Virus genome (UHGV): UHGV-0021788
Reading direction: 5' to 3' (one strand)
From: a virus
DNA length: 64,000 bases
Shown: positions 1 to 64,000 of the stretch, in pieces
How the letters are laid out: each line of letters begins with the position of its first letter
How positions within the stretch are numbered: position 1 is the first letter of the stretch
Notes under the pieces: model-generated
The model's database searches: none
What the model saw: only the letters and a program-made list of their open reading frames with translations
Told to the model about the DNA's origin: nothing
Translations under genes and position numbers: made by a program

Positions 1-1266
1 ATAAAAAAATATATAAATCTTACAGTAGATGGTGATAAGGCTCATGTAGACCAACCAATATTTCTATTTCAAAATGATAAAAATATTGATTTAATATTTA
101 CTATAAAAAATTTAAAATTTGATTTTGTTAGAAATATTCAAAAAGAAGAAGATTTAGTTGAATCAATTGGAGCTACTTATTTTAGAGTTAAAGTATTAAA
201 ACCTGATAAAGATGATGTAGATAAAGAATATACAACTGATTTATTTAAAATAAAAGATAATAAAATTATATTTAATATAGATGATACTTTTATATTTGAT
301 AAAAAAGATGAAGATGGGAATTTACCATCTTCAGAAAATGATAAAATAGGTATATATAAATTACAGATACAATTATATGATAACGCAAATGGTAGAATTA
401 CAATACCTGAAATTGAATTTGTTGTATTAGACCCTATATTTTTTGACCCAGAAACAGATGGAATTATAGGTGGTGACATCGGAGACTCAACCATAGGTAA
501 ACCAAGTGAAATAACAGGATTGGTTGATTGGGTAAAAGGTCAAATAATAAGTGCAGAAAGAATGAATGCAATTCATCGTTATCTTGAAAAACTTCAAAAT
601 CAAATAGATAACATTGATTTAAGCGATAAAGATATATATGCGAAAAATGTACATTATGAAAATGAACAGTTTACAAACGTACAAGATGCCTTAGATAGCT
701 TATTATATAAAGCTCCTCAAGTTAATTCATTATCTTCAAATATAGGTACTACTGTTGAAATGGGTACTATGCTTTCTAGTGTAACTTTTACATGGTCTTA
801 TAATAAATCAATAGTTTCGCAATCATTTGCAGGGGTAACATTGGATTCAAATATAAGAACTTACACTTATACAAAAGGAATATATAATAATGTTACTTTA
901 ACATTAACTGCAAATGATGGAAAAAATAATTGTAGTAGAAATATAAGTTTTACTTATGCAAATCGTATTTTTTATGGGGTATCTGATACAACTACTTATA
1001 ATGTTAACTTATTAAAATCATTATCAAATACATTAAGTAATAATAGAAATAGAAGTTTTACTGTTAATCCAATAAACAATCAACATATTATATATGCAAT
1101 ACCTAGTAGATTAGGTGAATGTAAATTTTCAGTTAATGGTTTTGAAGGTGGTTTTCAAAAAGTATCCACTATAAAATATACAAATTCACAAAATTACACA
1201 GAAGATTATTATATTTATAGGTCAGATAACCCGAATTTAGGAAAAACAACAGTTGTTGTAAATTAG
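1..1266 (+). CDS. 5'-truncated structural protein (tail fibre/baseplate-like). Frame 1 is open from the window edge to the stop at 1266.
   Basis: No stop in frame 1 from nt 1. Listed ORF 520..1266 is only its Met-initiated tail. The next gene's RBS follows. Confidence 0.55.
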   Translation: MKKYINLTVDGDKAHVDQPIFLFQNDKNIDLIFTIKNLKFDFVRNIQKEEDLVESIGATYFRVKVLKPDKDDVDKEYTTDLFKIKDNKIIFNIDDTFIFDKKDEDGNLPSSENDKIGIYKLQIQLYDNANGRITIPEIEFVVLDPIFFDPETDGIIGGDIGDSTIGKPSEITGLVDWVKGQIISAERMNAIHRYLEKLQNQIDNIDLSDKDIYAKNVHYENEQFTNVQDALDSLLYKAPQVNSLSSNIGTTVEMGTMLSSVTFTWSYNKSIVSQSFAGVTLDSNIRTYTYTKGIYNNVTLTLTANDGKNNCSRNISFTYANRIFYGVSDTTTYNVNLLKSLSNTLSNNRNRSFTVNPINNQHIIYAIPSRLGECKFSVNGFEGGFQKVSTIKYTNSQNYTEDYYIYRSDNPNLGKTTVVVN

Positions 1267-1434
1267 GAGGTGATAGTTAACAATGGCTATTGAATTAATT
1301 TCAACTATAATTCCTAAAAATAGTGGGAATTTTGCTATTGTTCTCACCTGTCAAATGATATAAAAGGTGGATTACATTCAGTAAAAACAATAGCTGAAAG
1401 AGATAATATACCTCTTGAAAGATTAGAAGAAGGT

Positions 1435-2382
1435 ATGTTATGTTATGTAAAAGATACGGAAAAGTATTATAATTGGAAAAATAGTATTTGGTCAGAATTT
1501 AGTGGAGGCGGTTCTGGCAATTTACTAATTTATAGAGTTGATAATTTTAACGATATGAATTCTATTAATACAAAAAATCTTGAATATGGAAGTTTATGTC
1601 ATGTATTAAATGATGAAAACTTAAGATATATGTATTATTATGGTAAAGAGGGTTGGCAATCAATCAGCCATAAATATAAAGTGTGGATAGGTAAAGAACC
1701 ACCAAATGATAAAAACTCTCTTTGGGTTGACACAAGAATGATGGAATTAGATTTATCAACAGGTCAAGAATCAAGTATACCTCAATCTGTTAAATATTTA
1801 ATAAATGTAATTAGTAATCTATCTAATGAAATTATCAATCTAACAGCAAAAGTAAACATATTAAATAATGAAATAGAAACTATTAAAAAGCAAATTGGTA
1901 GTGGTGGAATTATTACTGATAATAATATATATCTTACTACTGAAGACGATAAGATTATTACAACAGAAGATGGAATTCCTATTTTATATGAAGAAAGTAA
2001 AGGTAACAGTGGAGGTTCAGGCGGTGGTACTGGTGGTGAAGATAAACCTCCTATTGATAACAACACCTATATTGTTACTGAAGATGATAAAATCATTACT
2101 ACTGAAGATGGAATTCCTATTTTATATGAAGAAAGTAAAGGTGGTAGTGGAGGAGGAACTACTCCTAGTGTTGATAATAATACTTATATTACAACTGAAG
2201 ATGGTAAAGTTATTACAACAGAAGATGGAAAACTTATATTACATGAACAAAGTAAAGGCAACAGTGGTGGTACTACAGGAGATACAGATAAAACAGATAA
2301 AAATACTTATATAATTAGTGAAAATGGTAAAATAATAATTACCGAGAATGGTAAAGCTATTATACCAGAAAATAAAAAATAA
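1435..2382 (+). CDS. Tail fibre protein with a conserved phage-fibre N-terminal motif (KGGLHSV..EGMLCYV). The C-terminus has tandem ~40-aa repeats joined by Gly/Ser linkers. The true start is probably ATG 1283 in another frame (apparent frameshift near 1340).
   Basis: RBS AGGAGGTGA precedes ATG 1283. Frame 2 (MAIELISTIIPKNSGNFAIV) stops at 1361. Frame 1 is open from 1324 with no start codon before 1435. DNA and protein repeats lie at 1927-2150. Confidence 0.55.
   Translation: MLCYVKDTEKYYNWKNSIWSEFSGGGSGNLLIYRVDNFNDMNSINTKNLEYGSLCHVLNDENLRYMYYYGKEGWQSISHKYKVWIGKEPPNDKNSLWVDTRMMELDLSTGQESSIPQSVKYLINVISNLSNEIINLTAKVNILNNEIETIKKQIGSGGIITDNNIYLTTEDDKIITTEDGIPILYEESKGNSGGSGGGTGGEDKPPIDNNTYIVTEDDKIITTEDGIPILYEESKGGSGGGTTPSVDNNTYITTEDGKVITTEDGKLILHEQSKGNSGGTTGDTDKTDKNTYIISENGKIIITENGKAIIPENKK
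1927..2150 (+). repeat. In-frame tandem repeat (~140-nt unit, 2 near-identical copies plus degenerate copies to 2380) encoding a TEDDKIITTEDGIPILYEESKG module.
   Basis: 1927-2010 and 2068-2150 are near-identical. Gly/Ser-rich linkers lie between the units. Confidence 0.8.
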
Positions 2383-2396
2383 AGGAGTTGGATATA

Positions 2397-3670
2397 TTGG
2401 AAACTATTAAGAAAAGTGCATTTCAAGAAATTGGTATTCTTAATGATAATGATTATTTTGATATAGTTACTAATACAAATGTTAATAGAAGAATTAAATT
2501 TTCAGCAATGAAAGAAGCTATAAATAATAGTGTTAATTCTTATGTCGATGTTAAAGCAAAAAATGGAAAAATTTTCAGATTAACTGTTAATAATGAAGGG
2601 GAAATAATTTGTCAAAATGCTGAAGCATATACTGCTACTGCTCCAGAAAAAACTGAAAGTGGTAGATTTGCTGGTTTAATGATAAACATGATATATGGTG
2701 GTGGAAATAATAAAAATAATACTGCTTGTTCACATCACTTTATAGAATTATATAATCAAAGTACTAGTAGTATGGATTTAAATTTAAAAGGACTTTATTT
2801 ATCTGTTAAAAGTAATACAGGTGATTGGCAATCTCTTGCATTAGAGGGTATAATACCTTATCAACATTCATTCCTTGTAAGATGTAATCAAGTTTCTAAT
2901 CCTGTACTATTAGGTACTAGATGTAAAATAGATACATATGACCAAGAATGGAATATAGATTTAACTGATGTAGGATTTAGTGCTTATTTATCAATAGGAA
3001 CACCTACAACTGTTAATCCAGCTAATGCAGATGGTAATATGAATAAAGAAGTTGGATATATAGACTTAATGGGTGCTGGTGGAACACAAGAAACACAAGG
3101 AGTTAAAGCTTTTGAAACTGCCTATCCAATGTTGATGACTAAAGATATAGGTTGTAGAAGACTTGACTTTGCTGATACAGATAATAATCAAAAAAACTGT
3201 AGAGCAATAAATTGGAAAACTTGTGATGTAAGTGTCTATAAACCTAGAAGTGTATCAGATGGTAAATGGGACTTATACTTTAACAAAGCAAAACTAAAAT
3301 CTACAATGCCTAATCTAATAAATATGTGTTATGGACAAGATGGTTCTAAAACTAGAACATTTACTTTCCAAACTGTATTAACTGATGAAGGTTATATTAA
3401 ATGGAGAAAATACGGAGAATTAAAATGGAATAAAAAACCTACTACTAAAGAAATAATAACTCACTATGATTGTGATGCTACTTTACATAGAGTTTTTATT
3501 ACTGATTTACAACCTGGAATTTATGAATATCAATGTGGTTCTGAAGGTGCATGGAGTGATATAAGTACTTTTGAAGTAAGAAATTATGCACAAACTGCTG
3601 ATAAAAGTAATTTTGTACATAACGATATAAAAATGTTATGGACTACAGACCAACAAGCATGGACTAACAT
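2397..3670 (+). CDS. Exon 1 of a split purple-acid-phosphatase-like metallophosphatase. It has a ~370-aa N-terminal domain plus a PAP N-terminal-like domain. Probable start is TTG 2397; the listed ORF is 2388..3674.
   Basis: C-terminal ITHYDCDATLHRVFITDLQPGIYEYQCGSEGAWSDISTFEV matches the PAP N-domain pattern. The ORF stops at 3674 just before motif I. The catalytic half lies downstream past a HEG. RBS AGGAG is 9 nt before TTG 2397. Confidence 0.45.
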
Positions 3671-3845
3671 ATAGTCCCTATATTAAGTGATTAGTATAGT
3701 AAATCCTTTGAATTGCTGGTAAATCCTAAAGCCTTATAAACTACAACATGATTAGAAATAATGAGTGTGAATGTTACGAAAGTAGAAAAAATTATAAGGA
3801 TAACATATGGTTAAATCCTAAGTGTTATATACAATGGAAGCTCAG

Positions 3846-3930
3846 CAGGTAAGATTCTAAATTAAATTATTTTAAATACTTGACTTTTAATAAGATAAAT
3901 TGTATAATATAAGTAAAGTGAGGTGATAAA
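3846..3930 (+). repeat. 85-nt HEG promoter/leader block, duplicated at 5984-6069.
   Basis: CAGCAGGTAAGATTCTAAATTAAATTATTTTAAATACTTGACTTTTAATAAGATAAATTGTATAATATAAGTA.AGTGAGGTGATAAA is near-identical in both. Confidence 0.85.
3880..3908 (+). promoter_or_regulatory. Consensus sigma-A-type promoter for the intron-1 HEG.
   Basis: TTGACT, 17 nt, TATAAT. Followed by ATAAGTAAAG and RBS GAGGTGA. Confidence 0.75.
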
Positions 3931-4845
3931 ATGGGAAGAAAGAAAACACATGAGGAATTTATGAAAGAGTTTTATGAAAAAAATCCTAATGCTAAAAATA
4001 TAGAAATATTAGGAAAATATGAAGGTAGAAAAGTAAAAATTTTATGTATGTGTAAAATAGATAACTATAAATGGCATACAACTCCTAATGGATTATTGGG
4101 AAGTAAAAATATTAAACCAAATGGATGTCCGAAATGTGCTGGAAAAATAAAAAAAACACATAAACAATTTATAGAAGAAATGAATGAAATAAATCCAAAT
4201 ATTAAAATATTGGGGCGTTACATAGATGCTAAAACTAAGATAGAATGTGAATGTAAAATAGATGGATATAAATGGGAAGTTGAACCAACTAATTTGCTAC
4301 AGAAAAGAGGATGTCCAAAATGTGCTAATAAAATACCTAGAGAACATGATGATTTTGTTAAAGAATTAAATAACATCAATCCTAATATAAAAATAATAGG
4401 TAAATTTATATCTACTAGAACTAAAATAGAATGTGAATGTAAAATAGATGGATATAAATGGGAAGCTGAGCCAAGACATCTTTTAGGAAATCATGGATGT
4501 CCAAAATGTAATGATTCTATTGGAGAAAAAATAACTTATAATATATTAAATAAATTAAATATAAAAAATATAAGACAATACAAATTTAAAGATTGTAAAT
4601 TTTATAAATGTCTTCCTTTTGATTTTTATTTGCCACAATATAATTGTTGTATTGAAATTGATGGTAAGCAACATGAGAATATAGTCAAATGGTTTGGTGG
4701 GTTAGATGGTTTTATAGATAGAAAAATTAGAGATACGGTTAAAGATATATATTGTAAGAATAATGGAATAAAATTAATTAGAATTACATATAAAGATATA
4801 AATGAAATAGAAAAAATAATTTGTCAAGAACTTAATTTAAATTAA
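3931..4845 (+). CDS. Intron-encoded homing endonuclease, family A. Three tandem ~60-aa zinc-ribbon modules (C-C...GCPKC) plus a C-terminal Vsr-like/DUF559 PD-(D/E)xK (EDxHD-type) nuclease core.
   Basis: Repeats THEEF..NPNIKILG..C.CKIDGYKW..GCPKC x3. C-terminus has FDFYLP...IEIDGKQHE...RDTVKD..GIKLIRI. Own promoter and RBS. Paralog of 6070..6984. Confidence 0.6.
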   Translation: MGRKKTHEEFMKEFYEKNPNAKNIEILGKYEGRKVKILCMCKIDNYKWHTTPNGLLGSKNIKPNGCPKCAGKIKKTHKQFIEEMNEINPNIKILGRYIDAKTKIECECKIDGYKWEVEPTNLLQKRGCPKCANKIPREHDDFVKELNNINPNIKIIGKFISTRTKIECECKIDGYKWEAEPRHLLGNHGCPKCNDSIGEKITYNILNKLNIKNIRQYKFKDCKFYKCLPFDFYLPQYNCCIEIDGKQHENIVKWFGGLDGFIDRKIRDTVKDIYCKNNGIKLIRITYKDINEIEKIICQELNLN

Positions 4846-5005
4846 TTTAATATGAATAAACTTCAACGACTAAGTATCCTAGTAGTCTAGGTAGTGGAGG
4901 ATACCCTTATTGGGTAATGATATAGTCTGCTCTCATGGGAAACCATGAGCAGTTTTTATGTAAAAAAACGGATAGAATAGTAACGATATTCTATTGAACA
5001 TAAGG

Positions 5006-5844
5006 TGTTGAGGAATCACAAGCTACTAATGTTTGTTTCCAAAATATAAGTGAATGGGAAAAAGGTACTGATTTTGATTTTCATTTAAATACAGGCGACA
5101 TTTCGCAAAATGCAAACAGAAGTTTTGAGTGGAGATACCACTATAAATATGCAGATGACCTAATAAGAACTATGTGTCATCAAATAACTTGTGGGAATAA
5201 TGACTTAATAGATAAGAAATATTCAGATGCATTTACATGGTACATGACACCAGAAGATTATTTCTTACCAGACCAAATAGATAGTGGTTCAGGTGTTATG
5301 GTTAATAATCCTAATAAATGTACTTTTAATTCATGTCATAGTTTTGACTTAGGATATGTACATTTTGTTTGTTTAAATAGTAATAAAGATTATTCTATGT
5401 TTAATGAAAATGAAGGTGAAAAAATAGATGATTGGATACAAAGAGAATGTGCATGGTTAGATGCAGATTTAACTAGAGATGAATCTAATGCTAAAACAAG
5501 ATGGGTAATATGTTATATGCATTACGCACCTTTTACAGTATCTAGACCTGACTGGATACAAAGATTTGTTCCTGTATTTGAAAAACATAGAGTACATTTA
5601 GTATTATGTGGTCACAACCATACAAACTCAAGAAGTATTGTAGTTAGAAGTGGTTATGATGGAGACCCAAATAAAGCAAGCTATGACCCTAAAGGTCAAA
5701 AAACAGCTGAAGAAGAAACAGCTTTAGGACATGGTACTATAAATCATAATGAAGATTTAAAAAATGGTACTCTTTACCTAATGATTAATGCAACTGGATT
5801 CAAGAATACAGGTAAAGAAAGTATACAAAATCCTTATCCTTGGT
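5006..5844 (+). CDS. Exon 2 of the split metallophosphatase, the catalytic core. Frame 3 is open from 5004; the listed Met-ORF is 5172..5846.
   Basis: GDISQNAN (GDLSY-like), VICYMHYAP, LVLCGHNHT (GHxH) and LYLMINATG align to PAP motifs. In-frame sequence without an ATG extends upstream to 5004. Confidence 0.5.
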
Positions 5845-6017
5845 AAAAAAATATTGCCACTTTACATAGTAATATGTAATGACAAACTCATTGAATTGCT
5901 GGGACGACCTTAGAGCCTTAATGCCACAATATAAGAGAAATCATTATATGAAGGTTTAAAAAGTTTAAGGATTGGTTAATCAGCAGGTAAGATTCTAAAT
6001 TAAATTATTTTAAATAC

Positions 6018-6046
6018 TTGACTTTTAATAAGATAAATTGTATAAT
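6018..6046 (+). promoter_or_regulatory. Consensus promoter for the intron-2 HEG.
   Basis: TTGACT, 17 nt, TATAAT. The 85-nt block is near-identical to 3846-3930. Confidence 0.75.
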
Positions 6047-6069
6047 ATAAGTAGAGTGAGGTGATAAAT

Positions 6070-6984
6070 ATGGGTAAAAAGAAAACACATGAGGAATTTA
6101 TGAAAGAGTTTTATGAAAAAAATCCTAATGCTAAAAATATAGAAATATTAGGAAAATATGAAGGAAACAATAAACCTATTAAATGTCGTTGCAGAATAGA
6201 TGAATACGAATGGTATCCAAGACCTTGTCATTTATTGGGAAATAAAAATGCTAAACCTACTGGTTGTCCTAAGTGTAGTGGAAAAGCAAAAAGAACAAAT
6301 GAAGAGTTTATTAAGGAAATATATATAATAAACCCTAATATAGAAATACTTAGTGAATATAGTGGAGTTAGTAATTTAATAGATTGTCGTTGTAAAATAG
6401 ATGATTATGAGTGGTCATCAATTGCTGATAATTTATTACATGGACATGGTTGTCCTAAATGTGGAGGACAAATAAAAAAGGAACATGAAGAGTTTGTAAA
6501 AGAAATGGAAGAAATAAATCCCAATATAGAAATACTTGGGGAATACAATGGAGTTCATGAATATATTTTATGTGGATGTAAAATATGTAATCATGAATGG
6601 ACAACTCGTCCTCATGAATTATTAAATGAATACGGATGTCCTTCTTGTAATATATCTCGAGGAGAATTTAAAATAAAAACTTTATTAGAAAAATATCAAA
6701 AACAATATAAATATCAATATAAATTTAAAGATTGTAAATTTTATAATGAATTACCTTTTGATTTTTATTTACCTGATTATAATATTGCAATAGAATATGA
6801 TGGAGAACAGCATTATAAAATAATTAAACAATTTGGTGGAATAAATAGATTAATAGATAGTAAAATAAGGGATACTGTTAAAACTGAATATTGTAAAAAT
6901 AATAACATAAAACTTATAAGAATACCTTATTGGAATTATAAAGATATAGAAAATATACTTATAAAAGAACTTAATTTAAAATAA
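6070..6984 (+). CDS. Intron-encoded homing endonuclease, family A paralog (zinc-ribbon x3 plus Vsr-like/DUF559 nuclease). Start ATG 6070; the listed GTG 6061 is unlikely.
   Basis: MGKKKTHEEFMKEFYEKNPNAKNIEILGKYEG is identical to the N-terminus of the 3931 paralog. C-terminus has DFYLPDYNIAIEYDGEQH...RDTVK...IKLIRI. Confidence 0.6.
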   Translation: MGKKKTHEEFMKEFYEKNPNAKNIEILGKYEGNNKPIKCRCRIDEYEWYPRPCHLLGNKNAKPTGCPKCSGKAKRTNEEFIKEIYIINPNIEILSEYSGVSNLIDCRCKIDDYEWSSIADNLLHGHGCPKCGGQIKKEHEEFVKEMEEINPNIEILGEYNGVHEYILCGCKICNHEWTTRPHELLNEYGCPSCNISRGEFKIKTLLEKYQKQYKYQYKFKDCKFYNELPFDFYLPDYNIAIEYDGEQHYKIIKQFGGINRLIDSKIRDTVKTEYCKNNNIKLIRIPYWNYKDIENILIKELNLK

Positions 6985-7140
6985 TTTAACATGAATAAAC
7001 TTCAACGACTATCCTGTAATGGAGTAGGGTTCAAGCGAACTCGAAGTAGTGAGCATCTTAATAAAGATGAAGATATAGTCTAGTCTCATGGGAAACCATG
7101 AGCAGTTTTTGTGCGTAAAAACAAAACGGGTTAGGTGTAG

Positions 7141-7376
7141 CGAACCTAATTGAATATAACGGGTATGGATTAAGAACTTCACATCCAACACAACCAACTT
7201 ATGCAACATTAACTATAGGTTGGGATAAGATAGAATATAAATGCTATAAGATAATGAACACATTAAGTAAAGATAGAAACGGAAATACAATAGTAGTGCC
7301 TTATGGTAGTCAAACTAAAGAATTGTATGATAGTTGTACTCTTAATTGGAGAGCAAAAGGTCAAACACTAATATAG
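7141..7376 (+). CDS. Exon 3 (C-terminus) of the split metallophosphatase.
   Basis: Frame 3 is open 7119-7376. NLIEYNGYGLRTSHPTQPTYATLTIGW..DRNGNTIV aligns to the PAP C-terminal FGHG...W.RN.DG. A U at 5844 and G at 7140 give an in-frame join (..NPYPW-S-NLIEY..). Confidence 0.45.
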
Positions 7377-7389
7377 GTGGTGATAGTTT

Positions 7390-10065
7390 ATGCCTAATAG
7401 AATTTGGAGTGAAGAAAAAAAAGATTGGATAATAGTCGATGAAACAAATTTAGCTACAAATATAGAAGTAATGGATATCAAAGAGTACTATCATAAAAAG
7501 AAAACAGAAGAAGAAACAAAAGATGATGAATTTTTAAGTGTTGAAAAATGCTTAGAACAAATAGGGGATAAAATAAATAATGGTGATATAGGTGCTATAG
7601 GTGAAATAAAAGATAAAGTACAAGATTTGGATGACAGAGTAACCTATATTGAAGAAAACGGTGGTGGTGGAGGAGGTGGCTCTTCCATGCCTACCGTTAA
7701 ACTTCTTAGTGATAGTTATTATGCTATACCAACCGATGGAGAATTAAATATTTATTATAACTTTACTTCTCCAAATATAGGATTTGGTACAGCATTTATA
7801 AGTTTAGACTATGGAACAGCTGAACAGTTATCAGTTGCACAAGGTCGTAATTTTTATACTGTAAAAAACTTAGAAAAAGGTGAACATAGACTAGATATAT
7901 ATGTAACTGATATAACAGGTTTATTCTCGAATACAGTTACAGTAACAATAGTTGTTGGTGGACTTGAATTAACTTCTAATTTTGACGATAGTACGGATTT
8001 ATCCTTAGAGGATTATATTAGAATAAGATATGTTATCTCAACAATATCTTCTAAGCCAATTGAAGTGTCTATTGAAATAGATGGTAAACTAACAAAAGCA
8101 GAAGGTATAATTGGTCAAAATATATTGGAAGTTGGACAGTTTAGTTCATTAGGGGTTCATACAGTTAAAATATCAGCCGTCAGTGGTGATTTAGTATCAA
8201 ACCAATTAGTATTTAATTTAGTTGTAGCCGATTCAGAAAATCTTTATGTATCTACTACTTTTCCTGATAATTATACTATACAAGTAGGTAAAAACCTACA
8301 AATTGATTATAGAAATAGTATGGTAAATCAAAATAGATTTATTACTCATATGCTTATAAATGGTACTGAAGTAGATACGGTAACATCTTATTCAGGATAT
8401 AACTATTGGAACGTTGGGTCTAATTTAGAGATAGGTTTATATACTTTAACATTATATTCTACTACATCCGATGGTGCATATACATCAAATTATTTAACAT
8501 GGGTAATAGATGTTGTTTCAGAAGACTATGTTCCCTTTAAGGTTGTAACAGATGGGTTATTATGTAATTTTGATGCTAATGGTAATCAACAAACATCTTC
8601 TAGTAGAAACATATGGAAAGACGATAGTGGAAACGACGTTAAATGTGAATTGTTTAATTTCAACTATTCTACAAATGGTTGGATAGATAACAGTTTAGTA
8701 TTTAATGGTAAAACATATGCTAAAATAGATTTTTCTCCTTTTAGTGATAATATCAAAAATGGTATGACAATTGATATGTTATTTAAAGTAAAAAATGTTG
8801 GTGATATAGACGGAAAAGTATTATGGTGTAAAAATCCAATTACACCTTACCAAGGTTTTTATATAAATACTTATGAGGCAAATTGTCGTTCTGCCAACTC
8901 AAGAATAGTTAGTAACCAATTTCAAGATGACACATGGACTAGAATAACATGGGTTATTAATAGAGAAGATTTGACAATGATAGCTTATGTAAATGGTATC
9001 ATAACGAAACCTGTATATATAACAGATACAGAAAACTTTAGAATGGAAAAAGATATTTATCTAGGTGTATCATTTGACGAAGTAGATAACAATTTAGATA
9101 ATGATGGTAATCCAATACCTCACTATGCATCTTGTTCTATAAAAACATTTAGAATATATGATAGAGCATTAACTGATGAAGAAATATTACAAAATCATAT
9201 TGCCGATATAAAAGATAAAGAAAAACAATTGGAAATAAGAGAAAAGAACTATGGTGATAGTACAATGCCTATCATAAAATTTGAAGGTAATGTAGAAGGT
9301 ATGGATGGTAGTATCTATAAATTATTAACAATAGATTATAATGACCCATTAGACCCATCTAAACGTTTTAGACAAGAACAATGTAGAGTAAAATGGCAAG
9401 GTACTTCTTCACTAGAATATCCAGTAAAAAACTATACAATAGAACTTAGAAGTGGTGGTAACGTTTGGGAATATGCTCCTAAAGACAATTGGCTACCAGA
9501 AAAAAGATATACTTTGAAGGCTTCGTTTATGGATAGTTCTACATATAATAACGTTGGTTCTTCTAAATTAATTTATGATTACTTTAGAAAATCTAATATG
9601 TTTTATCCACAAGAAATTAAAAATCCTAAAACTAGAGCAGTAATAGATGGTTTCCCAGTTAGACTTTATATTAATGGGGAATCAAAAGGTATATATATGT
9701 TCAATATAGATAGATATGCTGAAAACAATTATGGATTTTCTGGGGAATCATCAATTGTATCTTATGAAATAGCTGTCAACTCTGAAAGTGGTGCTGGTGC
9801 TTTCGCATCAGATGCTTGGTCAAGTATACGTTCTGAATTTGAAATGAGATATCATTATGCTGGAGATGAAAGTGTTGTATGTGAAACTGTTATGGAAAAT
9901 GGTGTACCAACTACTGTTTTAAAAGCAGGTTTTCATTCAGAATTACAAAATTTAGTTTCATGGGTATTAAATTCTACTATAGAAGAGTTTAGAAGTGAAT
10001 TAAAAGAACATTTTGAATTAAACTTTTTAATAGATTATTATCTATGGGTTCTATGTTTGGGTTAA
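7390..10065 (+). CDS. Tail fibre/receptor-binding protein with a Gly linker, Ig-like beta domains and a laminin-G/concanavalin-like lectin domain. Possibly exon 1 of a larger gene fused to 11689..15081.
   Basis: RBS AGGTGGTGA. LamG-like segment (VFNGKTYAKIDF...WTRITWVINREDLTMIAYVNG...IKTFRIYDRALTDEEI). The stop at 10063 lies right at the start of the intron-like array. Confidence 0.6.
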   Translation: MPNRIWSEEKKDWIIVDETNLATNIEVMDIKEYYHKKKTEEETKDDEFLSVEKCLEQIGDKINNGDIGAIGEIKDKVQDLDDRVTYIEENGGGGGGGSSMPTVKLLSDSYYAIPTDGELNIYYNFTSPNIGFGTAFISLDYGTAEQLSVAQGRNFYTVKNLEKGEHRLDIYVTDITGLFSNTVTVTIVVGGLELTSNFDDSTDLSLEDYIRIRYVISTISSKPIEVSIEIDGKLTKAEGIIGQNILEVGQFSSLGVHTVKISAVSGDLVSNQLVFNLVVADSENLYVSTTFPDNYTIQVGKNLQIDYRNSMVNQNRFITHMLINGTEVDTVTSYSGYNYWNVGSNLEIGLYTLTLYSTTSDGAYTSNYLTWVIDVVSEDYVPFKVVTDGLLCNFDANGNQQTSSSRNIWKDDSGNDVKCELFNFNYSTNGWIDNSLVFNGKTYAKIDFSPFSDNIKNGMTIDMLFKVKNVGDIDGKVLWCKNPITPYQGFYINTYEANCRSANSRIVSNQFQDDTWTRITWVINREDLTMIAYVNGIITKPVYITDTENFRMEKDIYLGVSFDEVDNNLDNDGNPIPHYASCSIKTFRIYDRALTDEEILQNHIADIKDKEKQLEIREKNYGDSTMPIIKFEGNVEGMDGSIYKLLTIDYNDPLDPSKRFRQEQCRVKWQGTSSLEYPVKNYTIELRSGGNVWEYAPKDNWLPEKRYTLKASFMDSSTYNNVGSSKLIYDYFRKSNMFYPQEIKNPKTRAVIDGFPVRLYINGESKGIYMFNIDRYAENNYGFSGESSIVSYEIAVNSESGAGAFASDAWSSIRSEFEMRYHYAGDESVVCETVMENGVPTTVLKAGFHSELQNLVSWVLNSTIEEFRSELKEHFELNFLIDYYLWVLCLG

Positions 10066-10145
10066 TACAATGGCTCAAGTAAAACTTTCTCTGATTAATG
10101 GCGAACACCCTAGTAGAAAAGGGCAACGCTCAAGAAGATTTATTT
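10053..10145 (+). repeat. Direct repeat R (exon-end plus intron 5' segment), copy 1. Copy 2 is at 11123-11218.
   Basis: TTGGGTT-AAT..GGCTCAAGTA.AA.T.TCTCTGATTAATGGCGAACACCCTAGTAGAAAAGGGCAACGCTCA.GAAGATTTA is ~90% identical between the copies. Confidence 0.8.
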
Positions 10146-10154
10146 AACAATATT

Positions 10155-10183
10155 TTGACTTTTAATAAAATAAGTAGTATAAT
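10155..10183 (+). promoter_or_regulatory. Consensus promoter for the GIY-YIG HEG.
   Basis: TTGACT, 17 nt, TATAAT, then RBS GGGGTGA. Confidence 0.75.
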
Positions 10184-10204
10184 ATAAATGAAAGGGGTGA
10201 TACT

Positions 10205-10915
10205 ATGAGTGAAAATAAATATTATGTTTATGAATGGATTAGATTAGACACAAATGAACCATTTTATGTAGGTAAAGGTTGTGGAGATAGATGGAGGAAT
10301 TTATATAGGGATTACAATCCTCGTTTTATGAATATAATAAATAAAGTACCAGTAGCAGTATCAATATTAATAAATAATTTAACAGAAAAGGAATCTTTTG
10401 ATTTTGAATGTTATTATATATGGTTATATAAAGATATTATAGGATATGATATATGCAATATAAATGAAGGTGGGGAAGGTCAAAGTTTATGTGGTGAAGC
10501 TAATGGTTTTTATGGTAAACATCATTCAGAAGAAACTAAAAAATTATTAAGTGAACAACATAAAGGCATGACTTATTCTCAAGAGACAAAAAATAAATTG
10601 AGTGCTATGAGAAAAGGTGAAGGGAACGCTATGTGGGGACGTAGAGGAGAATTATCTCCGCATTGGGGTAAAAAATATTCAGAAGAAAGAAAAAATAATA
10701 TTAGTAAAGCAATGGGTACTTCTGTAAAGTGTATTGAATTAAATATAGAATTTAATAGTCTTAATAAAGCAGAAAAATATATGATTAAAGAATATGATAT
10801 TAAATTTTCTCATAAAACTTTAAAAGCTACGATAGAAAAAAGAAGAAAAAAAGATTGGTATGGAGAAATAGAAATTAATGGAGAATTAATTAAACTTCAT
10901 TGGGAATATTGTTAA
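10205..10915 (+). CDS. GIY-YIG homing endonuclease (I-TevI/Seg-like) with NUMOD3 repeats and a C-terminal DNA-binding domain.
   Basis: YYVYEWIRLDTNEPFYVGKG..R..N GIY-YIG motif. Repeated GKHHSEETKKLLS / SQETKNKLSA NUMOD3-like units. Confidence 0.75.
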   Translation: MSENKYYVYEWIRLDTNEPFYVGKGCGDRWRNLYRDYNPRFMNIINKVPVAVSILINNLTEKESFDFECYYIWLYKDIIGYDICNINEGGEGQSLCGEANGFYGKHHSEETKKLLSEQHKGMTYSQETKNKLSAMRKGEGNAMWGRRGELSPHWGKKYSEERKNNISKAMGTSVKCIELNIEFNSLNKAEKYMIKEYDIKFSHKTLKATIEKRRKKDWYGEIEINGELIKLHWEYC

Positions 10916-11670
10916 ATAAAATCACTTGCAACGACTGAGTGAGAAAGGCTTAAAGATTAATTCTTTAAGTAAGCAACAGTCTGAACTTGCGAATATAATT
11001 TCTACAAAAAACAAATCGCAGAAGAGGGGTCATCGGTAATCAGACCGATTAAAGAAGAACCCCTCTCGCCAACTTAGGTTGGTCAGTAGCCGAAAGGTGA
11101 AAGTAACAGAATGCTAGTAGACAACTTGGGTTTAATGATTTTGGCTCAAGTATAAAATTCTCTCTGATTAATGGCGAACACCCTAGTAGAAAAGGGCAAC
11201 GCTCAGGAAGATTTATAAAATCACCTGCAACGACTGAGTGAGAGAACACTTATTTAAGTGAAGCAACAGTCTGAACTGCAAATATAATTTCTACAATAAC
11301 AAATTGCAGAAGGAAGTTGAAGTGCTTCCTCGCCAACTCAAGTTGGTCAGTAACCGAAAGGTGAAAGTAACAGAATTGAAAAATATGGTTTTAACAACTT
11401 TCGGTATGAATGCTGAAGGTAACGTAATTTGGTATCCATCCTTTGACATAGGAGGATGTAAAACTCTCTTTAATTGACTTGGAAGTCCTGAAGAGGACGA
11501 CAGGGGGCAAGTTTAAATACAGCCTGAACGACTAAACAAGAGAGCATTATCATATTGATAATGATGTGATAGTCTGAACTCTAGTAATAACTTGTTTTAA
11601 TGAAACTAGAGAAGGAAATCCGAAGTGTTTTCCTCGCCATAAAATATTATGGTCAGTAGCTTAGGAATAA

Positions 11671-14600
11671 GTGAAAGTAACAGAATGGTATGATGCAGAC
11701 TCAGAGTTGGGTTTAACCAACGATGGTGAGTTAAGATACGGTTCAGGTATCGACACTTTAACAGATAATTTCAATACTTCTGATTCTAAATTATGGACTA
11801 AATTACTAGAAGCTTTCCCAGATGAAGTACAAGCAAGATATATCTATATGAGAAGTAATGGATTTATGACTTATGAAAATATTATAAAATATTATGAAAA
11901 TATAGCAGATACAATTGGTCAAACATTCTATAATGAAGATGCAAGACTTAAATATATTAATGAAGATAATAAATCATTTATTTATATGTGTAATGGTTCA
12001 AGACTTGAACATACAAAAAGATGGTTAAGCGAACGTATTGTATATATGGATAGTAAATTTAACTATGGTGATTTCTTATTATCTTCTACTATACGTTCAA
12101 ATGTTTCCGGTGAGGTATCATTAAAAGTAAAAACATATTCACCTCAATGGGTAGAAATATCTTTCTCAGATAGTGCTACAGGTACAACAAGACAATGGTG
12201 TAGTAAAGATAAATGGTATACATTTATAAATACCATTGAAAATGCCGTCGACAACAATATCACCATTAGAGGTGTAACTAATATAATGTATTTACAAGGA
12301 TTAGAAAATTTAAATGTATCTTCTTTACTTGTATCAAATGCAAAAGGTTTATGTGAAATTGATATTCATGGTTCTAAACGTATTCAAAGATTGGAACTAG
12401 GTAACAATATCATGTTACAAAAACTTAATTGTAAAGATTGTATTAATTTAGGTATTGATGATAACTATAAAGTTGTTAACTTGGAAAAATGTATCAACTT
12501 AAAATATCTTGATTTATCTAATACTATGATAGGTACACTTCAATTAAATAAAGATGGTGGTGCATTAGAATATTTAGATTTATCTGAAACAGAATTAACT
12601 TATTTAACTTGTAACCATCAAGAATATTTACCTGAAATAAAATTAGATGGTTGTAAAAATCTATCATCTGTTACTATTAATGGTTGTAATGCATTAACAA
12701 GATTGAGTTTACCTAATACTAAATTAGCTGAATTTACTGTAACAGATTGTAATAGTTTAAATTACCTTGATATATCATATACTGGTTATTTAGTAAAATT
12801 AGATTTAACAGGTTGTAGTAGTTTAACTACTTTAATAATGTCAGGTATAGCAAATAATAAATTTACTGAATTAGATGCGAGAACATTAACAAAATTAACA
12901 ACATTAGATGTGTCTAAATGTTATTTCTTAAATAATATAAGATTTGCTAATGGATATAATGCTTTAACATCTGTAAACTTCCAACAAAGTGGGATTAAGA
13001 CTTTACAGTTTGGAAATAATGAAAAACCTCCTTATTTAGATTTATCTCCATTTAATTTAACAGAAGTTAATTTCTATAACTGTACTGAAATAGAATATAT
13101 TAAAAATATAAAATTATATGCTACAAAATCCATAGAACCTTTTTATAATTGTGTTAATTTACACACTATAGAAGGTACTATAAGTTTAACTGATGATTTA
13201 GGAAGAAGTTTTTATAATTGTAAAAAACTAGTTAATTTACCTACTTTAGATTTAAGTAGAGTTAAAACAGCTTCGGATTCCTTTATGCATTGTGAGTCTT
13301 TAACTTATGACCAATTACTAGAAATTTTAGGTAAGATGAATAATTGTCAAAGTTTTTATAGAACTTTCCAAAACTGTTTAGCTATGGAACATGACGGTTG
13401 GGAAAAAGCTTTATTCGATAAGATACCAAAAGCAACTTATTTTTATTGGACATTCTCAGATACTCCAATAAGCGGACAATTAGAGCAAGGAATCTTTGAT
13501 AGTTTATTAGATTTACAAACTGTAGATGGATTATTTAGCGGTGGTAAGGCAAAAGGTTATATTCCAGCCAATCTATTCAAATATAATACAAAATTACAAA
13601 ATCTTTGGAATCTATTTAATGGATGTAAAGAATTAGAAACTGCTACTAATATAGTAAACATGTTTACCACTACAGTAGATTTAAGAGGTATAGAGGGATT
13701 ATTTAGTGGTTGTACTAATGCTTTTATGAAACTAAGTGATACATGGTTTGCAAATTGTCCAGAGCTACAAAATATGGATTATGCTTTTGCAAATTGTACA
13801 AACTTAATTGGTTCTATAGCTGAAAATCCTCATATGATAAAAAATAAATCTAAATTAACAACAGCAGAACATACCTTCCTTAATTGTACAGGCATAAGTG
13901 GTGATTTACCTGATGATTATTTTGTTGGGTGTACTGCTTTACAAGAAATACAAGGACATTTTCAAGGATGTACTGGTCTAACAGGAACTCCTAAAACTGA
14001 ATCATGGATAGATTGTGAAAATATAACTAATGCTTCATATTTATATGCAGGATGTACTGGTTTAGGTGGTATAGCAGGTGCTACTCAAGAAATACCTAAA
14101 GATTTCTATAAAAGAAAATATAGACTTATAGATATATCTGGTATGTGGCAAGGTTGTAATCAACTACAATTTTCTCTAATGCCATTAAAAGAAGATAAGT
14201 TAGGTGAGGATGGAGCTGTTATAGAAAAAGGGGACGACCCTTGGTTTGTTGATTGTAGACAGTTAGCGAAAATAAATTATCTATTTGATGGTTGTAGTAA
14301 TTTATCATCTGTAATACCTTCTAGGTTATTTGAAGTTTGGGATGAAAAAGGCGAAGTAATGGATACACTTATAACAGAAGCTAAAGCGGTATTTAAAAAT
14401 TGTCAATTACTTACAGATGAAATACCAGAAAATCTATTTGAAAAATTTATTAAAGTTAGAGATTTAACTGAATTTTTCTATCAATGTAGAAGTTTAACTG
14501 GTGGTATTCCTGATACATTATTTTCTAATTGTTATTCTTTAGTTTATGCTAATAGAATGTTTATGCGTTGTGGTAAATTAGGAAAATATGCAGACCAAGT

Positions 14601-15081
14601 AACAGAAGAAGAGCCATATTTCTGTAATGAAGAACTATTTTGGAACTGTCCTAACCTATTGGAAATATCTCAATTATTCCATATGTATGATGGATGGGGA
14701 ACTTCTCTAAGAGGAGACATACCTCCATTGTTATTTAGAGCTAATCCTAAATTACAAAATATAAATAATGCCTTTGCTGGTTGTAGTCTTTTAACTGGTG
14801 GGTTGGATGGGCAACTATTTGTTAGAAATGCTAAATTAAAAACTGCTAGAGAAACTTTCCACGGTTGCTCAGGTTTAAATGGAGAAATGAGTGGAGCGTT
14901 ATTTACCTCTACTAATAATCCACTTTTAACAGATTTCTATCAAACCTTTCAAAATTGTAAAAATATACAAGGTACTGCACCTTCATTATGGACACAATTC
15001 TCTAATGCAAATGGTGGAGGATGTTTTAATGGATGTACTAAATTAAGTAATTATGCAGATATACCTTCACAATGGAAATAA
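11671..15081 (+). CDS. Large adhesin/receptor-binding protein with classical LRRs and many BspA-type (LRR_5) F.GC..L.G repeats. Listed GTG start 11671 is doubtful; it may be exon 2 joined to 7390..10062 from 11689.
   Basis: LDLSNTMIGTLQL..LDLSETELTYL LRRs. More than 12 FxGCxxLxG/IPxxLF units. Weak RBS; the N-terminus overlaps ribozyme core C. Confidence 0.6.
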   Translation: MKVTEWYDADSELGLTNDGELRYGSGIDTLTDNFNTSDSKLWTKLLEAFPDEVQARYIYMRSNGFMTYENIIKYYENIADTIGQTFYNEDARLKYINEDNKSFIYMCNGSRLEHTKRWLSERIVYMDSKFNYGDFLLSSTIRSNVSGEVSLKVKTYSPQWVEISFSDSATGTTRQWCSKDKWYTFINTIENAVDNNITIRGVTNIMYLQGLENLNVSSLLVSNAKGLCEIDIHGSKRIQRLELGNNIMLQKLNCKDCINLGIDDNYKVVNLEKCINLKYLDLSNTMIGTLQLNKDGGALEYLDLSETELTYLTCNHQEYLPEIKLDGCKNLSSVTINGCNALTRLSLPNTKLAEFTVTDCNSLNYLDISYTGYLVKLDLTGCSSLTTLIMSGIANNKFTELDARTLTKLTTLDVSKCYFLNNIRFANGYNALTSVNFQQSGIKTLQFGNNEKPPYLDLSPFNLTEVNFYNCTEIEYIKNIKLYATKSIEPFYNCVNLHTIEGTISLTDDLGRSFYNCKKLVNLPTLDLSRVKTASDSFMHCESLTYDQLLEILGKMNNCQSFYRTFQNCLAMEHDGWEKALFDKIPKATYFYWTFSDTPISGQLEQGIFDSLLDLQTVDGLFSGGKAKGYIPANLFKYNTKLQNLWNLFNGCKELETATNIVNMFTTTVDLRGIEGLFSGCTNAFMKLSDTWFANCPELQNMDYAFANCTNLIGSIAENPHMIKNKSKLTTAEHTFLNCTGISGDLPDDYFVGCTALQEIQGHFQGCTGLTGTPKTESWIDCENITNASYLYAGCTGLGGIAGATQEIPKDFYKRKYRLIDISGMWQGCNQLQFSLMPLKEDKLGEDGAVIEKGDDPWFVDCRQLAKINYLFDGCSNLSSVIPSRLFEVWDEKGEVMDTLITEAKAVFKNCQLLTDEIPENLFEKFIKVRDLTEFFYQCRSLTGGIPDTLFSNCYSLVYANRMFMRCGKLGKYADQVTEEEPYFCNEELFWNCPNLLEISQLFHMYDGWGTSLRGDIPPLLFRANPKLQNINNAFAGCSLLTGGLDGQLFVRNAKLKTARETFHGCSGLNGEMSGALFTSTNNPLLTDFYQTFQNCKNIQGTAPSLWTQFSNANGGGCFNGCTKLSNYADIPSQWK

Positions 15082-15093
15082 AAGTCTTATTAT

Positions 15094-15132
15094 ACTCATG
15101 TAAAGAGTTATTTCTTTACATGAGTTTTTTTA
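15094..15132 (+). terminator. Rho-independent terminator after the LRR protein gene.
   Basis: 12-bp stem ACTCATGTAAAG/CTTTACATGAGT followed by TTTTTTT. Confidence 0.75.
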
Positions 15133-15155
15133 TTTAAAATTAAGGAGATGATAAA

Positions 15156-15542
15156 ATGAGAGTAAATTTAACAATAGATAATAAAGATAAAATTATTGAA
15201 TTTCATTATAAGAAGGTGAAAGGAAATATTACAATTAAATTCATTGACGATGATACTGGTGAAGTTATAAAAACAAAAATATTATCTGATTTAGAACTTG
15301 GTACACATAATATAAAACCTACAGAAATAGAAGGATACAAATTCGTAGGGGAAGAGATTGTTGAAGAAATAGAAGAAGATGAAGAAGATTATGATGAAGA
15401 ATACGATGAAGATGAAATAGATGATGAAGAATATGACGAAGAGATAGAAGAAGATGATGATGAAATAGAAGAATTAGAAGACGACGAATTAGATTCTATT
15501 AAAAAATTTGTAGATGGATTAAGTGGAAAGGATGGGAAATAA
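15156..15542 (+). CDS. Small structural-module protein with a MucBP-like beta domain and a 50-aa poly-acidic (E/D) tail.
   Basis: GNITIKFIDDDTGEVIKTKILSDLELGTHNIKPTEIEGYKF followed by an EEDEEDYDEEYDEDE... tail. RBS AAGGAGATGA. Confidence 0.5.
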   Translation: MRVNLTIDNKDKIIEFHYKKVKGNITIKFIDDDTGEVIKTKILSDLELGTHNIKPTEIEGYKFVGEEIVEEIEEDEEDYDEEYDEDEIDDEEYDEEIEEDDDEIEELEDDELDSIKKFVDGLSGKDGK

Positions 15543-15926
15543 ATGGATAATAAAGAATTATTAGAACAATTAAAAAAGTGCCTTAGTATATGTGATAGTT
15601 TAAAAGCTGAGAAAGAAGAATTAATACAACAATTAGAAGAAGAAAAACAAACAAATGAACAATTATCTAAAACTTTAGTTGAAGCAAATAATGCAGTTGT
15701 TGAAACAATAGATGTCTTAGGTAAAACGAATAATTCTATTATGGAATTTAAAGAAGGCGTTTTAAATTATCAAGCTTATGTAACAGTTTCATTAGATAAT
15801 ATGTATAAAAAGGTTAATAGTATCATAGAAAATGAAGAAGTAAGAAAAGAAGATTTAAGTAAATTTAAAGACGAAGTAGAAAATGTAATAAAAGAATTAG
15901 AAGAATTAAATAAAGAATTAAGCTGA
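15543..15926 (+). CDS. Coiled-coil protein, hypothetical.
   Basis: Heptad-rich E/K/L sequence. Translationally coupled (stop/start overlap). Confidence 0.5.
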   Translation: MDNKELLEQLKKCLSICDSLKAEKEELIQQLEEEKQTNEQLSKTLVEANNAVVETIDVLGKTNNSIMEFKEGVLNYQAYVTVSLDNMYKKVNSIIENEEVRKEDLSKFKDEVENVIKELEELNKELS

Positions 15927-15936
15927 GGTGAATTCA

Positions 15937-16848
15937 ATGGATAAAAAAGAAAAAGAAGATGATAAAAAAGTAGATGTGCTTAGCAGTTCTTTATCAACAA
16001 CAGTTAAGAAAAATTATGCAATGGAACAAAGTAAAATTAAATTATTTTGGAATAAAGGAATTACTGGAGAAGGAATAAAGGTTGGAATAGTTGATACAGG
16101 TTTACAATTAGACCATCCTATGTATAATGGAAAAATATTATGTGGTAAAAATTTCTCTAATGATGGTAATTCTGAAGATAATTTATCTAGTAATCATTAT
16201 CATGGAACTGCCGTAACATCTTTAGTATGTGGCGATTATATGAATTATCAAGCTTATGGTATAGCACCTGATTGTAAAATTGTAATAGGTAAAGCTATGA
16301 ATGACAAAGGTGTAGGTAATGCTACTAATATAGCTAATGCAATAACATATTGTGTACAACAAGGAGTAGATATAATAAATTGTTCTTTAGGATGCGTAGA
16401 TGATACACAAGTATTGAGAAATGCCGTAAATTTAGCAGTTTCAAATGGCATATCAATAGTTTGTGCTAGTGGTAACGATGGACATAATGATACAGATGGG
16501 AGTATTAGAGAAGTAAGATACCCAGGTGCTTATGGTGAGAGTATTTGTGTAGGTGCAATAGATATAAATTTTAAGGTAACTGATTTTAGTAATTCAAATG
16601 AATTTGTTGATGTTGTAGCACCAGGGCAAGATATATTATGTGCTTATCCTGGTGATAAGTATGCTATAATAAGTGGAACTTCATTTGCTACACCTATAAT
16701 AAGTGGAATATTAGCATTACTTAAACAAAAGTTTAGAATAGACTTTAAAAGAGACCCAGTTGAATCAGAATTATATGGTATGTTATTAAAATATACCAGA
16801 GAGATTAAAGGAGTTCCAAGAAGTATGCAAGGGAATGGTTATCCCTGA
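15937..16848 (+). CDS. Subtilisin-like serine protease (S8), probably virion- or tail-associated. Start ATG 15937; listed GTG 15928.
   Basis: Catalytic triad contexts VGIVDTG (Asp), HGTAV (His), GTSFATPIISG (Ser). RBS GAGGTGA. Confidence 0.7.
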   Translation: MDKKEKEDDKKVDVLSSSLSTTVKKNYAMEQSKIKLFWNKGITGEGIKVGIVDTGLQLDHPMYNGKILCGKNFSNDGNSEDNLSSNHYHGTAVTSLVCGDYMNYQAYGIAPDCKIVIGKAMNDKGVGNATNIANAITYCVQQGVDIINCSLGCVDDTQVLRNAVNLAVSNGISIVCASGNDGHNDTDGSIREVRYPGAYGESICVGAIDINFKVTDFSNSNEFVDVVAPGQDILCAYPGDKYAIISGTSFATPIISGILALLKQKFRIDFKRDPVESELYGMLLKYTREIKGVPRSMQGNGYP

Positions 16849-16900
16849 CCTTAGTATACGCAGGGAAAAAATTATAAAATAAACAGAAAGGAGAAATAAA

Positions 16901-18502
16901 ATGTTTGATAAAGATAATAAATTTGGATTTATTAATAATAATGAATCTAATAATAATGTAGAAGGGTTGAATAAAGTTAAAACTGATATTACTAATATTA
17001 AAAGTGATGTAGATGAACTTAATACGCAATATAAAGATATTGCGACTAACAAAGCAGATAAAACTACTACTGCAAATATACAACAACAAGTAAATAATCT
17101 TGTATTAGGAGCAGTGGGGGACGGAAATAATGCTGAAGTAGTTCAAGCTAGAGGTTCTTATACTACTTTAAACGCAAGATTAGACAGTTCTGATAAAGGC
17201 AAACTTAATAAAATAGATTTTGTTGTAGATAAATACAATGATAATTATACAGCAATAGATGAATCCACTTTAAAATTTAATGTTGGTTATAATTTTAGCA
17301 CTGACGGAGAAATGAGCAAATTAACAAATCAGGATTGGTGGTGTGTGTCTGATTATATACAACTTCCAAATAAAGGATATTTAGAAGTGAAAGGATATAG
17401 TGACCGTACTACACCAACTGCAATTGTTGTATATAATTCTAGTAAAGAAATAGTTGAAAAAATAAAGACTAAAAACCCCGACGATGTCGGTAGTACTTTC
17501 CCGTGGGAAAAAGTAATTATATCAAAAGAGATTAATCCTGAATATTCATATGTACGAGTTTTAGGAAATTATTATAATGGGAGTTACCGTAGACCAGCTT
17601 ATGCAAATGAATACACTTGTCAAAATATACAAACAAATAGATATAAACCATATAGTGCAGGTACTATATTCTTTACTGTTAATGTTAATCAAGATTTTGC
17701 AGATACAACAAGTATAACTACAGCTACAAATGACAGCGAAACTATGAAACCAGTATACTGTGCTTTAAAATTGCCAACAAATTATTCTAATGAGGGTACT
17801 CCTACAAAAATAGCTGTTGTAATGCATGGAGCTGGGGGGAAAGTTACAGATAATAATGCTGGTGAAATGATGCACTTTACGGAACTTGTAAATAATGGGT
17901 ATGCAATATTTGATGTGAATGGAAGTAACAATGAATATACAGACGGAACTAGTGACCATATGGGAAGTTCAAGGACTATAAGTGCTTATCTTAAAGCATT
18001 TGAGTGGATTAAAAATAATTATAATGTAGAAGATAAGCTATATGTTCATGGACATAGTATGGGAGGTTTGACAGCTTTGAATTTTGCTGCAAAAAACCCA
18101 TATCTATGCAAAGTATTAGGTCTATATCACCCAGTTGTGGATATGTATAATCAAGCATGGTTGCATCCTTGGTTTAGTTCGACTAAACAAGCAATAGCTT
18201 CAGAATATAATTTCGATGACAAGACTGGTAACACTTATGAAAAAGATAAAGTAATAGGATACAACCCTATCGAAAATAACAGTATTTTAATAGATGGTAC
18301 TAGATATAATTACCTTCCATGTCCAATTAAAATATGGCATGGAAATGCAGATACTACTGTATCATTGAGTGGTAGCCAAGAGTATATAAAAGCACTAAAA
18401 AACAATGGTTGTGAAGCACATCTAAGAGTTGTAGACAAAGTAACACATAGTTACGTTGATAGTATGCACAAAGAATTGGTAATGTGGTTTAATAGACATT
18501 AG
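16901..18502 (+). CDS. Tail fibre/appendage protein with a C-terminal alpha/beta-hydrolase (esterase/lipase-type) domain.
   Basis: N-terminal fibre motif (VQARGSYTTLNARLD). VVMHGAGG...GHSMGG nucleophile elbow (GxSxG) and downstream D/H. Confidence 0.6.
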   Translation: MFDKDNKFGFINNNESNNNVEGLNKVKTDITNIKSDVDELNTQYKDIATNKADKTTTANIQQQVNNLVLGAVGDGNNAEVVQARGSYTTLNARLDSSDKGKLNKIDFVVDKYNDNYTAIDESTLKFNVGYNFSTDGEMSKLTNQDWWCVSDYIQLPNKGYLEVKGYSDRTTPTAIVVYNSSKEIVEKIKTKNPDDVGSTFPWEKVIISKEINPEYSYVRVLGNYYNGSYRRPAYANEYTCQNIQTNRYKPYSAGTIFFTVNVNQDFADTTSITTATNDSETMKPVYCALKLPTNYSNEGTPTKIAVVMHGAGGKVTDNNAGEMMHFTELVNNGYAIFDVNGSNNEYTDGTSDHMGSSRTISAYLKAFEWIKNNYNVEDKLYVHGHSMGGLTALNFAAKNPYLCKVLGLYHPVVDMYNQAWLHPWFSSTKQAIASEYNFDDKTGNTYEKDKVIGYNPIENNSILIDGTRYNYLPCPIKIWHGNADTTVSLSGSQEYIKALKNNGCEAHLRVVDKVTHSYVDSMHKELVMWFNRH

Positions 18503-18572
18503 ATACTTAACGAACTACACAATTTGAATCAATTGCGTAATAAAAAATTATAAAATATAAGGTGGTGATAAA

Positions 18573-20489
18573 ATGCGAATCAAAAAAATTTATTTCAATA
18601 GACTTTATAATCAATGGAAAGGTGAACCTTTATATGTAGAAGATGGTTTAAGAGATGATTGCTTATATGTTAGAATAATGGATGTTAAATATGAAGATGG
18701 TTCAACAAATGCAGTAACCGCTGATTTTAAAGATTTAAATGGTTATTCGTATTCTGTTTTAGGAGAAACAAACTATAAGAAAAGATTAGCCATATTTAAA
18801 ATACCTTTATCAATATTAAGTAATAATGGTATTTATGAAGTAGATTTTTCAATATCTTATAATTCTAAAGATACAGATAAAAATTATAAAAAAACTGCTA
18901 TTCAAACTTTTGAAATTGTAGATGCTATCGAATCAGATGATGAAGCTATCCAAAATGACCCTAAGTATCCTATATTAACTGATTTAATTAATCAATTAGC
19001 AGATTATAAAATAGATATGACTGAATATCCTAAAAAAGAAGAAGTTAACGAAATAATAGATTTAAAATTTGATGATTTTCCAATTGATAAAATAATAGAA
19101 AAAATTCGAAAAGATGGATATATAACACAAGATAAAGTAAACGACATATTAAGAGATTATGTAAAGAAATTTGATTTAGGTGACTATGCTAAAAGAACTG
19201 ATTTAAATAAATATGTTACTTACATAAATTTTAATAATACATTGGATAGATATATCTTAAAGAAAACAGTTGAAGATAATTATGTTTTAAAAGAAAATGG
19301 AAAACAATTATCTACTCATGATTTTACAGATGAATTATATAATAAATTAGTAGGTATTGATATAAATAATATTGAAGTTGATTTACATGAATATCAAAAA
19401 ATAGTAGACAATAATTTGAATACAAATAATAAAGAAATAACTAAAGCTATAAATGAAGTAAATAAGAAGATACCAACTAAAACTAGTCAATTAGAAAATG
19501 ATAGTTATTATGTTGTTAGAAATGAATTACATAATCATAATAATATAGATGTATTAAATAATATTACATCTTCTGATATAAACAATTGGAATAATAAATC
19601 TGATTTTAGTGGTCAATATAATGACCTTGAAGGATTACCAAAAATACCTTCAAAAGTATCTGAATTAACTAATGATAGCAATTATGTTAATGATAATTAT
19701 GTAACTAGAAAAATAGCTGAAGCTAGTTTAAATAAAGATATTGATTTAAGTGCTTATGCTACTAAGAATTTTGTAATTGATACTTTAGCATCAGATGTTA
19801 AAAACTTGACATTAGTTAATTCAAGTGCTAAAGTTAGTCAAAATATTATAGATTATTTAAATGAAATTGTTAAATGTTTTTTAACCAATAATACAATTAA
19901 AAATAATAAGATAAAATACTATTATATATTAAGAGGTAAGATAAATCCATTAGACGATGAATTTCAATTAAGTGTTAATGATGAATTTTATACTAATGTT
20001 TCTTATATTTCTATGTTAAATATAGAATGTAAAGTATTAACAACATTTCTATTTGCTAATGAAGGAATGATGAGATTAGAAACACCAGTTGAAACAGTTG
20101 TTAGTGGTGATGGAACTTATATAAATTTATCTGTCACTGAATTAGGTAGTGTTTATCTTAACAATAGCAATAACAATGTTAATGATGTTAGTGTAGATGA
20201 TATTATACAAACAATTATAAGTGATGATAAGAATAACTTATCTGAATTTAAAACATATTCAAATTCTATGATTGAAAATAGATTATTAGAGGTTAATGCT
20301 GATATAACTGAAGTTTCAGATAATCTAAGTGGAGTTGGAAATAGAGTAAACTACTTGGAACAAAGAGAAACTTATTTAACTGAATCTTTAAATAATATTA
20401 AAAATTTACCTCAATTATCTTTTAATGAAAATGGAGAATTAGTTGTAATTATTAATGGAGTTAGTAAAACATTTGTACCTAAAGGATAG
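18573..20489 (+). CDS. Tail fibre-like protein (long coiled/beta-rich, Asn-rich).
   Basis: RBS AAGGTGGTGA. Composition and position in the structural module. Confidence 0.45.
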   Translation: MRIKKIYFNRLYNQWKGEPLYVEDGLRDDCLYVRIMDVKYEDGSTNAVTADFKDLNGYSYSVLGETNYKKRLAIFKIPLSILSNNGIYEVDFSISYNSKDTDKNYKKTAIQTFEIVDAIESDDEAIQNDPKYPILTDLINQLADYKIDMTEYPKKEEVNEIIDLKFDDFPIDKIIEKIRKDGYITQDKVNDILRDYVKKFDLGDYAKRTDLNKYVTYINFNNTLDRYILKKTVEDNYVLKENGKQLSTHDFTDELYNKLVGIDINNIEVDLHEYQKIVDNNLNTNNKEITKAINEVNKKIPTKTSQLENDSYYVVRNELHNHNNIDVLNNITSSDINNWNNKSDFSGQYNDLEGLPKIPSKVSELTNDSNYVNDNYVTRKIAEASLNKDIDLSAYATKNFVIDTLASDVKNLTLVNSSAKVSQNIIDYLNEIVKCFLTNNTIKNNKIKYYYILRGKINPLDDEFQLSVNDEFYTNVSYISMLNIECKVLTTFLFANEGMMRLETPVETVVSGDGTYINLSVTELGSVYLNNSNNNVNDVSVDDIIQTIISDDKNNLSEFKTYSNSMIENRLLEVNADITEVSDNLSGVGNRVNYLEQRETYLTESLNNIKNLPQLSFNENGELVVIINGVSKTFVPKG

Positions 20490-20591
20490 TCTAAAAGTCT
20501 TATTAAATAAGTGAAGAAATATAATATAAAATAAAAATAATTAGCATATAATAAATCTTTGAACATATTATATATCAAGGGGTGATGATAT

Positions 20592-21944
20592 ATGAAGTTT
20601 AAAGATTTAAATAAAATAAAAAATGGTATTGTGAAAATTGGAACTACAATAATATTGATATTTTCAATAAGTTTAAATTCTATTTTTATAAGTTTTGGAA
20701 ATATTAATTATTCTAATGATACACAAATATTGAATGAGGTGAATGAAGAAGTGAAAACTCAAAATGGTTTTACATTGTTAGAAAATGCCAAAGAAGTAAA
20801 AGATTGGTTAGCAAAACAAAAAGTAACTAGAAAAATTACTAAATTACAAGTACATCATATGGATTTACCAAGTTATAGCACATGGGAAAAAACTGATAAG
20901 AAGTTATTTGATGAACCACATTTTGGGAGAACACAATCTTTAAACAGTTACGGAAAATCTACATGGGGTAGTGGAGCTAGCGACGGACATGGTCATTATA
21001 TTGCACAACACTTCAATGTTTTTCCTGATGGTAAGATAACAACTGGTAGAAACCTTAATAGTACTCCAATAGGAATTAGAGGATGGAATACAAATGCTAT
21101 CTGCATAGAAATATATGGTTGCTTTGATAAAGGAAAAGATACAATGACTAAAGAACAAAAGAAAGCAGTTGTTTATCTTTATGGTGAATTATGTAAGAGA
21201 TTTGATATTCCAGTTAATACCACTCACATAAGACCGCATTGTTGGTTTACAGCAGGAGGAACTTATCTAGGTAAGTATAATCCTTCAAGAAGTGCTAAAA
21301 CTTGCCCAGGTACTGCATTTTGGGGATATGGATGTAGTGCTGATGGTTTCGCTCACTTTATAAAGGATGTAAAGAATTATGTGGATGGTAAAAAAGAAGA
21401 ACCTAAAGTAGTAGATAGAAGTGGAGAAAAAGATGTACCTAATTACACAGTTCAAGTAATAACTGATACATTAAATGTTAGATATGGTGCTAGTACATCA
21501 TATGATAAAATATCAACACTTAAAAAAGGTGACAAGGTTGTAATTACCCATGAAAAAGATGAATGGGGATTAATACAAGGTGCTAAAGGTTGGATATCTT
21601 TAAATGATAAATATGTGAAAAAAGTTGAAATTAAAAAAGAAGATGAAGTAAAAAAAGATACAGATACAAAAAAAAATGAATCACAAGAAAGTGAAACAAC
21701 TTTTTATAGAGTTGTAACAGGTTCTTATTCAGATAGAGATAATGCTATAGTAGAACAAGATAAATTAAAGAAATTAGGATATGATGCATTTTTAATTACT
21801 GCTAAAGTTAATAAAAAAATAATATTTAGAGTAGTAGCTGAATCTTTTAAAGATAAAAAAGATGCTGAAAATTTAATAGCACAATTGAAGAAAAAAGGTT
21901 ACGACCCTTTTATAGTTATATATGTAAAAAATAATACAAATTAA
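20592..21944 (+). CDS. Endolysin: N-terminal signal-anchor, N-acetylmuramoyl-L-alanine amidase (Amidase_2/PGRP), SH3b and two C-terminal SPOR domains.
   Basis: Hydrophobic segment IVKIGTTIILIFSISLNSIFISF. Amidase_2 motifs (HHMD...AQHFNV..DG...IGIE.YG...TCPG). SH3b (YTVQVITDTLNVRYG..GWISL). 2x SPOR (FYRVVTGSY..; IFRVVAESF..). Confidence 0.7.
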   Translation: MKFKDLNKIKNGIVKIGTTIILIFSISLNSIFISFGNINYSNDTQILNEVNEEVKTQNGFTLLENAKEVKDWLAKQKVTRKITKLQVHHMDLPSYSTWEKTDKKLFDEPHFGRTQSLNSYGKSTWGSGASDGHGHYIAQHFNVFPDGKITTGRNLNSTPIGIRGWNTNAICIEIYGCFDKGKDTMTKEQKKAVVYLYGELCKRFDIPVNTTHIRPHCWFTAGGTYLGKYNPSRSAKTCPGTAFWGYGCSADGFAHFIKDVKNYVDGKKEEPKVVDRSGEKDVPNYTVQVITDTLNVRYGASTSYDKISTLKKGDKVVITHEKDEWGLIQGAKGWISLNDKYVKKVEIKKEDEVKKDTDTKKNESQESETTFYRVVTGSYSDRDNAIVEQDKLKKLGYDAFLITAKVNKKIIFRVVAESFKDKKDAENLIAQLKKKGYDPFIVIYVKNNTN

Positions 21945-21958
21945 GGAGAAGATAAGAT

Positions 21959-22237
21959 ATGATAGATTTAAATATTTTAACAAATTATGTAGTTTTACTA
22001 GTGGTAGGAATTTGCGTTTGTATAGGATATATACTTAAAAATAGCTGTCCTAAATTAGATAATAAATATATACCACTTATAATGGGATTATTAGGATTAG
22101 TGCTTAATATTTGGTTAAGTAATTGGCAAATTAGTGGTGAAATAGTATTAGGTGGATTATTTAGTGGATTAGCCAGTACCGGATTACACCAAGCATTCAA
22201 AAATCTAATAAATGGAAACAAAAAAGAAGATGAATAA
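21959..22237 (+). CDS. Holin (small 2-3 TM protein with a charged C-terminus).
   Basis: 92 aa, TM segments, KKEDE tail. Immediately downstream of the endolysin. Confidence 0.6.
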   Translation: MIDLNILTNYVVLLVVGICVCIGYILKNSCPKLDNKYIPLIMGLLGLVLNIWLSNWQISGEIVLGGLFSGLASTGLHQAFKNLINGNKKEDE

Positions 22238-22242
22238 TACTA

Positions 22243-22280
22243 AAGGCTAGAGAAAATAATCTCTAGCCTTTAGTTTTTTA
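22243..22280. terminator. Bidirectional rho-independent terminator between the convergent modules.
   Basis: 12-bp stem AAAGGCTAGAGA/TCTCTAGCCTTT with T-runs on both sides. Confidence 0.75.
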
Positions 22281-22296
22281 TAATATTTTTAATTTT

Positions 22297-22536
22297 TTAT
22301 TTAAAACTCAATACAATATCATGTGCTTTTATGATTTGATTATATTTATATTCATCTCTAATTTCATTAATACTATCATATATTCTTACATTATCAGTTG
22401 TTTCAGTTAAATCTATAGTAATAGCTTTTTGTTTAATATCGTCCCAACCTATTAATAAATAGCTATTTCCATCTATAATTATATCTCCATCAGTAGCCGA
22501 ACTTCCTTTAGGGTAGTTTTTCTTTTTAATTTCCAT
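22297..22536 (-). CDS. Hypothetical protein.
   Basis: ORF with RBS. Confidence 0.4.
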   Translation of the reverse strand: MEIKKKNYPKGSSATDGDIIIDGNSYLLIGWDDIKQKAITIDLTETTDNVRIYDSINEIRDEYKYNQIIKAHDIVLSFK

Positions 22537-22568
22537 ATATCATCTCTCCTTTATTTTTTTATAATATT

Positions 22569-23315
22569 TTATTTATCTTTATCAATTCTAGGATATGGAT
22601 TTTTACAACTCATGTCGCCCTCATTACATTTACCTCTTACACAATCTGCACCAGCATATTTAAATAAGGTAGGTGCTACTTCTCTACATAGTCTTAACAT
22701 TTCATTAGCTAATTCACATATAGGTTCTTGTGCCCTATGACAACATCTTTTATTAAAGAAATGTAATAATTCTCTTACATTCATAGTCATTACTATTTTA
22801 GTTTCACAAGCATTAGGTAACATACCTCTTGCATTTTCATTTGCTACTTTTTCTGCATTCATACCATTAGTTGGATAATCATTTGTTTCTACATATTCTT
22901 TTATTATTTTTTGCCATTTAATATATTTGTCTAATATTTCCATCATATCTTCATGCCATTCATCTGTCATATTCATTTCTTTTACTACATTAGGAGTAGT
23001 GTGTTTAAATGTTTCATCAAGATTAACATATCTTTGAGATTGTTGACTATATGAAGCTACCCTGTGACGGACAATTTGATGTGAAATTGTTCTATCAATT
23101 CCTTCAATAGCAAATGTAAACGAAACATGTTCTAATGGACTATCGTGACCTATTTCAACTAGATGTGTTAAAAATTTTTCTATTTTTTCAGGAGTAAGTT
23201 TCTCCATTATTTCGTCTACACCAACTTTACTATAGCATAATTTTGCAGATTGAGCAATTACTTCCTCCGGATTTGGTGTATGTGCTAATATTTTTACTTT
23301 TAATAAATCATTCAT
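22569..23315 (-). CDS. thyX: Flavin-dependent thymidylate synthase ThyX.
   Basis: ThyX signature RHRVASYSQQSQR (RHRX7-8S). Length 248 aa. Confidence 0.85.
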   Translation of the reverse strand: MNDLLKVKILAHTPNPEEVIAQSAKLCYSKVGVDEIMEKLTPEKIEKFLTHLVEIGHDSPLEHVSFTFAIEGIDRTISHQIVRHRVASYSQQSQRYVNLDETFKHTTPNVVKEMNMTDEWHEDMMEILDKYIKWQKIIKEYVETNDYPTNGMNAEKVANENARGMLPNACETKIVMTMNVRELLHFFNKRCCHRAQEPICELANEMLRLCREVAPTLFKYAGADCVRGKCNEGDMSCKNPYPRIDKDK

Positions 23316-23498
23316 AATATCTCTCTCCTTTTTATATTATTATTATCTATTTTCTTTTTCTTCTATTTCTTTTTGCATTTCTTTTCTTACTGCTTCTTTG
23401 TACATTGTTTAATAATATTTGAAAAGAATATCTAGCTCTATCTATTCCTTGTAATTCATTTACCATATTTACCAACTCCTTAATAATCATTTACTTAT

Positions 23499-23527
23499 AT
23501 TATACTATTATTCTTGTTAAAAGTAAA
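23499..23527 (-). promoter_or_regulatory. Family promoter (-10 rc at 23499-23504, -35 TTTACT) upstream of thyX.
   Basis: The rc reads TTTACT, 17 nt, TATAATATAAGTAA. Confidence 0.6.
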
Positions 23528-23533
23528 GTATTT

Positions 23534-23851
23534 TTATATTAACATTGCAAATCTTGATATTTCAAAACCATTTAAGTAATATGTGAATTCATATATTTTT
23601 AATTCATCCATTCTTTTTTCTTCTTTAGTATGCATACTTAATGGATATATGGTTAAACTTTGCATTTTTTCTTTTAACTCATTAGCAAAATGAAACAATT
23701 CTTCTTTCTTCCATTCTGTAAATTTATTAGTATCATAACATATTAATTCACATCTTGATTCAAATCTTAATATTCTTTCATTAAAATATTTTATCTCAAT
23801 ATCTACAAAATTCATTAACTTATTTCTATCATTATTATATTCGTCTCCCAT
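23534..23851 (-). CDS. Hypothetical protein.
   Basis: ORF 105 aa. Confidence 0.4.
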   Translation of the reverse strand: MGDEYNNDRNKLMNFVDIEIKYFNERILRFESRCELICYDTNKFTEWKKEELFHFANELKEKMQSLTIYPLSMHTKEEKRMDELKIYEFTYYLNGFEISRFAMLI

Positions 23852-23863
23852 TAATACCCTCCT

Positions 23864-24310
23864 TTATATTTCATCATATTTAAGACAATTAATACCTCTT
23901 AAAGATGCTAATTTCTTACTTAATGGTGCATCATAATCTTCTAAATATATTATTGTATTTATACCACTGTTAATAATTGCTTTCATACAATTAACGCATG
24001 GAAAAGTTGTTACATAAAGAGTAGCACTTTCACAAGATACTCCTACTCTAGCACATTGTAAAATTGCATTCATTTCTGCATGAACAGCAAAACAAGTATC
24101 TAAATTTTCTCCACTTTTACTTTCTTTTCTTATACAATAACCTTTATCATAACAAGTTTCTATACCTTGTGGTGAACCATTGTATCCTGTTGCTAATATT
24201 CTTTTATCTTTTACTATTACTGCTCCTACTTGTCTTGATAAACAACTAGAACGTTTGGCTATATCTAAACATACTGTCATAAAATATTCTTCCCATGTTA
24301 ATCTTCGCAT
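23864..24310 (-). CDS. dCMP deaminase (zinc-dependent cytidine/deoxycytidylate deaminase family).
   Basis: HAEMNAI and PCVNCMKAI zinc-ligand motifs. Confidence 0.8.
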   Translation of the reverse strand: MRRLTWEEYFMTVCLDIAKRSSCLSRQVGAVIVKDKRILATGYNGSPQGIETCYDKGYCIRKESKSGENLDTCFAVHAEMNAILQCARVGVSCESATLYVTTFPCVNCMKAIINSGINTIIYLEDYDAPLSKKLASLRGINCLKYDEI

Positions 24311-24331
24311 TTAATCATCTCCTTTATTTAT

Positions 24332-24360
24332 ATTATACTATTAATATTATAAAAAGTAAA
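24332..24360 (-). promoter_or_regulatory. Family promoter upstream of the dCMP deaminase gene.
   Basis: The rc reads TTTACT, 17 nt, TATAATATAAATAAAGG. Confidence 0.6.
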
Positions 24361-24395
24361 TAAAATCCTAAGAAAAAATTCTTAGGATTTTTTAA

Positions 24396-25574
24396 TTATT
24401 TCAATTCTTTATGATTTAAGATTATATTTAATATAACTCCAACTATAGCAGATAATGCTAAAGAAGATAATGACACAATTCCTAATGTTAATGTAAATCC
24501 ACCTAATCCTATAATTAGCATAATTATTATAATAATTATATTTTTTATAGATTTATATGATTTATTATCTTTTAATGATTTCATACCAACCCAAGCTATC
24601 ATAAAATAAAGTTGTAAACTAATTGCTCCAACAACAAAACTAGGGATTGATTGTAATGTTCCACTAAAATAACCACATAAAGATAAAATTATAGCTAATA
24701 TTCCAGCCCTTCTAGTTAACTTACTATCATATTGTTTTGTTAAAGCTAATACTGAAGTTGATTCTCCATAAGTAGTATTTCCTACGCTTCCAAATAATCC
24801 TCCTAATGCAGTAGCTAAACCATCTGCAATTAATGTTCTGTGCAAACCAGGATTTTCTATGAAATTTTTATTAGTAACAACACCCAATGTAGTTATGTCT
24901 CCTATATGCTCTAAACAAGTTACTAATGCAACTGGAGCAACAATCATAATTGCAGTTAAATCGAATTTGGGTAATACTATACTAGGTAACATTATGCTTT
25001 GTGATTGTGTTACAATAGAAAAATCAACTAAACCACATAAAATAGATATTGCATATCCAACTAATAATGCTATCATTATTCCCAATTGTTTTAATAATCC
25101 TTTTCCAAATAATAAAATTAATAATGATATACTTAAAGATATTATAGCTATTAATATATTTCCTTGTATATTCGTTATAGCACTAGGAACTAAAGATAAT
25201 CCAATTATTATTATCATTGTTCCTGTTATATGAGGTGGTAATATTTTATTAATTTTGTTTACGCCTATTTTATAAATCAATAACGCAAATACAATATATA
25301 TTAATCCTACTATTATAAATCCACCACAACTATATTCATAACCATATTGTGAAACAATAATAGACATAGGTGTTATAAAGGCAAAACTAGAACCTAAAAA
25401 TGCTGGAACTTTATTTTTTGTAATAAAACCAAATAACAAAGTACCAATTCCAGCAGTGAATAACGCAGTAGATGGAGGAAATCCAACTAATAATGGCACG
25501 AGCGTAGTTGCTCCTACGCAAGCCAATAATATTTGTAAACTTAATAACCATTCTTTTACATTTTGTTTTTTCAT
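24396..25574 (-). CDS. Uracil permease (NCS2/UraA-PyrP family), ~11 TM.
   Basis: VGATTLVPLLVG.., LGSSFAFITP motifs typical of PyrP/UraA. Strongly hydrophobic. Confidence 0.7.
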   Translation of the reverse strand: MKKQNVKEWLLSLQILLACVGATTLVPLLVGFPPSTALFTAGIGTLLFGFITKNKVPAFLGSSFAFITPMSIIVSQYGYEYSCGGFIIVGLIYIVFALLIYKIGVNKINKILPPHITGTMIIIIGLSLVPSAITNIQGNILIAIISLSISLLILLFGKGLLKQLGIMIALLVGYAISILCGLVDFSIVTQSQSIMLPSIVLPKFDLTAIMIVAPVALVTCLEHIGDITTLGVVTNKNFIENPGLHRTLIADGLATALGGLFGSVGNTTYGESTSVLALTKQYDSKLTRRAGILAIILSLCGYFSGTLQSIPSFVVGAISLQLYFMIAWVGMKSLKDNKSYKSIKNIIIIIIMLIIGLGGFTLTLGIVSLSSLALSAIVGVILNIILNHKELK

Positions 25575-25620
25575 TATATCAAATCCTTTCTCTATCTCTC
25601 GTGGATAGAATTAAAATTAT

Positions 25621-26328
25621 TTAATCATTTATTTCTACTTCATAATCATACATAGCATCATATAACTTTTTAGATATGTATGGTTTATATTCATTAGCTA
25701 TTTGTTTAATATATTTTTCTTTTTCTATTTTATATACATTAAATGCTTCTTCTACTGTAGAATAACATCCTAAATATCTTTTTCTACTATCATTAAACTC
25801 ACATTGTGATATATATTTTCCATTTTTATGTTTATATACGCCTATAGGATATTTTCCTCTTTTAATATCTGTCTTTGTAAATATTTTATTTATTCTTTGA
25901 GGTACAAAAACACAAGTTTTAGGAGAGTATATTTTATTTCCTTTTATTAATATATCTTTATCTAAACACATAGTTTCTTTTTCAATCTCATAGTAATTTT
26001 CTTCAAACCATTTAGCAAAGTTTTGGAAATTATGCCATTCTTCACAAACATAACAATCTTCATACGTATTATATTTTTCTTTCCATAATTTACTATATCC
26101 TCTTTCCAACATTCTCATCCATTCATGGTAACATTTTGTTTCCTTATTGTTTTCTCTAAATTTATATTTACCTTCACCTAAATATCCAATATCTCTAAAC
26201 CTTTTTTCATAAGGGCATATGATACTACCATTTTTAAAATGCTCATATCTACTATGTTTAAAAGTCCAATTATATTCCTCAAAATAAACATCTATATCCT
26301 TAGCATTTCTATATTCAATTATTTTCAT
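25621..26328 (-). CDS. Homing-endonuclease-like protein. The N-terminal module is shared with HEG family B and the C-terminus is an AP2-like DNA-binding domain.
   Basis: N-terminus IIEYRNAKDIDVYFEEY resembles IITYRCYEDIDVQFEDNT. C-terminus GKYISQCEFNDSRKRYLGCYSTVEEAFNVY is AP2-like. Confidence 0.4.
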   Translation of the reverse strand: MKIIEYRNAKDIDVYFEEYNWTFKHSRYEHFKNGSIICPYEKRFRDIGYLGEGKYKFRENNKETKCYHEWMRMLERGYSKLWKEKYNTYEDCYVCEEWHNFQNFAKWFEENYYEIEKETMCLDKDILIKGNKIYSPKTCVFVPQRINKIFTKTDIKRGKYPIGVYKHKNGKYISQCEFNDSRKRYLGCYSTVEEAFNVYKIEKEKYIKQIANEYKPYISKKLYDAMYDYEVEIND

Positions 26329-26365
26329 TTTGCTACCAAAATTATTATAATTAATTTCTCCAATT

Positions 26366-27799
26366 CTATCTTCTTTTCTTATTTTTATTCACCTCTTCCA
26401 ATAATGATGTTGCACATAAAATCCCCATACTGCATGCAGTTGTTAAACCACGCCCCATTCCACTACAGTCGCCTATAAAATATACATTTTTATTTGAACT
26501 CTTGCCATATTTATCAATTAACACTTTGTTAGAACATAGTTTCACTTCTAATCCATATAATAATGTTTTATCACCATTTATTCCTGGTACTATCTTATCT
26601 AATTCTTCTATAAATTCAAGTATACTTTGCAATGTTCTATATGGCATAGCACTTGTCAAATCTCCTGCATATGCTTTAGCAGTTGGTGTCACATCTAATT
26701 CTTTTAATCTTTCATCTGTACTTCTTCTTTTAAGTTTTATATCTTTTAAAGATTGTATTATAACAGAACCATTACCTAAAGAATTAACTGCTAAAGTTAA
26801 AGGATACACATAATTACTTAATGGGTCTTCCATATCTTCATTAAAATGTCTACTAACTAATATTGCAAAATTTGTATTATCAGATTTTTTATTTCTAAAG
26901 CTATGACCATTAGCACAAAATAATTTTTTATCACCATATGGATAACTTTCTATTGTAACAAATCCACCTGGGTTAACACAAAAAGTTCTACAACTATCAC
27001 CAAAAGAACTAGTAAAATATGTTTTAAGTTCATAAAAATTTCTATTTAACTTATCCATTATATCATTAGTTGTTTCTACTCTAACACCAATTTGAACTTC
27101 ACCATTTTTATATTCAATGTTATTGTTATCACATATAGTTTTTACTAATTTATTACCACTTCTACCCATAGCAACAATTATTTTATCACAACTTAAGTGT
27201 TTAATATTTCGACCCTTTTTATACCATATTTCATTAGATACATCATTTGCTATTATATCAATAACTTCACAATCAGGTATAATATTAACATTGTTATCTT
27301 TTAAAAAGTCTAGCATTCTTTTATATATGATTCTTGAGTTTTCGCTTCCAAGATGAATAGTAATGCATTCTCCTATGTCTAATCTAGGATTATCTTTAAT
27401 TATATCCATTATTTCTTTTGCTTCTTCAGTATGTTTTTTTCCATATGCTTTAGATTTAAATTCTTCTATTCCAAATTGTTGATATATTTCATATGTTTTT
27501 TTAAGATATTTAGTTATCTCTTCTTCAGTCATTAATTCAGCCATATCCCCACCTACTCTACCAGTAGTATCAAAGTTAAGTTTACTATCTGAAAAAGAAC
27601 CAGCTCCACCACAACCATGTGTTATAGAACATACCTTACATTTCTTACAAGATGTATCAGCAGTTACAAAACATTTTCTTTTATCTATTGTCTTACCTTT
27701 TTCTAACATTGTTATATCAGCACCATCAAATCCATTATTAATTAATTCTATTGCCGTAAATATTCCTGATGCACCTGTTCCAATAATTCCTATATTCAA
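26366..27799 (-). CDS. FAD-dependent oxidoreductase of unknown function (COG2509-like) with a Cys-rich insert. TTG start.
   Basis: Rossmann GIIGTGASG...E. C-terminal GDCSGMGRG. Cys cluster CKKCKVCSITHGCGG. Confidence 0.55.
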   Translation of the reverse strand: MNIGIIGTGASGIFTAIELINNGFDGADITMLEKGKTIDKRKCFVTADTSCKKCKVCSITHGCGGAGSFSDSKLNFDTTGRVGGDMAELMTEEEITKYLKKTYEIYQQFGIEEFKSKAYGKKHTEEAKEIMDIIKDNPRLDIGECITIHLGSENSRIIYKRMLDFLKDNNVNIIPDCEVIDIIANDVSNEIWYKKGRNIKHLSCDKIIVAMGRSGNKLVKTICDNNNIEYKNGEVQIGVRVETTNDIMDKLNRNFYELKTYFTSSFGDSCRTFCVNPGGFVTIESYPYGDKKLFCANGHSFRNKKSDNTNFAILVSRHFNEDMEDPLSNYVYPLTLAVNSLGNGSVIIQSLKDIKLKRRSTDERLKELDVTPTAKAYAGDLTSAMPYRTLQSILEFIEELDKIVPGINGDKTLLYGLEVKLCSNKVLIDKYGKSSNKNVYFIGDCSGMGRGLTTACSMGILCATSLLEEVNKNKKRR

Positions 27800-27831
27800 T
27801 CTATCATCTCCAATCCAATGTCTTTAATATT

Positions 27832-27860
27832 ATTATACTAATACTATTATTAAAAGTCAA
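27832..27860 (-). promoter_or_regulatory. Family promoter (TTGACT/TATAAT) for the FAD-protein - HEG-like - uracil permease operon.
   Basis: The rc reads TTGACTTTTAATAATAGTATTAGTATAAT. Confidence 0.7.
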
Positions 27861-27907
27861 CATTTTTATAAAAAAATAGGAAGAAAATTTCTTCCTATTT
27901 TATATTG

Positions 27908-28477
27908 TTATCTACTTGATGTTGTCCCGAAGCCACCTCTGTTTTCTGTACCTAAATCATCAGTTTCATTAAATTCAATAGATGGTGGAATCTTACATAT
28001 TTCCATTTGACATATTTTGTCACCTTTTTTAATCCATGTACCACTTATTGTTACTTTATGTCCATTTATCACAACTTTTTCAGTTTGTTTTGCCATAGTA
28101 CATTGACAAGGATACATATAGATATCATCATTGCCACAGTATGAATTATCTATTACACCAACATGATTGGTTTGTATTATTCCAAAGTTTTTAAAAGTTG
28201 AACTTCTAGGATATAATTTAGCCATATAACCTTCAGGTAATTTTAATGAAAATCCTAGAGATATCAATGCTTGACCCATATAAGGAACAAATACATCTTC
28301 ATATGCATATAAGTCTATAAAATCACCTTTTGATATTTTAAATAATTTATTAGCACCTTCCAAATATTTTATATCTACTTTTAAAGTTTCAGTATCTTCC
28401 GGAGTATTTTCTATAATATTTTCTCCTTTTGTATCTTTTAGTCCTTTGAAATATTTATTTAAATCTATATTATCCAT
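27908..28477 (-). CDS. dut: dUTPase.
   Basis: Motif 3 GVIDNSYCG and C-terminal motif 5 RGGFGTTS. Confidence 0.75.
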   Translation of the reverse strand: MDNIDLNKYFKGLKDTKGENIIENTPEDTETLKVDIKYLEGANKLFKISKGDFIDLYAYEDVFVPYMGQALISLGFSLKLPEGYMAKLYPRSSTFKNFGIIQTNHVGVIDNSYCGNDDIYMYPCQCTMAKQTEKVVINGHKVTISGTWIKKGDKICQMEICKIPPSIEFNETDDLGTENRGGFGTTSSR

Positions 28478-28719
28478 TATTCATTTTCTCCTTTTTCTTT
28501 TTCTTCTTTTTCAGTTTCTCTTATAATTGCATTAATTTTGCCTATAATTATTTCATTCATTTTTGTTAATGCATCGCTTAATTCTTCTGAATCTTCTTTA
28601 GTCATTTTTTCTTTTATATCTATTTTTTTACCATTTATTTCTAATTCATATATTTCTAATGATAAAGTACCATTCTCACCAATTAATAATTCACCTATTT
28701 GTTCTTTCACAAATATCAA
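28477..28719 (-). CDS. Hypothetical protein (acidic C-terminus).
   Basis: ORF 80 aa coupled to dut. Confidence 0.4.
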   Translation of the reverse strand: MIFVKEQIGELLIGENGTLSLEIYELEINGKKIDIKEKMTKEDSEELSDALTKMNEIIIGKINAIIRETEKEEKEKGENE

Positions 28720-28738
28720 CTCCTTACACTTTATTTAT

Positions 28739-28767
28739 ATTATACTATTATTTTTCTTTATTGTCAA
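28739..28767 (-). promoter_or_regulatory. Family promoter (TTGACA/TATAAT).
   Basis: The rc reads TTGACAATAAAGAAAAATAATAGTATAATATAAATAAAG. Confidence 0.65.
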
Positions 28768-28792
28768 GAGAAATTTTAAATTTTTTAATCAC

Positions 28793-29971
28793 CTATTTTA
28801 TATTATTTAATTTTTTATATAAACACTTATTGCATTCTTCTCCTATTTTAAGATATTTTCTAACTACGTCATCGCTAATATTCATTTTATTGGCTATGTC
28901 TATAACTTTATATTTATTATTCCATAGTTCCCATGTTTTAACACATAAACTATTTTGACTTTCTTCCCAAGCCAATTCCCAATCTACATTAGATAAATCA
29001 AAACAATCACTAAGTTCTTTTATGATGTTTTCTTTTAACCATTCTAAAGTAGAATATCTACAATCTATTACTATATAATTGTTAATATGATTCTTAGCAC
29101 ACTTATATTTAAATAAATCATTCATTTGTTCTTGTTCTAAAGTTCTACCTCTAGCACTACTTTCATAATGTTGTATCCCATTTATTTCTATTATACTATT
29201 TGTTCTAGGTAAATAAAAATCATAATAGAAATAATTTTTATCACTAAATTTTTTAGAAGATAATTCTGCTATAAAATCTTCATTTAATTGTTTTAATATG
29301 TTAGCCATAAATTTATTTGGAATACTAATTCCATCAGAACAAATTTCACAAGAAAATCTTCTTCTTACTACATTATTTAATATTTTTTTATTTTTTGATA
29401 TATTACCACAATCTAAACATTTAAAATAGTATTTTTTATCACTTCCACAAGATATATTATAACAATCTTCAAAAGTTAAATTATTTTCAGATATAGCAAT
29501 CATTTTGGCTACATTTGGATAATTATATGCTAAACTATCTTTATAATGAGTTTTTTTTCTAGCATTACAATATCCACATCTACCTCCTCTGTAAAAATGG
29601 CTACAACTTATTTCATATCCAATTTTATTACCTTCTCTGTCATAATTATGATATTCATTTTCTAAACAATATAGCCAAACTTTTTTATTTGCCTGTTTTG
29701 ATATTTCTTTTGGATTAACTTTATTCAGTTCCCAATTCCATATGTCATCTAAATTTAATCCTAATTCAATTTCTATATGATGTGCAAAACTTTCTTCATA
29801 TCTAAAAGGATGTTTTATTTCACCTTTTTTAAAACTTCCATAACTTTTATTATAATTTATAGTATTATCTTCAAATTGAACATCTATATCCTCATAACAT
29901 CTATAAGTTATAATCGTCATTTTTTCTCCTTGTGTATTTAGATTTGTTTCTCCAGTTCTGTCTTTTTTCAT
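28793..29971 (-). CDS. Free-standing homing-endonuclease-like gene, family B (N-terminal module, Cys-rich zinc-binding region, Vsr-like/DUF559-like nuclease core).
   Basis: YDFYLPRTNSIIEINGIQHYE core; CxxC pairs. Paralogs at 31745 and 41528. Confidence 0.5.
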   Translation of the reverse strand: MKKDRTGETNLNTQGEKMTIITYRCYEDIDVQFEDNTINYNKSYGSFKKGEIKHPFRYEESFAHHIEIELGLNLDDIWNWELNKVNPKEISKQANKKVWLYCLENEYHNYDREGNKIGYEISCSHFYRGGRCGYCNARKKTHYKDSLAYNYPNVAKMIAISENNLTFEDCYNISCGSDKKYYFKCLDCGNISKNKKILNNVVRRRFSCEICSDGISIPNKFMANILKQLNEDFIAELSSKKFSDKNYFYYDFYLPRTNSIIEINGIQHYESSARGRTLEQEQMNDLFKYKCAKNHINNYIVIDCRYSTLEWLKENIIKELSDCFDLSNVDWELAWEESQNSLCVKTWELWNNKYKVIDIANKMNISDDVVRKYLKIGEECNKCLYKKLNNIK

Positions 29972-29972
29972 T

Positions 29973-30485
29973 TTAAACCTCTCTTTTCATTTTCTTATAC
30001 ATATATAAACCAGTCACAATAGCATCGTAAATATCACTTGTTTTTTCTATTTCTTTTGTTTGTTTATCACTATATTCTCCAATATCTATATAATTTTCTC
30101 TGATATAATTTGCTACTCTTTCTTTTGTAGCATTACCTACACCAATTACCCCTTTTCTTATTGTTGATGGCATATATACACCAATTACAATATTTTTTTT
30201 ATATGACATTAATGCTTGGCATACAAACCCACATAATCTTGCTAACAAAGTAGATGTCTTTGGGTTTACACCAGTATAAGTATTTTCTATTGCTACATAA
30301 GATATATCATATTTTTCAGCTAATTCTTTTAATGTATTTGCTATATAATGCATTCTTTTTTCATCTGACCTATTAAAATCAGATGATTTAGTGCATATTT
30401 TTCCACAATATATAATTTCATCATCATTTAATATCGCAAAACCTGTTGAGCTTAATGATAAGTCTAAAGATAATATTTTTTTCAT
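29973..30485 (-). CDS. RuvC-like Holliday junction resolvase.
   Basis: N-terminal ILSLDLSLSSTGFAIL (RuvC D-x-G-x-x-x-TG motif). 170 aa. Confidence 0.65.
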   Translation of the reverse strand: MKKILSLDLSLSSTGFAILNDDEIIYCGKICTKSSDFNRSDEKRMHYIANTLKELAEKYDISYVAIENTYTGVNPKTSTLLARLCGFVCQALMSYKKNIVIGVYMPSTIRKGVIGVGNATKERVANYIRENYIDIGEYSDKQTKEIEKTSDIYDAIVTGLYMYKKMKREV

Positions 30486-30644
30486 CTATTCATTTTCACC
30501 TTCTTTAGTATAGTAATATTCTTTTTCTAATAGAAATATTATTAAAGAAGATGTTTTTTTGCCATATTTTTCACATAATTCATCAAGTATTTTTTCTTCT
30601 CTTTCATTTACTCTAAATGAAATGGTTCTACTTTTATTACTCAA
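30486..30644 (-). CDS. Small ribbon-helix-helix (CopG/Arc-like) regulator. TTG start; the stop overlaps the ruvC-like start.
   Basis: SNKSRTISFRVNEREEKILDELCEKYGKKTSSLI RHH pattern. RBS GGAGAG 8 nt upstream. Confidence 0.5.
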   Translation of the reverse strand: MSNKSRTISFRVNEREEKILDELCEKYGKKTSSLIIFLLEKEYYYTKEGENE

Positions 30645-30668
30645 AATATTCACTCTCCATATAATTTG

Positions 30669-30711
30669 TTATAATGTAATACAAAATATTATAAAATGTA
30701 TTACATTATAA
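30669..30711. promoter_or_regulatory. Perfect 14-bp inverted repeat (TTATAATGTAATAC-15 nt-GTATTACATTATAA), an operator-like palindrome upstream of the RHH gene.
   Basis: Arms 30669-30682 and 30698-30711. It overlaps TATAAT-like hexamers. Confidence 0.6.
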
Positions 30712-30729
30712 CTATAAGACTATTATGTT

Positions 30730-31371
30730 TTATTTTTTCTTTGTTTTCTTATTTTTACTTTCCTCGCATTCTTTAATATGTTTATTTATTATAACTTCTA
30801 CTTCTCTAATTGCTTCATCTAATCGACCATTATTATTTTTTATTTCATTATATACAGTATGAACTCTAAAAGGCATAAAACGTTCATAGTCATCTTTTAA
30901 TCTTCTATCAACTTCTGCTTCTAAATCACCTCTAGCTAATGCTCTAGCTTTTATTTCTTCTTGTGGAGCAGTTATAAATATTGGAACTATCTTATTATTA
31001 CCTACATATGCTTTAAGTTCTTTAAAACCAATTGAATCAACTATAACTATTAAATAATCATCTTTTTCCAATTCTGCTCTTTCTATACCATATCTCCAAG
31101 TCGCATCTTTTTCTATACCATTTTCTTCTATTTTAGTATGATATGCTCTTTGTTCAACAAAATCTGTTCCTCTTTCAAAAAAATCTTTATCATTAATAAA
31201 ATAATATTCTACACCTTCTGTTTCACCATTTCTCATAGGTCTAGTTGTTGTACTAATTATTGGTTTAACCATATCTAAATCTTTTAATATTTGTTTTAAT
31301 ATAGTATCTTTACCAGAACTACAATATCCGAGTAATGCGAATATTTTCTTAGCTTTTACATTTCTACTCAT
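30730..31371 (-). CDS. Guanylate-kinase-family nucleotide kinase (GMP/dNMP kinase).
   Basis: P-loop GYCSSGKDT. ISTTTRPMRNGETEGVEYYFI matches the Gmk substrate-binding motif. Confidence 0.6.
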   Translation of the reverse strand: MSRNVKAKKIFALLGYCSSGKDTILKQILKDLDMVKPIISTTTRPMRNGETEGVEYYFINDKDFFERGTDFVEQRAYHTKIEENGIEKDATWRYGIERAELEKDDYLIVIVDSIGFKELKAYVGNNKIVPIFITAPQEEIKARALARGDLEAEVDRRLKDDYERFMPFRVHTVYNEIKNNNGRLDEAIREVEVIINKHIKECEESKNKKTKKK

Positions 31372-31400
31372 TTACATCTCTCCTTTATTCATTTACTTAT

Positions 31401-31429
31401 ATTATACTAATGTTCTTATTAAAAGTCAA
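31401..31429 (-). promoter_or_regulatory. Family promoter upstream of the kinase gene.
   Basis: The rc reads TTGACTTTTAATAAGAACATTAGTATAATATAAGTAAAT. Confidence 0.75.
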
Positions 31430-31647
31430 TTATTTTCTTCCCATTTTGTATTTTTATAATCTGCTTCTATTTTTTCTAATACTTCATCAACTGTTAATTC
31501 ACCACTTACACCTTTACTTAAAGAAAATAACATTGAACAATAATCATATATTGGACAAAATTCTTCACATTGCATGATTGTGTCGCATGGTAAATTAGAA
31601 AAATCAATTAATAATTCACTTAATTCTAAGAGTTTCTTTTCATCCAT
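31426..31647 (-). CDS. Hypothetical small protein.
   Basis: ORF 73 aa. Confidence 0.4.
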   Translation of the reverse strand: MDEKKLLELSELLIDFSNLPCDTIMQCEEFCPIYDYCSMLFSLSKGVSGELTVDEVLEKIEADYKNTKWEENN

Positions 31648-31668
31648 ATTATCAACTCCTTTACTTAT

Positions 31669-31697
31669 ATTATACTATTGATATTATTAAAAGTCAA
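31669..31697 (-). promoter_or_regulatory. Family promoter.
   Basis: The rc reads TTGACTTTTAATAATATCAATAGTATAATATAAGTAA. Confidence 0.75.
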
Positions 31698-31700
31698 TAT

Positions 31701-31737
31701 AAAAAGAAAAAACCTAGATAAATTATTTATCTAGGTT
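31701..31737 (-). terminator. Rho-independent terminator after HEG 31745..33175.
   Basis: 12-bp stem AACCTAGATAAA/TTTATCTAGGTT with a T-run on the - strand. Confidence 0.7.
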
Positions 31738-31744
31738 TTAAATT

Positions 31745-33175
31745 TTAACTACATTTAGTAATTTTATATCCTTCGTATTTTGATATAATACTTCTTTTAG
31801 ATTTAGAAAAATTTGAAGAATATATTATAAATCCTTTTTTTGCAATATTATTATAATAAGTATCTTTTGATATATTTAATAATTTACACAATTCTGTTAA
31901 TGTTATTTTAGTTTTATTATTTTTTAAATCAATCAGATATAATGTTAATTCTTTAAATTTACCCTTTTCCTTTTGACTATCTACATCATATTTTATATTA
32001 TTTGAATCATTACCATCTTTTAAATACTTTCTTATAGTATGTCTATCTAATTTTAATAATTGACATATCTCACTTATACTTTTTCCATTTTTCCATAAGT
32101 CCCAAGTTTCAACACATAAACTTTTCTGAGAATTTTTCCATATTAAATTCCAATCTAAAATACTTAAATCGTATAAATATTTTAAATTGGAATTTAATAT
32201 TTTCATTTTTATATAATTAAAAGTATTACAATTATATTCTTTAGAATCCATCAAATCTACTCTTATGACATATATCTCATGCTCTAAGCATTTCTTATCT
32301 TTCCAACTATCTATTTCTTTTCTTTTATTTTTATGATTATCTTTATATTCTGCATCCATTTCTATAGCAATTTTTAAATGTTTATCATATCCGTCTAATC
32401 TTTTATTTTCCAACCATATTGGAGAATATTCAAATTCTAAATCTAAATTAAGTTGTTCTGATATTTGTCTTAAAATTTTATTTGGTAAACTTATTCCATC
32501 TGAACAATATTCACAATGATGATTTTGAAGCATAACACTACTCAATTCTTTCTTATTATTTGATATTTTATTACACTTATCACATTTAAAATAAAACTTT
32601 TTATTACTTTGACAAGCTATATTATAACAATCATCAAAAGTTAAATTATTCTCAGATATAGCAATCATTTTGGCTATATTTGGATAATTGTAAGCTAAAC
32701 TATCTTTATAATGAATCTTTCTTCTATTACAATATCCACATCTATGACCTCTGCAAAATCGACTTGGTTTAGTTTTATATCCTATTTTATCACCCTCTTT
32801 ATTGTAGTTATGACAATTATATTCTAAACAATACAACCATATTTCCTTATCACTCCCAAAAGAAATAAAATAAGGATTTATATTATTTTCATTATTCTTT
32901 TCCCAATTCCAAATATCATCTAAATTTAATCCTAATTCAACTTCTATATGATAAGCAAAACTTTTTTCATAACAGCCACAACAATTCCTACATTTATTTA
33001 TATATTTATTAAAACTATCCAATCTAATAATTAACTCATTATCACAATACAAATGTGTTACATTCACTTTAATTCTATCTTTTCCATTCTCTTTTAGTTT
33101 AATAGAATAATTATATTTAAAAGTATTATATTGTTCAACTTTATTTTTATGATTTTCATTATAATATTTTACCAT
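31745..33175 (-). CDS. Family B homing-endonuclease-like protein with C-terminal tandem HTH extensions.
   Basis: DGYDKHLKIAIEMDAEYK core. Cys-rich region shared with 28793 and 41528. HTH-like segments ITLTELCKLLNISKDTYYNNIAKKG. Confidence 0.5.
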   Translation of the reverse strand: MVKYYNENHKNKVEQYNTFKYNYSIKLKENGKDRIKVNVTHLYCDNELIIRLDSFNKYINKCRNCCGCYEKSFAYHIEVELGLNLDDIWNWEKNNENNINPYFISFGSDKEIWLYCLEYNCHNYNKEGDKIGYKTKPSRFCRGHRCGYCNRRKIHYKDSLAYNYPNIAKMIAISENNLTFDDCYNIACQSNKKFYFKCDKCNKISNNKKELSSVMLQNHHCEYCSDGISLPNKILRQISEQLNLDLEFEYSPIWLENKRLDGYDKHLKIAIEMDAEYKDNHKNKRKEIDSWKDKKCLEHEIYVIRVDLMDSKEYNCNTFNYIKMKILNSNLKYLYDLSILDWNLIWKNSQKSLCVETWDLWKNGKSISEICQLLKLDRHTIRKYLKDGNDSNNIKYDVDSQKEKGKFKELTLYLIDLKNNKTKITLTELCKLLNISKDTYYNNIAKKGFIIYSSNFSKSKRSIISKYEGYKITKCS

Positions 33176-33268
33176 TATTTACCACCTCGTTTATATTATA
33201 AGACTTGGTGGTTATAAATAATGGTAAAATATGTAATTAAAGGTGTATATATTTATTATATAATATAT

Positions 33269-35686
33269 CTATTCACATTTACTCCAAGAGCATGCACCAC
33301 ATTGAATGCATCCTCCCACGTAGGATAACTCTTCATAGCACACTGGACATCTACTGAATCTTTGAGCAAATGCAACTTCTCCATACTCATTTATAAAATC
33401 TAATTCTTCTTTAGTAAATATTTCATGTTTACTTAATTTATATTCTTCTTTTTTTTCTTTAACTACTTCCATAGTTTCCTTTTTATCATAATATCCTAAT
33501 AATCGAAGCTCTTCTAAACAATCATTTTTTAAATCCTTTTCAACATCCAATAACATATGCAATATTGCAGAACCACAAGAATTTCCTTTTGATACTATTT
33601 GTCCTTTTGCTCTTGCTCTTGCAAATGAACTACAGTTACCCGCTCCTTCATAGCTCTTCTCTAAACTTTGAAGCGAACCTCCAGTTCTAATAAGGTTAGA
33701 TATTGTTATAGCTATATTTTGTATGCTTAAAGAACATCCACCTTTAGCTGAATTCGTTACATATACATCAAATACTCTCTTTTCACTAGGTATAATAGTT
33801 ATATGTAATGTCATTTTTCCACATCCACTATATATTTTTCTAGGTATTTCTATACATCCTTGAGGTTTAACTTCCCATTCACCACGTTTTAATTCATGAG
33901 GTTTTTCGTCCTCTTTAGTATTCTCATTAGTTAATAATATACCTTGTCTTACTTCATTAGGTCTAAATACAGTACATCCTTTTATTCCTCTTTTCCAACA
34001 TTCCATATAAACATCTTTCATTTCTTCAAAAGGGTATTCTGTTGGTATGTTAATGGTCTTACTACAACTCATATCTGTATGAAAGGCTATTGTAGATAAT
34101 ATATCTAAATGACTTTTAACACTCAATTCCATAGATGTTTTAAATACATCTTTATTTACTATATTATCTTCATTATTAAATTCTAACCATTCTCCATAAG
34201 CATAATCTCTCATTTTATATATTCTTTCATGTTCTTCGTCTTGACCTCCAACTTTTATCTTCCTATCATATTCTAAAGAAAATATAGGTTCAAGACCACT
34301 TGAGCAGTTATTTCCATATGATAAAGATAAAGTTCCGGTAGGAGCGATTGATACAAGTCTAGCGTTTCTAATACCATCTTTTAATATTTTTTCTTTTATA
34401 TTATTCCATTTTGAATTTCTTTCAATATGTTTTTTTATAAAATTACTTTCTACAAATTTCTCTCTATCTAAAAAATTAAATGAACCTTTTTCTTTAGCAA
34501 GATTACAACTTTCATCATAAGCAGTATATACTATAAAATCCATTAATTCATCGGTTAATTGAATTGATTCTTCATCACCATACTCTAAACCTAGCATAAC
34601 AAATAAATCTGCCAATCCAGTTATTCCTAATCCTATTGTTCTTATATTTTTTTGATAATTAGCATAATTTTCTAATGGATAATTATTAATATCTATTATA
34701 TCATCCAATAATCTTACCCCTACTCTAATAGCTTTTTCAAGTTTATTCATATTGATTCCAGCTTCTTTAGTAAATGGATTTTCAACAAAGTTATGCAAGA
34801 ATAAACTACCTAAATTACAAGCCCCAAAATAATCGTATCTAGCTTTACCATCTAAAGTAATAACACCACTAAGATATTCACCGCATGGATTTGTTGTTAC
34901 TATTTTTTCCATATACTTTAAATTATTATCTTTATTCATATTGTCATAATATAATACTCCATATTCTCCAGTATTATATGCTTTTTCCATTATTAAATTC
35001 CATAACTCTCTCGCATTAACCTCTTTTTTTACATTCCATTCATCTTCGTTATATATAAAATCACCATTTTCCGTCATACAAGGGTATCTTAAATATATGT
35101 TTCCGTCTTTTTCTACGGCTTCCATAAATTTATCATCGACTAAAAATGATAAATTAAAATGTGTTAACTTACCTTCATCCCAAGATTTACTTTCTAAAAA
35201 TTCATAAATATCAGGATGATATATACAAAGACAGCCCATGTTAGCACCTCTACGTGAACCTTGTAAAACTGTATGAGTTTGTGCATCAAATGCATTCATA
35301 AAAGATACTACTCCACTAGCTATAGCTTCATTAGAAGTTGGAGTACCATTAGGTCTTAATAGTGAGAAATTATATCCTGTTCCTCCACCAGCTTTTTGAG
35401 TTATAGCACCATATTTTACAAAATTAAATATTCCTTCCATTGAATCAGGTACAAAATTTAAAGAAAAACAATTATTTAATGTTAATGATTTTCCTATTCC
35501 ACTATTACTCATTGTTCTACCAGCTGGATAAAATAATCCATCTATCATTACATCATAAAAATCTTGTTTTTCTTTATCTGTTGAACCTATATAATCAGCT
35601 ACTCTTCTTAACTGTTCTTCAAAAGTTTCATCATGTTTTCTATATCTATCATTCCATATTTCTTTAGAAATCAAATTATTTATCAT
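33269..35686 (-). CDS. Ribonucleotide reductase, class II (adenosylcobalamin-dependent, NrdJ-like) with a C-terminal Cys-rich tail.
   Basis: Active-site TTNPCGEY loop. C-terminus CPVCY..CIQCGACS. 805 aa. Confidence 0.6.
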   Translation of the reverse strand: MINNLISKEIWNDRYRKHDETFEEQLRRVADYIGSTDKEKQDFYDVMIDGLFYPAGRTMSNSGIGKSLTLNNCFSLNFVPDSMEGIFNFVKYGAITQKAGGGTGYNFSLLRPNGTPTSNEAIASGVVSFMNAFDAQTHTVLQGSRRGANMGCLCIYHPDIYEFLESKSWDEGKLTHFNLSFLVDDKFMEAVEKDGNIYLRYPCMTENGDFIYNEDEWNVKKEVNARELWNLIMEKAYNTGEYGVLYYDNMNKDNNLKYMEKIVTTNPCGEYLSGVITLDGKARYDYFGACNLGSLFLHNFVENPFTKEAGINMNKLEKAIRVGVRLLDDIIDINNYPLENYANYQKNIRTIGLGITGLADLFVMLGLEYGDEESIQLTDELMDFIVYTAYDESCNLAKEKGSFNFLDREKFVESNFIKKHIERNSKWNNIKEKILKDGIRNARLVSIAPTGTLSLSYGNNCSSGLEPIFSLEYDRKIKVGGQDEEHERIYKMRDYAYGEWLEFNNEDNIVNKDVFKTSMELSVKSHLDILSTIAFHTDMSCSKTINIPTEYPFEEMKDVYMECWKRGIKGCTVFRPNEVRQGILLTNENTKEDEKPHELKRGEWEVKPQGCIEIPRKIYSGCGKMTLHITIIPSEKRVFDVYVTNSAKGGCSLSIQNIAITISNLIRTGGSLQSLEKSYEGAGNCSSFARARAKGQIVSKGNSCGSAILHMLLDVEKDLKNDCLEELRLLGYYDKKETMEVVKEKKEEYKLSKHEIFTKEELDFINEYGEVAFAQRFSRCPVCYEELSYVGGCIQCGACSWSKCE

Positions 35687-35910
35687 ATTATCTCTCCTTT
35701 TTAATTTAATATAACCACTATATATTGTGTAGCATATAAAAAATAAGACACTATATATTGTATTTTTAACCCCTAACCTTAATAAAAATGAATCAATTAA
35801 TATTTATAAAATTTCATGAATTGATATAATGTTAAAGTTTGTTGTTTTTCTAATGAAGCTAATATATTATTCATAATTCATCTCTCCTTTATTAAGATTA
35901 TTTTAATTAT

Positions 35911-35939
35911 ATTATACTAATATTATTTATAAAAATCAA
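35911..35939 (-). promoter_or_regulatory. Family promoter (TTGATT/TATAAT) upstream of a tiny ORF and nrd.
   Basis: The rc reads TTGATTTTTATAAATAATATTAGTATAATATAATTAA. Confidence 0.6.
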
Positions 35940-35982
35940 TAAAACAAATGTATATTTTTAAAATCTTTTGATAATAATATTA

Positions 35983-36069
35983 GTATCAAAGAGTTGTCAA
36001 CGTGCTTTCATGATAAACCTATCGCCTTTTTACCAACTGACTAATTGTAAATTTGACAACTCTTTGATA
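35983..36069 (-). terminator. Long hairpin (17-bp perfect stem, 53-nt loop) right after the kinase-HD gene. It may be a terminator or a regulatory structure.
   Basis: TATCAAAGAGTTGTCAA ... TTGACAACTCTTTGATA, followed by a T-rich tract on the - strand. Confidence 0.45.
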
Positions 36070-36072
36070 GAA

Positions 36073-37074
36073 TTATTTTGCTGAATTATCTGCATTATCT
36101 AAAGTCAATAGTCTAGCATAATTTAAATATCCAATTTTTCTAACCAATTTTTCAGATGAATATCCATTTTTTAATATCATATGGTTATTTATTAACCAAG
36201 CTATATCCATAATATCTCTATCACAAAGTTTAGTATATTTTATTAATACATCTATAACATCATAAGCTGACATATTCTCATGATTATAATAATGGCAATG
36301 TCTACCTTCTTCGTCTTCTGTTTTTGCTATTGGTTTACTTATGTCATGCAACATAGAAGCTATTAATAAATTTTCATCAAGTTTACTAACTTCTTTAATT
36401 TTCTTATAACAAAAATACATATGTTTACTTAAGGATAAATTGTGCCATTTACTATCTTGTGGCATTTCTATGCAATTGCTTAAGCTTAATTCAATTAATA
36501 AATTAATGTATTCTTTATAATCATCACATTTAATAAATCTTTCTTTATCCATACCTAAGCCAATTTTTCTTCTATTATCAATATATAATTTTGTTTTATT
36601 ATCATAATCTATAATAATTTCATCAAACCCTTCACATTTATGTGGTATTTCTATATTTTTATACATTCTTTCTACAACTTCATTAGGAACTTCTCTATCT
36701 CTTGCTTCATTATCTATAATACAATTTGTTAAATTCTTATATTTAAATAAACAAATTACTTTAGAATAATATTTTTTCATTTCTTTTAATAAGGCTCTTC
36801 TACGTTTGCTAGATATATTTGTAGCTTCATATATAGTCACATAACCTTTAGATAAACTCTTTTTTGTTCTTTTCCTCATCATTTCAAATACTTCTTTATT
36901 TTTGCTTTGGTCTTCTATGTCATTTAATAATTCTTTTCTAATTTCATCTGATGATATAACTTCTATATTTTTATCTTTATTTTCTTCTATATAATTTTTA
37001 ACCCAAGATGTTTTTCCACTTCCAGGTATACCAACTGCAACAATTAGAATTCCTTGCAATTTTCTTCCACCCAC
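36073..37074 (-). CDS. P-loop polynucleotide-kinase-like domain fused to an HD phosphohydrolase domain (putative RNA 5'-kinase / 2',3'-cyclic phosphodiesterase end-healing enzyme).
   Basis: Walker A VGIPGSGKTSW. HD motif ASMLHDISKP...H..H. Overlaps and is co-oriented with the RNA ligase gene. Confidence 0.5.
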   Translation of the reverse strand: MGGRKLQGILIVAVGIPGSGKTSWVKNYIEENKDKNIEVISSDEIRKELLNDIEDQSKNKEVFEMMRKRTKKSLSKGYVTIYEATNISSKRRRALLKEMKKYYSKVICLFKYKNLTNCIIDNEARDREVPNEVVERMYKNIEIPHKCEGFDEIIIDYDNKTKLYIDNRRKIGLGMDKERFIKCDDYKEYINLLIELSLSNCIEMPQDSKWHNLSLSKHMYFCYKKIKEVSKLDENLLIASMLHDISKPIAKTEDEEGRHCHYYNHENMSAYDVIDVLIKYTKLCDRDIMDIAWLINNHMILKNGYSSEKLVRKIGYLNYARLLTLDNADNSAK

Positions 37075-38279
37075 TTTCTTATTTCATTATATTTTTTATA
37101 TGCACCACTATGAGATTTAAGTATATTATATTTTCTTCCTAAATATTTCATTCTAACAAATTCTCTAATGTCACTATCTAAACAATTAATATATTTATGT
37201 AATTCTTTATCGGTTTGAAGCTTACCTTTATTTCTTAATAATTCTATATTTATTCTATTTTTTGTTATTTTCATATTCATTCCAACTATAAATTTTTCTA
37301 TGGTATCTATTGTGTTTTTATTTGTTTCTTTTAGTGAGGACGACATATTAGCATATAAATCATCTATTGTGTCATCTGCATATGCTTTTATTATTGTGTT
37401 AGCAGAACTTAATTTATCATTTAGTCTATGTAATTGTAGATAGTCTTCACATTTAAGTTTTATTTTATGACCGTCTATATTTAATACAAACCCTTCTCCA
37501 TCGTTTATTGTCATTTTATTTAAACGTTCCAAGACTTCTTCTAATGTATCACATTGATAAATCTTACAACAAGGAACATTAAATTTTATTGATGTTTTTT
37601 TAATGTATTTATAATCATATTCTTTACCATCTAAAACGCTTCTCATACCTATAAGATATAGACCTTTTTCTTTAGAATAGTCATAAGGAATAACATGCTT
37701 ATCTTTTTCTGATATATATTCAAATACAAATGTTATCATTGGACAACTTTTTATCATCTGTTTATGATTATCTGTTAACATTTCAAATCCTTCTTTTAAT
37801 CTAAATGAATTATTTATATCTAAAGATATACTTCCACTACCAACTATTTTTCCGTTATAATACCTATATGATTGCATACTACCATCTAATTTTTCAGATA
37901 CTTCAAACATATCGCAGTTGTTTATTTCTTCTTCTATAATATCTTTCATATTTTCTTTTACTTCATTCATATTAAAAAATTTTCTAAATGGTGTTAATAC
38001 CATTTCTTCATTTTTTATATCAAAAACCAAACTTCTTGCTTCTCTTAGTGGAGAATTTTCATCTTCCCACATATTTCTTCCCATTTCATGTAATTTATAT
38101 CTAATTAATACCAAGTCGTCTTTTTGATTAATTTGTACTTCATCAAATATTTCATTATATGGAATCCCTTCTTCTTTCATTGTATCAATCATACCATTGA
38201 AAATTATATAATCTCCAAAATATTTAATATAATCATGTTTTAACTTAATACATTCATCAAACATTTTATTCCAACTCAT
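37044..38279 (-). CDS. ATP-dependent RNA ligase (Rnl1-like).
   Basis: Nucleotidyltransferase motif I EKLDGSM. Motif IV/V EGFVLNIDGHKIKLK. Confidence 0.65.
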   Translation of the reverse strand: MSWNKMFDECIKLKHDYIKYFGDYIIFNGMIDTMKEEGIPYNEIFDEVQINQKDDLVLIRYKLHEMGRNMWEDENSPLREARSLVFDIKNEEMVLTPFRKFFNMNEVKENMKDIIEEEINNCDMFEVSEKLDGSMQSYRYYNGKIVGSGSISLDINNSFRLKEGFEMLTDNHKQMIKSCPMITFVFEYISEKDKHVIPYDYSKEKGLYLIGMRSVLDGKEYDYKYIKKTSIKFNVPCCKIYQCDTLEEVLERLNKMTINDGEGFVLNIDGHKIKLKCEDYLQLHRLNDKLSSANTIIKAYADDTIDDLYANMSSSLKETNKNTIDTIEKFIVGMNMKITKNRINIELLRNKGKLQTDKELHKYINCLDSDIREFVRMKYLGRKYNILKSHSGAYKKYNEIRKWVEENCKEF

Positions 38280-38323
38280 ATCATCATCTCCTTAAAAATA
38301 ATAGTTTGTGTATCTTTACTTAT

Positions 38324-38352
38324 ATTATACACAAACTATTATCAAAAGTCAA
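38324..38352 (-). promoter_or_regulatory. Family promoter upstream of the RNA ligase / kinase-HD operon.
   Basis: The rc reads TTGACTTTTGATAATAGTTTGTGTATAATATAAGTAAAG. Confidence 0.75.
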
Positions 38353-38368
38353 TTATTTTTTATTATTT

Positions 38369-39307
38369 TTATTCAGTATCTTCATCATATTTACTTAATA
38401 CTTCACCTAATGTTTTAGATAATTCATCTTTATCTTCTTCTTCATCCTCAGTATCTTCTTCTTCATCTTCTTTGTGGCAATCACAATTTCCGTCACATTC
38501 ACAATTTCCACCACATTTACATTCTTTCTTATCTTCCATTTCTTCATCTCCCTCCTCATCTTCATCTTCATCATTTAATCCTAAAATTTCAGATAAACCT
38601 GTATGTAATAAAGTTATCGCCAATTCTCCTTCTTCCATATCCATTAATTGAGCAAAGGTTTGAACTGCTAAAGCAGTTGCTTGATTAAATCTTTCATCTA
38701 ATTCATCCCAATCAGGTTCACAACCTTCATATCCATAATTTACTATTCCTAACTCTATTGCTTCCTCATAGCCATAGTATATACATTTTAATCTACTTGC
38801 TTCAATTTGTTCTTCAGGTATATTTGTTTGTTCTCTTATCATTTTATCATATAAATCATCCATATAATCACTATGGTCTAAATCACTTCTAACTTCTTCT
38901 CTATATCCCATATAATGAGAACGACTACTATGATTCATGCCAGCAAATAATTTATCTGCTGTCCTTTTATTAAATGCTATATATATTATGAACGCCATAG
39001 ACATACAAGTTATTCCATTTGCTATTAAAGGTATTTCTAATTCTTGCATCTCTTTTATTCTTGATATAATTAAGTTACCATCATATATATTTCCTCCAGG
39101 AGAGTTTATAGTAACTGTTATCGTAGGAAATTTTTGTTGCATAATTTCTTTTATATAAGAAGTTTCAGTTTTATATGATGTAAATTCATCTATTATATCT
39201 TGTGTTTCTTCAATAAACTTATTAGATACATTATCATCAATTATTCCAGTTATAAATAATTCAGTTCTTAATTTATTTTTTTTATCTACCATATTTTTAT
39301 TCTTCAC
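38369..39307 (-). CDS. ClpP-family (S14) serine peptidase with a poly-acidic, Cys-rich (metallothionein-like) C-terminal tail.
   Basis: INSPGGNIYDG and GITCMSMA (ClpP Ser motif). Tail ..DEDEEGDEEMEDKKECKCGGNCECDGNCDCHKEDEEED.. Confidence 0.55.
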   Translation of the reverse strand: MKNKNMVDKKNKLRTELFITGIIDDNVSNKFIEETQDIIDEFTSYKTETSYIKEIMQQKFPTITVTINSPGGNIYDGNLIISRIKEMQELEIPLIANGITCMSMAFIIYIAFNKRTADKLFAGMNHSSRSHYMGYREEVRSDLDHSDYMDDLYDKMIREQTNIPEEQIEASRLKCIYYGYEEAIELGIVNYGYEGCEPDWDELDERFNQATALAVQTFAQLMDMEEGELAITLLHTGLSEILGLNDEDEDEEGDEEMEDKKECKCGGNCECDGNCDCHKEDEEEDTEDEEEDKDELSKTLGEVLSKYDEDTE

Positions 39308-39320
39308 TTTGTTATCAAAG

Positions 39321-40040
39321 TTACTCTCCTTGTTTTATTCTATATACTTTATTATGATTCCATACTAAAAACTTCCATTTTAACTTAACTCCATTAGGTA
39401 GTTTTCCAGCAGTTTTAATATTTATTTTTTTACCATTTGCCATACGATAACCATAACAACATCTAGTTATTCCAGATTGATGACAATTATAATATTGAGA
39501 AGCTTCTGATAATGATGTAAAAATTCTTTTTGTTGTTAAACATATAACGCTTTTAGCTTCTGGATGATTACCAAATGAAACATCAGCATGATTTTTACTC
39601 ATTTTTATTCTGGACTCTTCACTCATTTTAACTCCAAACATATGATTATCTTCTCCACAATATTTACCTTTTTTATTTTTACTCATTTTTTTCTTACTTT
39701 CTTCTTTATGATGATATCCACTTACTCCTTCTCCTCCCCAACTACAATTAACTAAATGATAATTTTTACCATCACAACTTCCATTATTAATTATATCAAT
39801 AGAATAACCTTCATTAAACACTAGATTATATATTGTTTCTTCTTCCAATTGAAACGCTTCTTTTTCTGTTAGGTTATCATATAATATTTCAACAACACAT
39901 TCTGTTTTATTTAATATATTTGTAAAATGATTGCTTCTATCTTGTAAAACAAATCGTCTTCTGTCTTTTCCTTTGCCTATATAAAAATAAGTATTTGTAT
40001 CTAATCTTATATATCCATATACATAGTATTTATTATTCAT
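39321..40040 (-). CDS. GIY-YIG homing endonuclease paralog. Start ATG 40040; listed GTG 40049.
   Basis: MNNKYYVYGYIRLDTNTYFYIGKGKDRR GIY-YIG motif. NUMOD3-like repeats. C-terminal module shared with 41528. Confidence 0.7.
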   Translation of the reverse strand: MNNKYYVYGYIRLDTNTYFYIGKGKDRRRFVLQDRSNHFTNILNKTECVVEILYDNLTEKEAFQLEEETIYNLVFNEGYSIDIINNGSCDGKNYHLVNCSWGGEGVSGYHHKEESKKKMSKNKKGKYCGEDNHMFGVKMSEESRIKMSKNHADVSFGNHPEAKSVICLTTKRIFTSLSEASQYYNCHQSGITRCCYGYRMANGKKINIKTAGKLPNGVKLKWKFLVWNHNKVYRIKQGE

Positions 40041-40206
40041 TTTTATCACCTATGTATTCCAAATATTGTTCATGAGTATAATATCTTCTATTAGTTGGAG
40101 TTCTATATGCTACTAATAATCCTTTTTTATCCCATCTTTGTAATGTTTTTACAGATACTCCTAATAATTTTGCAAATTCTTTTGGTTTATATATCTTACC
40201 TTCCAT
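40033..40206 (-). CDS. Small MerR/excisionase-type HTH protein (57 aa). Its stop overlaps the GIY-YIG start.
   Basis: KEFAKLLGVSVKTLQRWDKKGLLVAYRTPTNRRYYT. RBS GAGGTGA. Confidence 0.55.
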   Translation of the reverse strand: MEGKIYKPKEFAKLLGVSVKTLQRWDKKGLLVAYRTPTNRRYYTHEQYLEYIGDKNE

Positions 40207-40284
40207 TTTATCACCTCACTATCTAGGTAAGACTATATTTGTATACTTTTGTCTATATTTATTTATGTTTATTATTTTAATTAT

Positions 40285-40313
40285 ATTATACTAAAAAATT
40301 TATTAAAAGTAAA
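40285..40313 (-). promoter_or_regulatory. Family promoter (TTTACT/TATAAT).
   Basis: The rc reads TTTACTTTTAATAAATTTTTTAGTATAATATAATTAA. Confidence 0.6.
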
Positions 40314-40316
40314 TAG

Positions 40317-40880
40317 TTATTTCAAAATTTCTGTTTCTAAAGTTATAGGATTAATGTTTATAATTTCTACAATGTTTTCTTGTTGTAAAGCATATCTAAT
40401 AGTATACCATGTCCCACCATGTTTTTCATGATTCCAACATGAAATAAGAACATTAGAATTGTCTATCATTAATTCATTTCTTTTTATTAATTTTGCAATA
40501 TGATATTCTCCTTCTATTGTATCTTTAACTTTATATTGTTCTACACTATCAACATAAATAACCTCATCACATTTCGACTTCATAATATTATAAACTTCAA
40601 TATCATTCTTTTTCCATTTTTTATATTGTTTTTCAAAAGGTATACAACCTATTATATTAGTTCCTTGTCTACTAAACCATAGCTCCTCAAAAGCTATTGT
40701 ATCAAATCCTAATGCTAAACCATTATAAGCATTAATTATTTCGCCATATTTATTTTCGATATAAGAGAAAATTTCTTGTAGTTTATCTCTCAATGGGTCG
40801 TATTTTTTACTGTAAATATTATCACCATATAACCCTTTTGGTCTATGACCAGTGAAAGATATATTAACCATATATTTCAC
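40317..40880 (-). CDS. YpsA-like SLOG-family (DUF1273) protein.
   Basis: ISFTGHRPKGL..., NGLALGFDTIAFEELW and WNHEKHGGTWYTIRYA resemble B. subtilis YpsA motifs (ITGYKPHELGIF / G..G.E.WAAE / EKPGSPKY), recalled from memory. Confidence 0.4.
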   Translation of the reverse strand: MKYMVNISFTGHRPKGLYGDNIYSKKYDPLRDKLQEIFSYIENKYGEIINAYNGLALGFDTIAFEELWFSRQGTNIIGCIPFEKQYKKWKKNDIEVYNIMKSKCDEVIYVDSVEQYKVKDTIEGEYHIAKLIKRNELMIDNSNVLISCWNHEKHGGTWYTIRYALQQENIVEIININPITLETEILK

Positions 40881-41559
40881 CTACTTTTATTCTTTTTTTA
40901 TTATCTAAAATTAAACATCCTTTATCTGTTATTGCATAATTTAAAGTTTGCTTAAAAGAGCAATCTAAAAATCTATTAAATTCTCTAAATAATTCTTCAT
41001 GATTTTCTTCATTGTAATGGACGAATAAGTTAACTATATCTATTAACCCTATTCCTTCATATTTCATTGGTATTGCATTTGTCATTACTACATAATATTC
41101 TAATAAGCATAATGCCCCAGCTGACTCCCCTATTAAAATTTTGTTATCCAATTGTTTTATTGTATCTAATAATTTATATTTCTTTAACATCATCATTAGC
41201 ATATCCATAGAACCACCAGTAAAATATATTACATCTGACGTATTTATTAGCCATTTAATAAGGTTTAAATTGTCCAAAGGAGTAATTACATTAAAATCTT
41301 TAATCCCATACTCTCTAAAGTGTTTATTATGTTTATTATAGAATTTACCATTATATTGTAAATCAGTTTGATTTTTAAATAAATATTCTAAATCACAAGC
41401 AAATGGAATACATACTACTCTTGAATTAGGTTTTATATATTCCTTAACTTTATTATAACATTGTTTATCTTCTAAGTAATCAGCATTAGATAATAATATA
41501 TATTTATTCATATCAACCACCACCCTTTTAATATATTTGTCTGAAGAATTGTAAATCAT
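40864..41559 (-). CDS. Peptidase S51 (dipeptidase E/cyanophycinase-like) family protein.
   Basis: FTGGSMDMLM ... ILIGESAGALCL (the GGN..L / G.SAG signature). Confidence 0.5.
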   Translation of the reverse strand: MIYNSSDKYIKRVVVDMNKYILLSNADYLEDKQCYNKVKEYIKPNSRVVCIPFACDLEYLFKNQTDLQYNGKFYNKHNKHFREYGIKDFNVITPLDNLNLIKWLINTSDVIYFTGGSMDMLMMMLKKYKLLDTIKQLDNKILIGESAGALCLLEYYVVMTNAIPMKYEGIGLIDIVNLFVHYNEENHEELFREFNRFLDCSFKQTLNYAITDKGCLILDNKKRIKVGEIYG

Positions 41560-42979
41560 TATTTTTTATTTTATAAATTTTATTATGTCTCCAATTTATA
41601 TATTTCCATATTAATTTAGTTCCATCTTCTAATTTTCCAGCTGATTTACTTCTGCCTTTACAACAAGATGTTACACCACTTGGACTTTTAATATTATAGA
41701 AATTACAAGCATCAGTTATTGTATAAAATAATTTACCAGTGGTAATACATATAACTCCTCTTGAACAATAATTATCTTTTCCTTTTTTCTTTAAATTTCC
41801 AATTCTTTTACTTTCTTCTTTTGTATAATCGCATTTATTACATTTCACTCCTTGTTTCAAATAGCTTCTAACCGTAGACCTATTTAAATCAAGTATATTA
41901 CTTATTTTATTAATATCATGTTCTCCATTGTTCCATAATTCCCATGTTTTAACACACAAACTATTCTGAGTTTTTTTCCATGCTAATTCCCAATTAATAT
42001 CAGACAAATTAAATAAATTTGATAATTTCTTAGTTACATTTTCTTTTAACCATTCTAAAGTTGAATATCTACAATCTATTACTATATAATTATCTACATG
42101 AACTTTAGCACATTTATATTTAAATAAATCATTCATTTGTTCTTGGAATAAATTTCTTTTAGTTAAACTGCATTCTTCATAATGTTGTATCCCATTTATT
42201 TCTATTATCATATTATATTTTTTAATATAAAAATCATATTTGAAATATCCACACCATTTAAAATCTGATTTATTTAATTGTGTTTGAAAATCTACGTTAA
42301 GTTGTTTTAATATGTTTATCATAAATTTTTCAGGAATTGAAATGCCATCTGAACAAAAATTACAAGAATATCCTCTATTAACAATAAATTGTAAAACTAT
42401 TTTATTTTCACTTACTAAATTACAATCCAAACACTTAAAATAATATTTTTTATGACTAAAAGGTGCTATACTATAGCAATCTTCAAAGGTTAAATCATTT
42501 TCTTTTATAGCAATCATTCTGGCTATTTGAGGATATTTATATGCTAAACTATCTCTCCAATGAGTTCTATTAGTACTGCAATACCCACATTTACTTCCAT
42601 TATAAAAATTATTACACTTCATTTTATATCCTATTTTATTTCCTTCTCTATCATAATTATGATAATCGTGTTCTTGACAATATAACCATATAATAGTTCT
42701 GCTACTTTTAGATGTTTCATAGGGATTAATGCCTAATTCATTATTTTTCTCCCAATTCCAAATATCATCTAAATTTAATCCTAGTTTATTTTCTATATAG
42801 TAACCAATACTATTTTTTAACGGGTGTTTAATATCTCCGTTTTTAAAATTTTTATAATGCTTTTTATAAGCTATAGTACCATCTTCAAATTGTATATCTA
42901 TATCTTCATATTTTCTATAATTTATTACAGTCATTTTTTCGCCTTGTTTATTGTATTTTATTTCTCCTTCTCTATTCAT
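41528..42979 (-). CDS. Family B homing-endonuclease-like protein. Its C-terminal ~70-aa DNA-binding module is shared with the GIY-YIG gene 39321.
   Basis: YDFYIKKYNMIIEINGIQHYE core. C-terminus VICITTGKLF...GVTSCCKG...GKLEDGTKLIWKYINWRHNKIYKIK. Confidence 0.5.
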   Translation of the reverse strand: MNREGEIKYNKQGEKMTVINYRKYEDIDIQFEDGTIAYKKHYKNFKNGDIKHPLKNSIGYYIENKLGLNLDDIWNWEKNNELGINPYETSKSSRTIIWLYCQEHDYHNYDREGNKIGYKMKCNNFYNGSKCGYCSTNRTHWRDSLAYKYPQIARMIAIKENDLTFEDCYSIAPFSHKKYYFKCLDCNLVSENKIVLQFIVNRGYSCNFCSDGISIPEKFMINILKQLNVDFQTQLNKSDFKWCGYFKYDFYIKKYNMIIEINGIQHYEECSLTKRNLFQEQMNDLFKYKCAKVHVDNYIVIDCRYSTLEWLKENVTKKLSNLFNLSDINWELAWKKTQNSLCVKTWELWNNGEHDINKISNILDLNRSTVRSYLKQGVKCNKCDYTKEESKRIGNLKKKGKDNYCSRGVICITTGKLFYTITDACNFYNIKSPSGVTSCCKGRSKSAGKLEDGTKLIWKYINWRHNKIYKIKNNDLQFFRQIY

Positions 42980-43112
42980 TTATATCATCTTCTTTATGTA
43001 ATAATTCAAAATACTTTAAATCACATAAATATAATATCATTTCTGTTCTATTCATATCTAATTTATCACATATATATTCAATTCTATCATTTTCTATTTT
43101 ATTAACTTTCAT
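42972..43112 (-). CDS. Small ORF (46 aa). Its stop overlaps the start of HEG 41528.
   Basis: RBS AAAGGAGAG. Ends ..DDINE then TAG inside ATGAATAG. Confidence 0.35.
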   Translation of the reverse strand: MKVNKIENDRIEYICDKLDMNRTEMILYLCDLKYFELLHKEDDINE

Positions 43113-43162
43113 TGTTATAAGTTTATCTTTTTTCAAACTAATCTCTCCTTTAAAGTAAAATA

Positions 43163-43200
43163 AGGTATATACAAATATATAACATATCTGTATATACCTT
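43163..43200 (-). terminator. Hairpin terminator downstream of the MBL gene.
   Basis: 11-bp stem AAGGTATATAC/GTATATACCTT. Confidence 0.5.
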
Positions 43201-43214
43201 TAATAAGACTTACT

Positions 43215-45121
43215 TTATATAAAAAATATACTATTATCTTTATCAGCACAAATTATTTTAGTAGTTTTATTTGATTTTCTAAGTTCTTCTTCCATCTTAT
43301 CTCTAAATTTATATTTACTATCATCACTATGATGTATAACAATTAAATTAGTATTAATACCTTTCATCATTTTGATTATTTCTTCTCCTTGTATATGAGA
43401 AGACCATGTATTATATCTTATAACTTTAGCTTTCTTTTTAAATGACATATTTTCAATTTTAACTTCTTTAGTATTATCTTTTAATAATAATCCTCCTACT
43501 GTCGTTGGAGCACAATAGCCAATTATCATTATAGTATAATTACTATCTTCTATATTTGCTTTTAAATGATTCAATATTCTACCTATATTACACATACCAG
43601 CAGATGATATTACAATTTTTTGTTGTTCTTTATTAAGTGCTAAATTCATAGATGATTCAAAATCTTTTACAAAATGAAGTTTTTCCCATGATAATATTTT
43701 TTCAAACATATCTTTATCTTCTTTGTTTAATATTTGTTTATAAACATCATTGATTTCCAAAGAAAGTTTACCATCTAAGAATATAGGAGTTTTAAAATTT
43801 GGGTCATTAGAAAAAGTATTATATAAGTAATATAATAAATCTTGAGTTCTAGCTTGAGCAAAAGCTGGTATTAAAATTGAATGACCTTGTTTTAATTCGT
43901 TGATTATATCATCTTTCATTTTCTTTCTTTCTTTTTCGATATCTTTTGCATTAAATCCTCTTGATAAATCTGAATAAGTTGCTTCTGTTATTACTAAATT
44001 AGCATTTGATATAGTTTTAGTTTTTTTACGGAATGGTTGTTGATTATTGAAACTACCTGTATCTCCACTATAATATATTTTTTTTGTAACTCCACTTGGC
44101 ATTTTAAAGAATAATTCTATTGAAGTTGCTCCTACTATATGGTTATTTGGCAAAAGTCTAAAGCTAACATATTCATTTAACTCATGTATAACATCTTCTT
44201 CATAAGTAGAAGTTTTTGATAACATTCTATATACATCGCTTTCAGTATAAAGAGGTTCTACCTTATATCCTTGATTACTCATTTGTCTACAATTTCTTTG
44301 TAATATATAAGCACCATCTATCAATAAAGGTTCAGATAATTCTTTATTCTCATAACCCATAATAAATTTATCTACATTATCTACTATAGCTGGTAGATTT
44401 CCTATATGGTCTAGTGATTTCAAAGATGTGAATGAGATACAAAACAAGCTTTTATTTGACCACATTCACAAACTTTTTCAACCACCCCCTTATTAACTAC
44501 ATATTCTTCTCTTAAAGCACCATTCATTTGAACCATACCACATTCAATAAGAACTTTTTCATAGTCTCCTTCTTTTGTTGGATATGATAAGAGTATAGAA
44601 GTTCCAACAACTCCATTATGGCTTTCGCCTACGAATTCAACTATTACTTTATTTTTATTTTTCTTACTTATAATATATGGATTCTTTTTCTTCTTTTTCT
44701 TTTTCTTGATTACATTGAGATTTTCTTTTCTGCAATCCAAAAAATCACCATTTATAAATTCTATTTTATTATCATTTCCTAGTATATAATTTTGTAAAGT
44801 TGTATTTTTGCCTAACACATCTCCAATAATACAAGAATGTTTTTTATTCCATCTTACATTTTTACATGTTTTTACATCATCTAAATCTATTAATACTCTT
44901 TCTTCAAGTTCTTCTTGAAATAAAGTATCATATAATACAATTTCAGCATAATCTTTATGTATTATTATTTCATTATTGTCAAATTCTGTTACAGGACTAT
45001 CTGATATACAAAAACCATATTTCCTATATTCATCCCAATGTTTTTTACAAAGTCCATTTTTATTTTTTTTGCTTAATAATTTTCCACATTGGCTACAGTG
45101 TTTTTTATTATCTTTATCCAT
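43215..45121 (-). pseudogene. Metallo-beta-lactamase / beta-CASP nuclease (RNase J/Artemis-like) with an N-terminal zinc finger. It is split into two ORFs (44420..45121 and 43215..44465) by a frameshift exactly at the HxHxDH motif.
   Basis: ORF1 ends ..ACFVSHSHL*. ORF2 starts in another frame with ..SLDHIGNLP. Downstream beta-CASP motifs ITEATY and IVIHHSD. Confidence 0.55.
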
Positions 45122-45276
45122 TTATTTCCCTCCATCCATACCCTGATACAAATATTTTTATATTTTTAATAACAATGTTTTATGGTTAATAATAAATCTA
45201 TTCTTCATATTCAACACCTCTTTACCTTTACATATATTAAATAAGTCAAATTCTTTATAATTATCTATTTACTTAT

Positions 45277-45305
45277 ATTATACTATCAGTCTTATTAAAA
45301 GTCAA
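45277..45305 (-). promoter_or_regulatory. Family promoter, directly abutted upstream by a terminator hairpin (45305-45328).
   Basis: The rc reads TTGACTTTTAATAAGACTGATAGTATAATATAAGTAAATA. Confidence 0.75.
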
Positions 45306-45328
45306 GGAGTGAATTTCACTTCACTCCT
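45305..45328 (-). terminator. Hairpin (AGGAGTGAA/TTCACTCCT) ending the 45352 transcription unit.
   Basis: 9-bp stem. Fused to the next promoter's -35. Confidence 0.55.
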
Positions 45329-45351
45329 AATAAAATTAAAATTTTATTCAA

Positions 45352-45552
45352 TTACTCCTTTGCAAACTCACCTAATTTTTCACCACACATAGGACAATAA
45401 TTTAATTTTATCCCATATATACTTTCTTTATGTCCTCCAACTCTATTTTCTTCTAAATAGTTACAACTATTAATTTTTATTGCATAATCACTATTATTTT
45501 TATACATTAATGGTTCTTTATCTTTATATTTACCTTCGCAATATTTACACAT
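45352..45552 (-). CDS. Small zinc-ribbon protein.
   Basis: CKYCEGKY...CPMCGEKL. Confidence 0.45.
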   Translation of the reverse strand: MCKYCEGKYKDKEPLMYKNNSDYAIKINSCNYLEENRVGGHKESIYGIKLNYCPMCGEKLGEFAKE

Positions 45553-45564
45553 ATTAATCCTCCT

Positions 45565-45756
45565 TTACTTATATTCTACCAAATACTCTTTTATATCATC
45601 TATAAAATAACAATCTTCACTTATTATAATTGGAAATCCTACGAATAAAATTTGCATAATATTTTTCAAATCATCAAAATCTTTTACTTTATCAAAATCA
45701 ACTATATATCGCTTTGGCATTTCAGTAGTTGTAAAATCTTCTTTCTTTATTTCCAT
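45565..45756 (-). CDS. Hypothetical small protein.
   Basis: ORF 63 aa with RBS. Confidence 0.35.
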   Translation of the reverse strand: MEIKKEDFTTTEMPKRYIVDFDKVKDFDDLKNIMQILFVGFPIIISEDCYFIDDIKEYLVEYK

Positions 45757-45788
45757 ATTATCATCTCCTTTTATTATCTATTTACTTA

Positions 45789-45817
45789 TATTATACTACT
45801 ACTCTTATTAAAAGTCA
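45789..45817 (-). promoter_or_regulatory. Family promoter with an abutting terminator hairpin (45817-45840).
   Basis: The rc reads TTGACTTTTAATAAGAGTAGTAGTATAATATAAGTAAATA. Confidence 0.75.
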
Positions 45818-45828
45818 AGGAGTAGAAA

Positions 45829-46236
45829 TTAATCTACTCCTAATTCTGTAATGTTTGTGTTAAAATTTTCATTTAAATATTCACGCAAAATATGTCTATG
45901 GCAAAAATCAGTAGACTTTTCATAACACAATAATACAATTTCCGTATCTGTAATTCCTTCATAATCATACATATCTTCGAGTATTCGTTCTAAATCTAAT
46001 TCTTTTAATTTATCAATATATGCATTTATAAAACCTTCTTGTGATATGTTGTTATTTTTTAGTTTAAAAACATTGTCACCAGATGGTGCTAATGGTTTAT
46101 ATTCCATATAGTATTCTTCCCTATCTAAGAACCATTTAGGTAGACTGGTTGAAATTAATATTGGCATATATCTATCCTTTTCTTCTTTTGATAACCTAGA
46201 AAAACGAGCATAATAACTTGTTTTCATCACAATCAC
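45829..46236 (-). CDS. DUF488-like protein (function unknown).
   Basis: PLAPSGDN...LLCYEKSTDFCHRHIL pattern. Confidence 0.4.
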   Translation of the reverse strand: MIVMKTSYYARFSRLSKEEKDRYMPILISTSLPKWFLDREEYYMEYKPLAPSGDNVFKLKNNNISQEGFINAYIDKLKELDLERILEDMYDYEGITDTEIVLLCYEKSTDFCHRHILREYLNENFNTNITELGVD

Positions 46237-46242
46237 TCCTTT

Positions 46243-47775
46243 TTATTTATTTGCTTTTCTATATTCATATTCTTCTTTATTTAATTCTTCTACTTCTTCT
46301 TCATTAAGTAAATGATATTCATCACACCATATTTCAAACTCTCCATTTTGTACCCATTTTGTTTTAGTTATTGTATTTCCATCTTTGTCTATTGTTTCAA
46401 CTTCTTTTTTTTCTTTTTTTGCCTTTTGAAACATATGGTATACATTGATTACACTAAATGCTTTAAATGGTTGTGCTTCATAAATTCCTTCACCAACTTT
46501 TATTTCTATGTTTTTTCCAGTACTTATATTAAAAATCCATGCTTTTTTATTCTTAAATTTGGTTATAACATCAATAACGATACAAGTTGATGAATCATAA
46601 TCTTCAAAATAATAATTACATTCTCCAGTCATTTCAAGATTAATTTTAACCTTATCTATTGATGGCATTTCGTTATCTTCTATATTCAACATTAATTCAT
46701 TACATAATTCTAATGCTTTTTCTACTTTATATTGTTTATATTTATCTTCTTTACTTTTTTCAGTTGCATATTTTTCTATTATTTCTTTAGGATATGGTAG
46801 GTCAGCTTTATTAAATGATACTTCACCTTTCTTAGATTTTAATTTTTTACTCATTATTTTTTCATATAAATCTATAATATCTAATAATTTTTGTGATTTA
46901 CCAAATTCATCGAAGAAATCTATTGCTATTAATATATTAAGTTGTCTTGAGTTTATAGATGTTTTATCATTTAAATCAATAAGTAAATCCATAAAACTAT
47001 TATATTTATTATCTTTTAACATATATAATTCTTGTGATACTTGTTCATTCATATATTTTATACTAGCCATACCTTTATATATAGAATTACTTTCTTTATC
47101 CATAAAATATTCAGCTTTAGAATATCTAAATTTAGGTGGTAATAATTTTATATCAAAATAACTTAATTCTTTTATTAGTCTATTTGTTCTAGTTGAATCA
47201 TCGGAATAAATAGATAGGGCAACTGTATAATATTCAAGAGGATAATGTGATTTTAAAAATGCTCCATACAGACTATCATAGGCATAAGAAAGTGAATGTG
47301 AAGCATTGAATGAATATTTTGAAGCATCATTAACTACTTGCCATGTTTCTTCAAATCCATCAATTGAACCAACTTTATCTATCCAACCTTTTTTTAATTT
47401 TTTTTCTAACTCTATTAATTCTTTTTCTTTAAATTTTTTCTTTGATATTTTTTTAATAATTCCATATGTTTCAGGCTCAGGAATACCTAACCATATTAAA
47501 TATTTCATAATAGATTCTTGATACATCAAATAATGATAACTATCTTCTAACAAATTATCCAATTCTTTTACACCTGTTGTATATGGTTTTCTTTCTATAA
47601 AATTATCTAATAAAGAAGCAAATCCTGGTCTAATTGAAGCAACAAACGCACTCATTTCAGCTACACTAGAAACTTTATATCTTGATGCTAAATTAGTTGC
47701 AAAATCTGAATCAGATTGATTTATTGTACAAGTTATTTTATCTTCATATATTTTAAATGTTTTTTCATCTAACAT
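46243..47775 (-). CDS. dnaE: DNA polymerase III alpha subunit (DnaE-type), C-terminal exon. It may extend a few codons upstream of the Met.
   Basis: FNASHSLSYAYDSLYGAFLKSHYP matches DnaE FNKSH..Y....AYLK.HYP. Confidence 0.7.
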   Translation of the reverse strand: MLDEKTFKIYEDKITCTINQSDSDFATNLASRYKVSSVAEMSAFVASIRPGFASLLDNFIERKPYTTGVKELDNLLEDSYHYLMYQESIMKYLIWLGIPEPETYGIIKKISKKKFKEKELIELEKKLKKGWIDKVGSIDGFEETWQVVNDASKYSFNASHSLSYAYDSLYGAFLKSHYPLEYYTVALSIYSDDSTRTNRLIKELSYFDIKLLPPKFRYSKAEYFMDKESNSIYKGMASIKYMNEQVSQELYMLKDNKYNSFMDLLIDLNDKTSINSRQLNILIAIDFFDEFGKSQKLLDIIDLYEKIMSKKLKSKKGEVSFNKADLPYPKEIIEKYATEKSKEDKYKQYKVEKALELCNELMLNIEDNEMPSIDKVKINLEMTGECNYYFEDYDSSTCIVIDVITKFKNKKAWIFNISTGKNIEIKVGEGIYEAQPFKAFSVINVYHMFQKAKKEKKEVETIDKDGNTITKTKWVQNGEFEIWCDEYHLLNEEEVEELNKEEYEYRKANK

Positions 47776-48197
47776 TTTTTCTAATTCTTTAATAGTCGGT
47801 ATTTTAATATTAGCTAATTCACAAGTTTTTCTTATTAATGTCCAAACTGTAACCGCAAGATACGTTAATACCGTTCCTTTCGGAATACTTTAACACCCAT
47901 TTAAGGGTCGGACTAGACTATACCTTTATCTTCGACATTACTCGTTAAGATATGCCTATTATAGTCGTTGAAGGTTTCCCATTTTAAAGGGATTTCCCTG
48001 CTGATTATCCATTCATTCGCCCTTAGCGCCTTTTACAAGGCTTTTATTTCAGCTTAGGTAATCCTTATAATTTTTTCTGCTTTCGCAACCATCAAGCTTA
48101 ATGTCACCATTTACTTTGTGGTTTATAAGGCTTTAGGAACTCCCAGCAATTTAAGGCATCATAATCTACATAATTTCTTATATAGACGACTATTAAA
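47776..48197 (-). ncRNA. HEG-less group I intron splitting dnaE. It is homologous to +strand introns 1 and 2. Boundaries are approximate.
   Basis: On the - strand: AAUUGCUGGGAGUUCCUAAAGCCUUAUAAAC block (= intron 1 block). GCGAAAGCAGAAAAAAUUAUAAGGAUUA. P7 CAACGACUAUAAU and GGUAUAGUCUAGUCC. UUCCGAAAGGAA GNRA hairpin. Locally higher GC. Confidence 0.6.
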
Positions 48198-51173
48198 TTA
48201 ATCATTCTTTAGATATTTATAAACATCACAATTATAACCATCTAAATTACAACATATTCCTTCTTTAGTTTTTATTAAACCAATTTCTTCTGAAACATTT
48301 TTATCATATAATAACATTGAACAAGGTGATTCTGATATACTTTCTACTACTCCTTTAAATACTTTTGAATCTTTTATTATTTTTCCCCAATATTCATCAT
48401 TTTCATATTGTTCTAAATTTTTAGCTATTTCATCATATTTACTAACATGCATATCATTTGCCTTACACCATAGTCTAAAAGCAGATGAATCTTGTAAAGG
48501 TTTATATGATAAAATCCAAGCACAATTTTCTTCGCCTAATAAATCTTTAGTTGCTTGTATAAATACTGAACGGTCTTCTGTATTTAAATCTACATCAGGC
48601 AATGAACGTGTACCTAATATACGTTCTATACTCATAAATCTAGTTGGATACAATGGAACTGGTGCAGACAATCTATCTATTTCTGTTAAACCTAATAATT
48701 TATTTATAATAAAACTTACAGCTGAATTATGAACTATCATATTATTAAGTAAATAACTATGCTCATTTTCAACTTCTATATCATATACTGTGGTTTTTTG
48801 TTTAGGTAATATAATGATTTCCTTAATAGGAAGATAATAGTAATTATTATCCTCGAAAGTTCTTTCATTTTTTTTCTGTGAATAATTAGAATTTTTATTT
48901 AATCTTAATTTATAAGATTCTTTACATAAATACCCTTCTTTCATTTTATGTTCTTTTCTTACGCTTAAACTATTTACTCCTTCATCCGTCATTAAACATA
49001 ATAATTTATATGCGTTTATTAAAGATTTTGAAGTATTATCGAAATTGATTCTATATTCACAAAAGCTTCCATCTGATAATCTTAATCCTTTTACTATACC
49101 TAATAAATTTTCTTTTGATTGATTAAACCATTTTTCATTAAATATTTTATCTTTTCCTTTTTTAGATTCAAATAATTCCTGTTTAACAAAATTACAAAAT
49201 ACTGTAGAATTAATATATAGTTGACTTAATTTTTTAGTTTTACTTACATTTTCATATATAGATTTATTTAATTTAGATGCTATATTATAAAATATTTCTC
49301 TATTATATTTATCTTTTTCAGTAGTATTGTTTATGGCTAATCCAACACTGGTTTTTTTAGAAGTAAATCCGTCGCCATACATTAATCCTATAAATATATT
49401 AAATTCTTTATCTATTTCAATATATCTTTCTAATTTTGAAAATTGTTTAGATTTAACATATTTAGAATATTCTTCTTGGGTATTAAAAGGTATATAATCC
49501 ATTAAAGCTTTATATTTATCTTTTTTCCTATTAAAACAATTTTTTTTCATATTTGCAAAATTTTCTACTAATGACTTACCAACACCTATTTTTCTTGCAA
49601 CATCACTAGGAGAATATTTATAAATAGTATTAGTTTTTTCATATATATATTTATCATCAAAATCAAATCCGTTGATATTATAATCATTTAAATCAATTAT
49701 CTTATTTAAACTATCCGTAACATTTATTTTAGGTACACATACATAATCTGTTTTCACTATATCTTTTGCTTGTATCCATTTTAATGTATTATTTCTGTTT
49801 ATAAGTATTTTATGGTCTAAAGTACATACAGTTGGATAATATTTATCAGTACCATAGATATGTTTAATTTGAACTAATTCTTCTTCTATATCATATTTTG
49901 CAGTGTTAATTACCTTATTAAAATTTCCACTTTCTGTAATTACATAATCACCTATTTTAACATCCTTTATAGATTTTAAAGAATTTTTTGTATGAACTAA
50001 AGCATCTTCAGTAAAACATCCTCTTCCAGTCTTAGTTAATAAACCATTATATTTATTTATTGCTCTTTGACATATTTTATAATCTAATATAAAATAATCT
50101 TCCATGTGTGTTTTTTCGATTATATTAAATTCATATTTTATAGCATCTAAATACTCATTCCATCTTTCTTTAGGTATCGTATCTCTTATTTCCACCCATC
50201 TTTTATTAATTATATCTTTTAATTCTTTATTTGGATTATCAGATATTGATGGCATTTTAATTTCTTTATCCAATATAATATTTTCACATTCGTCAAAAAT
50301 TAAAGTATTATTAATTGCGACTTTTATTTGTTCTTCATTTAATACATTTTGTTTATTATATCTTTCTATTATAGTTTCTACATTAGGATAATCTAATATA
50401 AAATTTGTTTCTTCTTTATATATAATACCTTTTGCTTTAAGAAATAATTCTCTATAAATATAATCTTGTGGATTAATATAATGAGAATCATTACCATGAA
50501 TGATATTAATATTATATTTTTCACTTAAACATATAATTTTTCTATTAAGATTTTTTTGTATATCTTCATTATGGTTTTGAACTTCTAAATAAAAATTATC
50601 ACCAAAATACTCTTTCATTTTTATAATCCAATCATCTAAGCCTTCATCATTTCTTAAACGACCAGCAACACAAGCTGTTGTTATGATTACATTGTTTGGA
50701 TTAACACTAAATAATAATTCATCATCTATTCTATTTTTATAATATACTCCATCTATATTGCTATAGGATAATATTCTATTTAGGTCTCTATATCCATCTT
50801 TGTTTTTTGCTATTATAACTAAGTGATAATTAGAGTTATCTTTTTCTTTTCTATCTTTAACATAATATACTTCTGCACCAACTACCATTTTAATACCTTT
50901 GTATGATTTATCACAAACATCTTTATATTGACATTTTTCACAATTATGTTTAGTATATTCATTATTTTCTTGAGTAAGTTTCACACATACTTCGCTACAT
51001 AGAGTATGTGCTTCATATACATTACCTTGATAACCATGTTCAGTAGTAAAATATATTGCATCTTTACCATCTAATTCAATTGCTCTAACTATATATTCTA
51101 TTGGTTTAGCGACTACATCTAAACTTTTAATATTACTATATATTTTATGTGAATGATAATTATTACATCTCAT
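48198..51173 (-). CDS. dnaE: DNA polymerase III alpha subunit, N-terminal exon (PHP domain plus palm). It contains an intein.
   Basis: N-terminal PHP His motifs. ..GLLTKTGRG / SAVSFIINKLLGLTEIDRL is contiguous DnaE sequence once the intein is removed. Confidence 0.7.
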   Translation of the reverse strand: MRCNNYHSHKIYSNIKSLDVVAKPIEYIVRAIELDGKDAIYFTTEHGYQGNVYEAHTLCSEVCVKLTQENNEYTKHNCEKCQYKDVCDKSYKGIKMVVGAEVYYVKDRKEKDNSNYHLVIIAKNKDGYRDLNRILSYSNIDGVYYKNRIDDELLFSVNPNNVIITTACVAGRLRNDEGLDDWIIKMKEYFGDNFYLEVQNHNEDIQKNLNRKIICLSEKYNINIIHGNDSHYINPQDYIYRELFLKAKGIIYKEETNFILDYPNVETIIERYNKQNVLNEEQIKVAINNTLIFDECENIILDKEIKMPSISDNPNKELKDIINKRWVEIRDTIPKERWNEYLDAIKYEFNIIEKTHMEDYFILDYKICQRAINKYNGLLTKTGRGCFTEDALVHTKNSLKSIKDVKIGDYVITESGNFNKVINTAKYDIEEELVQIKHIYGTDKYYPTVCTLDHKILINRNNTLKWIQAKDIVKTDYVCVPKINVTDSLNKIIDLNDYNINGFDFDDKYIYEKTNTIYKYSPSDVARKIGVGKSLVENFANMKKNCFNRKKDKYKALMDYIPFNTQEEYSKYVKSKQFSKLERYIEIDKEFNIFIGLMYGDGFTSKKTSVGLAINNTTEKDKYNREIFYNIASKLNKSIYENVSKTKKLSQLYINSTVFCNFVKQELFESKKGKDKIFNEKWFNQSKENLLGIVKGLRLSDGSFCEYRINFDNTSKSLINAYKLLCLMTDEGVNSLSVRKEHKMKEGYLCKESYKLRLNKNSNYSQKKNERTFEDNNYYYLPIKEIIILPKQKTTVYDIEVENEHSYLLNNMIVHNSAVSFIINKLLGLTEIDRLSAPVPLYPTRFMSIERILGTRSLPDVDLNTEDRSVFIQATKDLLGEENCAWILSYKPLQDSSAFRLWCKANDMHVSKYDEIAKNLEQYENDEYWGKIIKDSKVFKGVVESISESPCSMLLYDKNVSEEIGLIKTKEGICCNLDGYNCDVYKYLKND
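48726..50018 (-). mobile_element. Intein (431 aa) with a LAGLIDADG homing endonuclease domain, inserted at the DnaE GRG/S site.
   Basis: Begins CFTEDALV after GRG. Two LAGLIDADG motifs (IGLMYGDGF, LGIVKGLRLSDGSF). Ends VHN followed by extein Ser. Confidence 0.8.
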
Positions 51174-51202
51174 ATATATTCTCCCTTCTTTCCTTTATTT
51201 AT

Positions 51203-51231
51203 ATTATACTATATTTTTTATTAAAAGTAAA
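51203..51231 (-). promoter_or_regulatory. Family promoter upstream of dnaE.
   Basis: The rc reads TTTACTTTTAATAAAAAATATAGTATAATATAAATAAAGG. Confidence 0.6.
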
Positions 51232-51232
51232 T

Positions 51233-51259
51233 AAGGATAGAGAATTTATCTCTATCCTT
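51233..51259 (-). terminator. Hairpin terminator after gene 51266..51724.
   Basis: 11-bp stem AAGGATAGAGA/TCTCTATCCTT. Confidence 0.55.
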
Positions 51260-51265
51260 AACAAA

Positions 51266-51724
51266 TTAATATATTAATATAATCCTATCTAAATCTTTTC
51301 CATTATTATGAACTGTCAATGGTAATAAATAATTTGTTATTATGTCACTAGTAACTTTAATATCATCATCACCTATACAGTCAATGAAAATTTGGTCAAC
51401 TCGCATACCTCTAACTGATTCTATATTACAATCACCTTTTATCATTATTAAGATTTTTTCATTATTACCTATCAAACAATCTATGATTACTTCATCGGTT
51501 TCTTTTCTTATATTCATAATATCCATGCAATCCATATATGTAACTATTGTCTTATGAATTGTACTATAAGTTTTTTCTATATCCGATGTTATAAATAACA
51601 ATGTTCCATAATTTTTTTCTCTAAATACCCAATAATCATCTAATAATTTTTCAAAGGTTCTAATTCTTCTAATTTTTCTAATGTGCAATACACTATCGCA
51701 ATATTGAAATAATTCTTTTTTCAT
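51266..51724 (-). CDS. Hypothetical protein.
   Basis: ORF 152 aa. Confidence 0.4.
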   Translation of the reverse strand: MKKELFQYCDSVLHIRKIRRIRTFEKLLDDYWVFREKNYGTLLFITSDIEKTYSTIHKTIVTYMDCMDIMNIRKETDEVIIDCLIGNNEKILIMIKGDCNIESVRGMRVDQIFIDCIGDDDIKVTSDIITNYLLPLTVHNNGKDLDRIILIY

Positions 51725-51757
51725 TTTTATATCTCCCTCTTTTATATAAAATTTTAT

Positions 51758-53554
51758 TTAAAATGGTACATTTTTATCTTTTTTCTTTTTATCTTTATCA
51801 ATATGAGTTTTTGCACTTTTTATTTCAAAACATGGTTGTTTTTTATAATTATCCCAACCAATTGATACTACCATTTCATCTATTATTATATCGGGTCTTC
51901 CAAATACACCTTTCATTTCTTCTTCACATAAAAAGTCTTCTTTAAATACCCTAGAGCAAAATTCTTTTTTAAATGTTATACCGTCTATATTAAATGTTAA
52001 TAATGTTGGATATGGATTCTTTATATTCGCAGGTTTAATTTTTAAATCCTTTAATAAGAAGGTCGGCTTAGGACAAAACGTAAACCATAATGGTTTTAAA
52101 TCAACTATTTCATTCATTTGTTTAAATGATATATCATCTAAATCTATTACACAATCTATATTAATTGCTACATCTTCTACTTCTACATCTTCCATAACTT
52201 TATCAATTCTCTTTTTCACTCTTCTTATATTACTATAATCTGTTTCTACACCAGCAGAACCATTATGTCCTTTTACTGTAAGTATTTCTGTTGATTCAAG
52301 AATTGATTTAAAATCATCTATACCATAAGTTCTCATACTACCTATTAATCTATCTTTTTTAGGTGAAACAGATAATAATACTACAGGTTTTTTATATATG
52401 TCAATTAAATTGGTGGCTATTAATCCAGTTATTCTTTTATCAACTAATTTTCTTTCTTCATCTATTATTGTTAAAACTTTACTATCATTACAATTATTTT
52501 CTTCTATATATTTCTCACAAAGTTTTATGCATTCTTTTTTCTTTTTATCTTGCTTTTGCTTAACACTTTTAGCAATTCTAACCATATGTTGTTGTAATGT
52601 TTCTATTTGAACTTGTGGGTTAGGATTATTTTTAGATTTTCTAGGTTTATATTCAAACTCTTCTTCTTCTCCTATTAATGCTTTAAATAATAATTCACAT
52701 TCTTCCATACTACCAAATCTTATAGTTCCATTTATAATATTAGCTAAATTAAACGATATTGTTTCAGGTGTTATATCATCTAAATCAAAATCTTTTAATA
52801 TTTCTTTAAAAAATTCATTTCTTATATTATTTAAACCTTTATGAACTAAGTATGCAACTTCTTTATCATGTATATCCATTATATCAGCTATACAACCAAT
52901 TGCAACTAAATCCAAATAATGTTCTAACTCATTCTCAGTCATTCCGACTAGGAACTTATAAACAACTCCTACACCACTTAAATTATGTGAATATTCATCC
53001 AACTGATTATTGACAATAACTCCAATAAGAGCATTACTTGTATCTCTAAATACTGTTTTAAAATCTTCACCATTAGACTGCGGAATATGGTGGTCAACGA
53101 CTAAAATTCTTTTTCCCATTGTCAACAACTCTTTAATTTCCTTAAAATCATTAGTAGAGGCATCAGGTATTATCAAAAATTCTACACTAGATTTTTTTAT
53201 TCGTTTAAAAACTTTTGGGTCAAGTCCATGAAATTTTCCATCATGAAAAAATAAAGTTATCTTTTCTTTAGGAATTTGACATTCATTAATTAAAAACAAA
53301 TACATTAAAGCAGAACTAGTATATCCATCTACATCGGTATCAACTAAGATACCGATGTCACTTCCTTTATCAAGTTCACTTATGAATAATTCTATTCCTT
53401 TGTCTACATTTTTTATTTTAAATGGCATTTCTTGATATTCAGATGTAGGATTAAGTAAAAAATCCACATCTTTTTCAGTCAATTCTCTATTTTTTAATAC
53501 TATATCTCTTAATGTTCTACCGAAGGTGTTTTCTGTTTTTATATTATATTTCAT
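51758..53554 (-). CDS. RecJ-like DHH-family single-strand exonuclease.
   Basis: DHH motifs GILVDTDVDGYTSS, LVVDHHIP. DHHA1-like GHNGSAGVE. Confidence 0.6.
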   Translation of the reverse strand: MKYNIKTENTFGRTLRDIVLKNRELTEKDVDFLLNPTSEYQEMPFKIKNVDKGIELFISELDKGSDIGILVDTDVDGYTSSALMYLFLINECQIPKEKITLFFHDGKFHGLDPKVFKRIKKSSVEFLIIPDASTNDFKEIKELLTMGKRILVVDHHIPQSNGEDFKTVFRDTSNALIGVIVNNQLDEYSHNLSGVGVVYKFLVGMTENELEHYLDLVAIGCIADIMDIHDKEVAYLVHKGLNNIRNEFFKEILKDFDLDDITPETISFNLANIINGTIRFGSMEECELLFKALIGEEEEFEYKPRKSKNNPNPQVQIETLQQHMVRIAKSVKQKQDKKKKECIKLCEKYIEENNCNDSKVLTIIDEERKLVDKRITGLIATNLIDIYKKPVVLLSVSPKKDRLIGSMRTYGIDDFKSILESTEILTVKGHNGSAGVETDYSNIRRVKKRIDKVMEDVEVEDVAINIDCVIDLDDISFKQMNEIVDLKPLWFTFCPKPTFLLKDLKIKPANIKNPYPTLLTFNIDGITFKKEFCSRVFKEDFLCEEEMKGVFGRPDIIIDEMVVSIGWDNYKKQPCFEIKSAKTHIDKDKKKKDKNVPF

Positions 53555-53566
53555 ATATTCACCAAC

Positions 53567-53788
53567 CTAATCTTCGTATTCTTCTATTTCTAATAAATTA
53601 ACATACAAAAATGTTTTATATACGCTTTTATCATAACTAGATACTTCAAGTTCCACATAACTATTTGTTAAGTCAGCTATTTTTCCTATTACATTTTCGT
53701 CTTTAGTTCTTACTCTTATATAATCTCCAACAATTAGAGTAATTTCTTTACCATTATTTTCTATTGTATACATTTTTCTTATTTCCAT
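53567..53788 (-). CDS. Hypothetical small protein.
   Basis: ORF 73 aa. Confidence 0.35.
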   Translation of the reverse strand: MEIRKMYTIENNGKEITLIVGDYIRVRTKDENVIGKIADLTNSYVELEVSSYDKSVYKTFLYVNLLEIEEYED

Positions 53789-53821
53789 TATTTTACATTC
53801 TCTCTTTCTTTTAATAATATT

Positions 53822-54679
53822 TTATTCATTAATTACTTTTATATATTCATCATAAGATTTAAATTTATTATTAGAAATGTTTTCAATAGTTTTGTTTAGT
53901 CTTTCTAAGCCTTCTTTTACTTGATTTTCTGATATTTCACTTCCTAAATAATCTAATCCTCTTATAACACAAGCATTTTGAGTTGTGCAAGTTCCACTGA
54001 ATGGGTCATATATTAAAGCATTATCTTTACAATATATATTCATTAACTTCATTATCAATTCAGTACTATATGTAGCTTTATTTAATTTACTAGGATTATC
54101 ATTATTTTTTGCTTCAATAAAATTAAAATAATTTGCATACATCTTTTGTCCGGTTTTTCTAACACTTGTTACTTCTTTATTAGCATTAAATGTTTTAAAC
54201 TCGGATTTTCTACAAAACACAAAGACATGTTCAACAATTCTAGTTAATTTATTAGGAGAAGTGTTATTAGGTAGTGCTGATTTCTTTTTCCATATAATAT
54301 CATCAGCTATTATAAAATTTGTATTTTTAATTATCTCGGCTACAACTAACCACATTAAATGTGTATTTTCACTTCCATAATTCATATTATATAATATACA
54401 TCCATTTTTATTTAATATATTATCAAATTCATTAAATAATTTAAGTGTAAAGTTAATATATTCATCATCATTCATATTATCTAAATGTACATCATATCTT
54501 CCTTCATAATTATCCCTAGACTTTTGAGTTTTATGACATTTGCTTCCTCTACCAGTATTATAAAAAGGAGATGTTATGATGTTATCAACCTTAACATCAT
54601 CCTTAATCATTCTTTCCATAGTTACAAAGCAATCCTCAACATATATCTTATTTAATTCCATATACATATATCCCTCCAT
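53822..54679 (-). CDS. DNA methyltransferase (beta-class amino-MTase, N6A or N4C). Orphan: no adjacent restriction enzyme.
   Basis: Motif IV ITSPFY precedes motif I DPFSGTCTT. Confidence 0.65.
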   Translation of the reverse strand: MEGYMYMELNKIYVEDCFVTMERMIKDDVKVDNIITSPFYNTGRGSKCHKTQKSRDNYEGRYDVHLDNMNDDEYINFTLKLFNEFDNILNKNGCILYNMNYGSENTHLMWLVVAEIIKNTNFIIADDIIWKKKSALPNNTSPNKLTRIVEHVFVFCRKSEFKTFNANKEVTSVRKTGQKMYANYFNFIEAKNNDNPSKLNKATYSTELIMKLMNIYCKDNALIYDPFSGTCTTQNACVIRGLDYLGSEISENQVKEGLERLNKTIENISNNKFKSYDEYIKVINE

Positions 54680-54711
54680 TTTTATATATTACAAATAATA
54701 TATCAAATTTT

Positions 54712-54852
54712 CTATTCGTTTATATCACTTTCATTTTTTAATTTTTTATATAAACTACAAAGAACATAAAAATTATATAATTTTATTGATTTACCCATGT
54801 AACTTTTTACACCAAACTCATCTCTTAATTTTTTTATTAAAATACTTTTCAT
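54712..54852 (-). CDS. Small ORF (46 aa), ends ..SDINE.
   Basis: RBS AAAGGAGAG. Similar 3' end to ORF 42972. Confidence 0.35.
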   Translation of the reverse strand: MKSILIKKLRDEFGVKSYMGKSIKLYNFYVLCSLYKKLKNESDINE

Positions 54853-54885
54853 ACTTAATCTCTCCTTTATTTATCTATTTACTTA

Positions 54886-54914
54886 TATTATACTATTATT
54901 CTTATTAAAAATCA
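54886..54914 (-). promoter_or_regulatory. Family promoter (TTGATT/TATAAT).
   Basis: The rc reads TTGATTTTTAATAAGAATAATAGTATAATATAAGTAAATA. Confidence 0.7.
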
Positions 54915-54918
54915 ATTG

Positions 54919-55278
54919 TTATTTAAGATTTTCTTTTGATAATTTTTCTGCAACTTCATTAATTTCATTAAAATAGAAAAATACATCATGAAATTTTTTA
55001 ACTTCTTTATCTAATTCTTTAGTTCTACTATAGTATCCATCAAAAGAACAATGTATTCTCAAGGGTAAATCTTTATTATTTATAAGTCTACAACTGTCTA
55101 AAATTGAAGAATAAATAACATCTTCTATTTTCTTGTATTGTATGATTCCACTACTAACCTTTTTATCTGCAATAAGTTCCAATTCATTATTAATGTATTT
55201 AAGATAAATACCATAACTAGCTTTGGTTGTTTTGTTTATTTTATTAACAAATATATAAACTTCTATTAAACTATTCAT
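54919..55278 (-). CDS. Hypothetical protein.
   Basis: ORF 119 aa. Confidence 0.4.
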   Translation of the reverse strand: MNSLIEVYIFVNKINKTTKASYGIYLKYINNELELIADKKVSSGIIQYKKIEDVIYSSILDSCRLINNKDLPLRIHCSFDGYYSRTKELDKEVKKFHDVFFYFNEINEVAEKLSKENLK

Positions 55279-55660
55279 ATTTTCTAGCCTCTTTCAATAA
55301 TATCTCAAATATTTCCCTACCTTTATCAGCTGGAGATTCTTTTAAATCTAAGTATTTACCATTTTTATCTTCTATGATATAACATTCAAGATTAAAATTT
55401 ACTATTTTTTGACATATTTTATTTAACTTATTTTCCCATTTTTCTCCTTCTCTATCAAATGCTAAATATACCTTTTCACAACCATTAACTTTTAAAAGAT
55501 TAAGTTGATATTCTGATACTGAACTTCCACCTACTGCAACAGAAGGATTATTACCATAAATTGAATCCATTTTTAATACTGATTTTTCTGCTTCAAATAT
55601 AATACATTTTTTATATTCTTTTATTGATTCCTTATTTTTATCAATACCATAAGCATTCAT
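55271..55660 (-). CDS. Primase Toprim-domain segment (C-terminal part of a DnaG-like primase). The frame is open upstream to ~55768 without a start codon.
   Basis: IIFEAEKS...VAVGGSS...YLAFDREGE Toprim pattern. Confidence 0.5.
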   Translation of the reverse strand: MNAYGIDKNKESIKEYKKCIIFEAEKSVLKMDSIYGNNPSVAVGGSSVSEYQLNLLKVNGCEKVYLAFDREGEKWENKLNKICQKIVNFNLECYIIEDKNGKYLDLKESPADKGREIFEILLKEARKYE

Positions 55661-55790
55661 TGAAAGTTTATGTTTATACGTTATCTTATGTGTAAATGAT
55701 GTATAAGGTACATATTTTCTTCCAAATACTTCTACTTGTTTCTTATCTAAATTTCTTTCCCTTATGCCGACCAGCCTTCCAAACTGGTCT

Positions 55791-56318
55791 CTATGTGGGT
55801 ATGATTATTGAATTATTTTCAATATTAAATTTAATACCATATTTATTCATAGTTTCAATTGATATACCTTCATAAATCCATTCGATAGCTTTATAATTGA
55901 CAAAAGTATTAAGTATGCTTTCATCATATTGTGGCAATTGTTCATTAAAGTCTATTTCTTTTTTTATAGGTTTTCTTATAGGAACTTCTTTTTTCTTAGG
56001 TCTACCAAATCCTTTTTGAAAATTCATATTTAAATTAAAATAATCCTCAATAAATTCAACTGATTCTGTAAATGTTAAATCCATTACTTCTTGAACTAAT
56101 GTTATTATATCAAAACTACCACAATTTGTATAACAATGGAAAATTAAAGAATCTTTATATAATTCACATTTCCATGATTCACCACTATGACATAGAGATG
56201 TATTCATAACCATTTTCTCATTTGTTTCCATCTGTTCATTAAATTCTCCGCCTAAATATAAAACTAAATCAACTATCATATCCAATGTAAGTTTATCTTT
56301 AAGTTCTTTACTATTCAA
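55791..56318 (-). CDS. Primase zinc-binding (zf-CHC2) N-terminal segment. It is separated from the Toprim segment by a -1 frameshift near 55770-55795.
   Basis: SLCHSGESWKCELYKDSLIFHCYTNCGSFDIITLVQEV zf-CHC2 motif. Confidence 0.65.
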   Translation of the reverse strand: MNSKELKDKLTLDMIVDLVLYLGGEFNEQMETNEKMVMNTSLCHSGESWKCELYKDSLIFHCYTNCGSFDIITLVQEVMDLTFTESVEFIEDYFNLNMNFQKGFGRPKKKEVPIRKPIKKEIDFNEQLPQYDESILNTFVNYKAIEWIYEGISIETMNKYGIKFNIENNSIIIPT

Positions 56319-56341
56319 TTAACTCACCATCCTTTACTTAT

Positions 56342-56370
56342 ATTATACTAAAAATTTTATTAAAAGTAAA
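56342..56370 (-). promoter_or_regulatory. Family promoter upstream of the primase.
   Basis: The rc reads TTTACTTTTAATAAAATTTTTAGTATAATATAAGTAAAGG. Confidence 0.6.
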
Positions 56371-56400
56371 TAAAAAGAGATGTAAATGTTTACATCTCTT
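56371..56400 (-). terminator. Rho-independent terminator after the FtsH-like gene.
   Basis: 11-bp stem AGAGATGTAAA/TTTACATCTCT plus a T-run. Confidence 0.7.
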
Positions 56401-56421
56401 TTTTATAGCATGTCTTATTTA

Positions 56422-58266
56422 TTATTTTTTCATACTCATATTATAAGTTGTTATAAGTTTTTCTACTTCATATCCTTCTAATGTTTCTTTTTCCATTAAT
56501 TCTTCAGCTATTGTTGATATTAATTCTTTATTTTCTTCTACTATTTGCATTGCTTTTCCATATGCTTCATCAACTATTTTTTTCATTTCTTCATGTATTT
56601 TTTCTTGCATAAATAAATTTCTTTCATCTATTTTCATTTTACCTAACTCACTCATACCATAATCACAAACCATACGTTGTGCTATTGCTGAAACACTTCC
56701 TAAATCTCCACTACATCCACTACTCTCATGTCCAAAGAATACCTTTTCACTTACTGCCCCTCCAAGAGATACTATCATACTATTTATTAGGTCTTCTTTT
56801 GTTCTTATAAATCTATCATCTTCTTCATGATATAAGCAGTAACCTAAAGCATCTGCATGTGGTATGATTGTACATTTACTTAATTTTTTATTATTTAATA
56901 TTTCTGACATCATTAAGTGTCCAACTTCATGATAAGCAGTTATTTTCTTTTCTCTATCTATCATGACTGTAGATTTTCTTTCTAGTCCAGCTATTTGTCT
57001 ATCTATTGCTCTTAATAACATATTTTGAGTTATTTCATCAGCATCTTCTCTTATTGCTATCATTGCACCTTCTGTTAATATAGCTTCCATATCAGCACTA
57101 GCCATACCATGCGTTTGACTAGCTATGATTTCTAAATCAACATCTTCTGCTAAAGGTCTATCCTCGGCATATAATTTTAATATTTCTAATCTTGTTTTTT
57201 TATCAGGGTTAGGTATGTATATATGTCTACTTAATCTACCTTGTCTTTTTAAAGCTGGGTCTAATATATCACTTCTATTTGTTGCACCTATTACTAATAT
57301 ATCCTCATTGTCAGGACTTGCTAATTCAACTAATAATTGATTTAATGTGGCATTATGCTCTTTATTATTTTCTTCTTCTCTTTTTCCACCAACTGCATCA
57401 ATTTCATCTATAAATATAACGGCAGGTCTATTATTTCTAGCTTTTTTAAATAGGTCTCTTACTCTTGATGCACCAACACCAACGTATTTTTCATTAAATT
57501 CAGAACCAGCCATTGAATAAAATACTGCATCTGTTTCTCCTGCTATGGCTCTAGCTAATAAAGATTTACCATTACCTGGTTCGCCTTCTAATAACACTCC
57601 TCTTGGAGGAGTAACTTTAAATTTCTTAAATTTCTCTTTATCATTAAAACCAGCTATTAGTTCCATAAGTTCAATTTTAACTTCTTCTAATCCAGCTACA
57701 TCTTTTAGAGTAGTATTAGATTTTTCACCACCATCGAAATTTTCAGTTTGTTTTTTTATTTTAGAATTAAATTTAGATGTGTCGAAAGTAAAAAGTCCCA
57801 TATCTATTTCTTCTTTTTCATCATCATCATCTGTTTCTTTAGGATTTCTTATTTCATCAAATAAATCTTCTATTTTTTTCATACTACCTTCTATTTCTTT
57901 TCTTTCTTTTTCAATTTTTCTTTCTTCATCTCTTATTGCTTGTTCTACTTGAAATATTAATATATCAACATAACTATCTGCAATATCTTCTGCTACTGAT
58001 AACGCTTTTTCATTAGGTTCTGCTATTTGAAATAATAATTCCCTAGCTTCAAATTTTGTTTCTATTGATTTAACATCTTTTATGCTTAAGCTATCTATGT
58101 CTACATCATCTTTTAATGTGTCTTTTAGAGTACATGGTGAACAAACTAAATAATAACCCCTTACACTAGGATAAAATAAAGCACTACCATAAGTAAAAAT
58201 TATATCCATAAAATAACTTTTTTGTTCTTCTCCATTTTTTCTTATTACAACCTTATTCCTTTTCAT
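56422..58266 (-). CDS. FtsH-like AAA+ ATPase fused to an M41 zinc metalloprotease, with no N-terminal transmembrane segments (a soluble FtsH homolog).
   Basis: Walker A GEPGNGKS. Walker B IFIDEIDAVG. SRH ATNRSDILDPALKRQGR. HEVGHLMM HExxH. Confidence 0.7.
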   Translation of the reverse strand: MKRNKVVIRKNGEEQKSYFMDIIFTYGSALFYPSVRGYYLVCSPCTLKDTLKDDVDIDSLSIKDVKSIETKFEARELLFQIAEPNEKALSVAEDIADSYVDILIFQVEQAIRDEERKIEKERKEIEGSMKKIEDLFDEIRNPKETDDDDEKEEIDMGLFTFDTSKFNSKIKKQTENFDGGEKSNTTLKDVAGLEEVKIELMELIAGFNDKEKFKKFKVTPPRGVLLEGEPGNGKSLLARAIAGETDAVFYSMAGSEFNEKYVGVGASRVRDLFKKARNNRPAVIFIDEIDAVGGKREEENNKEHNATLNQLLVELASPDNEDILVIGATNRSDILDPALKRQGRLSRHIYIPNPDKKTRLEILKLYAEDRPLAEDVDLEIIASQTHGMASADMEAILTEGAMIAIREDADEITQNMLLRAIDRQIAGLERKSTVMIDREKKITAYHEVGHLMMSEILNNKKLSKCTIIPHADALGYCLYHEEDDRFIRTKEDLINSMIVSLGGAVSEKVFFGHESSGCSGDLGSVSAIAQRMVCDYGMSELGKMKIDERNLFMQEKIHEEMKKIVDEAYGKAMQIVEENKELISTIAEELMEKETLEGYEVEKLITTYNMSMKK

Positions 58267-58305
58267 AAATATCTCTCCAATCTTTTTATAATTTATTTTA
58301 TATAT

Positions 58306-58334
58306 ATTATACTATAAAACTTATTAAAAGTCAA
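58306..58334 (-). promoter_or_regulatory. Family promoter upstream of the FtsH-like gene.
   Basis: The rc reads TTGACTTTTAATAAGTTTTATAGTATAATATATA. Confidence 0.7.
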
Positions 58335-58405
58335 ATAGTTTTCTGAAAATTTAATTTTATTTATTTTTTTGTATTTATAATCTATTAACACCATACTTTC
58401 GTATT

Positions 58406-58579
58406 CTATAAGTAATTATCAACAATAGTCATAATCAATGAAATACCAATTACAGCTAAAAATACCTTACCTATTAAAAAATGAAACAACCAATAAGACA
58501 TTCCTCCTATTAATACAAGACCTAAAGTAACTATAATCATTATAATAAAATATGAAACCCAATTTTTAAAAAAATTCAT
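58406..58579 (-). CDS. Small membrane protein (57 aa, 2 TM).
   Basis: MNFFKNWVSYFIIMIIVTLGLVLIGGMSYWLFHFLIGKVFLAVIGISLIMTIVDNYL. RBS GGGGGGTG. Confidence 0.45.
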   Translation of the reverse strand: MNFFKNWVSYFIIMIIVTLGLVLIGGMSYWLFHFLIGKVFLAVIGISLIMTIVDNYL

Positions 58580-58682
58580 ATTACACCCCCTTTTTTTTAT
58601 AATTTATCTAATTCCTCTTGTAATCTTTTTATTTGGTTTTCTATGTCTTTTATCTTTGCTTTTCTTTTTTCTTCTTCTTGGT

Positions 58683-59153
58683 CTACTTTTGTTTTATAAA
58701 ATTTATCTCTAAAGTCCCACAAATCTTTTGTTTTCCAGTGAACTTTTTATAACCTAAATCATATGCTTTCTCTATGCTAATAAATGGTGCATCCCAATCA
58801 CAATGTTCACCTGTGCATCCATATCTATAGTCATAACCTTTATCATTTTCAGTGCAACAACAATATCCTTCCATGATTTCTTTGTATCCAAAAACTAGTC
58901 TATATTGATAAAAAAAACTATCAATACTACTGTTATAGATATCTACAAAGAATATAAATTCTTCAAAAGGATTATCTGAAGTCATTGAACTAACATTATA
59001 CTTATAATTTTCCATATCATAAAATAAATTTGTGAAACAATCATCATTCTCATATTGTTCTACAACTGCTAAATAAAATGAAGGTTCTATGTTATTTCTC
59101 ACCAGATGTTTATGAATTTCTTTTTTAAATTTACTCTTAATTTCTTCATTCAT
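58683..59153 (-). CDS. Cys-rich hypothetical protein. A -1-frame coiled-coil extension (to 58596) is possible at a T_AAA_AAG site.
   Basis: ORF 156 aa. See the finding on recoding. Confidence 0.45.
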   Translation of the reverse strand: MNEEIKSKFKKEIHKHLVRNNIEPSFYLAVVEQYENDDCFTNLFYDMENYKYNVSSMTSDNPFEEFIFFVDIYNSSIDSFFYQYRLVFGYKEIMEGYCCCTENDKGYDYRYGCTGEHCDWDAPFISIEKAYDLGYKKFTGKQKICGTLEINFIKQK

Positions 59154-59173
59154 ATCAATCTCTCCTTTATCTT

Positions 59174-59202
59174 ATTTACTTATATTATACTATGCTTTTT
59201 AT
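59174..59202 (-). promoter_or_regulatory. Family promoter.
   Basis: The rc reads TTTACTTTTAATAAAAAGCATAGTATAATATAAGTAAATAAG. Confidence 0.6.
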
Positions 59203-59269
59203 TAAAAGTAAATAAATAAAATAAACTTTTTACTTATTTTCAACAATTTTATAAAAAGTAAAATAATAA

Positions 59270-59292
59270 AATTCCCCTCTTGTAGGGGAATT
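59270..59292 (-). terminator. Rho-independent terminator after the small-peptide operon.
   Basis: 9-bp stem AATTCCCCT/AGGGGAATT plus a T-rich tract. Confidence 0.65.
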
Positions 59293-59314
59293 TGCTACTG
59301 TTTATCTTCTCTTT

Positions 59315-59443
59315 TTAACAAATAAATAATAAAAGAAATCCTACTAACAACATTACTACGCCAAGAATCATTTCACCAACCATTAAACCTATTATTCCTA
59401 TAACTATGTTGCATGTACCTACAGCAATACGAAACTTATCCAC
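59315..59443 (-). CDS. Tiny hydrophobic peptide a (42 aa, GTG start), paralog of b and c.
   Basis: DKFRIAVGTCNIVIGIIGLMVGEMILGVVMLLVGFLLLFIC. RBS GGGAG. Confidence 0.45.
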   Translation of the reverse strand: MDKFRIAVGTCNIVIGIIGLMVGEMILGVVMLLVGFLLLFIC

Positions 59444-59447
59444 TTTA

Positions 59448-59582
59448 TCACTCCCATTTAACAAACACTAAATAAAATCCTGTTAATAACATCGCAATAC
59501 CCATCATTATTTCACTATTCATCAAATCTATTATTCCTGCAAGTATGTCACATACACCTACAACTCTACAAACCTTATTCAT
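59448..59582 (-). CDS. Tiny hydrophobic peptide b (44 aa).
   Basis: MNKVCRVVGVCDILAGIIDLMNSEIMMGIAMLLTGFYLVFVKWE. RBS AGGAG. Confidence 0.45.
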   Translation of the reverse strand: MNKVCRVVGVCDILAGIIDLMNSEIMMGIAMLLTGFYLVFVKWE

Positions 59583-59593
59583 TTTATACTCTC

Positions 59594-59710
59594 CTAATTA
59601 ATAAATAATAAAAGAAATACTGCTAAAAACATTGTAATAGCTAAACCTATTTTACCACACATCAAATCTATCACCCCTAGAATAACACAAGCCATAATCA
59701 TAAAAAACAT
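59594..59710 (-). CDS. Tiny hydrophobic peptide c (38 aa).
   Basis: MFFMIMACVILGVIDLMCGKIGLAITMFLAVFLLLFIN. RBS AAAGGAGG. Confidence 0.45.
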   Translation of the reverse strand: MFFMIMACVILGVIDLMCGKIGLAITMFLAVFLLLFIN

Positions 59711-59728
59711 ATTCACTATTCCTCCTTT

Positions 59729-59875
59729 TTACATTCCAAACAAATGCCAAATAAATTCAATTACTGGTATTATAACACCATCACAAAACTTATCCATTAT
59801 AGCTATAAATGCAGTAATAAGACCAGCTATTATCGTAGGGATAATAGTTAATAAGGCTATAATTTCAGTAATCAT
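59729..59875 (-). CDS. Tiny hydrophobic peptide d (48 aa).
   Basis: MITEIIALLTIIPTIIAGLITAFIAIMDKFCDGVIIPVIEFIWHLFGM. RBS AGGAG. Confidence 0.45.
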   Translation of the reverse strand: MITEIIALLTIIPTIIAGLITAFIAIMDKFCDGVIIPVIEFIWHLFGM

Positions 59876-59918
59876 AATTAATCATCTCCTTACATTTATA
59901 ATATGCCTAAATAAAATA

Positions 59919-60716
59919 CTATTGATTTTTATATTCTCTTTCAACTAACCACAATAAGCAATAATTTGCTAAGTCCAATATAGTATCATCAATCTTTTTC
60001 ACTCTTTGTTCAGGTATATTTGGGTTACACAATGTTAATAATTTATTATATTCGTCAGTGATTCTTACTAAGAATGACACACAACCAAATTTTTCATAAG
60101 TATCTGCAAAACTATTCCCATAATCGTTATTTTTAGCTTTATATGTTTCTTCTAAATTATTTAATAAATATTGGTATATATCTAATCTATCCATTTTAGA
60201 TGTTGTAGCAGGCTCTAAATCATCTTCCATTATAACAGGTTCTACCATATCTTTATTCCATGCAAAAGGATTATCCTTACCAGCTAAATATAAATCACCG
60301 TCCTCATCTATACTTTCTATAGTGTCAGTTGTTCCCCTAAATTTAAGCATATGTTCATTAACGTCACAATGTCCATATTTCTCACCCTTTTTCAAGTCAT
60401 CCCTTATTTCAACAACATCGCCTATTTTATATTCCACACTATTTTTCTCCTTTATTTCTTCTACATGAATAAGTTCTTTTAAATCATCTTTTAATTCAAC
60501 AAGTTCTAGCATGTCTTTATGCCATGAATAATAATTTGTATCTTTAGGGTTAGCTATAGATTTTAAGCTATAATCTCCATCAAAATCTATATCAACTATA
60601 ACATACATTTTTCCTCTATATTCTAACATACCTTCTAAAACTTCACAATTCCCATACTTTTCTCCCACTTGTAAGCCATCTCTTACTTTTACAATATCAC
60701 CTATTTCATATTTCAA
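59919..60716 (-). CDS. Hypothetical protein with an internal ~85-aa tandem duplication and a distinct C-terminal domain.
   Basis: Repeats Y(E/K)IGD(I/V)V(K/E)(V/I)RD.L..GEKYG.C.V.E.ML..RG ... W.KDM(L/V)E x2. Confidence 0.4.
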   Translation of the reverse strand: MKYEIGDIVKVRDGLQVGEKYGNCEVLEGMLEYRGKMYVIVDIDFDGDYSLKSIANPKDTNYYSWHKDMLELVELKDDLKELIHVEEIKEKNSVEYKIGDVVEIRDDLKKGEKYGHCDVNEHMLKFRGTTDTIESIDEDGDLYLAGKDNPFAWNKDMVEPVIMEDDLEPATTSKMDRLDIYQYLLNNLEETYKAKNNDYGNSFADTYEKFGCVSFLVRITDEYNKLLTLCNPNIPEQRVKKIDDTILDLANYCLLWLVEREYKNQ

Positions 60717-60748
60717 GTTAATCTCTCCTTTATCTTATTTATTTATAT

Positions 60749-60777
60749 TATACTACACTTTTTATAAAAAGTAAAGA
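60749..60777 (-). promoter_or_regulatory. Family promoter for 59919..60716 and the peptide operon.
   Basis: The rc reads TTTACTTTTTATAAAAAGTGTAGTATAATATAAATAAATAAG. Confidence 0.6.
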
Positions 60778-60802
60778 GATAAAATAAAATTTATCTCTTT
60801 AT
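60775..60802 (-). terminator. Hairpin terminator after the helicase gene.
   Basis: 11-bp stem AAAGAGATAAA/TTTATCTCTTT. Confidence 0.6.
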
Positions 60803-62373
60803 TGCATTAACATTCCTGTACTCACTTTTCCAGCATATCCATATTCTGTTAATCTTCCGAAACTATCCATTTGATACAATAATACAAAATCTGTTCTTCC
60901 ACTACGATTCTTATCACAAAATAACATTATATAATTTTTACTTTTATCTAAATAACCTTTCTTGTATTCATTTTGTTTATCTGTACCACCATTTTGACTA
61001 TTGATTATTTTAAATTTCTTTTGTTTAAATGTTTTTTCAAATTTATTATATTCATAATAAAATGGGTCAATGAAGGCTTTGTTTTCAGGGTCTAATTCCC
61101 AAGGTCTAACCCTTCTTGCTAATAAAACACTATGAGCAACATCTAATACTTGTTTAGCAAAAGCAAGTTGAGAACCAGTTAGATATGAAACTTTATCAGT
61201 ACTTTTTAATAGTTGCATTGTCATAACTACTCCATATCCATTTTTTCTTCCCCATTTATCAAGTATTTTAGAATTATTAACCATTTCTATCATTGCACTA
61301 TCCATATCATCACTCTTAAAAGTATCAACCATTAAGTAATTATATCCTTCTGTCATTCCTAATTTATTAAAAACTTTAGTTATTTTTTCAAAATTAAATT
61401 CTTCAACACAAACAAATGTCATTTTACCTTCAAATTTTTCTTTTATAAAATCATTAGCTTTTTCAAATATTTTATATTCTTCATCTGTCAAATCTGCTTC
61501 AATTAACTTTTGTCTTGTAATAGTTTTACAATGAAATACGTTACTACATACATAACTAACCATAAGTCTTTTTAAATATATTGATTCAAATTCATTTGAC
61601 ACATACATAACTTTATTTCCACTTTCGACTAATGCCATAGCTACATTGCATAACATAGTAGATTTACCAACTCCTGTTGTTGATGCTATTACATGAATAC
61701 CTAATCCTCTTGATAAACCTACCAATTCTTTATCTAAATATTTAAATGATTGTATATATCTATCTTCATTTTCTTCGGTCTTCCATGTCATTGCTATATC
61801 GAAATGGGAAGTATCACTAATTTCTTTTTCTCTTACTTTTCTTTTTTCTTCATCTGTAAAATGTAAACTTTGTAATTTAAATTCTTGAAATTCAACATCT
61901 ACTCCAACATCTAATATAATTGACTGCATAAGGCTACTAAATTGAGTACAATTTAAATATGGTGCTTCCTCTATTGGTATTATATTCCTTCCACTTATTT
62001 CATATTTTCTTTCCAAATTAATACCTAAATCAATATATCTTTCTATTAATATCATTTTTTTCAAACTATCAATATATGATTCTATATTCTCTACATTAGC
62101 TTTTAAGTTTAATAAGTTTTCTATTCTTTCATATCCACCATAATTATTAAAAACTTCAATTAATCCATTACTTCCAACAAATCCACTAACAGATAATTCA
62201 TCAATTTCTTTTACCTTTTTAGCTAACTCATAAGCTAATGAAAAGAAAAATCTTGTATCATTTAAAGAAAAATATTCTGACCTTAATTCATATTCACTTG
62301 TTAATGTTAAATCTTGGTATATACAAGATAGTATAGCACATTCAGTATCTAATCTTTCTTTTGAAATTTTCAT
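60799..62373 (-). CDS. DnaB-like (RecA-fold) replicative helicase.
   Basis: Walker A ASTTGVGKST. C-terminal RecA-like core. Adjacent to the primase. Confidence 0.55.
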   Translation of the reverse strand: MKISKERLDTECAILSCIYQDLTLTSEYELRSEYFSLNDTRFFFSLAYELAKKVKEIDELSVSGFVGSNGLIEVFNNYGGYERIENLLNLKANVENIESYIDSLKKMILIERYIDLGINLERKYEISGRNIIPIEEAPYLNCTQFSSLMQSIILDVGVDVEFQEFKLQSLHFTDEEKRKVREKEISDTSHFDIAMTWKTEENEDRYIQSFKYLDKELVGLSRGLGIHVIASTTGVGKSTMLCNVAMALVESGNKVMYVSNEFESIYLKRLMVSYVCSNVFHCKTITRQKLIEADLTDEEYKIFEKANDFIKEKFEGKMTFVCVEEFNFEKITKVFNKLGMTEGYNYLMVDTFKSDDMDSAMIEMVNNSKILDKWGRKNGYGVVMTMQLLKSTDKVSYLTGSQLAFAKQVLDVAHSVLLARRVRPWELDPENKAFIDPFYYEYNKFEKTFKQKKFKIINSQNGGTDKQNEYKKGYLDKSKNYIMLFCDKNRSGRTDFVLLYQMDSFGRLTEYGYAGKVSTGMLMQ

Positions 62374-62375
62374 AA

Positions 62376-62936
62376 TTATTTATCCCCTTTCTTTTTACTA
62401 TCTATTATTTTAAATATATTATTTGAATTTTTATCCGCATTCCTTCTTTGTCTTTCTAATCTTTCAAATATATCGCTATCATCTTCATATTTTAAATTTA
62501 TAATTATATCATCATTAGTATTTATTTCAGTTGTGCCAAAATTTGCCGTATCATCTTTGATTTTGTTTCTAATACAAGCAAATATATAACTTATTTTTCC
62601 ATATTCATCTTGTATATTTTTCATTTCTAAATATCTTTTAATTTCTTCTTTATTATTTTCTATACAATTATATATTTGTTCTCTTGTATATTCTTTTTCC
62701 AATTCCTTTAATTCATTAACCTTCACTTTAGATACAGATGTATAACCTAATATATCATCTATACTAATAAGAAGTTTTTTCCATAGACTTTTTAAATATT
62801 TATCTCTTTCAAATTCTTCTTTAGAACAATAATATGAATTTGTTTTTTTCTTTGTTTCTTCATTAATTTTTGTTACAACATATGCTTCATTTTTTTCTAT
62901 TTTATTTTTACAAATCTTACAAGTTACTTTAGCCAC
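62376..62936 (-). CDS. Hypothetical protein with an N-terminal zinc ribbon.
   Basis: CKICKNKI...YYCSKEEF. Confidence 0.4.
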   Translation of the reverse strand: MAKVTCKICKNKIEKNEAYVVTKINEETKKKTNSYYCSKEEFERDKYLKSLWKKLLISIDDILGYTSVSKVKVNELKELEKEYTREQIYNCIENNKEEIKRYLEMKNIQDEYGKISYIFACIRNKIKDDTANFGTTEINTNDDIIINLKYEDDSDIFERLERQRRNADKNSNNIFKIIDSKKKGDK

Positions 62937-62981
62937 ATTCTCACCCCCTCTTTATAAGTCTAAAATTCATTTCTTATTTAT

Positions 62982-63010
62982 ATTATACTATGTTTTTTAT
63001 AAAAAGTAAA
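62982..63010 (-). promoter_or_regulatory. Family promoter.
   Basis: The rc reads TTTACTTTTTATAAAAAACATAGTATAATATAAATAAG. Confidence 0.6.
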
Positions 63011-63012
63011 TA

Positions 63013-63040
63013 AAAACGACTGAAAAAATCAGTCGCTTTT
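63013..63040 (-). terminator. Hairpin terminator after 63048..63233.
   Basis: Stem CGACTGA/TCAGTCG plus T-runs. Confidence 0.6.
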
Positions 63041-63047
63041 ATATTAA

Positions 63048-63233
63048 TTATAAATTTTCTTTTTTTACAGTCACAACTTCCCCATCTTCAGTTTCCACTA
63101 TATAATAAATTAATTTTTCTTTATTATAATACTCAGCTAATATTTTATAATTATTCATTATTATCTTCCCCTCTTTCTCATTGTTATGGGTAATATTTAG
63201 AATCAAGTATTCTACAAGTTCTATTCTTTTCAT
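63048..63233 (-). CDS. Hypothetical small protein.
   Basis: ORF 61 aa. Confidence 0.35.
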   Translation of the reverse strand: MKRIELVEYLILNITHNNEKEGKIIMNNYKILAEYYNKEKLIYYIVETEDGEVVTVKKENL

Positions 63234-63392
63234 CTACTTCTGTAGCAGGTTTCAATGCTTGTTACAAGCTTCCCTATTCAACGTGTTCTCTTTCGTTTTA
63301 AACTACTTGAGTTTTTTACAACACTCCAAGGGCGTAAATTCGGACTTGAACGTTCCTACATATTAATTTGTTTTTATTTCTTATTTACTTAA

Positions 63393-63421
63393 ATTATACT
63401 ATTACTCCTATTAAAAGTCAA
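63393..63421 (-). promoter_or_regulatory. Family promoter (TTGACT / TATAAT).
   Basis: The rc reads TTGACTTTTAATAGGAGTAATAGTATAATTTAAGTAAATAAG. Confidence 0.7.
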
Positions 63422-63511
63422 TAACATTTTATAACTTATCTTTAACCGTCAATGTCCCTTTAACTAATTTTTTATAAATTTTCACAATATCATCTCCTAA
63501 TAATTATTTTA

Positions 63512-63901
63512 CTATTCATTATAATTACTTACATCTATTATCTCACCACATTTTGGACATCTTAATTCAACAATAGTTATCACATTAGTTGGTGTAACTG
63601 TATATGTGAAACTTCTATGTCCTGTTTCACATTTTTTATAATGTTCACGTTGAAATTCTTCTGCTCTTTCCCTTTGTGTATCGCTTAATACAACTAGACT
63701 ATTTCTTTTATAAAAATCTAACTCTTCTTTTAGTCTTTTTACTTCTTCATCTTTAAATTTTTCATCTTTAACCTCCAAATATGCTTGTCTATAATCTTCT
63801 TTATCCTCTTGTAGTATGTCTATTTGGGTTTCTAATTCTTTTAATGTTTCCTTTATATCTTTCCCTCTAAGAACCGCTTTTTCCCAATCCATATTATTCA
63901 C
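63512..63901 (-). CDS. Hypothetical protein with a C-terminal zinc ribbon.
   Basis: CETGHRS...CPKCGEIIDV. Confidence 0.4.
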   Translation of the reverse strand: MNNMDWEKAVLRGKDIKETLKELETQIDILQEDKEDYRQAYLEVKDEKFKDEEVKRLKEELDFYKRNSLVVLSDTQRERAEEFQREHYKKCETGHRSFTYTVTPTNVITIVELRCPKCGEIIDVSNYNE

Positions 63902-64000
63902 TCTCCTTTATTTTCTCTACATGAATAGATTGCAACAGGTTCTAGCATTTCTTCATTCCACACATAAGGATTATTATTATTTGCCAAATGGTAATTTCCA

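Follow-up and report, generated by a model that had tools for sequence, protein, structure and literature searches.

A DnaE polymerase gene of a large uncultured phage that appears to harbor both a group I intron and an intein within catalytic motifs

Inteins have been catalogued 116 times in the bacterial Pol III alpha subunit (DnaE), at insertion points designated a to g (Novikova et al. 2016, PMC4760082), with a hot spot in a 75-residue stretch of the fingers and with split inteins occupying the commonest site (PMC4760082). Group I introns of Herelleviridae phages (phiEF17H, Twort-like phages, Silviavirus) are short and self-splicing, with or without homing endonuclease genes (HEGs), and repeated independent HEG invasions have been reported for B. 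cereus-group introns (PMC2504315). In phage nrd, a group I intron and an intein can be sheltered by one and the same gene. A literature search found no published description of a group I intron in phage dnaE. Here, we describe a dnaE locus in a 64-kb window (the whole stretch of DNA that was analyzed), which we consider very likely to be one polymerase gene of a large uncultured phage, colonized by two independent homing elements that are both spliced out.

The gene lies on the minus strand as two open reading frames, ORF1 (48198..51173, 991 aa) and ORF2 (46243..47775, 510 aa), with a 422-nt gap (47776-48197) between them, as an earlier note on this DNA had described. ORF1 matches the Pfam models PHP, Intein_splicing, and DNA_pol3_alpha, and ORF2 matches DNA_pol3_finger and HHH_6; together, 46243-51173 reads as one Pol III alpha gene of the DnaE type, interrupted twice. 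Without both inserts, the protein aligns in one piece to the intact DnaE of the Clostridioides difficile phages phiCD211, phiCDIF1296T, and AR1086-1 (59.8% identity) and to that of phage c-st. This comparison with intein-free DnaE, which the earlier note had proposed as a check, is ungapped at both junctions: TKTGRG/SAVSF at the intein (phiCD211, TKTGRG/SAPSF) and KYLKND/YLAVTVW at the intron (phiCD211, KYLKND/YLTVKVW). The predicted mature product, spliced and intein-free, has 1099 aa rather than the approximately 1070 aa first estimated.

Exon 1 is divided by the intein. Its part a (50019..51173, minus strand, codons 1-385) covers the PHP domain (Pfam PHP, residues 6-201) and the N-terminal palm, ends in ...LLTKTGRG, and is ungapped against phiCD211 and c-st DnaE up to that point. 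Part b (48201..48725, minus strand, mature residues 386-560), placed by the Pfam DNA_pol3_alpha match and the junction alignments, runs from SAVSFIINKLLG to YKYLKND and includes the PDVD catalytic motif; its terminal K-N-D falls on K553-F554-D555 in an alignment to E. coli DnaE (2hnh), making its last residue the equivalent of D555. Exon 2 (46243..47862, minus strand, 539 codons plus stop) is open from 47862, where YLAVTVWTLIRK aligns with phiCD211 YLTVKVWSLIRK, and continues through the finger, HhH, and C-terminal domains (Pfam DNA_pol3_finger, HHH_6). The annotated ORF2 start (ATG at 47775) is 29 codons into this exon, and the final 87 nt of the gap (47776-47862) are exon-2 coding, specifying YLAVTVW...ELEK. 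In E. coli numbering from the 2hnh alignment, the intein separates Gly363 from Ser364 in the GRGS motif, and the intron follows immediately upon the D555 codon, 175 codons away in one ORF. Catalytic roles of G363/S364 and D555 in Pol III alpha are well established, and both insertion sites lie within active-site motifs of the polymerase. Neighboring genes form a phage replication module (RecJ-like, DnaB-like, RNR, methyltransferase).

The RNA insert is assigned from its sequence as a HEG-less group I intron of 338 nt without an ORF (47863..48200, minus strand), in agreement with the earlier note as to type; the note had equated it with the full 422-nt gap, and protein alignment sets the narrower limits. 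Intron bases 1-3 are the UAA stop of ORF1, and the last base is a terminal G at 47863. Rfam model RF00028 matches with 65.3 bits (E 4e-16; gathering threshold, 50 bits) when a 1-kb slice is searched, the match being missed in whole-window scans as an effect of the speed filter. GC content is raised to 35.5%, compared with 23-27% in the flanking exons and 26.1% in the window. The sequence itself shows P1 and the terminal G: exon AUGAU and intron UA pair with UAGUCGU, with U.G as the pair that marks the 5' splice site. The other helices are P2, the P3/P7 pseudoknot, P4, P5 extended by ~120 nt, a short P6 (UCCCUUUAAAAUGGGA), P8 as the single hairpin between P3' and P7', and P9 hairpins. The P7 strands quoted in the note indeed pair (GACUAUA/UAUAGUC), and the GNRA hairpin it mentioned corresponds to GAAA loops on P2, one P5-extension hairpin, and one P9 hairpin. 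The minimum free energy has a z-score of -3.5, and 89 pairs are 98.2% paired across the intron alignment. Compensatory changes occur at 20 pairs, with L038 and L078, both diverged, contributing most of them; shuffles give 5.0 +/- 2.0 (0 of 500 reach 20) and slid controls 0-2. The changes are located in P2, P3, P4, P5, the P5 extension, P8, and P9, and the outcome repeats with a recJ-gene copy of the intron included. Such compensatory substitutions point to selection on the fold.

The earlier note also held that the dnaE intron shares a 5' block with two plus-strand introns, as one family spread over both strands and several genes, with and without HEGs. The quoted blocks, at 48121-48151 and 48059-48086 in the gap, recur in plus-strand intron 1, the first at 3711-3741 without mismatches and the second at 3776-3803 with 3, where shuffled sequence is expected to give 0 matches; intron 2 has no match within 3 mismatches. 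Intron 1 (plus strand, tentative limits 3673..5004) interrupts a metallophosphoesterase gene whose exon pieces are spanned by an alignment to phage G gp352. Homology to the dnaE intron lies in the 5' half of intron 1, at about 3683-3871 (nhmmer E 3.8e-17; blastn E 1e-18, 74.5% over 149 nt), and its 3' part scores 26.2 bits against RF00028, under the threshold. Intron 2 of the same gene (plus strand, tentative limits 5845..7161, inferred from the gp352 alignment) is weakly similar (nhmmer E 0.0024 in its 5' half, 0.037 in its 3' half). A 6-kb Rfam search over both plus-strand introns (2500-8500) returned nothing, again a speed-filter effect. Each carries a HEG in P6, of 304 aa (3931..4845; zinc fingers and a putative restriction-endonuclease-like nuclease domain) in intron 1 and 307 aa (6061..6984) in intron 2, and unlike the dnaE intron both contain one more hairpin, placed between P7 and P3'. 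The homology is modular, strong for the 5' half of intron 1 only, with 3' halves of different architecture. The single-family claim stands in substance, since the same dnaE site holds a HEG in P6 in other phages and a ribozyme of this family also interrupts a recJ-like gene at its DHH motif (locus L078), where the HEG is in the P9 region rather than P6; it needs refining for the modularity and for the faint similarity of intron 2.

Further afield, the dnaE intron matches 201 phage records. Enterococcus phage phiEF17H has an unannotated match (74% over 293 nt) between two ORFs called 'putative ribonucleotide reductase' (193 and 192), and many Staphylococcus phages (Twort-like, Silviavirus) match at 66-69% over about 250-290 nt, in Romulus just downstream of a short ORF with a capsid protein annotation. 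Related introns interrupt nrd in an Enterococcus phage and capsid genes in Staphylococcus phages.

The second insert is an intein of 431 aa (48726..50018, minus strand; ORF1 residues 386-816; Pfam Intein_splicing, 62.1 bits), whose limits are exactly those first proposed. Cys1, block B TLDH (intein residues 66-69), block F VYDIEVE (411-417), and His-Asn (430-431) followed by extein Ser+1 are all present. The two LAGLIDADG blocks were likewise correctly recognized: motif 1, GLMYGDG (49368..49388, minus strand; residues 211-217), aligns with FLGYLIADG of the TliVMA intein (7qsu), has Asp216 as its acidic residue, and includes Y214, G215, and G217 that are invariant among intein homologs; motif 2, GLRLSDGS (49065..49088, minus strand; residues 311-318), aligns with the second motif of 7qsu, with acidic Asp316 and Gly317 invariant. 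An AlphaFold model (pLDDT 87.7) retrieves PI-TkoII (2cw7, E 1.7e-14), TliVMA (7qsu), PI-SceI, PI-PfuI, and I-DmoI in Foldseek, at 11-15% identity to solved inteins. Searches with phmmer give a weak match (E 6.8e-4), and the Pfam LAGLIDADG models give none at E <= 1. The intein combines a Hint splicing domain with a predicted double-LAGLIDADG endonuclease, the latter assigned from the motifs, the phmmer match, and the modeled fold. Relatives of the intein number 26 metagenomic proteins; most are phage-like DnaEs in which this site holds a full-size intein or a mini-intein.

Related loci come from human gut samples, on IMG/VR contigs of 198-204 kb. Among isolates, phiCD211-like phages of C. difficile are nearest, and the closest bacterial-genome matches (66-73% identical) are in C. 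difficile, Terrisporobacter, and Bacilli and Anaeroplasma MAGs. Among phages with 95-99% identical exons, all four combinations of intein presence or absence and intron with or without a LAGLIDADG HEG in P6 occur. The window and L003-5 have the intein and a HEG-less intron, L013 the intein (99.8% identical to that of the window) and a HEG-containing intron (1164 nt), and the intein-free loci L016 and L068, with exons 95-97% identical in nucleotide sequence, a HEG-containing and a HEG-less intron, respectively; L006, L007, and ~55 others lack both elements. L036 also has an intein at the same GRG/S site, and L038 (DnaE 54-64% identical) a diverged HEG-containing intron at the same dnaE site. 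The HEG encodes 264 aa (Pfam LAGLIDADG_3, 30.6 bits) and is absent from the 64-kb window. On sequence grounds, the window intron appears to be an allele of the HEG-containing intron of these sister phages.

For expression, we propose RNA and protein splicing in succession. The gene would be transcribed as a single pre-mRNA, in which the 338-nt intron would fold around a core of P4-P6 and the P3/P7 pseudoknot, with P1 presenting the splice-site U.G and the terminal G in place. Two guanosine-initiated transesterifications would remove it, joining ...AAU GAU to UAU CUU... and taking out the in-frame UAA at the intron start. Translation would yield a 1530-aa precursor, from which the predicted class-1 intein (Cys1, TLDH, His-Asn, Ser+1) would excise itself, re-forming the GRG-S nucleotide-binding motif in the 1099-aa polymerase. 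The double-LAGLIDADG domain of the intein could cut intein-less dnaE alleles, with repair copying the intein in. Because it is without an endonuclease gene, the window intron would be unable to home alone; it could be mobilized in trans by the sister phages' HEG during co-infection, or otherwise be inherited vertically.

Could the gene instead be decaying, with one or both inserts no longer splicing and replication left to the host Pol III or a second phage polymerase? HEG loss is a step toward degeneration in the homing cycle, and one intein homolog (P0003) has Arg instead of Cys1, so that degenerate copies do exist in nature. We nevertheless regard decay as very improbable: the splicing-critical features of the intron (5' splice-site U.G, terminal G, P3/P7, P4-P6 core) and of the intein are intact, the exon frame is open with its catalytic motifs conserved, the compensatory intron substitutions speak for a fold under selection, the same interrupted allele is seen again in several independent gut metagenomes, and no second dnaE is present within the 64-kb window of the ~200-kb genome. 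More improbable still is a two-piece polymerase, with ORF1 and ORF2 translated separately across an ordinary structured intergenic region. ORF2 does have its own ATG at 47775, and naturally split DnaE is known from cyanobacteria (PMC4760082). Against this, the 29 codons before this ATG stay in frame and are conserved (YLAVTVWTLIRKTCELANIKIPTIKELEK versus phiCD211 YLTVKVWSLIRKICELANISIPTIEELNI), a clear Shine-Dalgarno-like sequence was not found ahead of it, and the break falls within the catalytic strand K-x-D-(F/Y)-L, after the Asp. The gap also bears the hallmarks of a bona fide group I intron, and sister phages have the same junction with the 1164-1165-nt HEG-containing form.

Within the preferred reading of one gene with two spliced inserts, the history of the short P6 can be read in two directions. 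We lean slightly toward its being ancestral and never invaded, with HEG-containing alleles as recent invasions, over loss of the HEG by deletion. The short form GGGAAGUCCCUUUAAAAUGGGAAACC recurs in L068 and the recJ-gene copy L078, and where the allele contains a HEG, the 15-nt hairpin gives way to a cassette of ~840 nt that is closed by a 12-13-bp stem of its own. Moreover, the HEG family at P6 of the plus-strand introns is unrelated to that of the relatives' dnaE intron, which fits repeated independent invasions. However, exon nucleotide identity defines two lineages (~99% within, ~95% between) and both intron forms occur in each, such that exchange between lineages, by recombination or homing, obscures the direction, and gene conversion from a HEG-less donor would leave an identical precise replacement.

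Like the Herelleviridae introns, which occupy conserved replication, nucleotide-metabolism, and structural genes, the dnaE intron is short and interrupts a conserved gene; it differs from them in its host gene and in its site after the Asp555-equivalent codon. The resemblance to phage nrd is that one replication or nucleotide-metabolism gene shelters both kinds of element, whose presence differs between related phages; here, in contrast, a single ORF holds the two elements 175 codons apart, both inside catalytic motifs, and every occupancy combination is found among near-identical exons. The intein resembles those of bacterial DnaE as a class-1 element in a highly conserved motif of the catalytic part of a C-family polymerase, and PI-SceI, PI-PfuI, PI-TkoII, and TliVMA in its predicted Hint and double-LAGLIDADG architecture. 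In contrast to the published hot spot in the fingers and to the split inteins of the commonest site, it sits in the GRG/S motif of the palm and is contiguous. The locus is therefore a clean new example of known biology, in which two well-known kinds of selfish element occupy two active-site motifs of one gene.

The gene for the DnaE-type DNA polymerase III alpha subunit lies on the minus strand of the window (46243-51173) and is divided between two open reading frames: ORF1 (48198..51173, 991 aa), with Pfam matches to PHP, Intein_splicing, and DNA_pol3_alpha, and ORF2 (46243..47775, 510 aa), with matches to DNA_pol3_finger and HHH_6. Between them they encode the PHP, palm (pol3_alpha), fingers, and HhH domains and the catalytic acidic residues expected of this polymerase class, with PDVD aligning to the D401/D403 region and K-N-D to K553-F554-D555 of E. 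coli DnaE (PDB: 2hnh). The ORFs are separated by 422 nt (47776-48197), the last 87 nt of which are coding sequence of exon 2. Joining position 48201 to 47862 reads ...CDVYKYLKND|YLAVTVWTLIRK..., the counterpart in the isolated phage phiCD211 being ...KYLKND|YLTVKVWSLIRK..., and the join aligns without gaps to the DnaE proteins of phiCD211 and phage c-st. In silico excision of a second insert, an intein within ORF1, yields TKTGRG|SAVSF, compared to TKTGRG|SAPSF in phiCD211.

With both inserts removed, the polymerase aligns in one piece and gap-free with the intein-free DnaE of phiCD211 and c-st, as anticipated by the earlier note, which had described dnaE as interrupted twice. It is 59.8% identical to an annotated phage DnaE. 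The precursor would be 1530 aa long and the mature polymerase 1099 aa, rather than the ~1070 aa suggested before. Two other readings of the locus were considered and rejected, namely that dnaE is a pseudogene and that the two ORFs are translated separately into two polypeptides; the ATG called as the start of ORF2 is an internal methionine. The double interruption is correct and well resolved, and from it we infer RNA splicing, protein splicing, and endonuclease activities.

By model score, core, and splice-site features, the RNA-level insert is a group I intron, predicted to be self-splicing. Its limits (47863-48200, minus strand, 338 nt) are set by protein homology, because the KYLKND junction aligns gap-free to uninterrupted DnaE, and it is therefore shorter than the 422-nt ORF gap with which it had been equated. 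It opens with UAA, the stop codon of ORF1, and its 3′ end, ...UAUUAACG, provides the terminal G. A P1 helix, with the 5′ splice site at a U.G pair, can be formed between exon AUGAU and intron GUCGU and is conserved in the diverged relative L038; a 3-bp P10 (UAU/AUA) is possible but weak. P2 with a GAAA loop, P3/P7, P4, P5 with a ~120-nt extension, P6, P8, and P9 hairpins were all found, and the minimum free energy of the intron has a z-score of −3.5. Searched as a 1-kb slice, the region matches Rfam model RF00028 over its full length (1-253) at 47895-48212 on the minus strand, with 65.3 bits (E 4e-16) against a gathering score of 50 bits. Together with the covarying core described below and a GC content of 35.5% (neighboring exons 23-27%, window 26.1%), this bears out the earlier proposal of a group I intron with raised GC in the dnaE gap.

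The intron was not reported by Rfam scans of the whole window, and a 6-kb Rfam scan over two related plus-strand insertions (2500-8500) returned nothing. Since the same dnaE intron is found in the 1-kb slice, these misses on long sequence are a speed-filter artefact and do not reflect absence of the intron. Public assemblies call dnaE as two unrelated ORFs; such calls, and the escape of the intron from whole-contig Rfam scans, make phage polymerase genes of this kind easily mis-annotated as truncated.

The intron fold is supported by covariation among the window copy and four copies that IMG/VR relatives carry at this dnaE site (L068, L013, L016, and the diverged L038). In the proposed structure, whose 89 pairs include the P3/P7 pseudoknot, 98.2% of positions are paired and compensatory changes occur at 20 pairs, a signal derived mostly from two diverged sequences. 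Column shuffles gave 5.0 ± 2.0 compensatory pairs, with 0 of 500 reaching 20, and sliding the partners by 1-3 columns left 0-2. Two to three of the compensatory pairs are in P3, while P7 is uninformative because it is invariant. Adding a further copy from a recJ-like gene (L078, discussed below) gave 96.2% paired positions and again 20 compensatory pairs, with controls at 0-1.

The second insert, at 48726-50018 on the minus strand, comprises residues 386-816 of ORF1 (431 aa) and is a class 1 intein by its motifs and by its Hint/splicing-domain profile; protein splicing is predicted. It begins with Cys1, contains TLDH (66-69) and VYDIEVE (411-417), and ends ...NNMIVHN (His-Asn 430-431), followed by Ser+1; Pfam Intein_splicing scores 62.1 bits against a cutoff of 35.8. 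The insert is missing, without an alignment gap, from phiCD211, c-st, L016, and L068, the intein-less site of L016 reading ...ACAGGAAGAGGT|TCAGCTGTAAGC....

Two candidate LAGLIDADG motifs are present, GLMYGDG (211-217, with D216) and GLRLSDGS (311-318, with D316), of which D316 and G317 are invariant among intein homologs; both motifs align with those of the TliVMA intein 7qsu (phmmer, E 6.8e-4). No Pfam LAGLIDADG family matches the intein at E ≤ 1, and the endonuclease fold was therefore addressed by structure prediction. A PDB profile search with the homolog alignment A1 was little informative on this domain, because some of the aligned homologs include the DnaE N-terminus, which dominated the matches. 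The AlphaFold model (pLDDT 87.7) retrieved, as a whole intein, PI-TkoII (E 1.7e-14), the TliVMA and PhoVMA inteins, PI-SceI, and PI-PfuI in Foldseek (E 1e-14 to 1e-8), and its predicted endonuclease part matched I-DmoI with a target-normalised TM score of 0.54-0.66 over ~180 columns. The modeled endonuclease domain thus has a LAGLIDADG fold, and motifs, splicing domain, and predicted fold all agree with the 431-aa LAGLIDADG intein at GRG/S that had been noted from the sequence.

Aligned to E. coli DnaE (PDB: 2hnh), the intein is located between G363 and S364 of PGRGSGAGS, and the intron directly behind the codon corresponding to D555 of V-K553-F554-D555-F-L-G-L. G363/S364 belong to the nucleotide-binding motif of nucleotidyltransferases, and D401, D403, and D555 are the catalytic carboxylates of Pol III alpha. 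By alignment, both elements occupy active-site motifs. Within replication genes, homing elements are expected at the codons that are most conserved, a placement that the dnaE locus matches exactly.

Comparison with related phages gives population evidence for mobility. In a tblastn search of 86 fetched loci with mature DnaE, most relatives are uninterrupted, and examples of empty sites come from relatives with 82-83% identity. The window and L003-5, gut metagenome contigs whose ORF2 protein is identical to that of the window, carry the intein and the 338-nt intron without a homing-endonuclease gene (HEG). L013 carries the intein and a 1164-nt intron with a HEG, L016 has no intein and a 1165-nt intron with a HEG, and L068 has no intein and a 337-nt intron without one. 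The exons fall into two lineages, window with L013 and L016 with L068, with ~99% nucleotide identity within and ~95% between them. The intein is confined to the lineage of the window and L013, where it is 99.8% identical, and HEG-containing and HEG-less introns are found in both lineages. Every combination of intein presence or absence with HEG presence or absence is thus represented among phages whose exons are 95-99% identical, a polymorphism at an identical site as expected of mobile (homing) elements.

In the HEG-containing introns, the extra sequence is a ~830-nt insert in P6 closed by its own 12-13-bp stem. The HEG encodes 264 aa from a TTG start, with the motifs YWLGLLLADGH and FVRGMFDGDGS and 30.6 bits on Pfam LAGLIDADG_3; it aligns with the endonuclease region of the intein (E 3e-5) and was not found within the 64-kb window. 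The dnaE gene of related phages is an insertion hot spot. In L031, L026-29, and L083, out-of-frame introns follow directly after the SLPD/SLAD codon of the PDxD catalytic motif (the D401 region). An HNH-type intein of 242 aa is inserted in frame at SFN| in L045, a further out-of-frame insert is present in L082, and L036 has an intein at GRG|S, as in the window. The L031 insert resembles the dnaE intron family in its 3′ half (E 3.4e-13) but not in its 5′ half.

The same intron family is found in unrelated genes. A metallophosphoesterase gene on the plus strand (2388-7376) is present in three exon pieces, across all of which phage G gp352 aligns, split by two group I-like insertions each containing an ORF of ~305 aa. 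These HEGs (3931..4845 and 6061..6984) encode three DUF4379 zinc fingers together with a putative restriction-endonuclease-like nuclease domain (PvuRts1I-like_N at 27.0 bits, at cutoff; DUF2726 and DUF559 below cutoff). The upstream regions of the two cassettes are nearly identical, each containing a Shine-Dalgarno sequence and a promoter-like site that is a perfect TTGACT-17-TATAAT.

Homology of the dnaE intron to these plus-strand introns had been proposed, and at the level of sequence it holds in a modular sense. Whole-intron relatives were sought by nhmmer with the intron alignment (~340 positions). The 5′ half of intron 1 is 74.5% identical to the dnaE intron over 149 nt (E 3.8e-17), while its 3′ half reaches only E 3 and intron 2 matches weakly (E 0.0024 and 0.037). 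The two sequence blocks cited in favor of homology are present in the dnaE gap and each occurs once on the plus strand, at 3711-3803 (none in shuffles), with no close counterpart in intron 2. In both plus-strand introns, the 3′ half has one more hairpin than the dnaE intron, located between P7 and P3′. With its HEG in place, the 3′ part of intron 1 scores 26.2 bits on RF00028, and the plus-strand introns were not confirmed at threshold. If intron 1 follows the pattern of the dnaE and recJ introns, its P1 would be GGACU/AGUCC; the limits of this intron are tentative because this helix has U-A instead of U.G and conflicts with the reading frame.

Independent support for one intron family in unrelated genes comes from two sources. 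L078 (IMGVR_UViG_3300045988_160472) has a 1162-nt intron (1845-3006) in a recJ-like gene, split inside DHH (..RILILD|HHMPQ..), whose near-identical copy in the window (51758..53554) is uninterrupted. Its core belongs to the dnaE intron family (nhmmer E 3.4e-54) with the same short P6, and it carries a LAGLIDADG ORF, in two pieces, in the P9 region. In addition, 201 isolated-phage records match the dnaE intron. The best, in Enterococcus phage phiEF17H (74% over 293 nt; L099 2462-2827, AP018714.1), is unannotated and located between ORF193 and ORF192, both labeled "putative ribonucleotide reductase" and probably constituting one intron-split nrd gene. Next are Staphylococcus Twort-like phages; in Romulus, a short ORF with a capsid-protein annotation lies shortly upstream of the match.

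The neighbors of dnaE are phage replication genes (RecJ-like, methyltransferase, ATPase, DnaB-like helicase, and RNR). IMG/VR relatives are contigs of 198-204 kb; among isolates, C. difficile phiCD211-like phages come closest. In a scan of a genome collection, no close match to a host emerged, bacterial genomes reaching 66-73% identity at best. In the same replication module, a 483-aa ORF at 41528-42979 (minus) matches PHROG HNH and homing-endonuclease families and may be a further free-standing homing endonuclease. At 43215-45121 (minus), the overlapping ORFs 44420..45121 and 43215..44465 match phrog_36352 consecutively (positions 5-77 and 77-474), with a run of eight Lys codons (AAA/AAG) ~80 codons upstream of the overlap and a Cys-rich motif within an N-terminal extension of ~150 residues; a frameshift, programmed or in error, or a fused mobile-element domain could account for this arrangement. 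The sole Rfam family in the whole-window scans is a RAGATH-18 RNA (RF03064) at 63270-63332 (minus), with 68.2 bits against a threshold of 44.9.

The dnaE intron and intein belong to already known kinds of element and leave current understanding unchanged. Pol III alpha inteins number 116 in the catalog, at sites a-g and mostly in the fingers (PMC4760082); the co-occurrence of intron and intein in phage nucleotide-metabolism genes is classic, as PMC2504315 cites it from Lazarevic 2001; and there is precedent for different HEG families invading similar introns (PMC2504315). Literature searches returned no group I intron in a phage dnaE and no description of this intein. The main value of the locus is in annotation and as a natural homing-cycle system: sister phages with exons 95-99% identical amount to a natural experiment, with donor and recipient alleles for both elements ready-made in one gene. 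As reagents, it offers a contiguous DnaE intein and a predicted new pair of LAGLIDADG endonucleases with defined target sites.

A broader reading, which we regard as possible though rather unlikely, is that in this phage group the ribozyme is a modular chassis that recombines halves and swaps endonuclease cargo, and that the dnaE intein lineage has also given rise to free-standing endonucleases. The chassis is suggested because, within one genome, the dnaE and structural-gene introns share the 5′ half only, and because in this core a LAGLIDADG HEG is located in P6 at dnaE and in the P9 region at recJ, its plus-strand relatives having a zinc-finger and nuclease HEG in P6. As to the intein, three free-standing proteins of 442-448 aa (P0002, P0004, and P0005; L088 1910-3253) are homologous to its whole length (43-46% identity, 99-100% coverage), with Cys1 replaced by Tyr and the terminal His-Asn missing. 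The P0002 gene directly precedes, with a 4-nt overlap, a dnaE that is uninterrupted and keeps its TGRGS site intact. Proteins of this type resemble yeast HO, an intein turned free-standing endonuclease; if this reading is true, they would be a phage counterpart of the transition from the yeast VMA1 intein to HO, in which the intein now behaves as a free-standing homing endonuclease.

Follow-up and report, generated by a model that had tools for sequence, protein, structure and literature searches.

The least understood part of a phage genome is its set of small membrane proteins, which annotation pipelines tend to drop. Phage exclusion and early membrane proteins, for example Imm and Sp of T4 and lactococcal Sie2009, are about 80-170 aa long and encoded in single copy. 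Analogues for small hydrophobic proteins that act on a membrane protein, or that hold soluble phage machinery at the membrane, are AcrZ, MgtR and KdpF in bacteria, gp56 of SPO1 (divisome) and p16.7 of phi29 (replication). Small-gene families of phage genomes have been catalogued and are uncharacterised (Fremin et al. 2022, cited in PMC11323111).

Here we describe an array of four small ORFs, a to d, in a window of 64,000 nucleotides, which is the whole stretch analysed from the virus genome UHGV-0021788. Three of the encoded peptides belong to a two-helix family of about 42 residues that, by a limited literature check, is previously undescribed; keyword searches and the review PMC11323111 yielded no earlier description of its fold, tandem arrays or context. 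It is a genuine conserved family, found only in a group of large uncultured human-gut phages (the phage at hand has about 200 kb), with a confident predicted fold and a defined operon.

Operon structure and transcription signals

The initial annotation had described four consecutive ORFs of 48, 38, 44 and 42 aa with ribosome-binding sites (RBSs), and all four were found on the minus strand, each with a Shine-Dalgarno site (Table 1). The ORFs lie back to back and occupy 538 of 561 nt; shuffling the region 20,000 times never produced four ORFs of at least 38 codons. Spacing within the array is tight (11-19 nt). The RBS of c overlaps the stop of b, and the RBS of d lies inside the 3′ end of c, where the KWE tail of c overlaps it. 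ORF b has an alternative GTG start at 59716 that would give 40 aa. Independent metagenome gene callers annotate a, b and c.

Table 1. Positions of the array, its transcription signals and other genes discussed in the text
Feature	Coordinates	Strand	Signal	Remarks
Endolysin	20592-21944	plus		Amidase_2-SH3-SPOR; domain profiles
Hol44-family holin	21959-22237	plus		directly after the endolysin; PF16079, E = 8.8e-16
57-aa hydrophobic protein	58579..58406	minus		other family, other transcription unit
Next family promoter	59212..59184	minus		after the terminator; start of the following unit
Terminator-like hairpin	59293..59269	minus	T-rich tail TATTATTTTA	10-bp stem, 4 GC pairs
ORF d, 42 aa	59443..59315	minus	RBS GGGAG, 59455..59451	GTG start
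ORF c, 44 aa	59582..59448	minus	RBS AGGAG, 59595..59591
ORF b, 38 aa	59710..59594	minus	RBS AGGAGG, 59726..59721	ATG start
ORF a, 48 aa	59875..59729	minus	RBS AAGGAG, 59891..59886	ATG start, RBS 10 nt upstream
Leader and RBS of a	59886..59918	minus		homologous to promoter/leader element of a second phage group; no strong -35
SH3/DUF1599 gene, 265 aa	59919..60716	minus		SH3_15 repeats, weak DUF1599-like C-terminus; profiles; first gene of the unit
Family promoter copy	60775..60747	minus	TTTACTTTTTATAA-N6-TAGTATAAT	nearest copy upstream of the peptides

A family promoter, TTKACTTTTAATAA-N6-TAGTATAAT, occurs 21 times in the window, where 0.04 copies are expected. The array had been placed between such a promoter and a strong terminator. 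The terminator stands, and it is kept in a related locus (L003) with an inverted loop. A family promoter directly upstream of the array was not found; the nearest copy lies ahead of the gene for a 265-aa protein, which precedes a and matches SH3_15 (E = 6e-8) and, weakly, DUF1599 (E = 0.024), as well as PHROG 7488 and 1485, both of unknown function. The SH3/DUF1599 gene and the four peptide genes therefore most likely form one transcription unit, and this promoter copy most likely drives all five genes. An AT-rich hairpin immediately precedes it. The family promoter after the terminator marks the downstream boundary of the peptide unit.

Just upstream of a, only a weak sigma-70-like match (9/12) is present, and such matches are at background in the region (26 found, 23 expected from shuffles, both strands combined). 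A second family promoter directly upstream of a was considered and rejected, as the 33-nt element there is single in the window and a partial copy of the leader of the other phage group. Sub-threshold matches to Phe_leader and rimP in Rfam were also rejected as attenuators; they trace back to the terminator and to the end of d, which is rich in Phe and Leu. Since the same class of consensus sigma-70-type promoter also precedes replication and nucleotide-metabolism genes, the peptide operon probably belongs to the early or middle class.

The linkage to the SH3/DUF1599 gene recurs. On 12 distinct IMG/VR contigs, and on further contigs, its stop is soon followed by a family peptide or by a and the array, with a gap of 12-15 nt if a family copy comes directly next and of about 43 nt if peptide a intervenes. 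The further 57-aa protein mentioned in the initial annotation is present and belongs to a separate unit. It is conserved (10 clusters at 60-100% identity, nine of them 57 aa long) and annotated as a gene in four related loci (L022, L023, L030 and L031).

A phage-restricted family of small proteins

Three of the four peptides are indeed paralogs. The set a, b and c that had been proposed needs correction, as the paralogs are the 38-, 44- and 42-aa peptides b, c and d, and the 48-aa peptide a is unrelated to the family (hhalign probability 5.6%). Peptides c and d share 49% identity (E = 9e-12), b and d 48% over 29 aa (E = 1e-6), and TRF detects a 139-bp tandem period across 59370..59639. The 42-aa family consensus is M-D/N-K-x5-G-x2-D-x3-G-I-I-D/E-L-M-x-G-E/Q-x3-G-x2-M-x3-G-F-x-L. 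Membership was defined by a profile match with E < 1e-4 across positions 1-42; b, c and d match the family HMM with E = 8e-14 to 1e-21, all three being part of its seed alignment. Peptide b is an N-terminally shortened member.

A search of related phages, as had been suggested, brought the number of family copies to 73 (70 of them outside the window) in the window and 29 related loci, which refutes non-conservation. No copy is disrupted by an internal stop; all but one (72) are near full length, and the exception runs off the end of its contig. Each copy lies on the strand of its neighbouring genes, with RBS and start codon at the same position. Pairwise amino-acid identity within the family alignment falls to the range of 36-50%. 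Conservation reaches 96-100% at G16, I18, L20 and L38 and 82-86% at G28, M31 and G35.

In a database of 5.8 billion proteins the family comprises 72 clusters, all of 35-52 aa apart from one of 70 aa. An exhaustive profile search of 1.84 billion representative proteins gave 11 matches at the 50% identity level, all of them tiny proteins of the same kind, and no bacterial relative among the proteins searched. All members come from AT-rich gut-phage contigs; those of sufficient length for a judgement measure about 43-270 kb. The exact sequence of b (P0063) is present on 33 public contigs and that of c (P0008) on 12; that of d is P0046 among the database clusters. Samples in which this phage occurs include the Hadza assemblies ERZ4560520 and ERZ4568013. 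One member is found in UniProt/BFVD as ‘Uncharacterized protein [Siphoviridae sp. ctsBB38]’. Peptide a has nine clusters with 79-94% identity, all of 48 aa. Judged by these searches, b, c and d represent an orphan, phage-restricted family of micro-proteins of about 42 residues.

Sequence profiles of Pfam, PHROG, NCBIfam, PADLOC and PDB gave nothing above threshold for the peptides. The only curated profiles with even weak matches are Pfam DUF308 (HdeD repeat, PF03729), matched by only five of 17 members and with no more than 14.5 bits (E = 0.044; gathering threshold 25 bits), and NCBIfam NF040511, matched by peptide c alone with 18.3 bits (E = 0.0018; cut-off 33 bits).

Predicted fold and membrane character

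The peptides had been assigned a single-TM signature. AlphaFold2 instead predicts a two-helix hairpin for d, with helices at 3-22 and 25-41 and a break at G23-E24 (pLDDT 90; shallow alignment of 17 sequences). The turn motif in the family is G-(E/Q/K), or G-x-P at the break in divergent members. Peptide a, folded likewise, gives one continuous straight helix (2-45, pLDDT 92.8), hydrophobic in its N-terminal half; the method thus does not yield hairpins by default. The best structural matches to the model of d are helical hairpins with TM-scores of 0.8-0.96, including a 43-aa gut-virome protein with 39% identity. In PDB and BFVD, a fold search with this model returned only generic helical hairpins, all with E > 0.05.

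The GRAVY values of the peptides are 1.2-2.3, compared with a mean of 0.73 for background small ORFs. Net charges are 0 for b and d, -1 for c and -3 for a, and the C-termini stop 0-3 residues past the hydrophobic helix (…LLLFIC, …LLLFIN, …VFVKWE). Peptides b, c and d are predicted to insert in the host cytoplasmic membrane with both ends cytoplasmic. As the predicted helices have only 17-20 residues each, few for crossing the whole membrane, the hairpin may instead lie in the membrane plane or be re-entrant. A helical-wheel test of conservation on a single packing face was not significant (p = 0.47 and 0.15), and the idea of one packing face comes solely from Gly and Asp being spaced at i, i+3 and i+7. 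Variants with V35 are confined to copies that lack D12, its predicted contact partner; this co-variation is a single lineage event.

Genomic context and evolution

The array sits within the replication module, in a hypervariable island between the genes for DnaB and an FtsH-like protease without TM helices; its neighbours are the SH3/DUF1599 protein, a Cys-rich protein, the FtsH-like protein and DnaB. Across the same loci, identity is 98-100% for DnaB, 89-99% for the FtsH-like protein and 62-66% for the SH3/DUF1599 gene. Arrays hold one to four copies, and chimeric copies occur. Such copy-number change and recombination are striking inside an otherwise almost invariant replication module. Of 20 loci with the SH3/DUF1599 anchor gene, seven lack the array, one of which (L017) ends at the stop of the anchor gene. 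Other family copies are found at further early-gene junctions, beside NT5C, TK and a Zn-ribbon gene. From this comparison the array appears to be dispensable, accessory and fast-evolving, and peptide a appears to have joined its front in one sub-lineage.

The pN/pS ratio is about 1 in three of five ortholog groups and 0.3-0.4 in the other two; that of the neighbouring gene is 0.35, a value inflated by an alignment shift. A ratio near 1 could reflect weak constraint instead of an arms race and is confounded by recombination between copies. With three of the five groups near 1, and with recombination and chimeric copies confounding the values, dN/dS proved uninformative as evidence of coding. 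Coding status was therefore judged from ORF integrity and invariant columns, and by these we regard the four ORFs as genuine protein-coding genes.

Neither a near-identity DNA search nor tblastn with peptide c found a match among 50,697 deposited phages, so there is no cultured relative from which annotation could be borrowed. The anchor gene had no relative among 185,579 species-representative genomes, and hence offered no lead to a prophage or host. The best annotated relative of the SH3/DUF1599 gene is that of Clostridium phage phi8074-B1, where no hairpin peptide follows the gene.

Possible function of the peptides

Our preferred reading, to which we give a probability of roughly 45%, is that the peptides are early-expressed, accessory, conflict-related micro-proteins at the host membrane and do not act in lysis. 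An accessory conflict role is our best guess because the genes vary between zero and four copies, are dispensable, form chimeras and occupy a hypervariable island flanked by replication genes that hardly vary. What we infer about membrane insertion, topology, oligomerisation, timing and biological role can be put as follows. The four peptides would be co-transcribed with the SH3/DUF1599 gene from the consensus sigma-70-type promoter in the early or middle phase. The 11-19-nt spacing and the RBSs overlapping the preceding stop suggest coupled, roughly equimolar synthesis. Peptides b, c and d would form hairpins of two hydrophobic helices and a tight turn, inserted in the host cytoplasmic membrane, and a would be an unrelated single-helix membrane peptide. 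The conserved small or acidic positions (G9, D12, G16, D/E19 and G23 in helix 1; G28, M31 and G35 in helix 2) suggest that helices pack against each other inside a hairpin and from one hairpin to the next, and therefore that the peptides form homo- or hetero-oligomers or bind laterally, within the membrane, to another membrane protein. Early in infection they may exclude superinfecting phages, or block or modulate a membrane protein of the host. Superinfection exclusion and other effector functions in the membrane were among the candidates of the initial annotation and may apply; the early-type promoter, the predicted membrane character and the dispensability and variability are compatible with an exclusion protein. 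No PADLOC defence profile matched the peptides.

Alternatively, the hairpins could bind, inhibit or redirect one membrane protein of host or phage, or anchor a soluble phage machine such as the SH3/DUF1599 protein, the replication complex or the FtsH-like protease about 1 kb downstream. The position within the replication module points in this direction, as do a family copy directly after the SH3/DUF1599 gene in two different genome contexts and an FtsH-like protein that, by sequence and domain map, lacks N-terminal TM helices; a membrane-buried Asp or Glu could pair with a basic residue of the partner. However, copies also lie beside the unrelated NT5C, TK and Zn-ribbon genes and away from FtsH, the seven loci without array keep the SH3/DUF1599 gene, and a fixed partner usually imposes stronger constraint than a pN/pS of about 1. 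We consider such a regulator or anchor unlikely, if still worth keeping in mind.

More speculative, and in our estimate improbable, is that the co-translated paralogs represent a new class of early phage membrane effectors. These might assemble through buried carboxylates (D12, D/E19) into hetero-oligomeric rings or patches that conduct ions or organise lipids, or form a dock for the FtsH-like protease or the SH3/DUF1599 protein. If this were true, an arms race with membrane-based host defences or competing phages would lie behind the rapid diversification and the changes in copy number.

A role in the timing of lysis, with the peptides forming or regulating membrane lesions as holins, antiholins or pinholin-like proteins, had been proposed and is unlikely by the sequence evidence. 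Small hydrophobic hairpins with Gly-rich helices resemble class II holins and pinholins, and several paralogs could pair as holin and antiholin. But the phage has a canonical pair of endolysin and Hol44 holin 38 kb away on the opposite strand, and no endolysin lies near the peptides. The peptides carry no charged C-terminal tail, and neither a-d nor 17 family members matched any holin profile of Pfam, PHROGs or NCBIfam. The operon promoter is of the class of the replication genes, and the array is often missing in related phages. We therefore give lysis little credence.

The suggestion of type-I-toxin-like peptides found no support either. Toxic peptides, whether of this kind, depolarising the membrane as part of an abortive or addiction module, or secreted like leaderless bacteriocins, would fit the size and hydrophobicity, and tandem related peptides in an operon recall multi-peptide leaderless bacteriocins. 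Type I toxins typically combine a single TM helix and a charged tail with repressed translation, whereas the genes here are polycistronic, encode predicted hairpins and each have a strong, exposed consensus RBS. No antisense RNA signal was seen in the sequence, with promoter-like matches at background on both strands combined and no Rfam family or profile match; the only strong plus-strand hairpin in the region is the shared terminator, whose T-tail is poor on that strand. Bacteriocins of the leaderless or class II type are cationic, in contrast to the net charge of 0 to -1 here, and neither a Gly-Gly leader nor an immunity, export or ABC-transporter gene was found nearby. The genes also lie inside a probably early operon of what seems to be a large lytic-type phage genome, and we hold a toxin to be very unlikely.

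That the ORFs are non-functional, as by-products of a 134-139-bp tandem DNA repeat (e.g. an origin or recombination element) or as neutral, decaying ORFs in AT-rich DNA whose small ORFs are already hydrophobic, would agree with the repeat found by TRF between the helicase and primase genes, with the pN/pS of about 1 and with a synonymous divergence below that of the neighbouring gene, but is highly improbable given intact reading frames in all 73 copies despite their divergence, the retained RBS and start, Gly, Asp and Met positions that stay invariant where others drift, and single copies and copies at other loci that occur outside any repeat array.

The locus lends itself to inexpensive experiments, since its four genes could be synthesised as pieces of 120-150 bp and probed for exclusion, anti-defence activity or anchoring of soluble phage enzymes. 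Even if the function is ordinary, the family merits a profile so that it is no longer missed.

Comparison with known systems

Like AcrZ, MgtR, KdpF and SPO1 gp56, which bind larger membrane proteins (compare the review PMC10730256), the peptides are hydrophobic and below 50 aa; those proteins differ in being single-helix, single-copy and clearly constrained, with a defined partner. With the families of Fremin et al. 2022, cited in PMC11323111, they share the status of an orphan small-ORF family known only from metagenomic phage contigs.

The families NF040511 (‘GPGG-motif small membrane protein’) and DUF308, themselves of unknown function, resemble the present one in having about 45 aa, two hydrophobic helices and a central Gly-containing turn. 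Unlike NF040511, our family has no GPGG; its turn is (N/C)-G-(E/Q/K), and N-S/G-E in the comparison with peptide c. Class II holins, pinholins (S21-68) and Hol44 (PF16079) likewise form a two-helix membrane hairpin with glycine-rich oligomerising helix faces, whereas the peptides are about half their size, tail-less in terms of charge, not endolysin-adjacent, under another promoter class and without a profile match.

To T4 Imm, Sp and Sie2009 there is no sequence or profile similarity, and the family consists of tandem 42-aa predicted hairpins. In character these proteins come close to it: they are small, membrane-embedded, expressed before the late phase, dispensable, variable between close relatives and encoded outside the lysis cassette, as the array appears to be.

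The peptide genes and their transcription unit

Four small ORFs, a to d, follow one another on the minus strand at 59875..59315 and cover 538 of its 561 nt. The initial annotation had described four successive RBS-equipped ORFs, and this is confirmed by the ORF and RBS map and by shuffling of the region, which reproduced four ORFs of at least 38 codons in 0 of 20,000 cases. The three paralogs proposed among them do exist, but they are the 38-, 44- and 42-aa peptides. Peptides c and d share 49% identity (E = 9e-12) and b and d 48% over 29 residues (E = 1e-6), whereas the 48-aa peptide a (MITEIIALLTIIPTIIAGLITAFIAIMDKFCDGVIIPVIEFIWHLFGM) is unrelated to b, c and d (hhalign probability 5.6%). Residues 27-32 of peptide a (window 59729-59809) read MDKFCD, resembling the N-terminal MDKF(C/W/R) motif of the family formed by b, c, d and their relatives. 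An ancient fusion to a family copy could have left this trace; the six-residue match may also be chance.

Features of the window discussed in the text
Feature	Position	Strand	Size	Start	Remarks
ORF a	59875..59729	minus	48 aa	ATG	RBS AAGGAG 10 nt upstream
ORF b	59710..59594	minus	38 aa (40 from GTG at 59716)	ATG	RBS AGGAGG
ORF c	59582..59448	minus	44 aa	ATG	RBS AGGAG overlaps stop of b
ORF d	59443..59315	minus	42 aa	GTG	RBS GGGAG inside last codons of c
265-aa gene	60716..59919	minus	265 aa		SH3_15 repeats, weak DUF1599-like C-terminus
Promoter copies	e.g. 3880, 6018, 10155 (plus); 23499-63421 (minus)	both	21 sites
Nearest promoter copy upstream of the peptides	60775..60747	minus			Ahead of the 265-aa gene
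Next promoter copy	59212..59184	minus			Past the terminator
Terminator hairpin	59293..59269	minus			10-bp stem, then T-rich run
FtsH-like AAA+/Peptidase_M41 protein	56422-58266	minus	614 aa		~1 kb downstream of the array
Endolysin	20592-21944	plus			Amidase_2 + SH3_3 + SPOR, N-terminal hydrophobic segment
Holin	21959-22237	plus	92 aa		Hol44 family, PF16079, E = 8.8e-16, above cut-off

A strongly conserved, near-consensus sigma-70-type promoter, TTKACTTTTAATAA-N6-TAGTATAAT, is present in 21 copies in the window, compared with 0.04 expected by chance. The strong terminator reported behind the ORFs was found, but none of the 21 promoter copies lies directly upstream of peptide a, and the nearest one precedes the 265-aa (SH3/DUF1599) gene instead. 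In relatives without peptide a, the first family member begins 12-15 nt past the stop of the 265-aa homologue. From the promoter positions, the terminator and this adjacency, it follows that the transcription unit runs from the promoter through the 265-aa gene, a, b, c and d to the terminator. The 33-nt segment ahead of a reproduces part of a leader element from a second phage group and contains no convincing -35 element; nothing speaks in favour of an internal promoter there. The peptide genes are real and form one polycistronic unit, whose promoter is of the class that drives the replication genes. Elsewhere in the window, the three plus-strand promoter copies each lie immediately 5′ of an HNH/homing-endonuclease ORF (3931-4845, 6061-6984, 10205-10915). 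The terminator has the same stem as its counterpart in the related locus L003 (4624-4648), with the 5-nt loop reverse-complemented (ACAAG vs CTTGT), which suggests inversion or recombination through the palindrome.

Genomic setting

The window (26% G+C) belongs to a large phage genome. Neighbours on the minus strand are a DnaB helicase, the SH3/DUF1599 gene, the peptides, a Cys-rich protein, a 57-aa hydrophobic protein and the FtsH-like AAA+/M41 protease, followed by primase, methyltransferase, RecJ and a split DNA polymerase. The 57-aa protein, already noted from the sequence, proved to be conserved (10 clusters, nine of them 57 aa).

The Cys-rich gene (58597-59153, minus) is short of one A near 58729 relative to the near-identical contig L022, splitting the 185-aa gene, intact in L022, L023, L028 and L030, into 156-aa and 41-aa ORFs; either the gene is a frameshifted pseudogene or the assembly is wrong in a homopolymer run. 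Plus-strand ORFs 7390-10065 and 11671-15081 match consecutive parts (16-852 and 870-1531) of the 1813-position PHROG 9915 and look like two pieces of a single large gene that the homing-endonuclease gene at 10205-10915 interrupts. Both the primase (PHROG 47; 55271-56318, minus) and the DNA polymerase (PHROG 405; 46243-51173, minus) are split into two ORFs, and the first polymerase ORF contains an additional segment similar to intein- or RNR-associated insertions. Ahead of a 129-aa Zn-ribbon/coiled-coil gene (63512-63987, minus) lies the 3′ terminus of another SH3-repeat-type ORF (…PYVWNEEMLEPV); the homologue of the Zn-ribbon gene directly follows hairpin peptide genes in other phages (L012, L016, L018, L035). 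It seems that SH3-type genes, the Zn-ribbon gene and the hairpins move as a group of interleaved, multi-copy families.

A predicted two-helix hairpin

The peptides had been read as carrying a single-TM signature. With moderate confidence, a two-helix hairpin is predicted for the family instead, because of AlphaFold2 models, a G-x-P at the helix break of divergent members (LIYGQPILG, LMWGDPLFG) and a hydrophobic stretch of ~37 residues whose length is too great for a single span and whose polar centre is conserved. For d, modelled from a 17-sequence alignment, AlphaFold2 gave helices at 3-22 and 25-41 with a break at G23-E24 (mean pLDDT 90.3, pTM 0.61). Peptide a, run likewise, was modelled as a single helix (2-45, pLDDT 92.8), so the hairpin is not a mere default of the method for short greasy peptides. 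Structural neighbours of the d model are antiparallel helical hairpins (TM-score 0.8-0.96), none of them significant except a gut-virome protein that probably belongs to the family (39% identity, E = 0.05).

Across 84 family sequences, G16 is invariant, I18, L20 and L38 are 96-98% conserved, and M21, G28, M31 and G35 82-86%; position 19 is acidic in 85%, and 68% have D12. Simple helix geometry places G9, D12, G16, D19 and G23 in an i, i+3, i+7 spacing and, separately, does the same for G28, M31, G35 and L38. In the hairpin D12 would face G35, and V35 occurs in 13 sequences, precisely the ones without D12, a single-lineage pattern that may hint weakly at a hairpin contact. A helical-moment test of conservation was not significant.

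Distribution of the family

Contigs of up to 206 kb that carry exact copies of b and c come from human-gut metagenomes, among them Hadza samples. Nothing similar was found in 50,697 deposited phage records or, using the 265-aa gene as anchor, in 185,579 species-representative bacterial genomes. An IMG/VR scan with the 265-aa protein yielded 20 loci, and further loci came from exact-protein look-ups. The family HMM detected 73 copies in the window and 29 loci (two overlapping on one contig), bearing out the expected conservation in related phages: 72 are near full length and the other is truncated where its contig ends. No copy contains an internal stop, and every one shares the strand of its flanking genes. 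Arrays hold 1, 2, 3 or 4 copies; seven of the 20 anchor loci have none, including L017, which ends at the anchor gene stop and where absence is untestable. Among 5.8 billion proteins, 72 family clusters were found, all without annotation and of 35-52 aa save for one 70-aa extended call. An exhaustive profile search of 1.84 billion representatives returned only 11 matches, one being a 111-aa protein that ends in the hairpin. Scores for DUF308 (14.5 vs 25 bits) and NF040511 (18.3 vs 33 bits) were well under threshold. The family is an orphan and phage-restricted. Nine close clusters were found for peptide a; their members are all 48 aa long and barely vary in the C-terminal half. Peptide a lies between the SH3/DUF1599 gene and the array in every sampled contig with a visible upstream neighbour.

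A recombining island

Across related loci, DnaB is 98-100% and the FtsH-like protease 89-99% identical, whereas the SH3/DUF1599 gene is just 62-66% identical and the array varies in number and type. The array region is a hypervariable island within a module that is otherwise conserved. With a second phage group, the window shares hardly any DNA beyond the SH3/DUF1599 gene and the peptides; three loci of that group also have a Zn-ribbon gene in common with it. Codon alignments revealed cores (GGA ATA ATA GAT TTA ATG; GGA TTT CTT TTA TTA) nearly identical in DNA even among paralogs, and many copies are chimeric, with a B-type head and C-type tail or a d-type body and KWE tail. These features mean that the arrays undergo reshuffling by unequal recombination and gene conversion, because of which the pN/pS values (Nei-Gojobori) of ~1 in three of five ortholog groups and 0.3-0.4 in the other two, at low synonymous divergence, are unreadable at face value; the C-terminal domain of the neighbouring gene gave 0.35, inflated by an alignment shift. 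The peptide locus is dispensable and recombining.

Related phages carry extra family copies at other early-gene junctions: past an NT5C gene, around a Zn-ribbon gene and ahead of a thymidine kinase. These more divergent copies, seen in L034, L035 (e.g. 1246-2118), L036 and L037 (229-484), comprise two after the NT5C nucleotidase gene, two before the thymidine kinase and one, upstream of DnaB, flanked by the Zn-ribbon gene and an SH3-like gene; one genome can therefore hold at least two arrays. In L003 (4759-4800), L005, L007 and L020, the FtsH promoter is joined to a remnant of the peptide a start (RBS and ATGATTACTGAAATTATA), the remnant lying downstream of the array, not upstream. This implies that small genes here have been moved or deleted by recombination at RBS/start junctions.

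Possible roles

We favour a superinfection-exclusion-like or host-membrane-protein-modulating role, because the evolutionary pattern matches that of accessory conflict genes. Early in infection, the peptides would become inserted in the cytoplasmic membrane of the host, translational coupling would supply them in roughly equal amounts, and their Gly/Asp faces would pack them together or onto a target protein. This picture as a whole has a probability of about 45%. Exclusion or defence specifically seems somewhat unlikely.

The main rival, an in-membrane adaptor or anchor for, e.g., the SH3/DUF1599 protein or the TM-less FtsH-like protease, is unlikely. In contrast to cellular FtsH, the protease shows no hydrophobic TM helices in its ~180-residue N-terminus, as judged by reading the sequence. 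It is quite unlikely that the peptides form a hetero-oligomeric early membrane effector or a dock for soluble phage machines. Lysis is improbable: the suggested holin/antiholin-like function did not hold up, since the peptides lack a charged tail and match no holin profile, and an endolysin and Hol44 holin, whose gene begins 15 nt past the endolysin, form a canonical lysis cassette (20592-22237) 38 kb away on the opposite strand. A toxin or bacteriocin is highly improbable. The type-I-toxin-like reading gains no support: neither an antisense signal nor an Rfam match turned up, and each RBS is exposed. A bacteriocin is contradicted by a net charge of 0 to -1, the absence of a leader and the lack of export or immunity genes near the peptides. 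Least probable are non-functional ORFs: the b-d DNA is a 139-bp tandem repeat, and ORF integrity and conserved start signals make spurious ORFs within it very unlikely.

Relation to known phage proteins

According to the work cited in PMC11323111 (Fremin et al. 2022), phage genomes contain thousands of uncharacterised small gene families, and one member of the present family is already deposited as an uncharacterised protein. For these reasons, we place the peptides among the phage small membrane proteins, where the family is better defined than most by its sequence and predicted fold.
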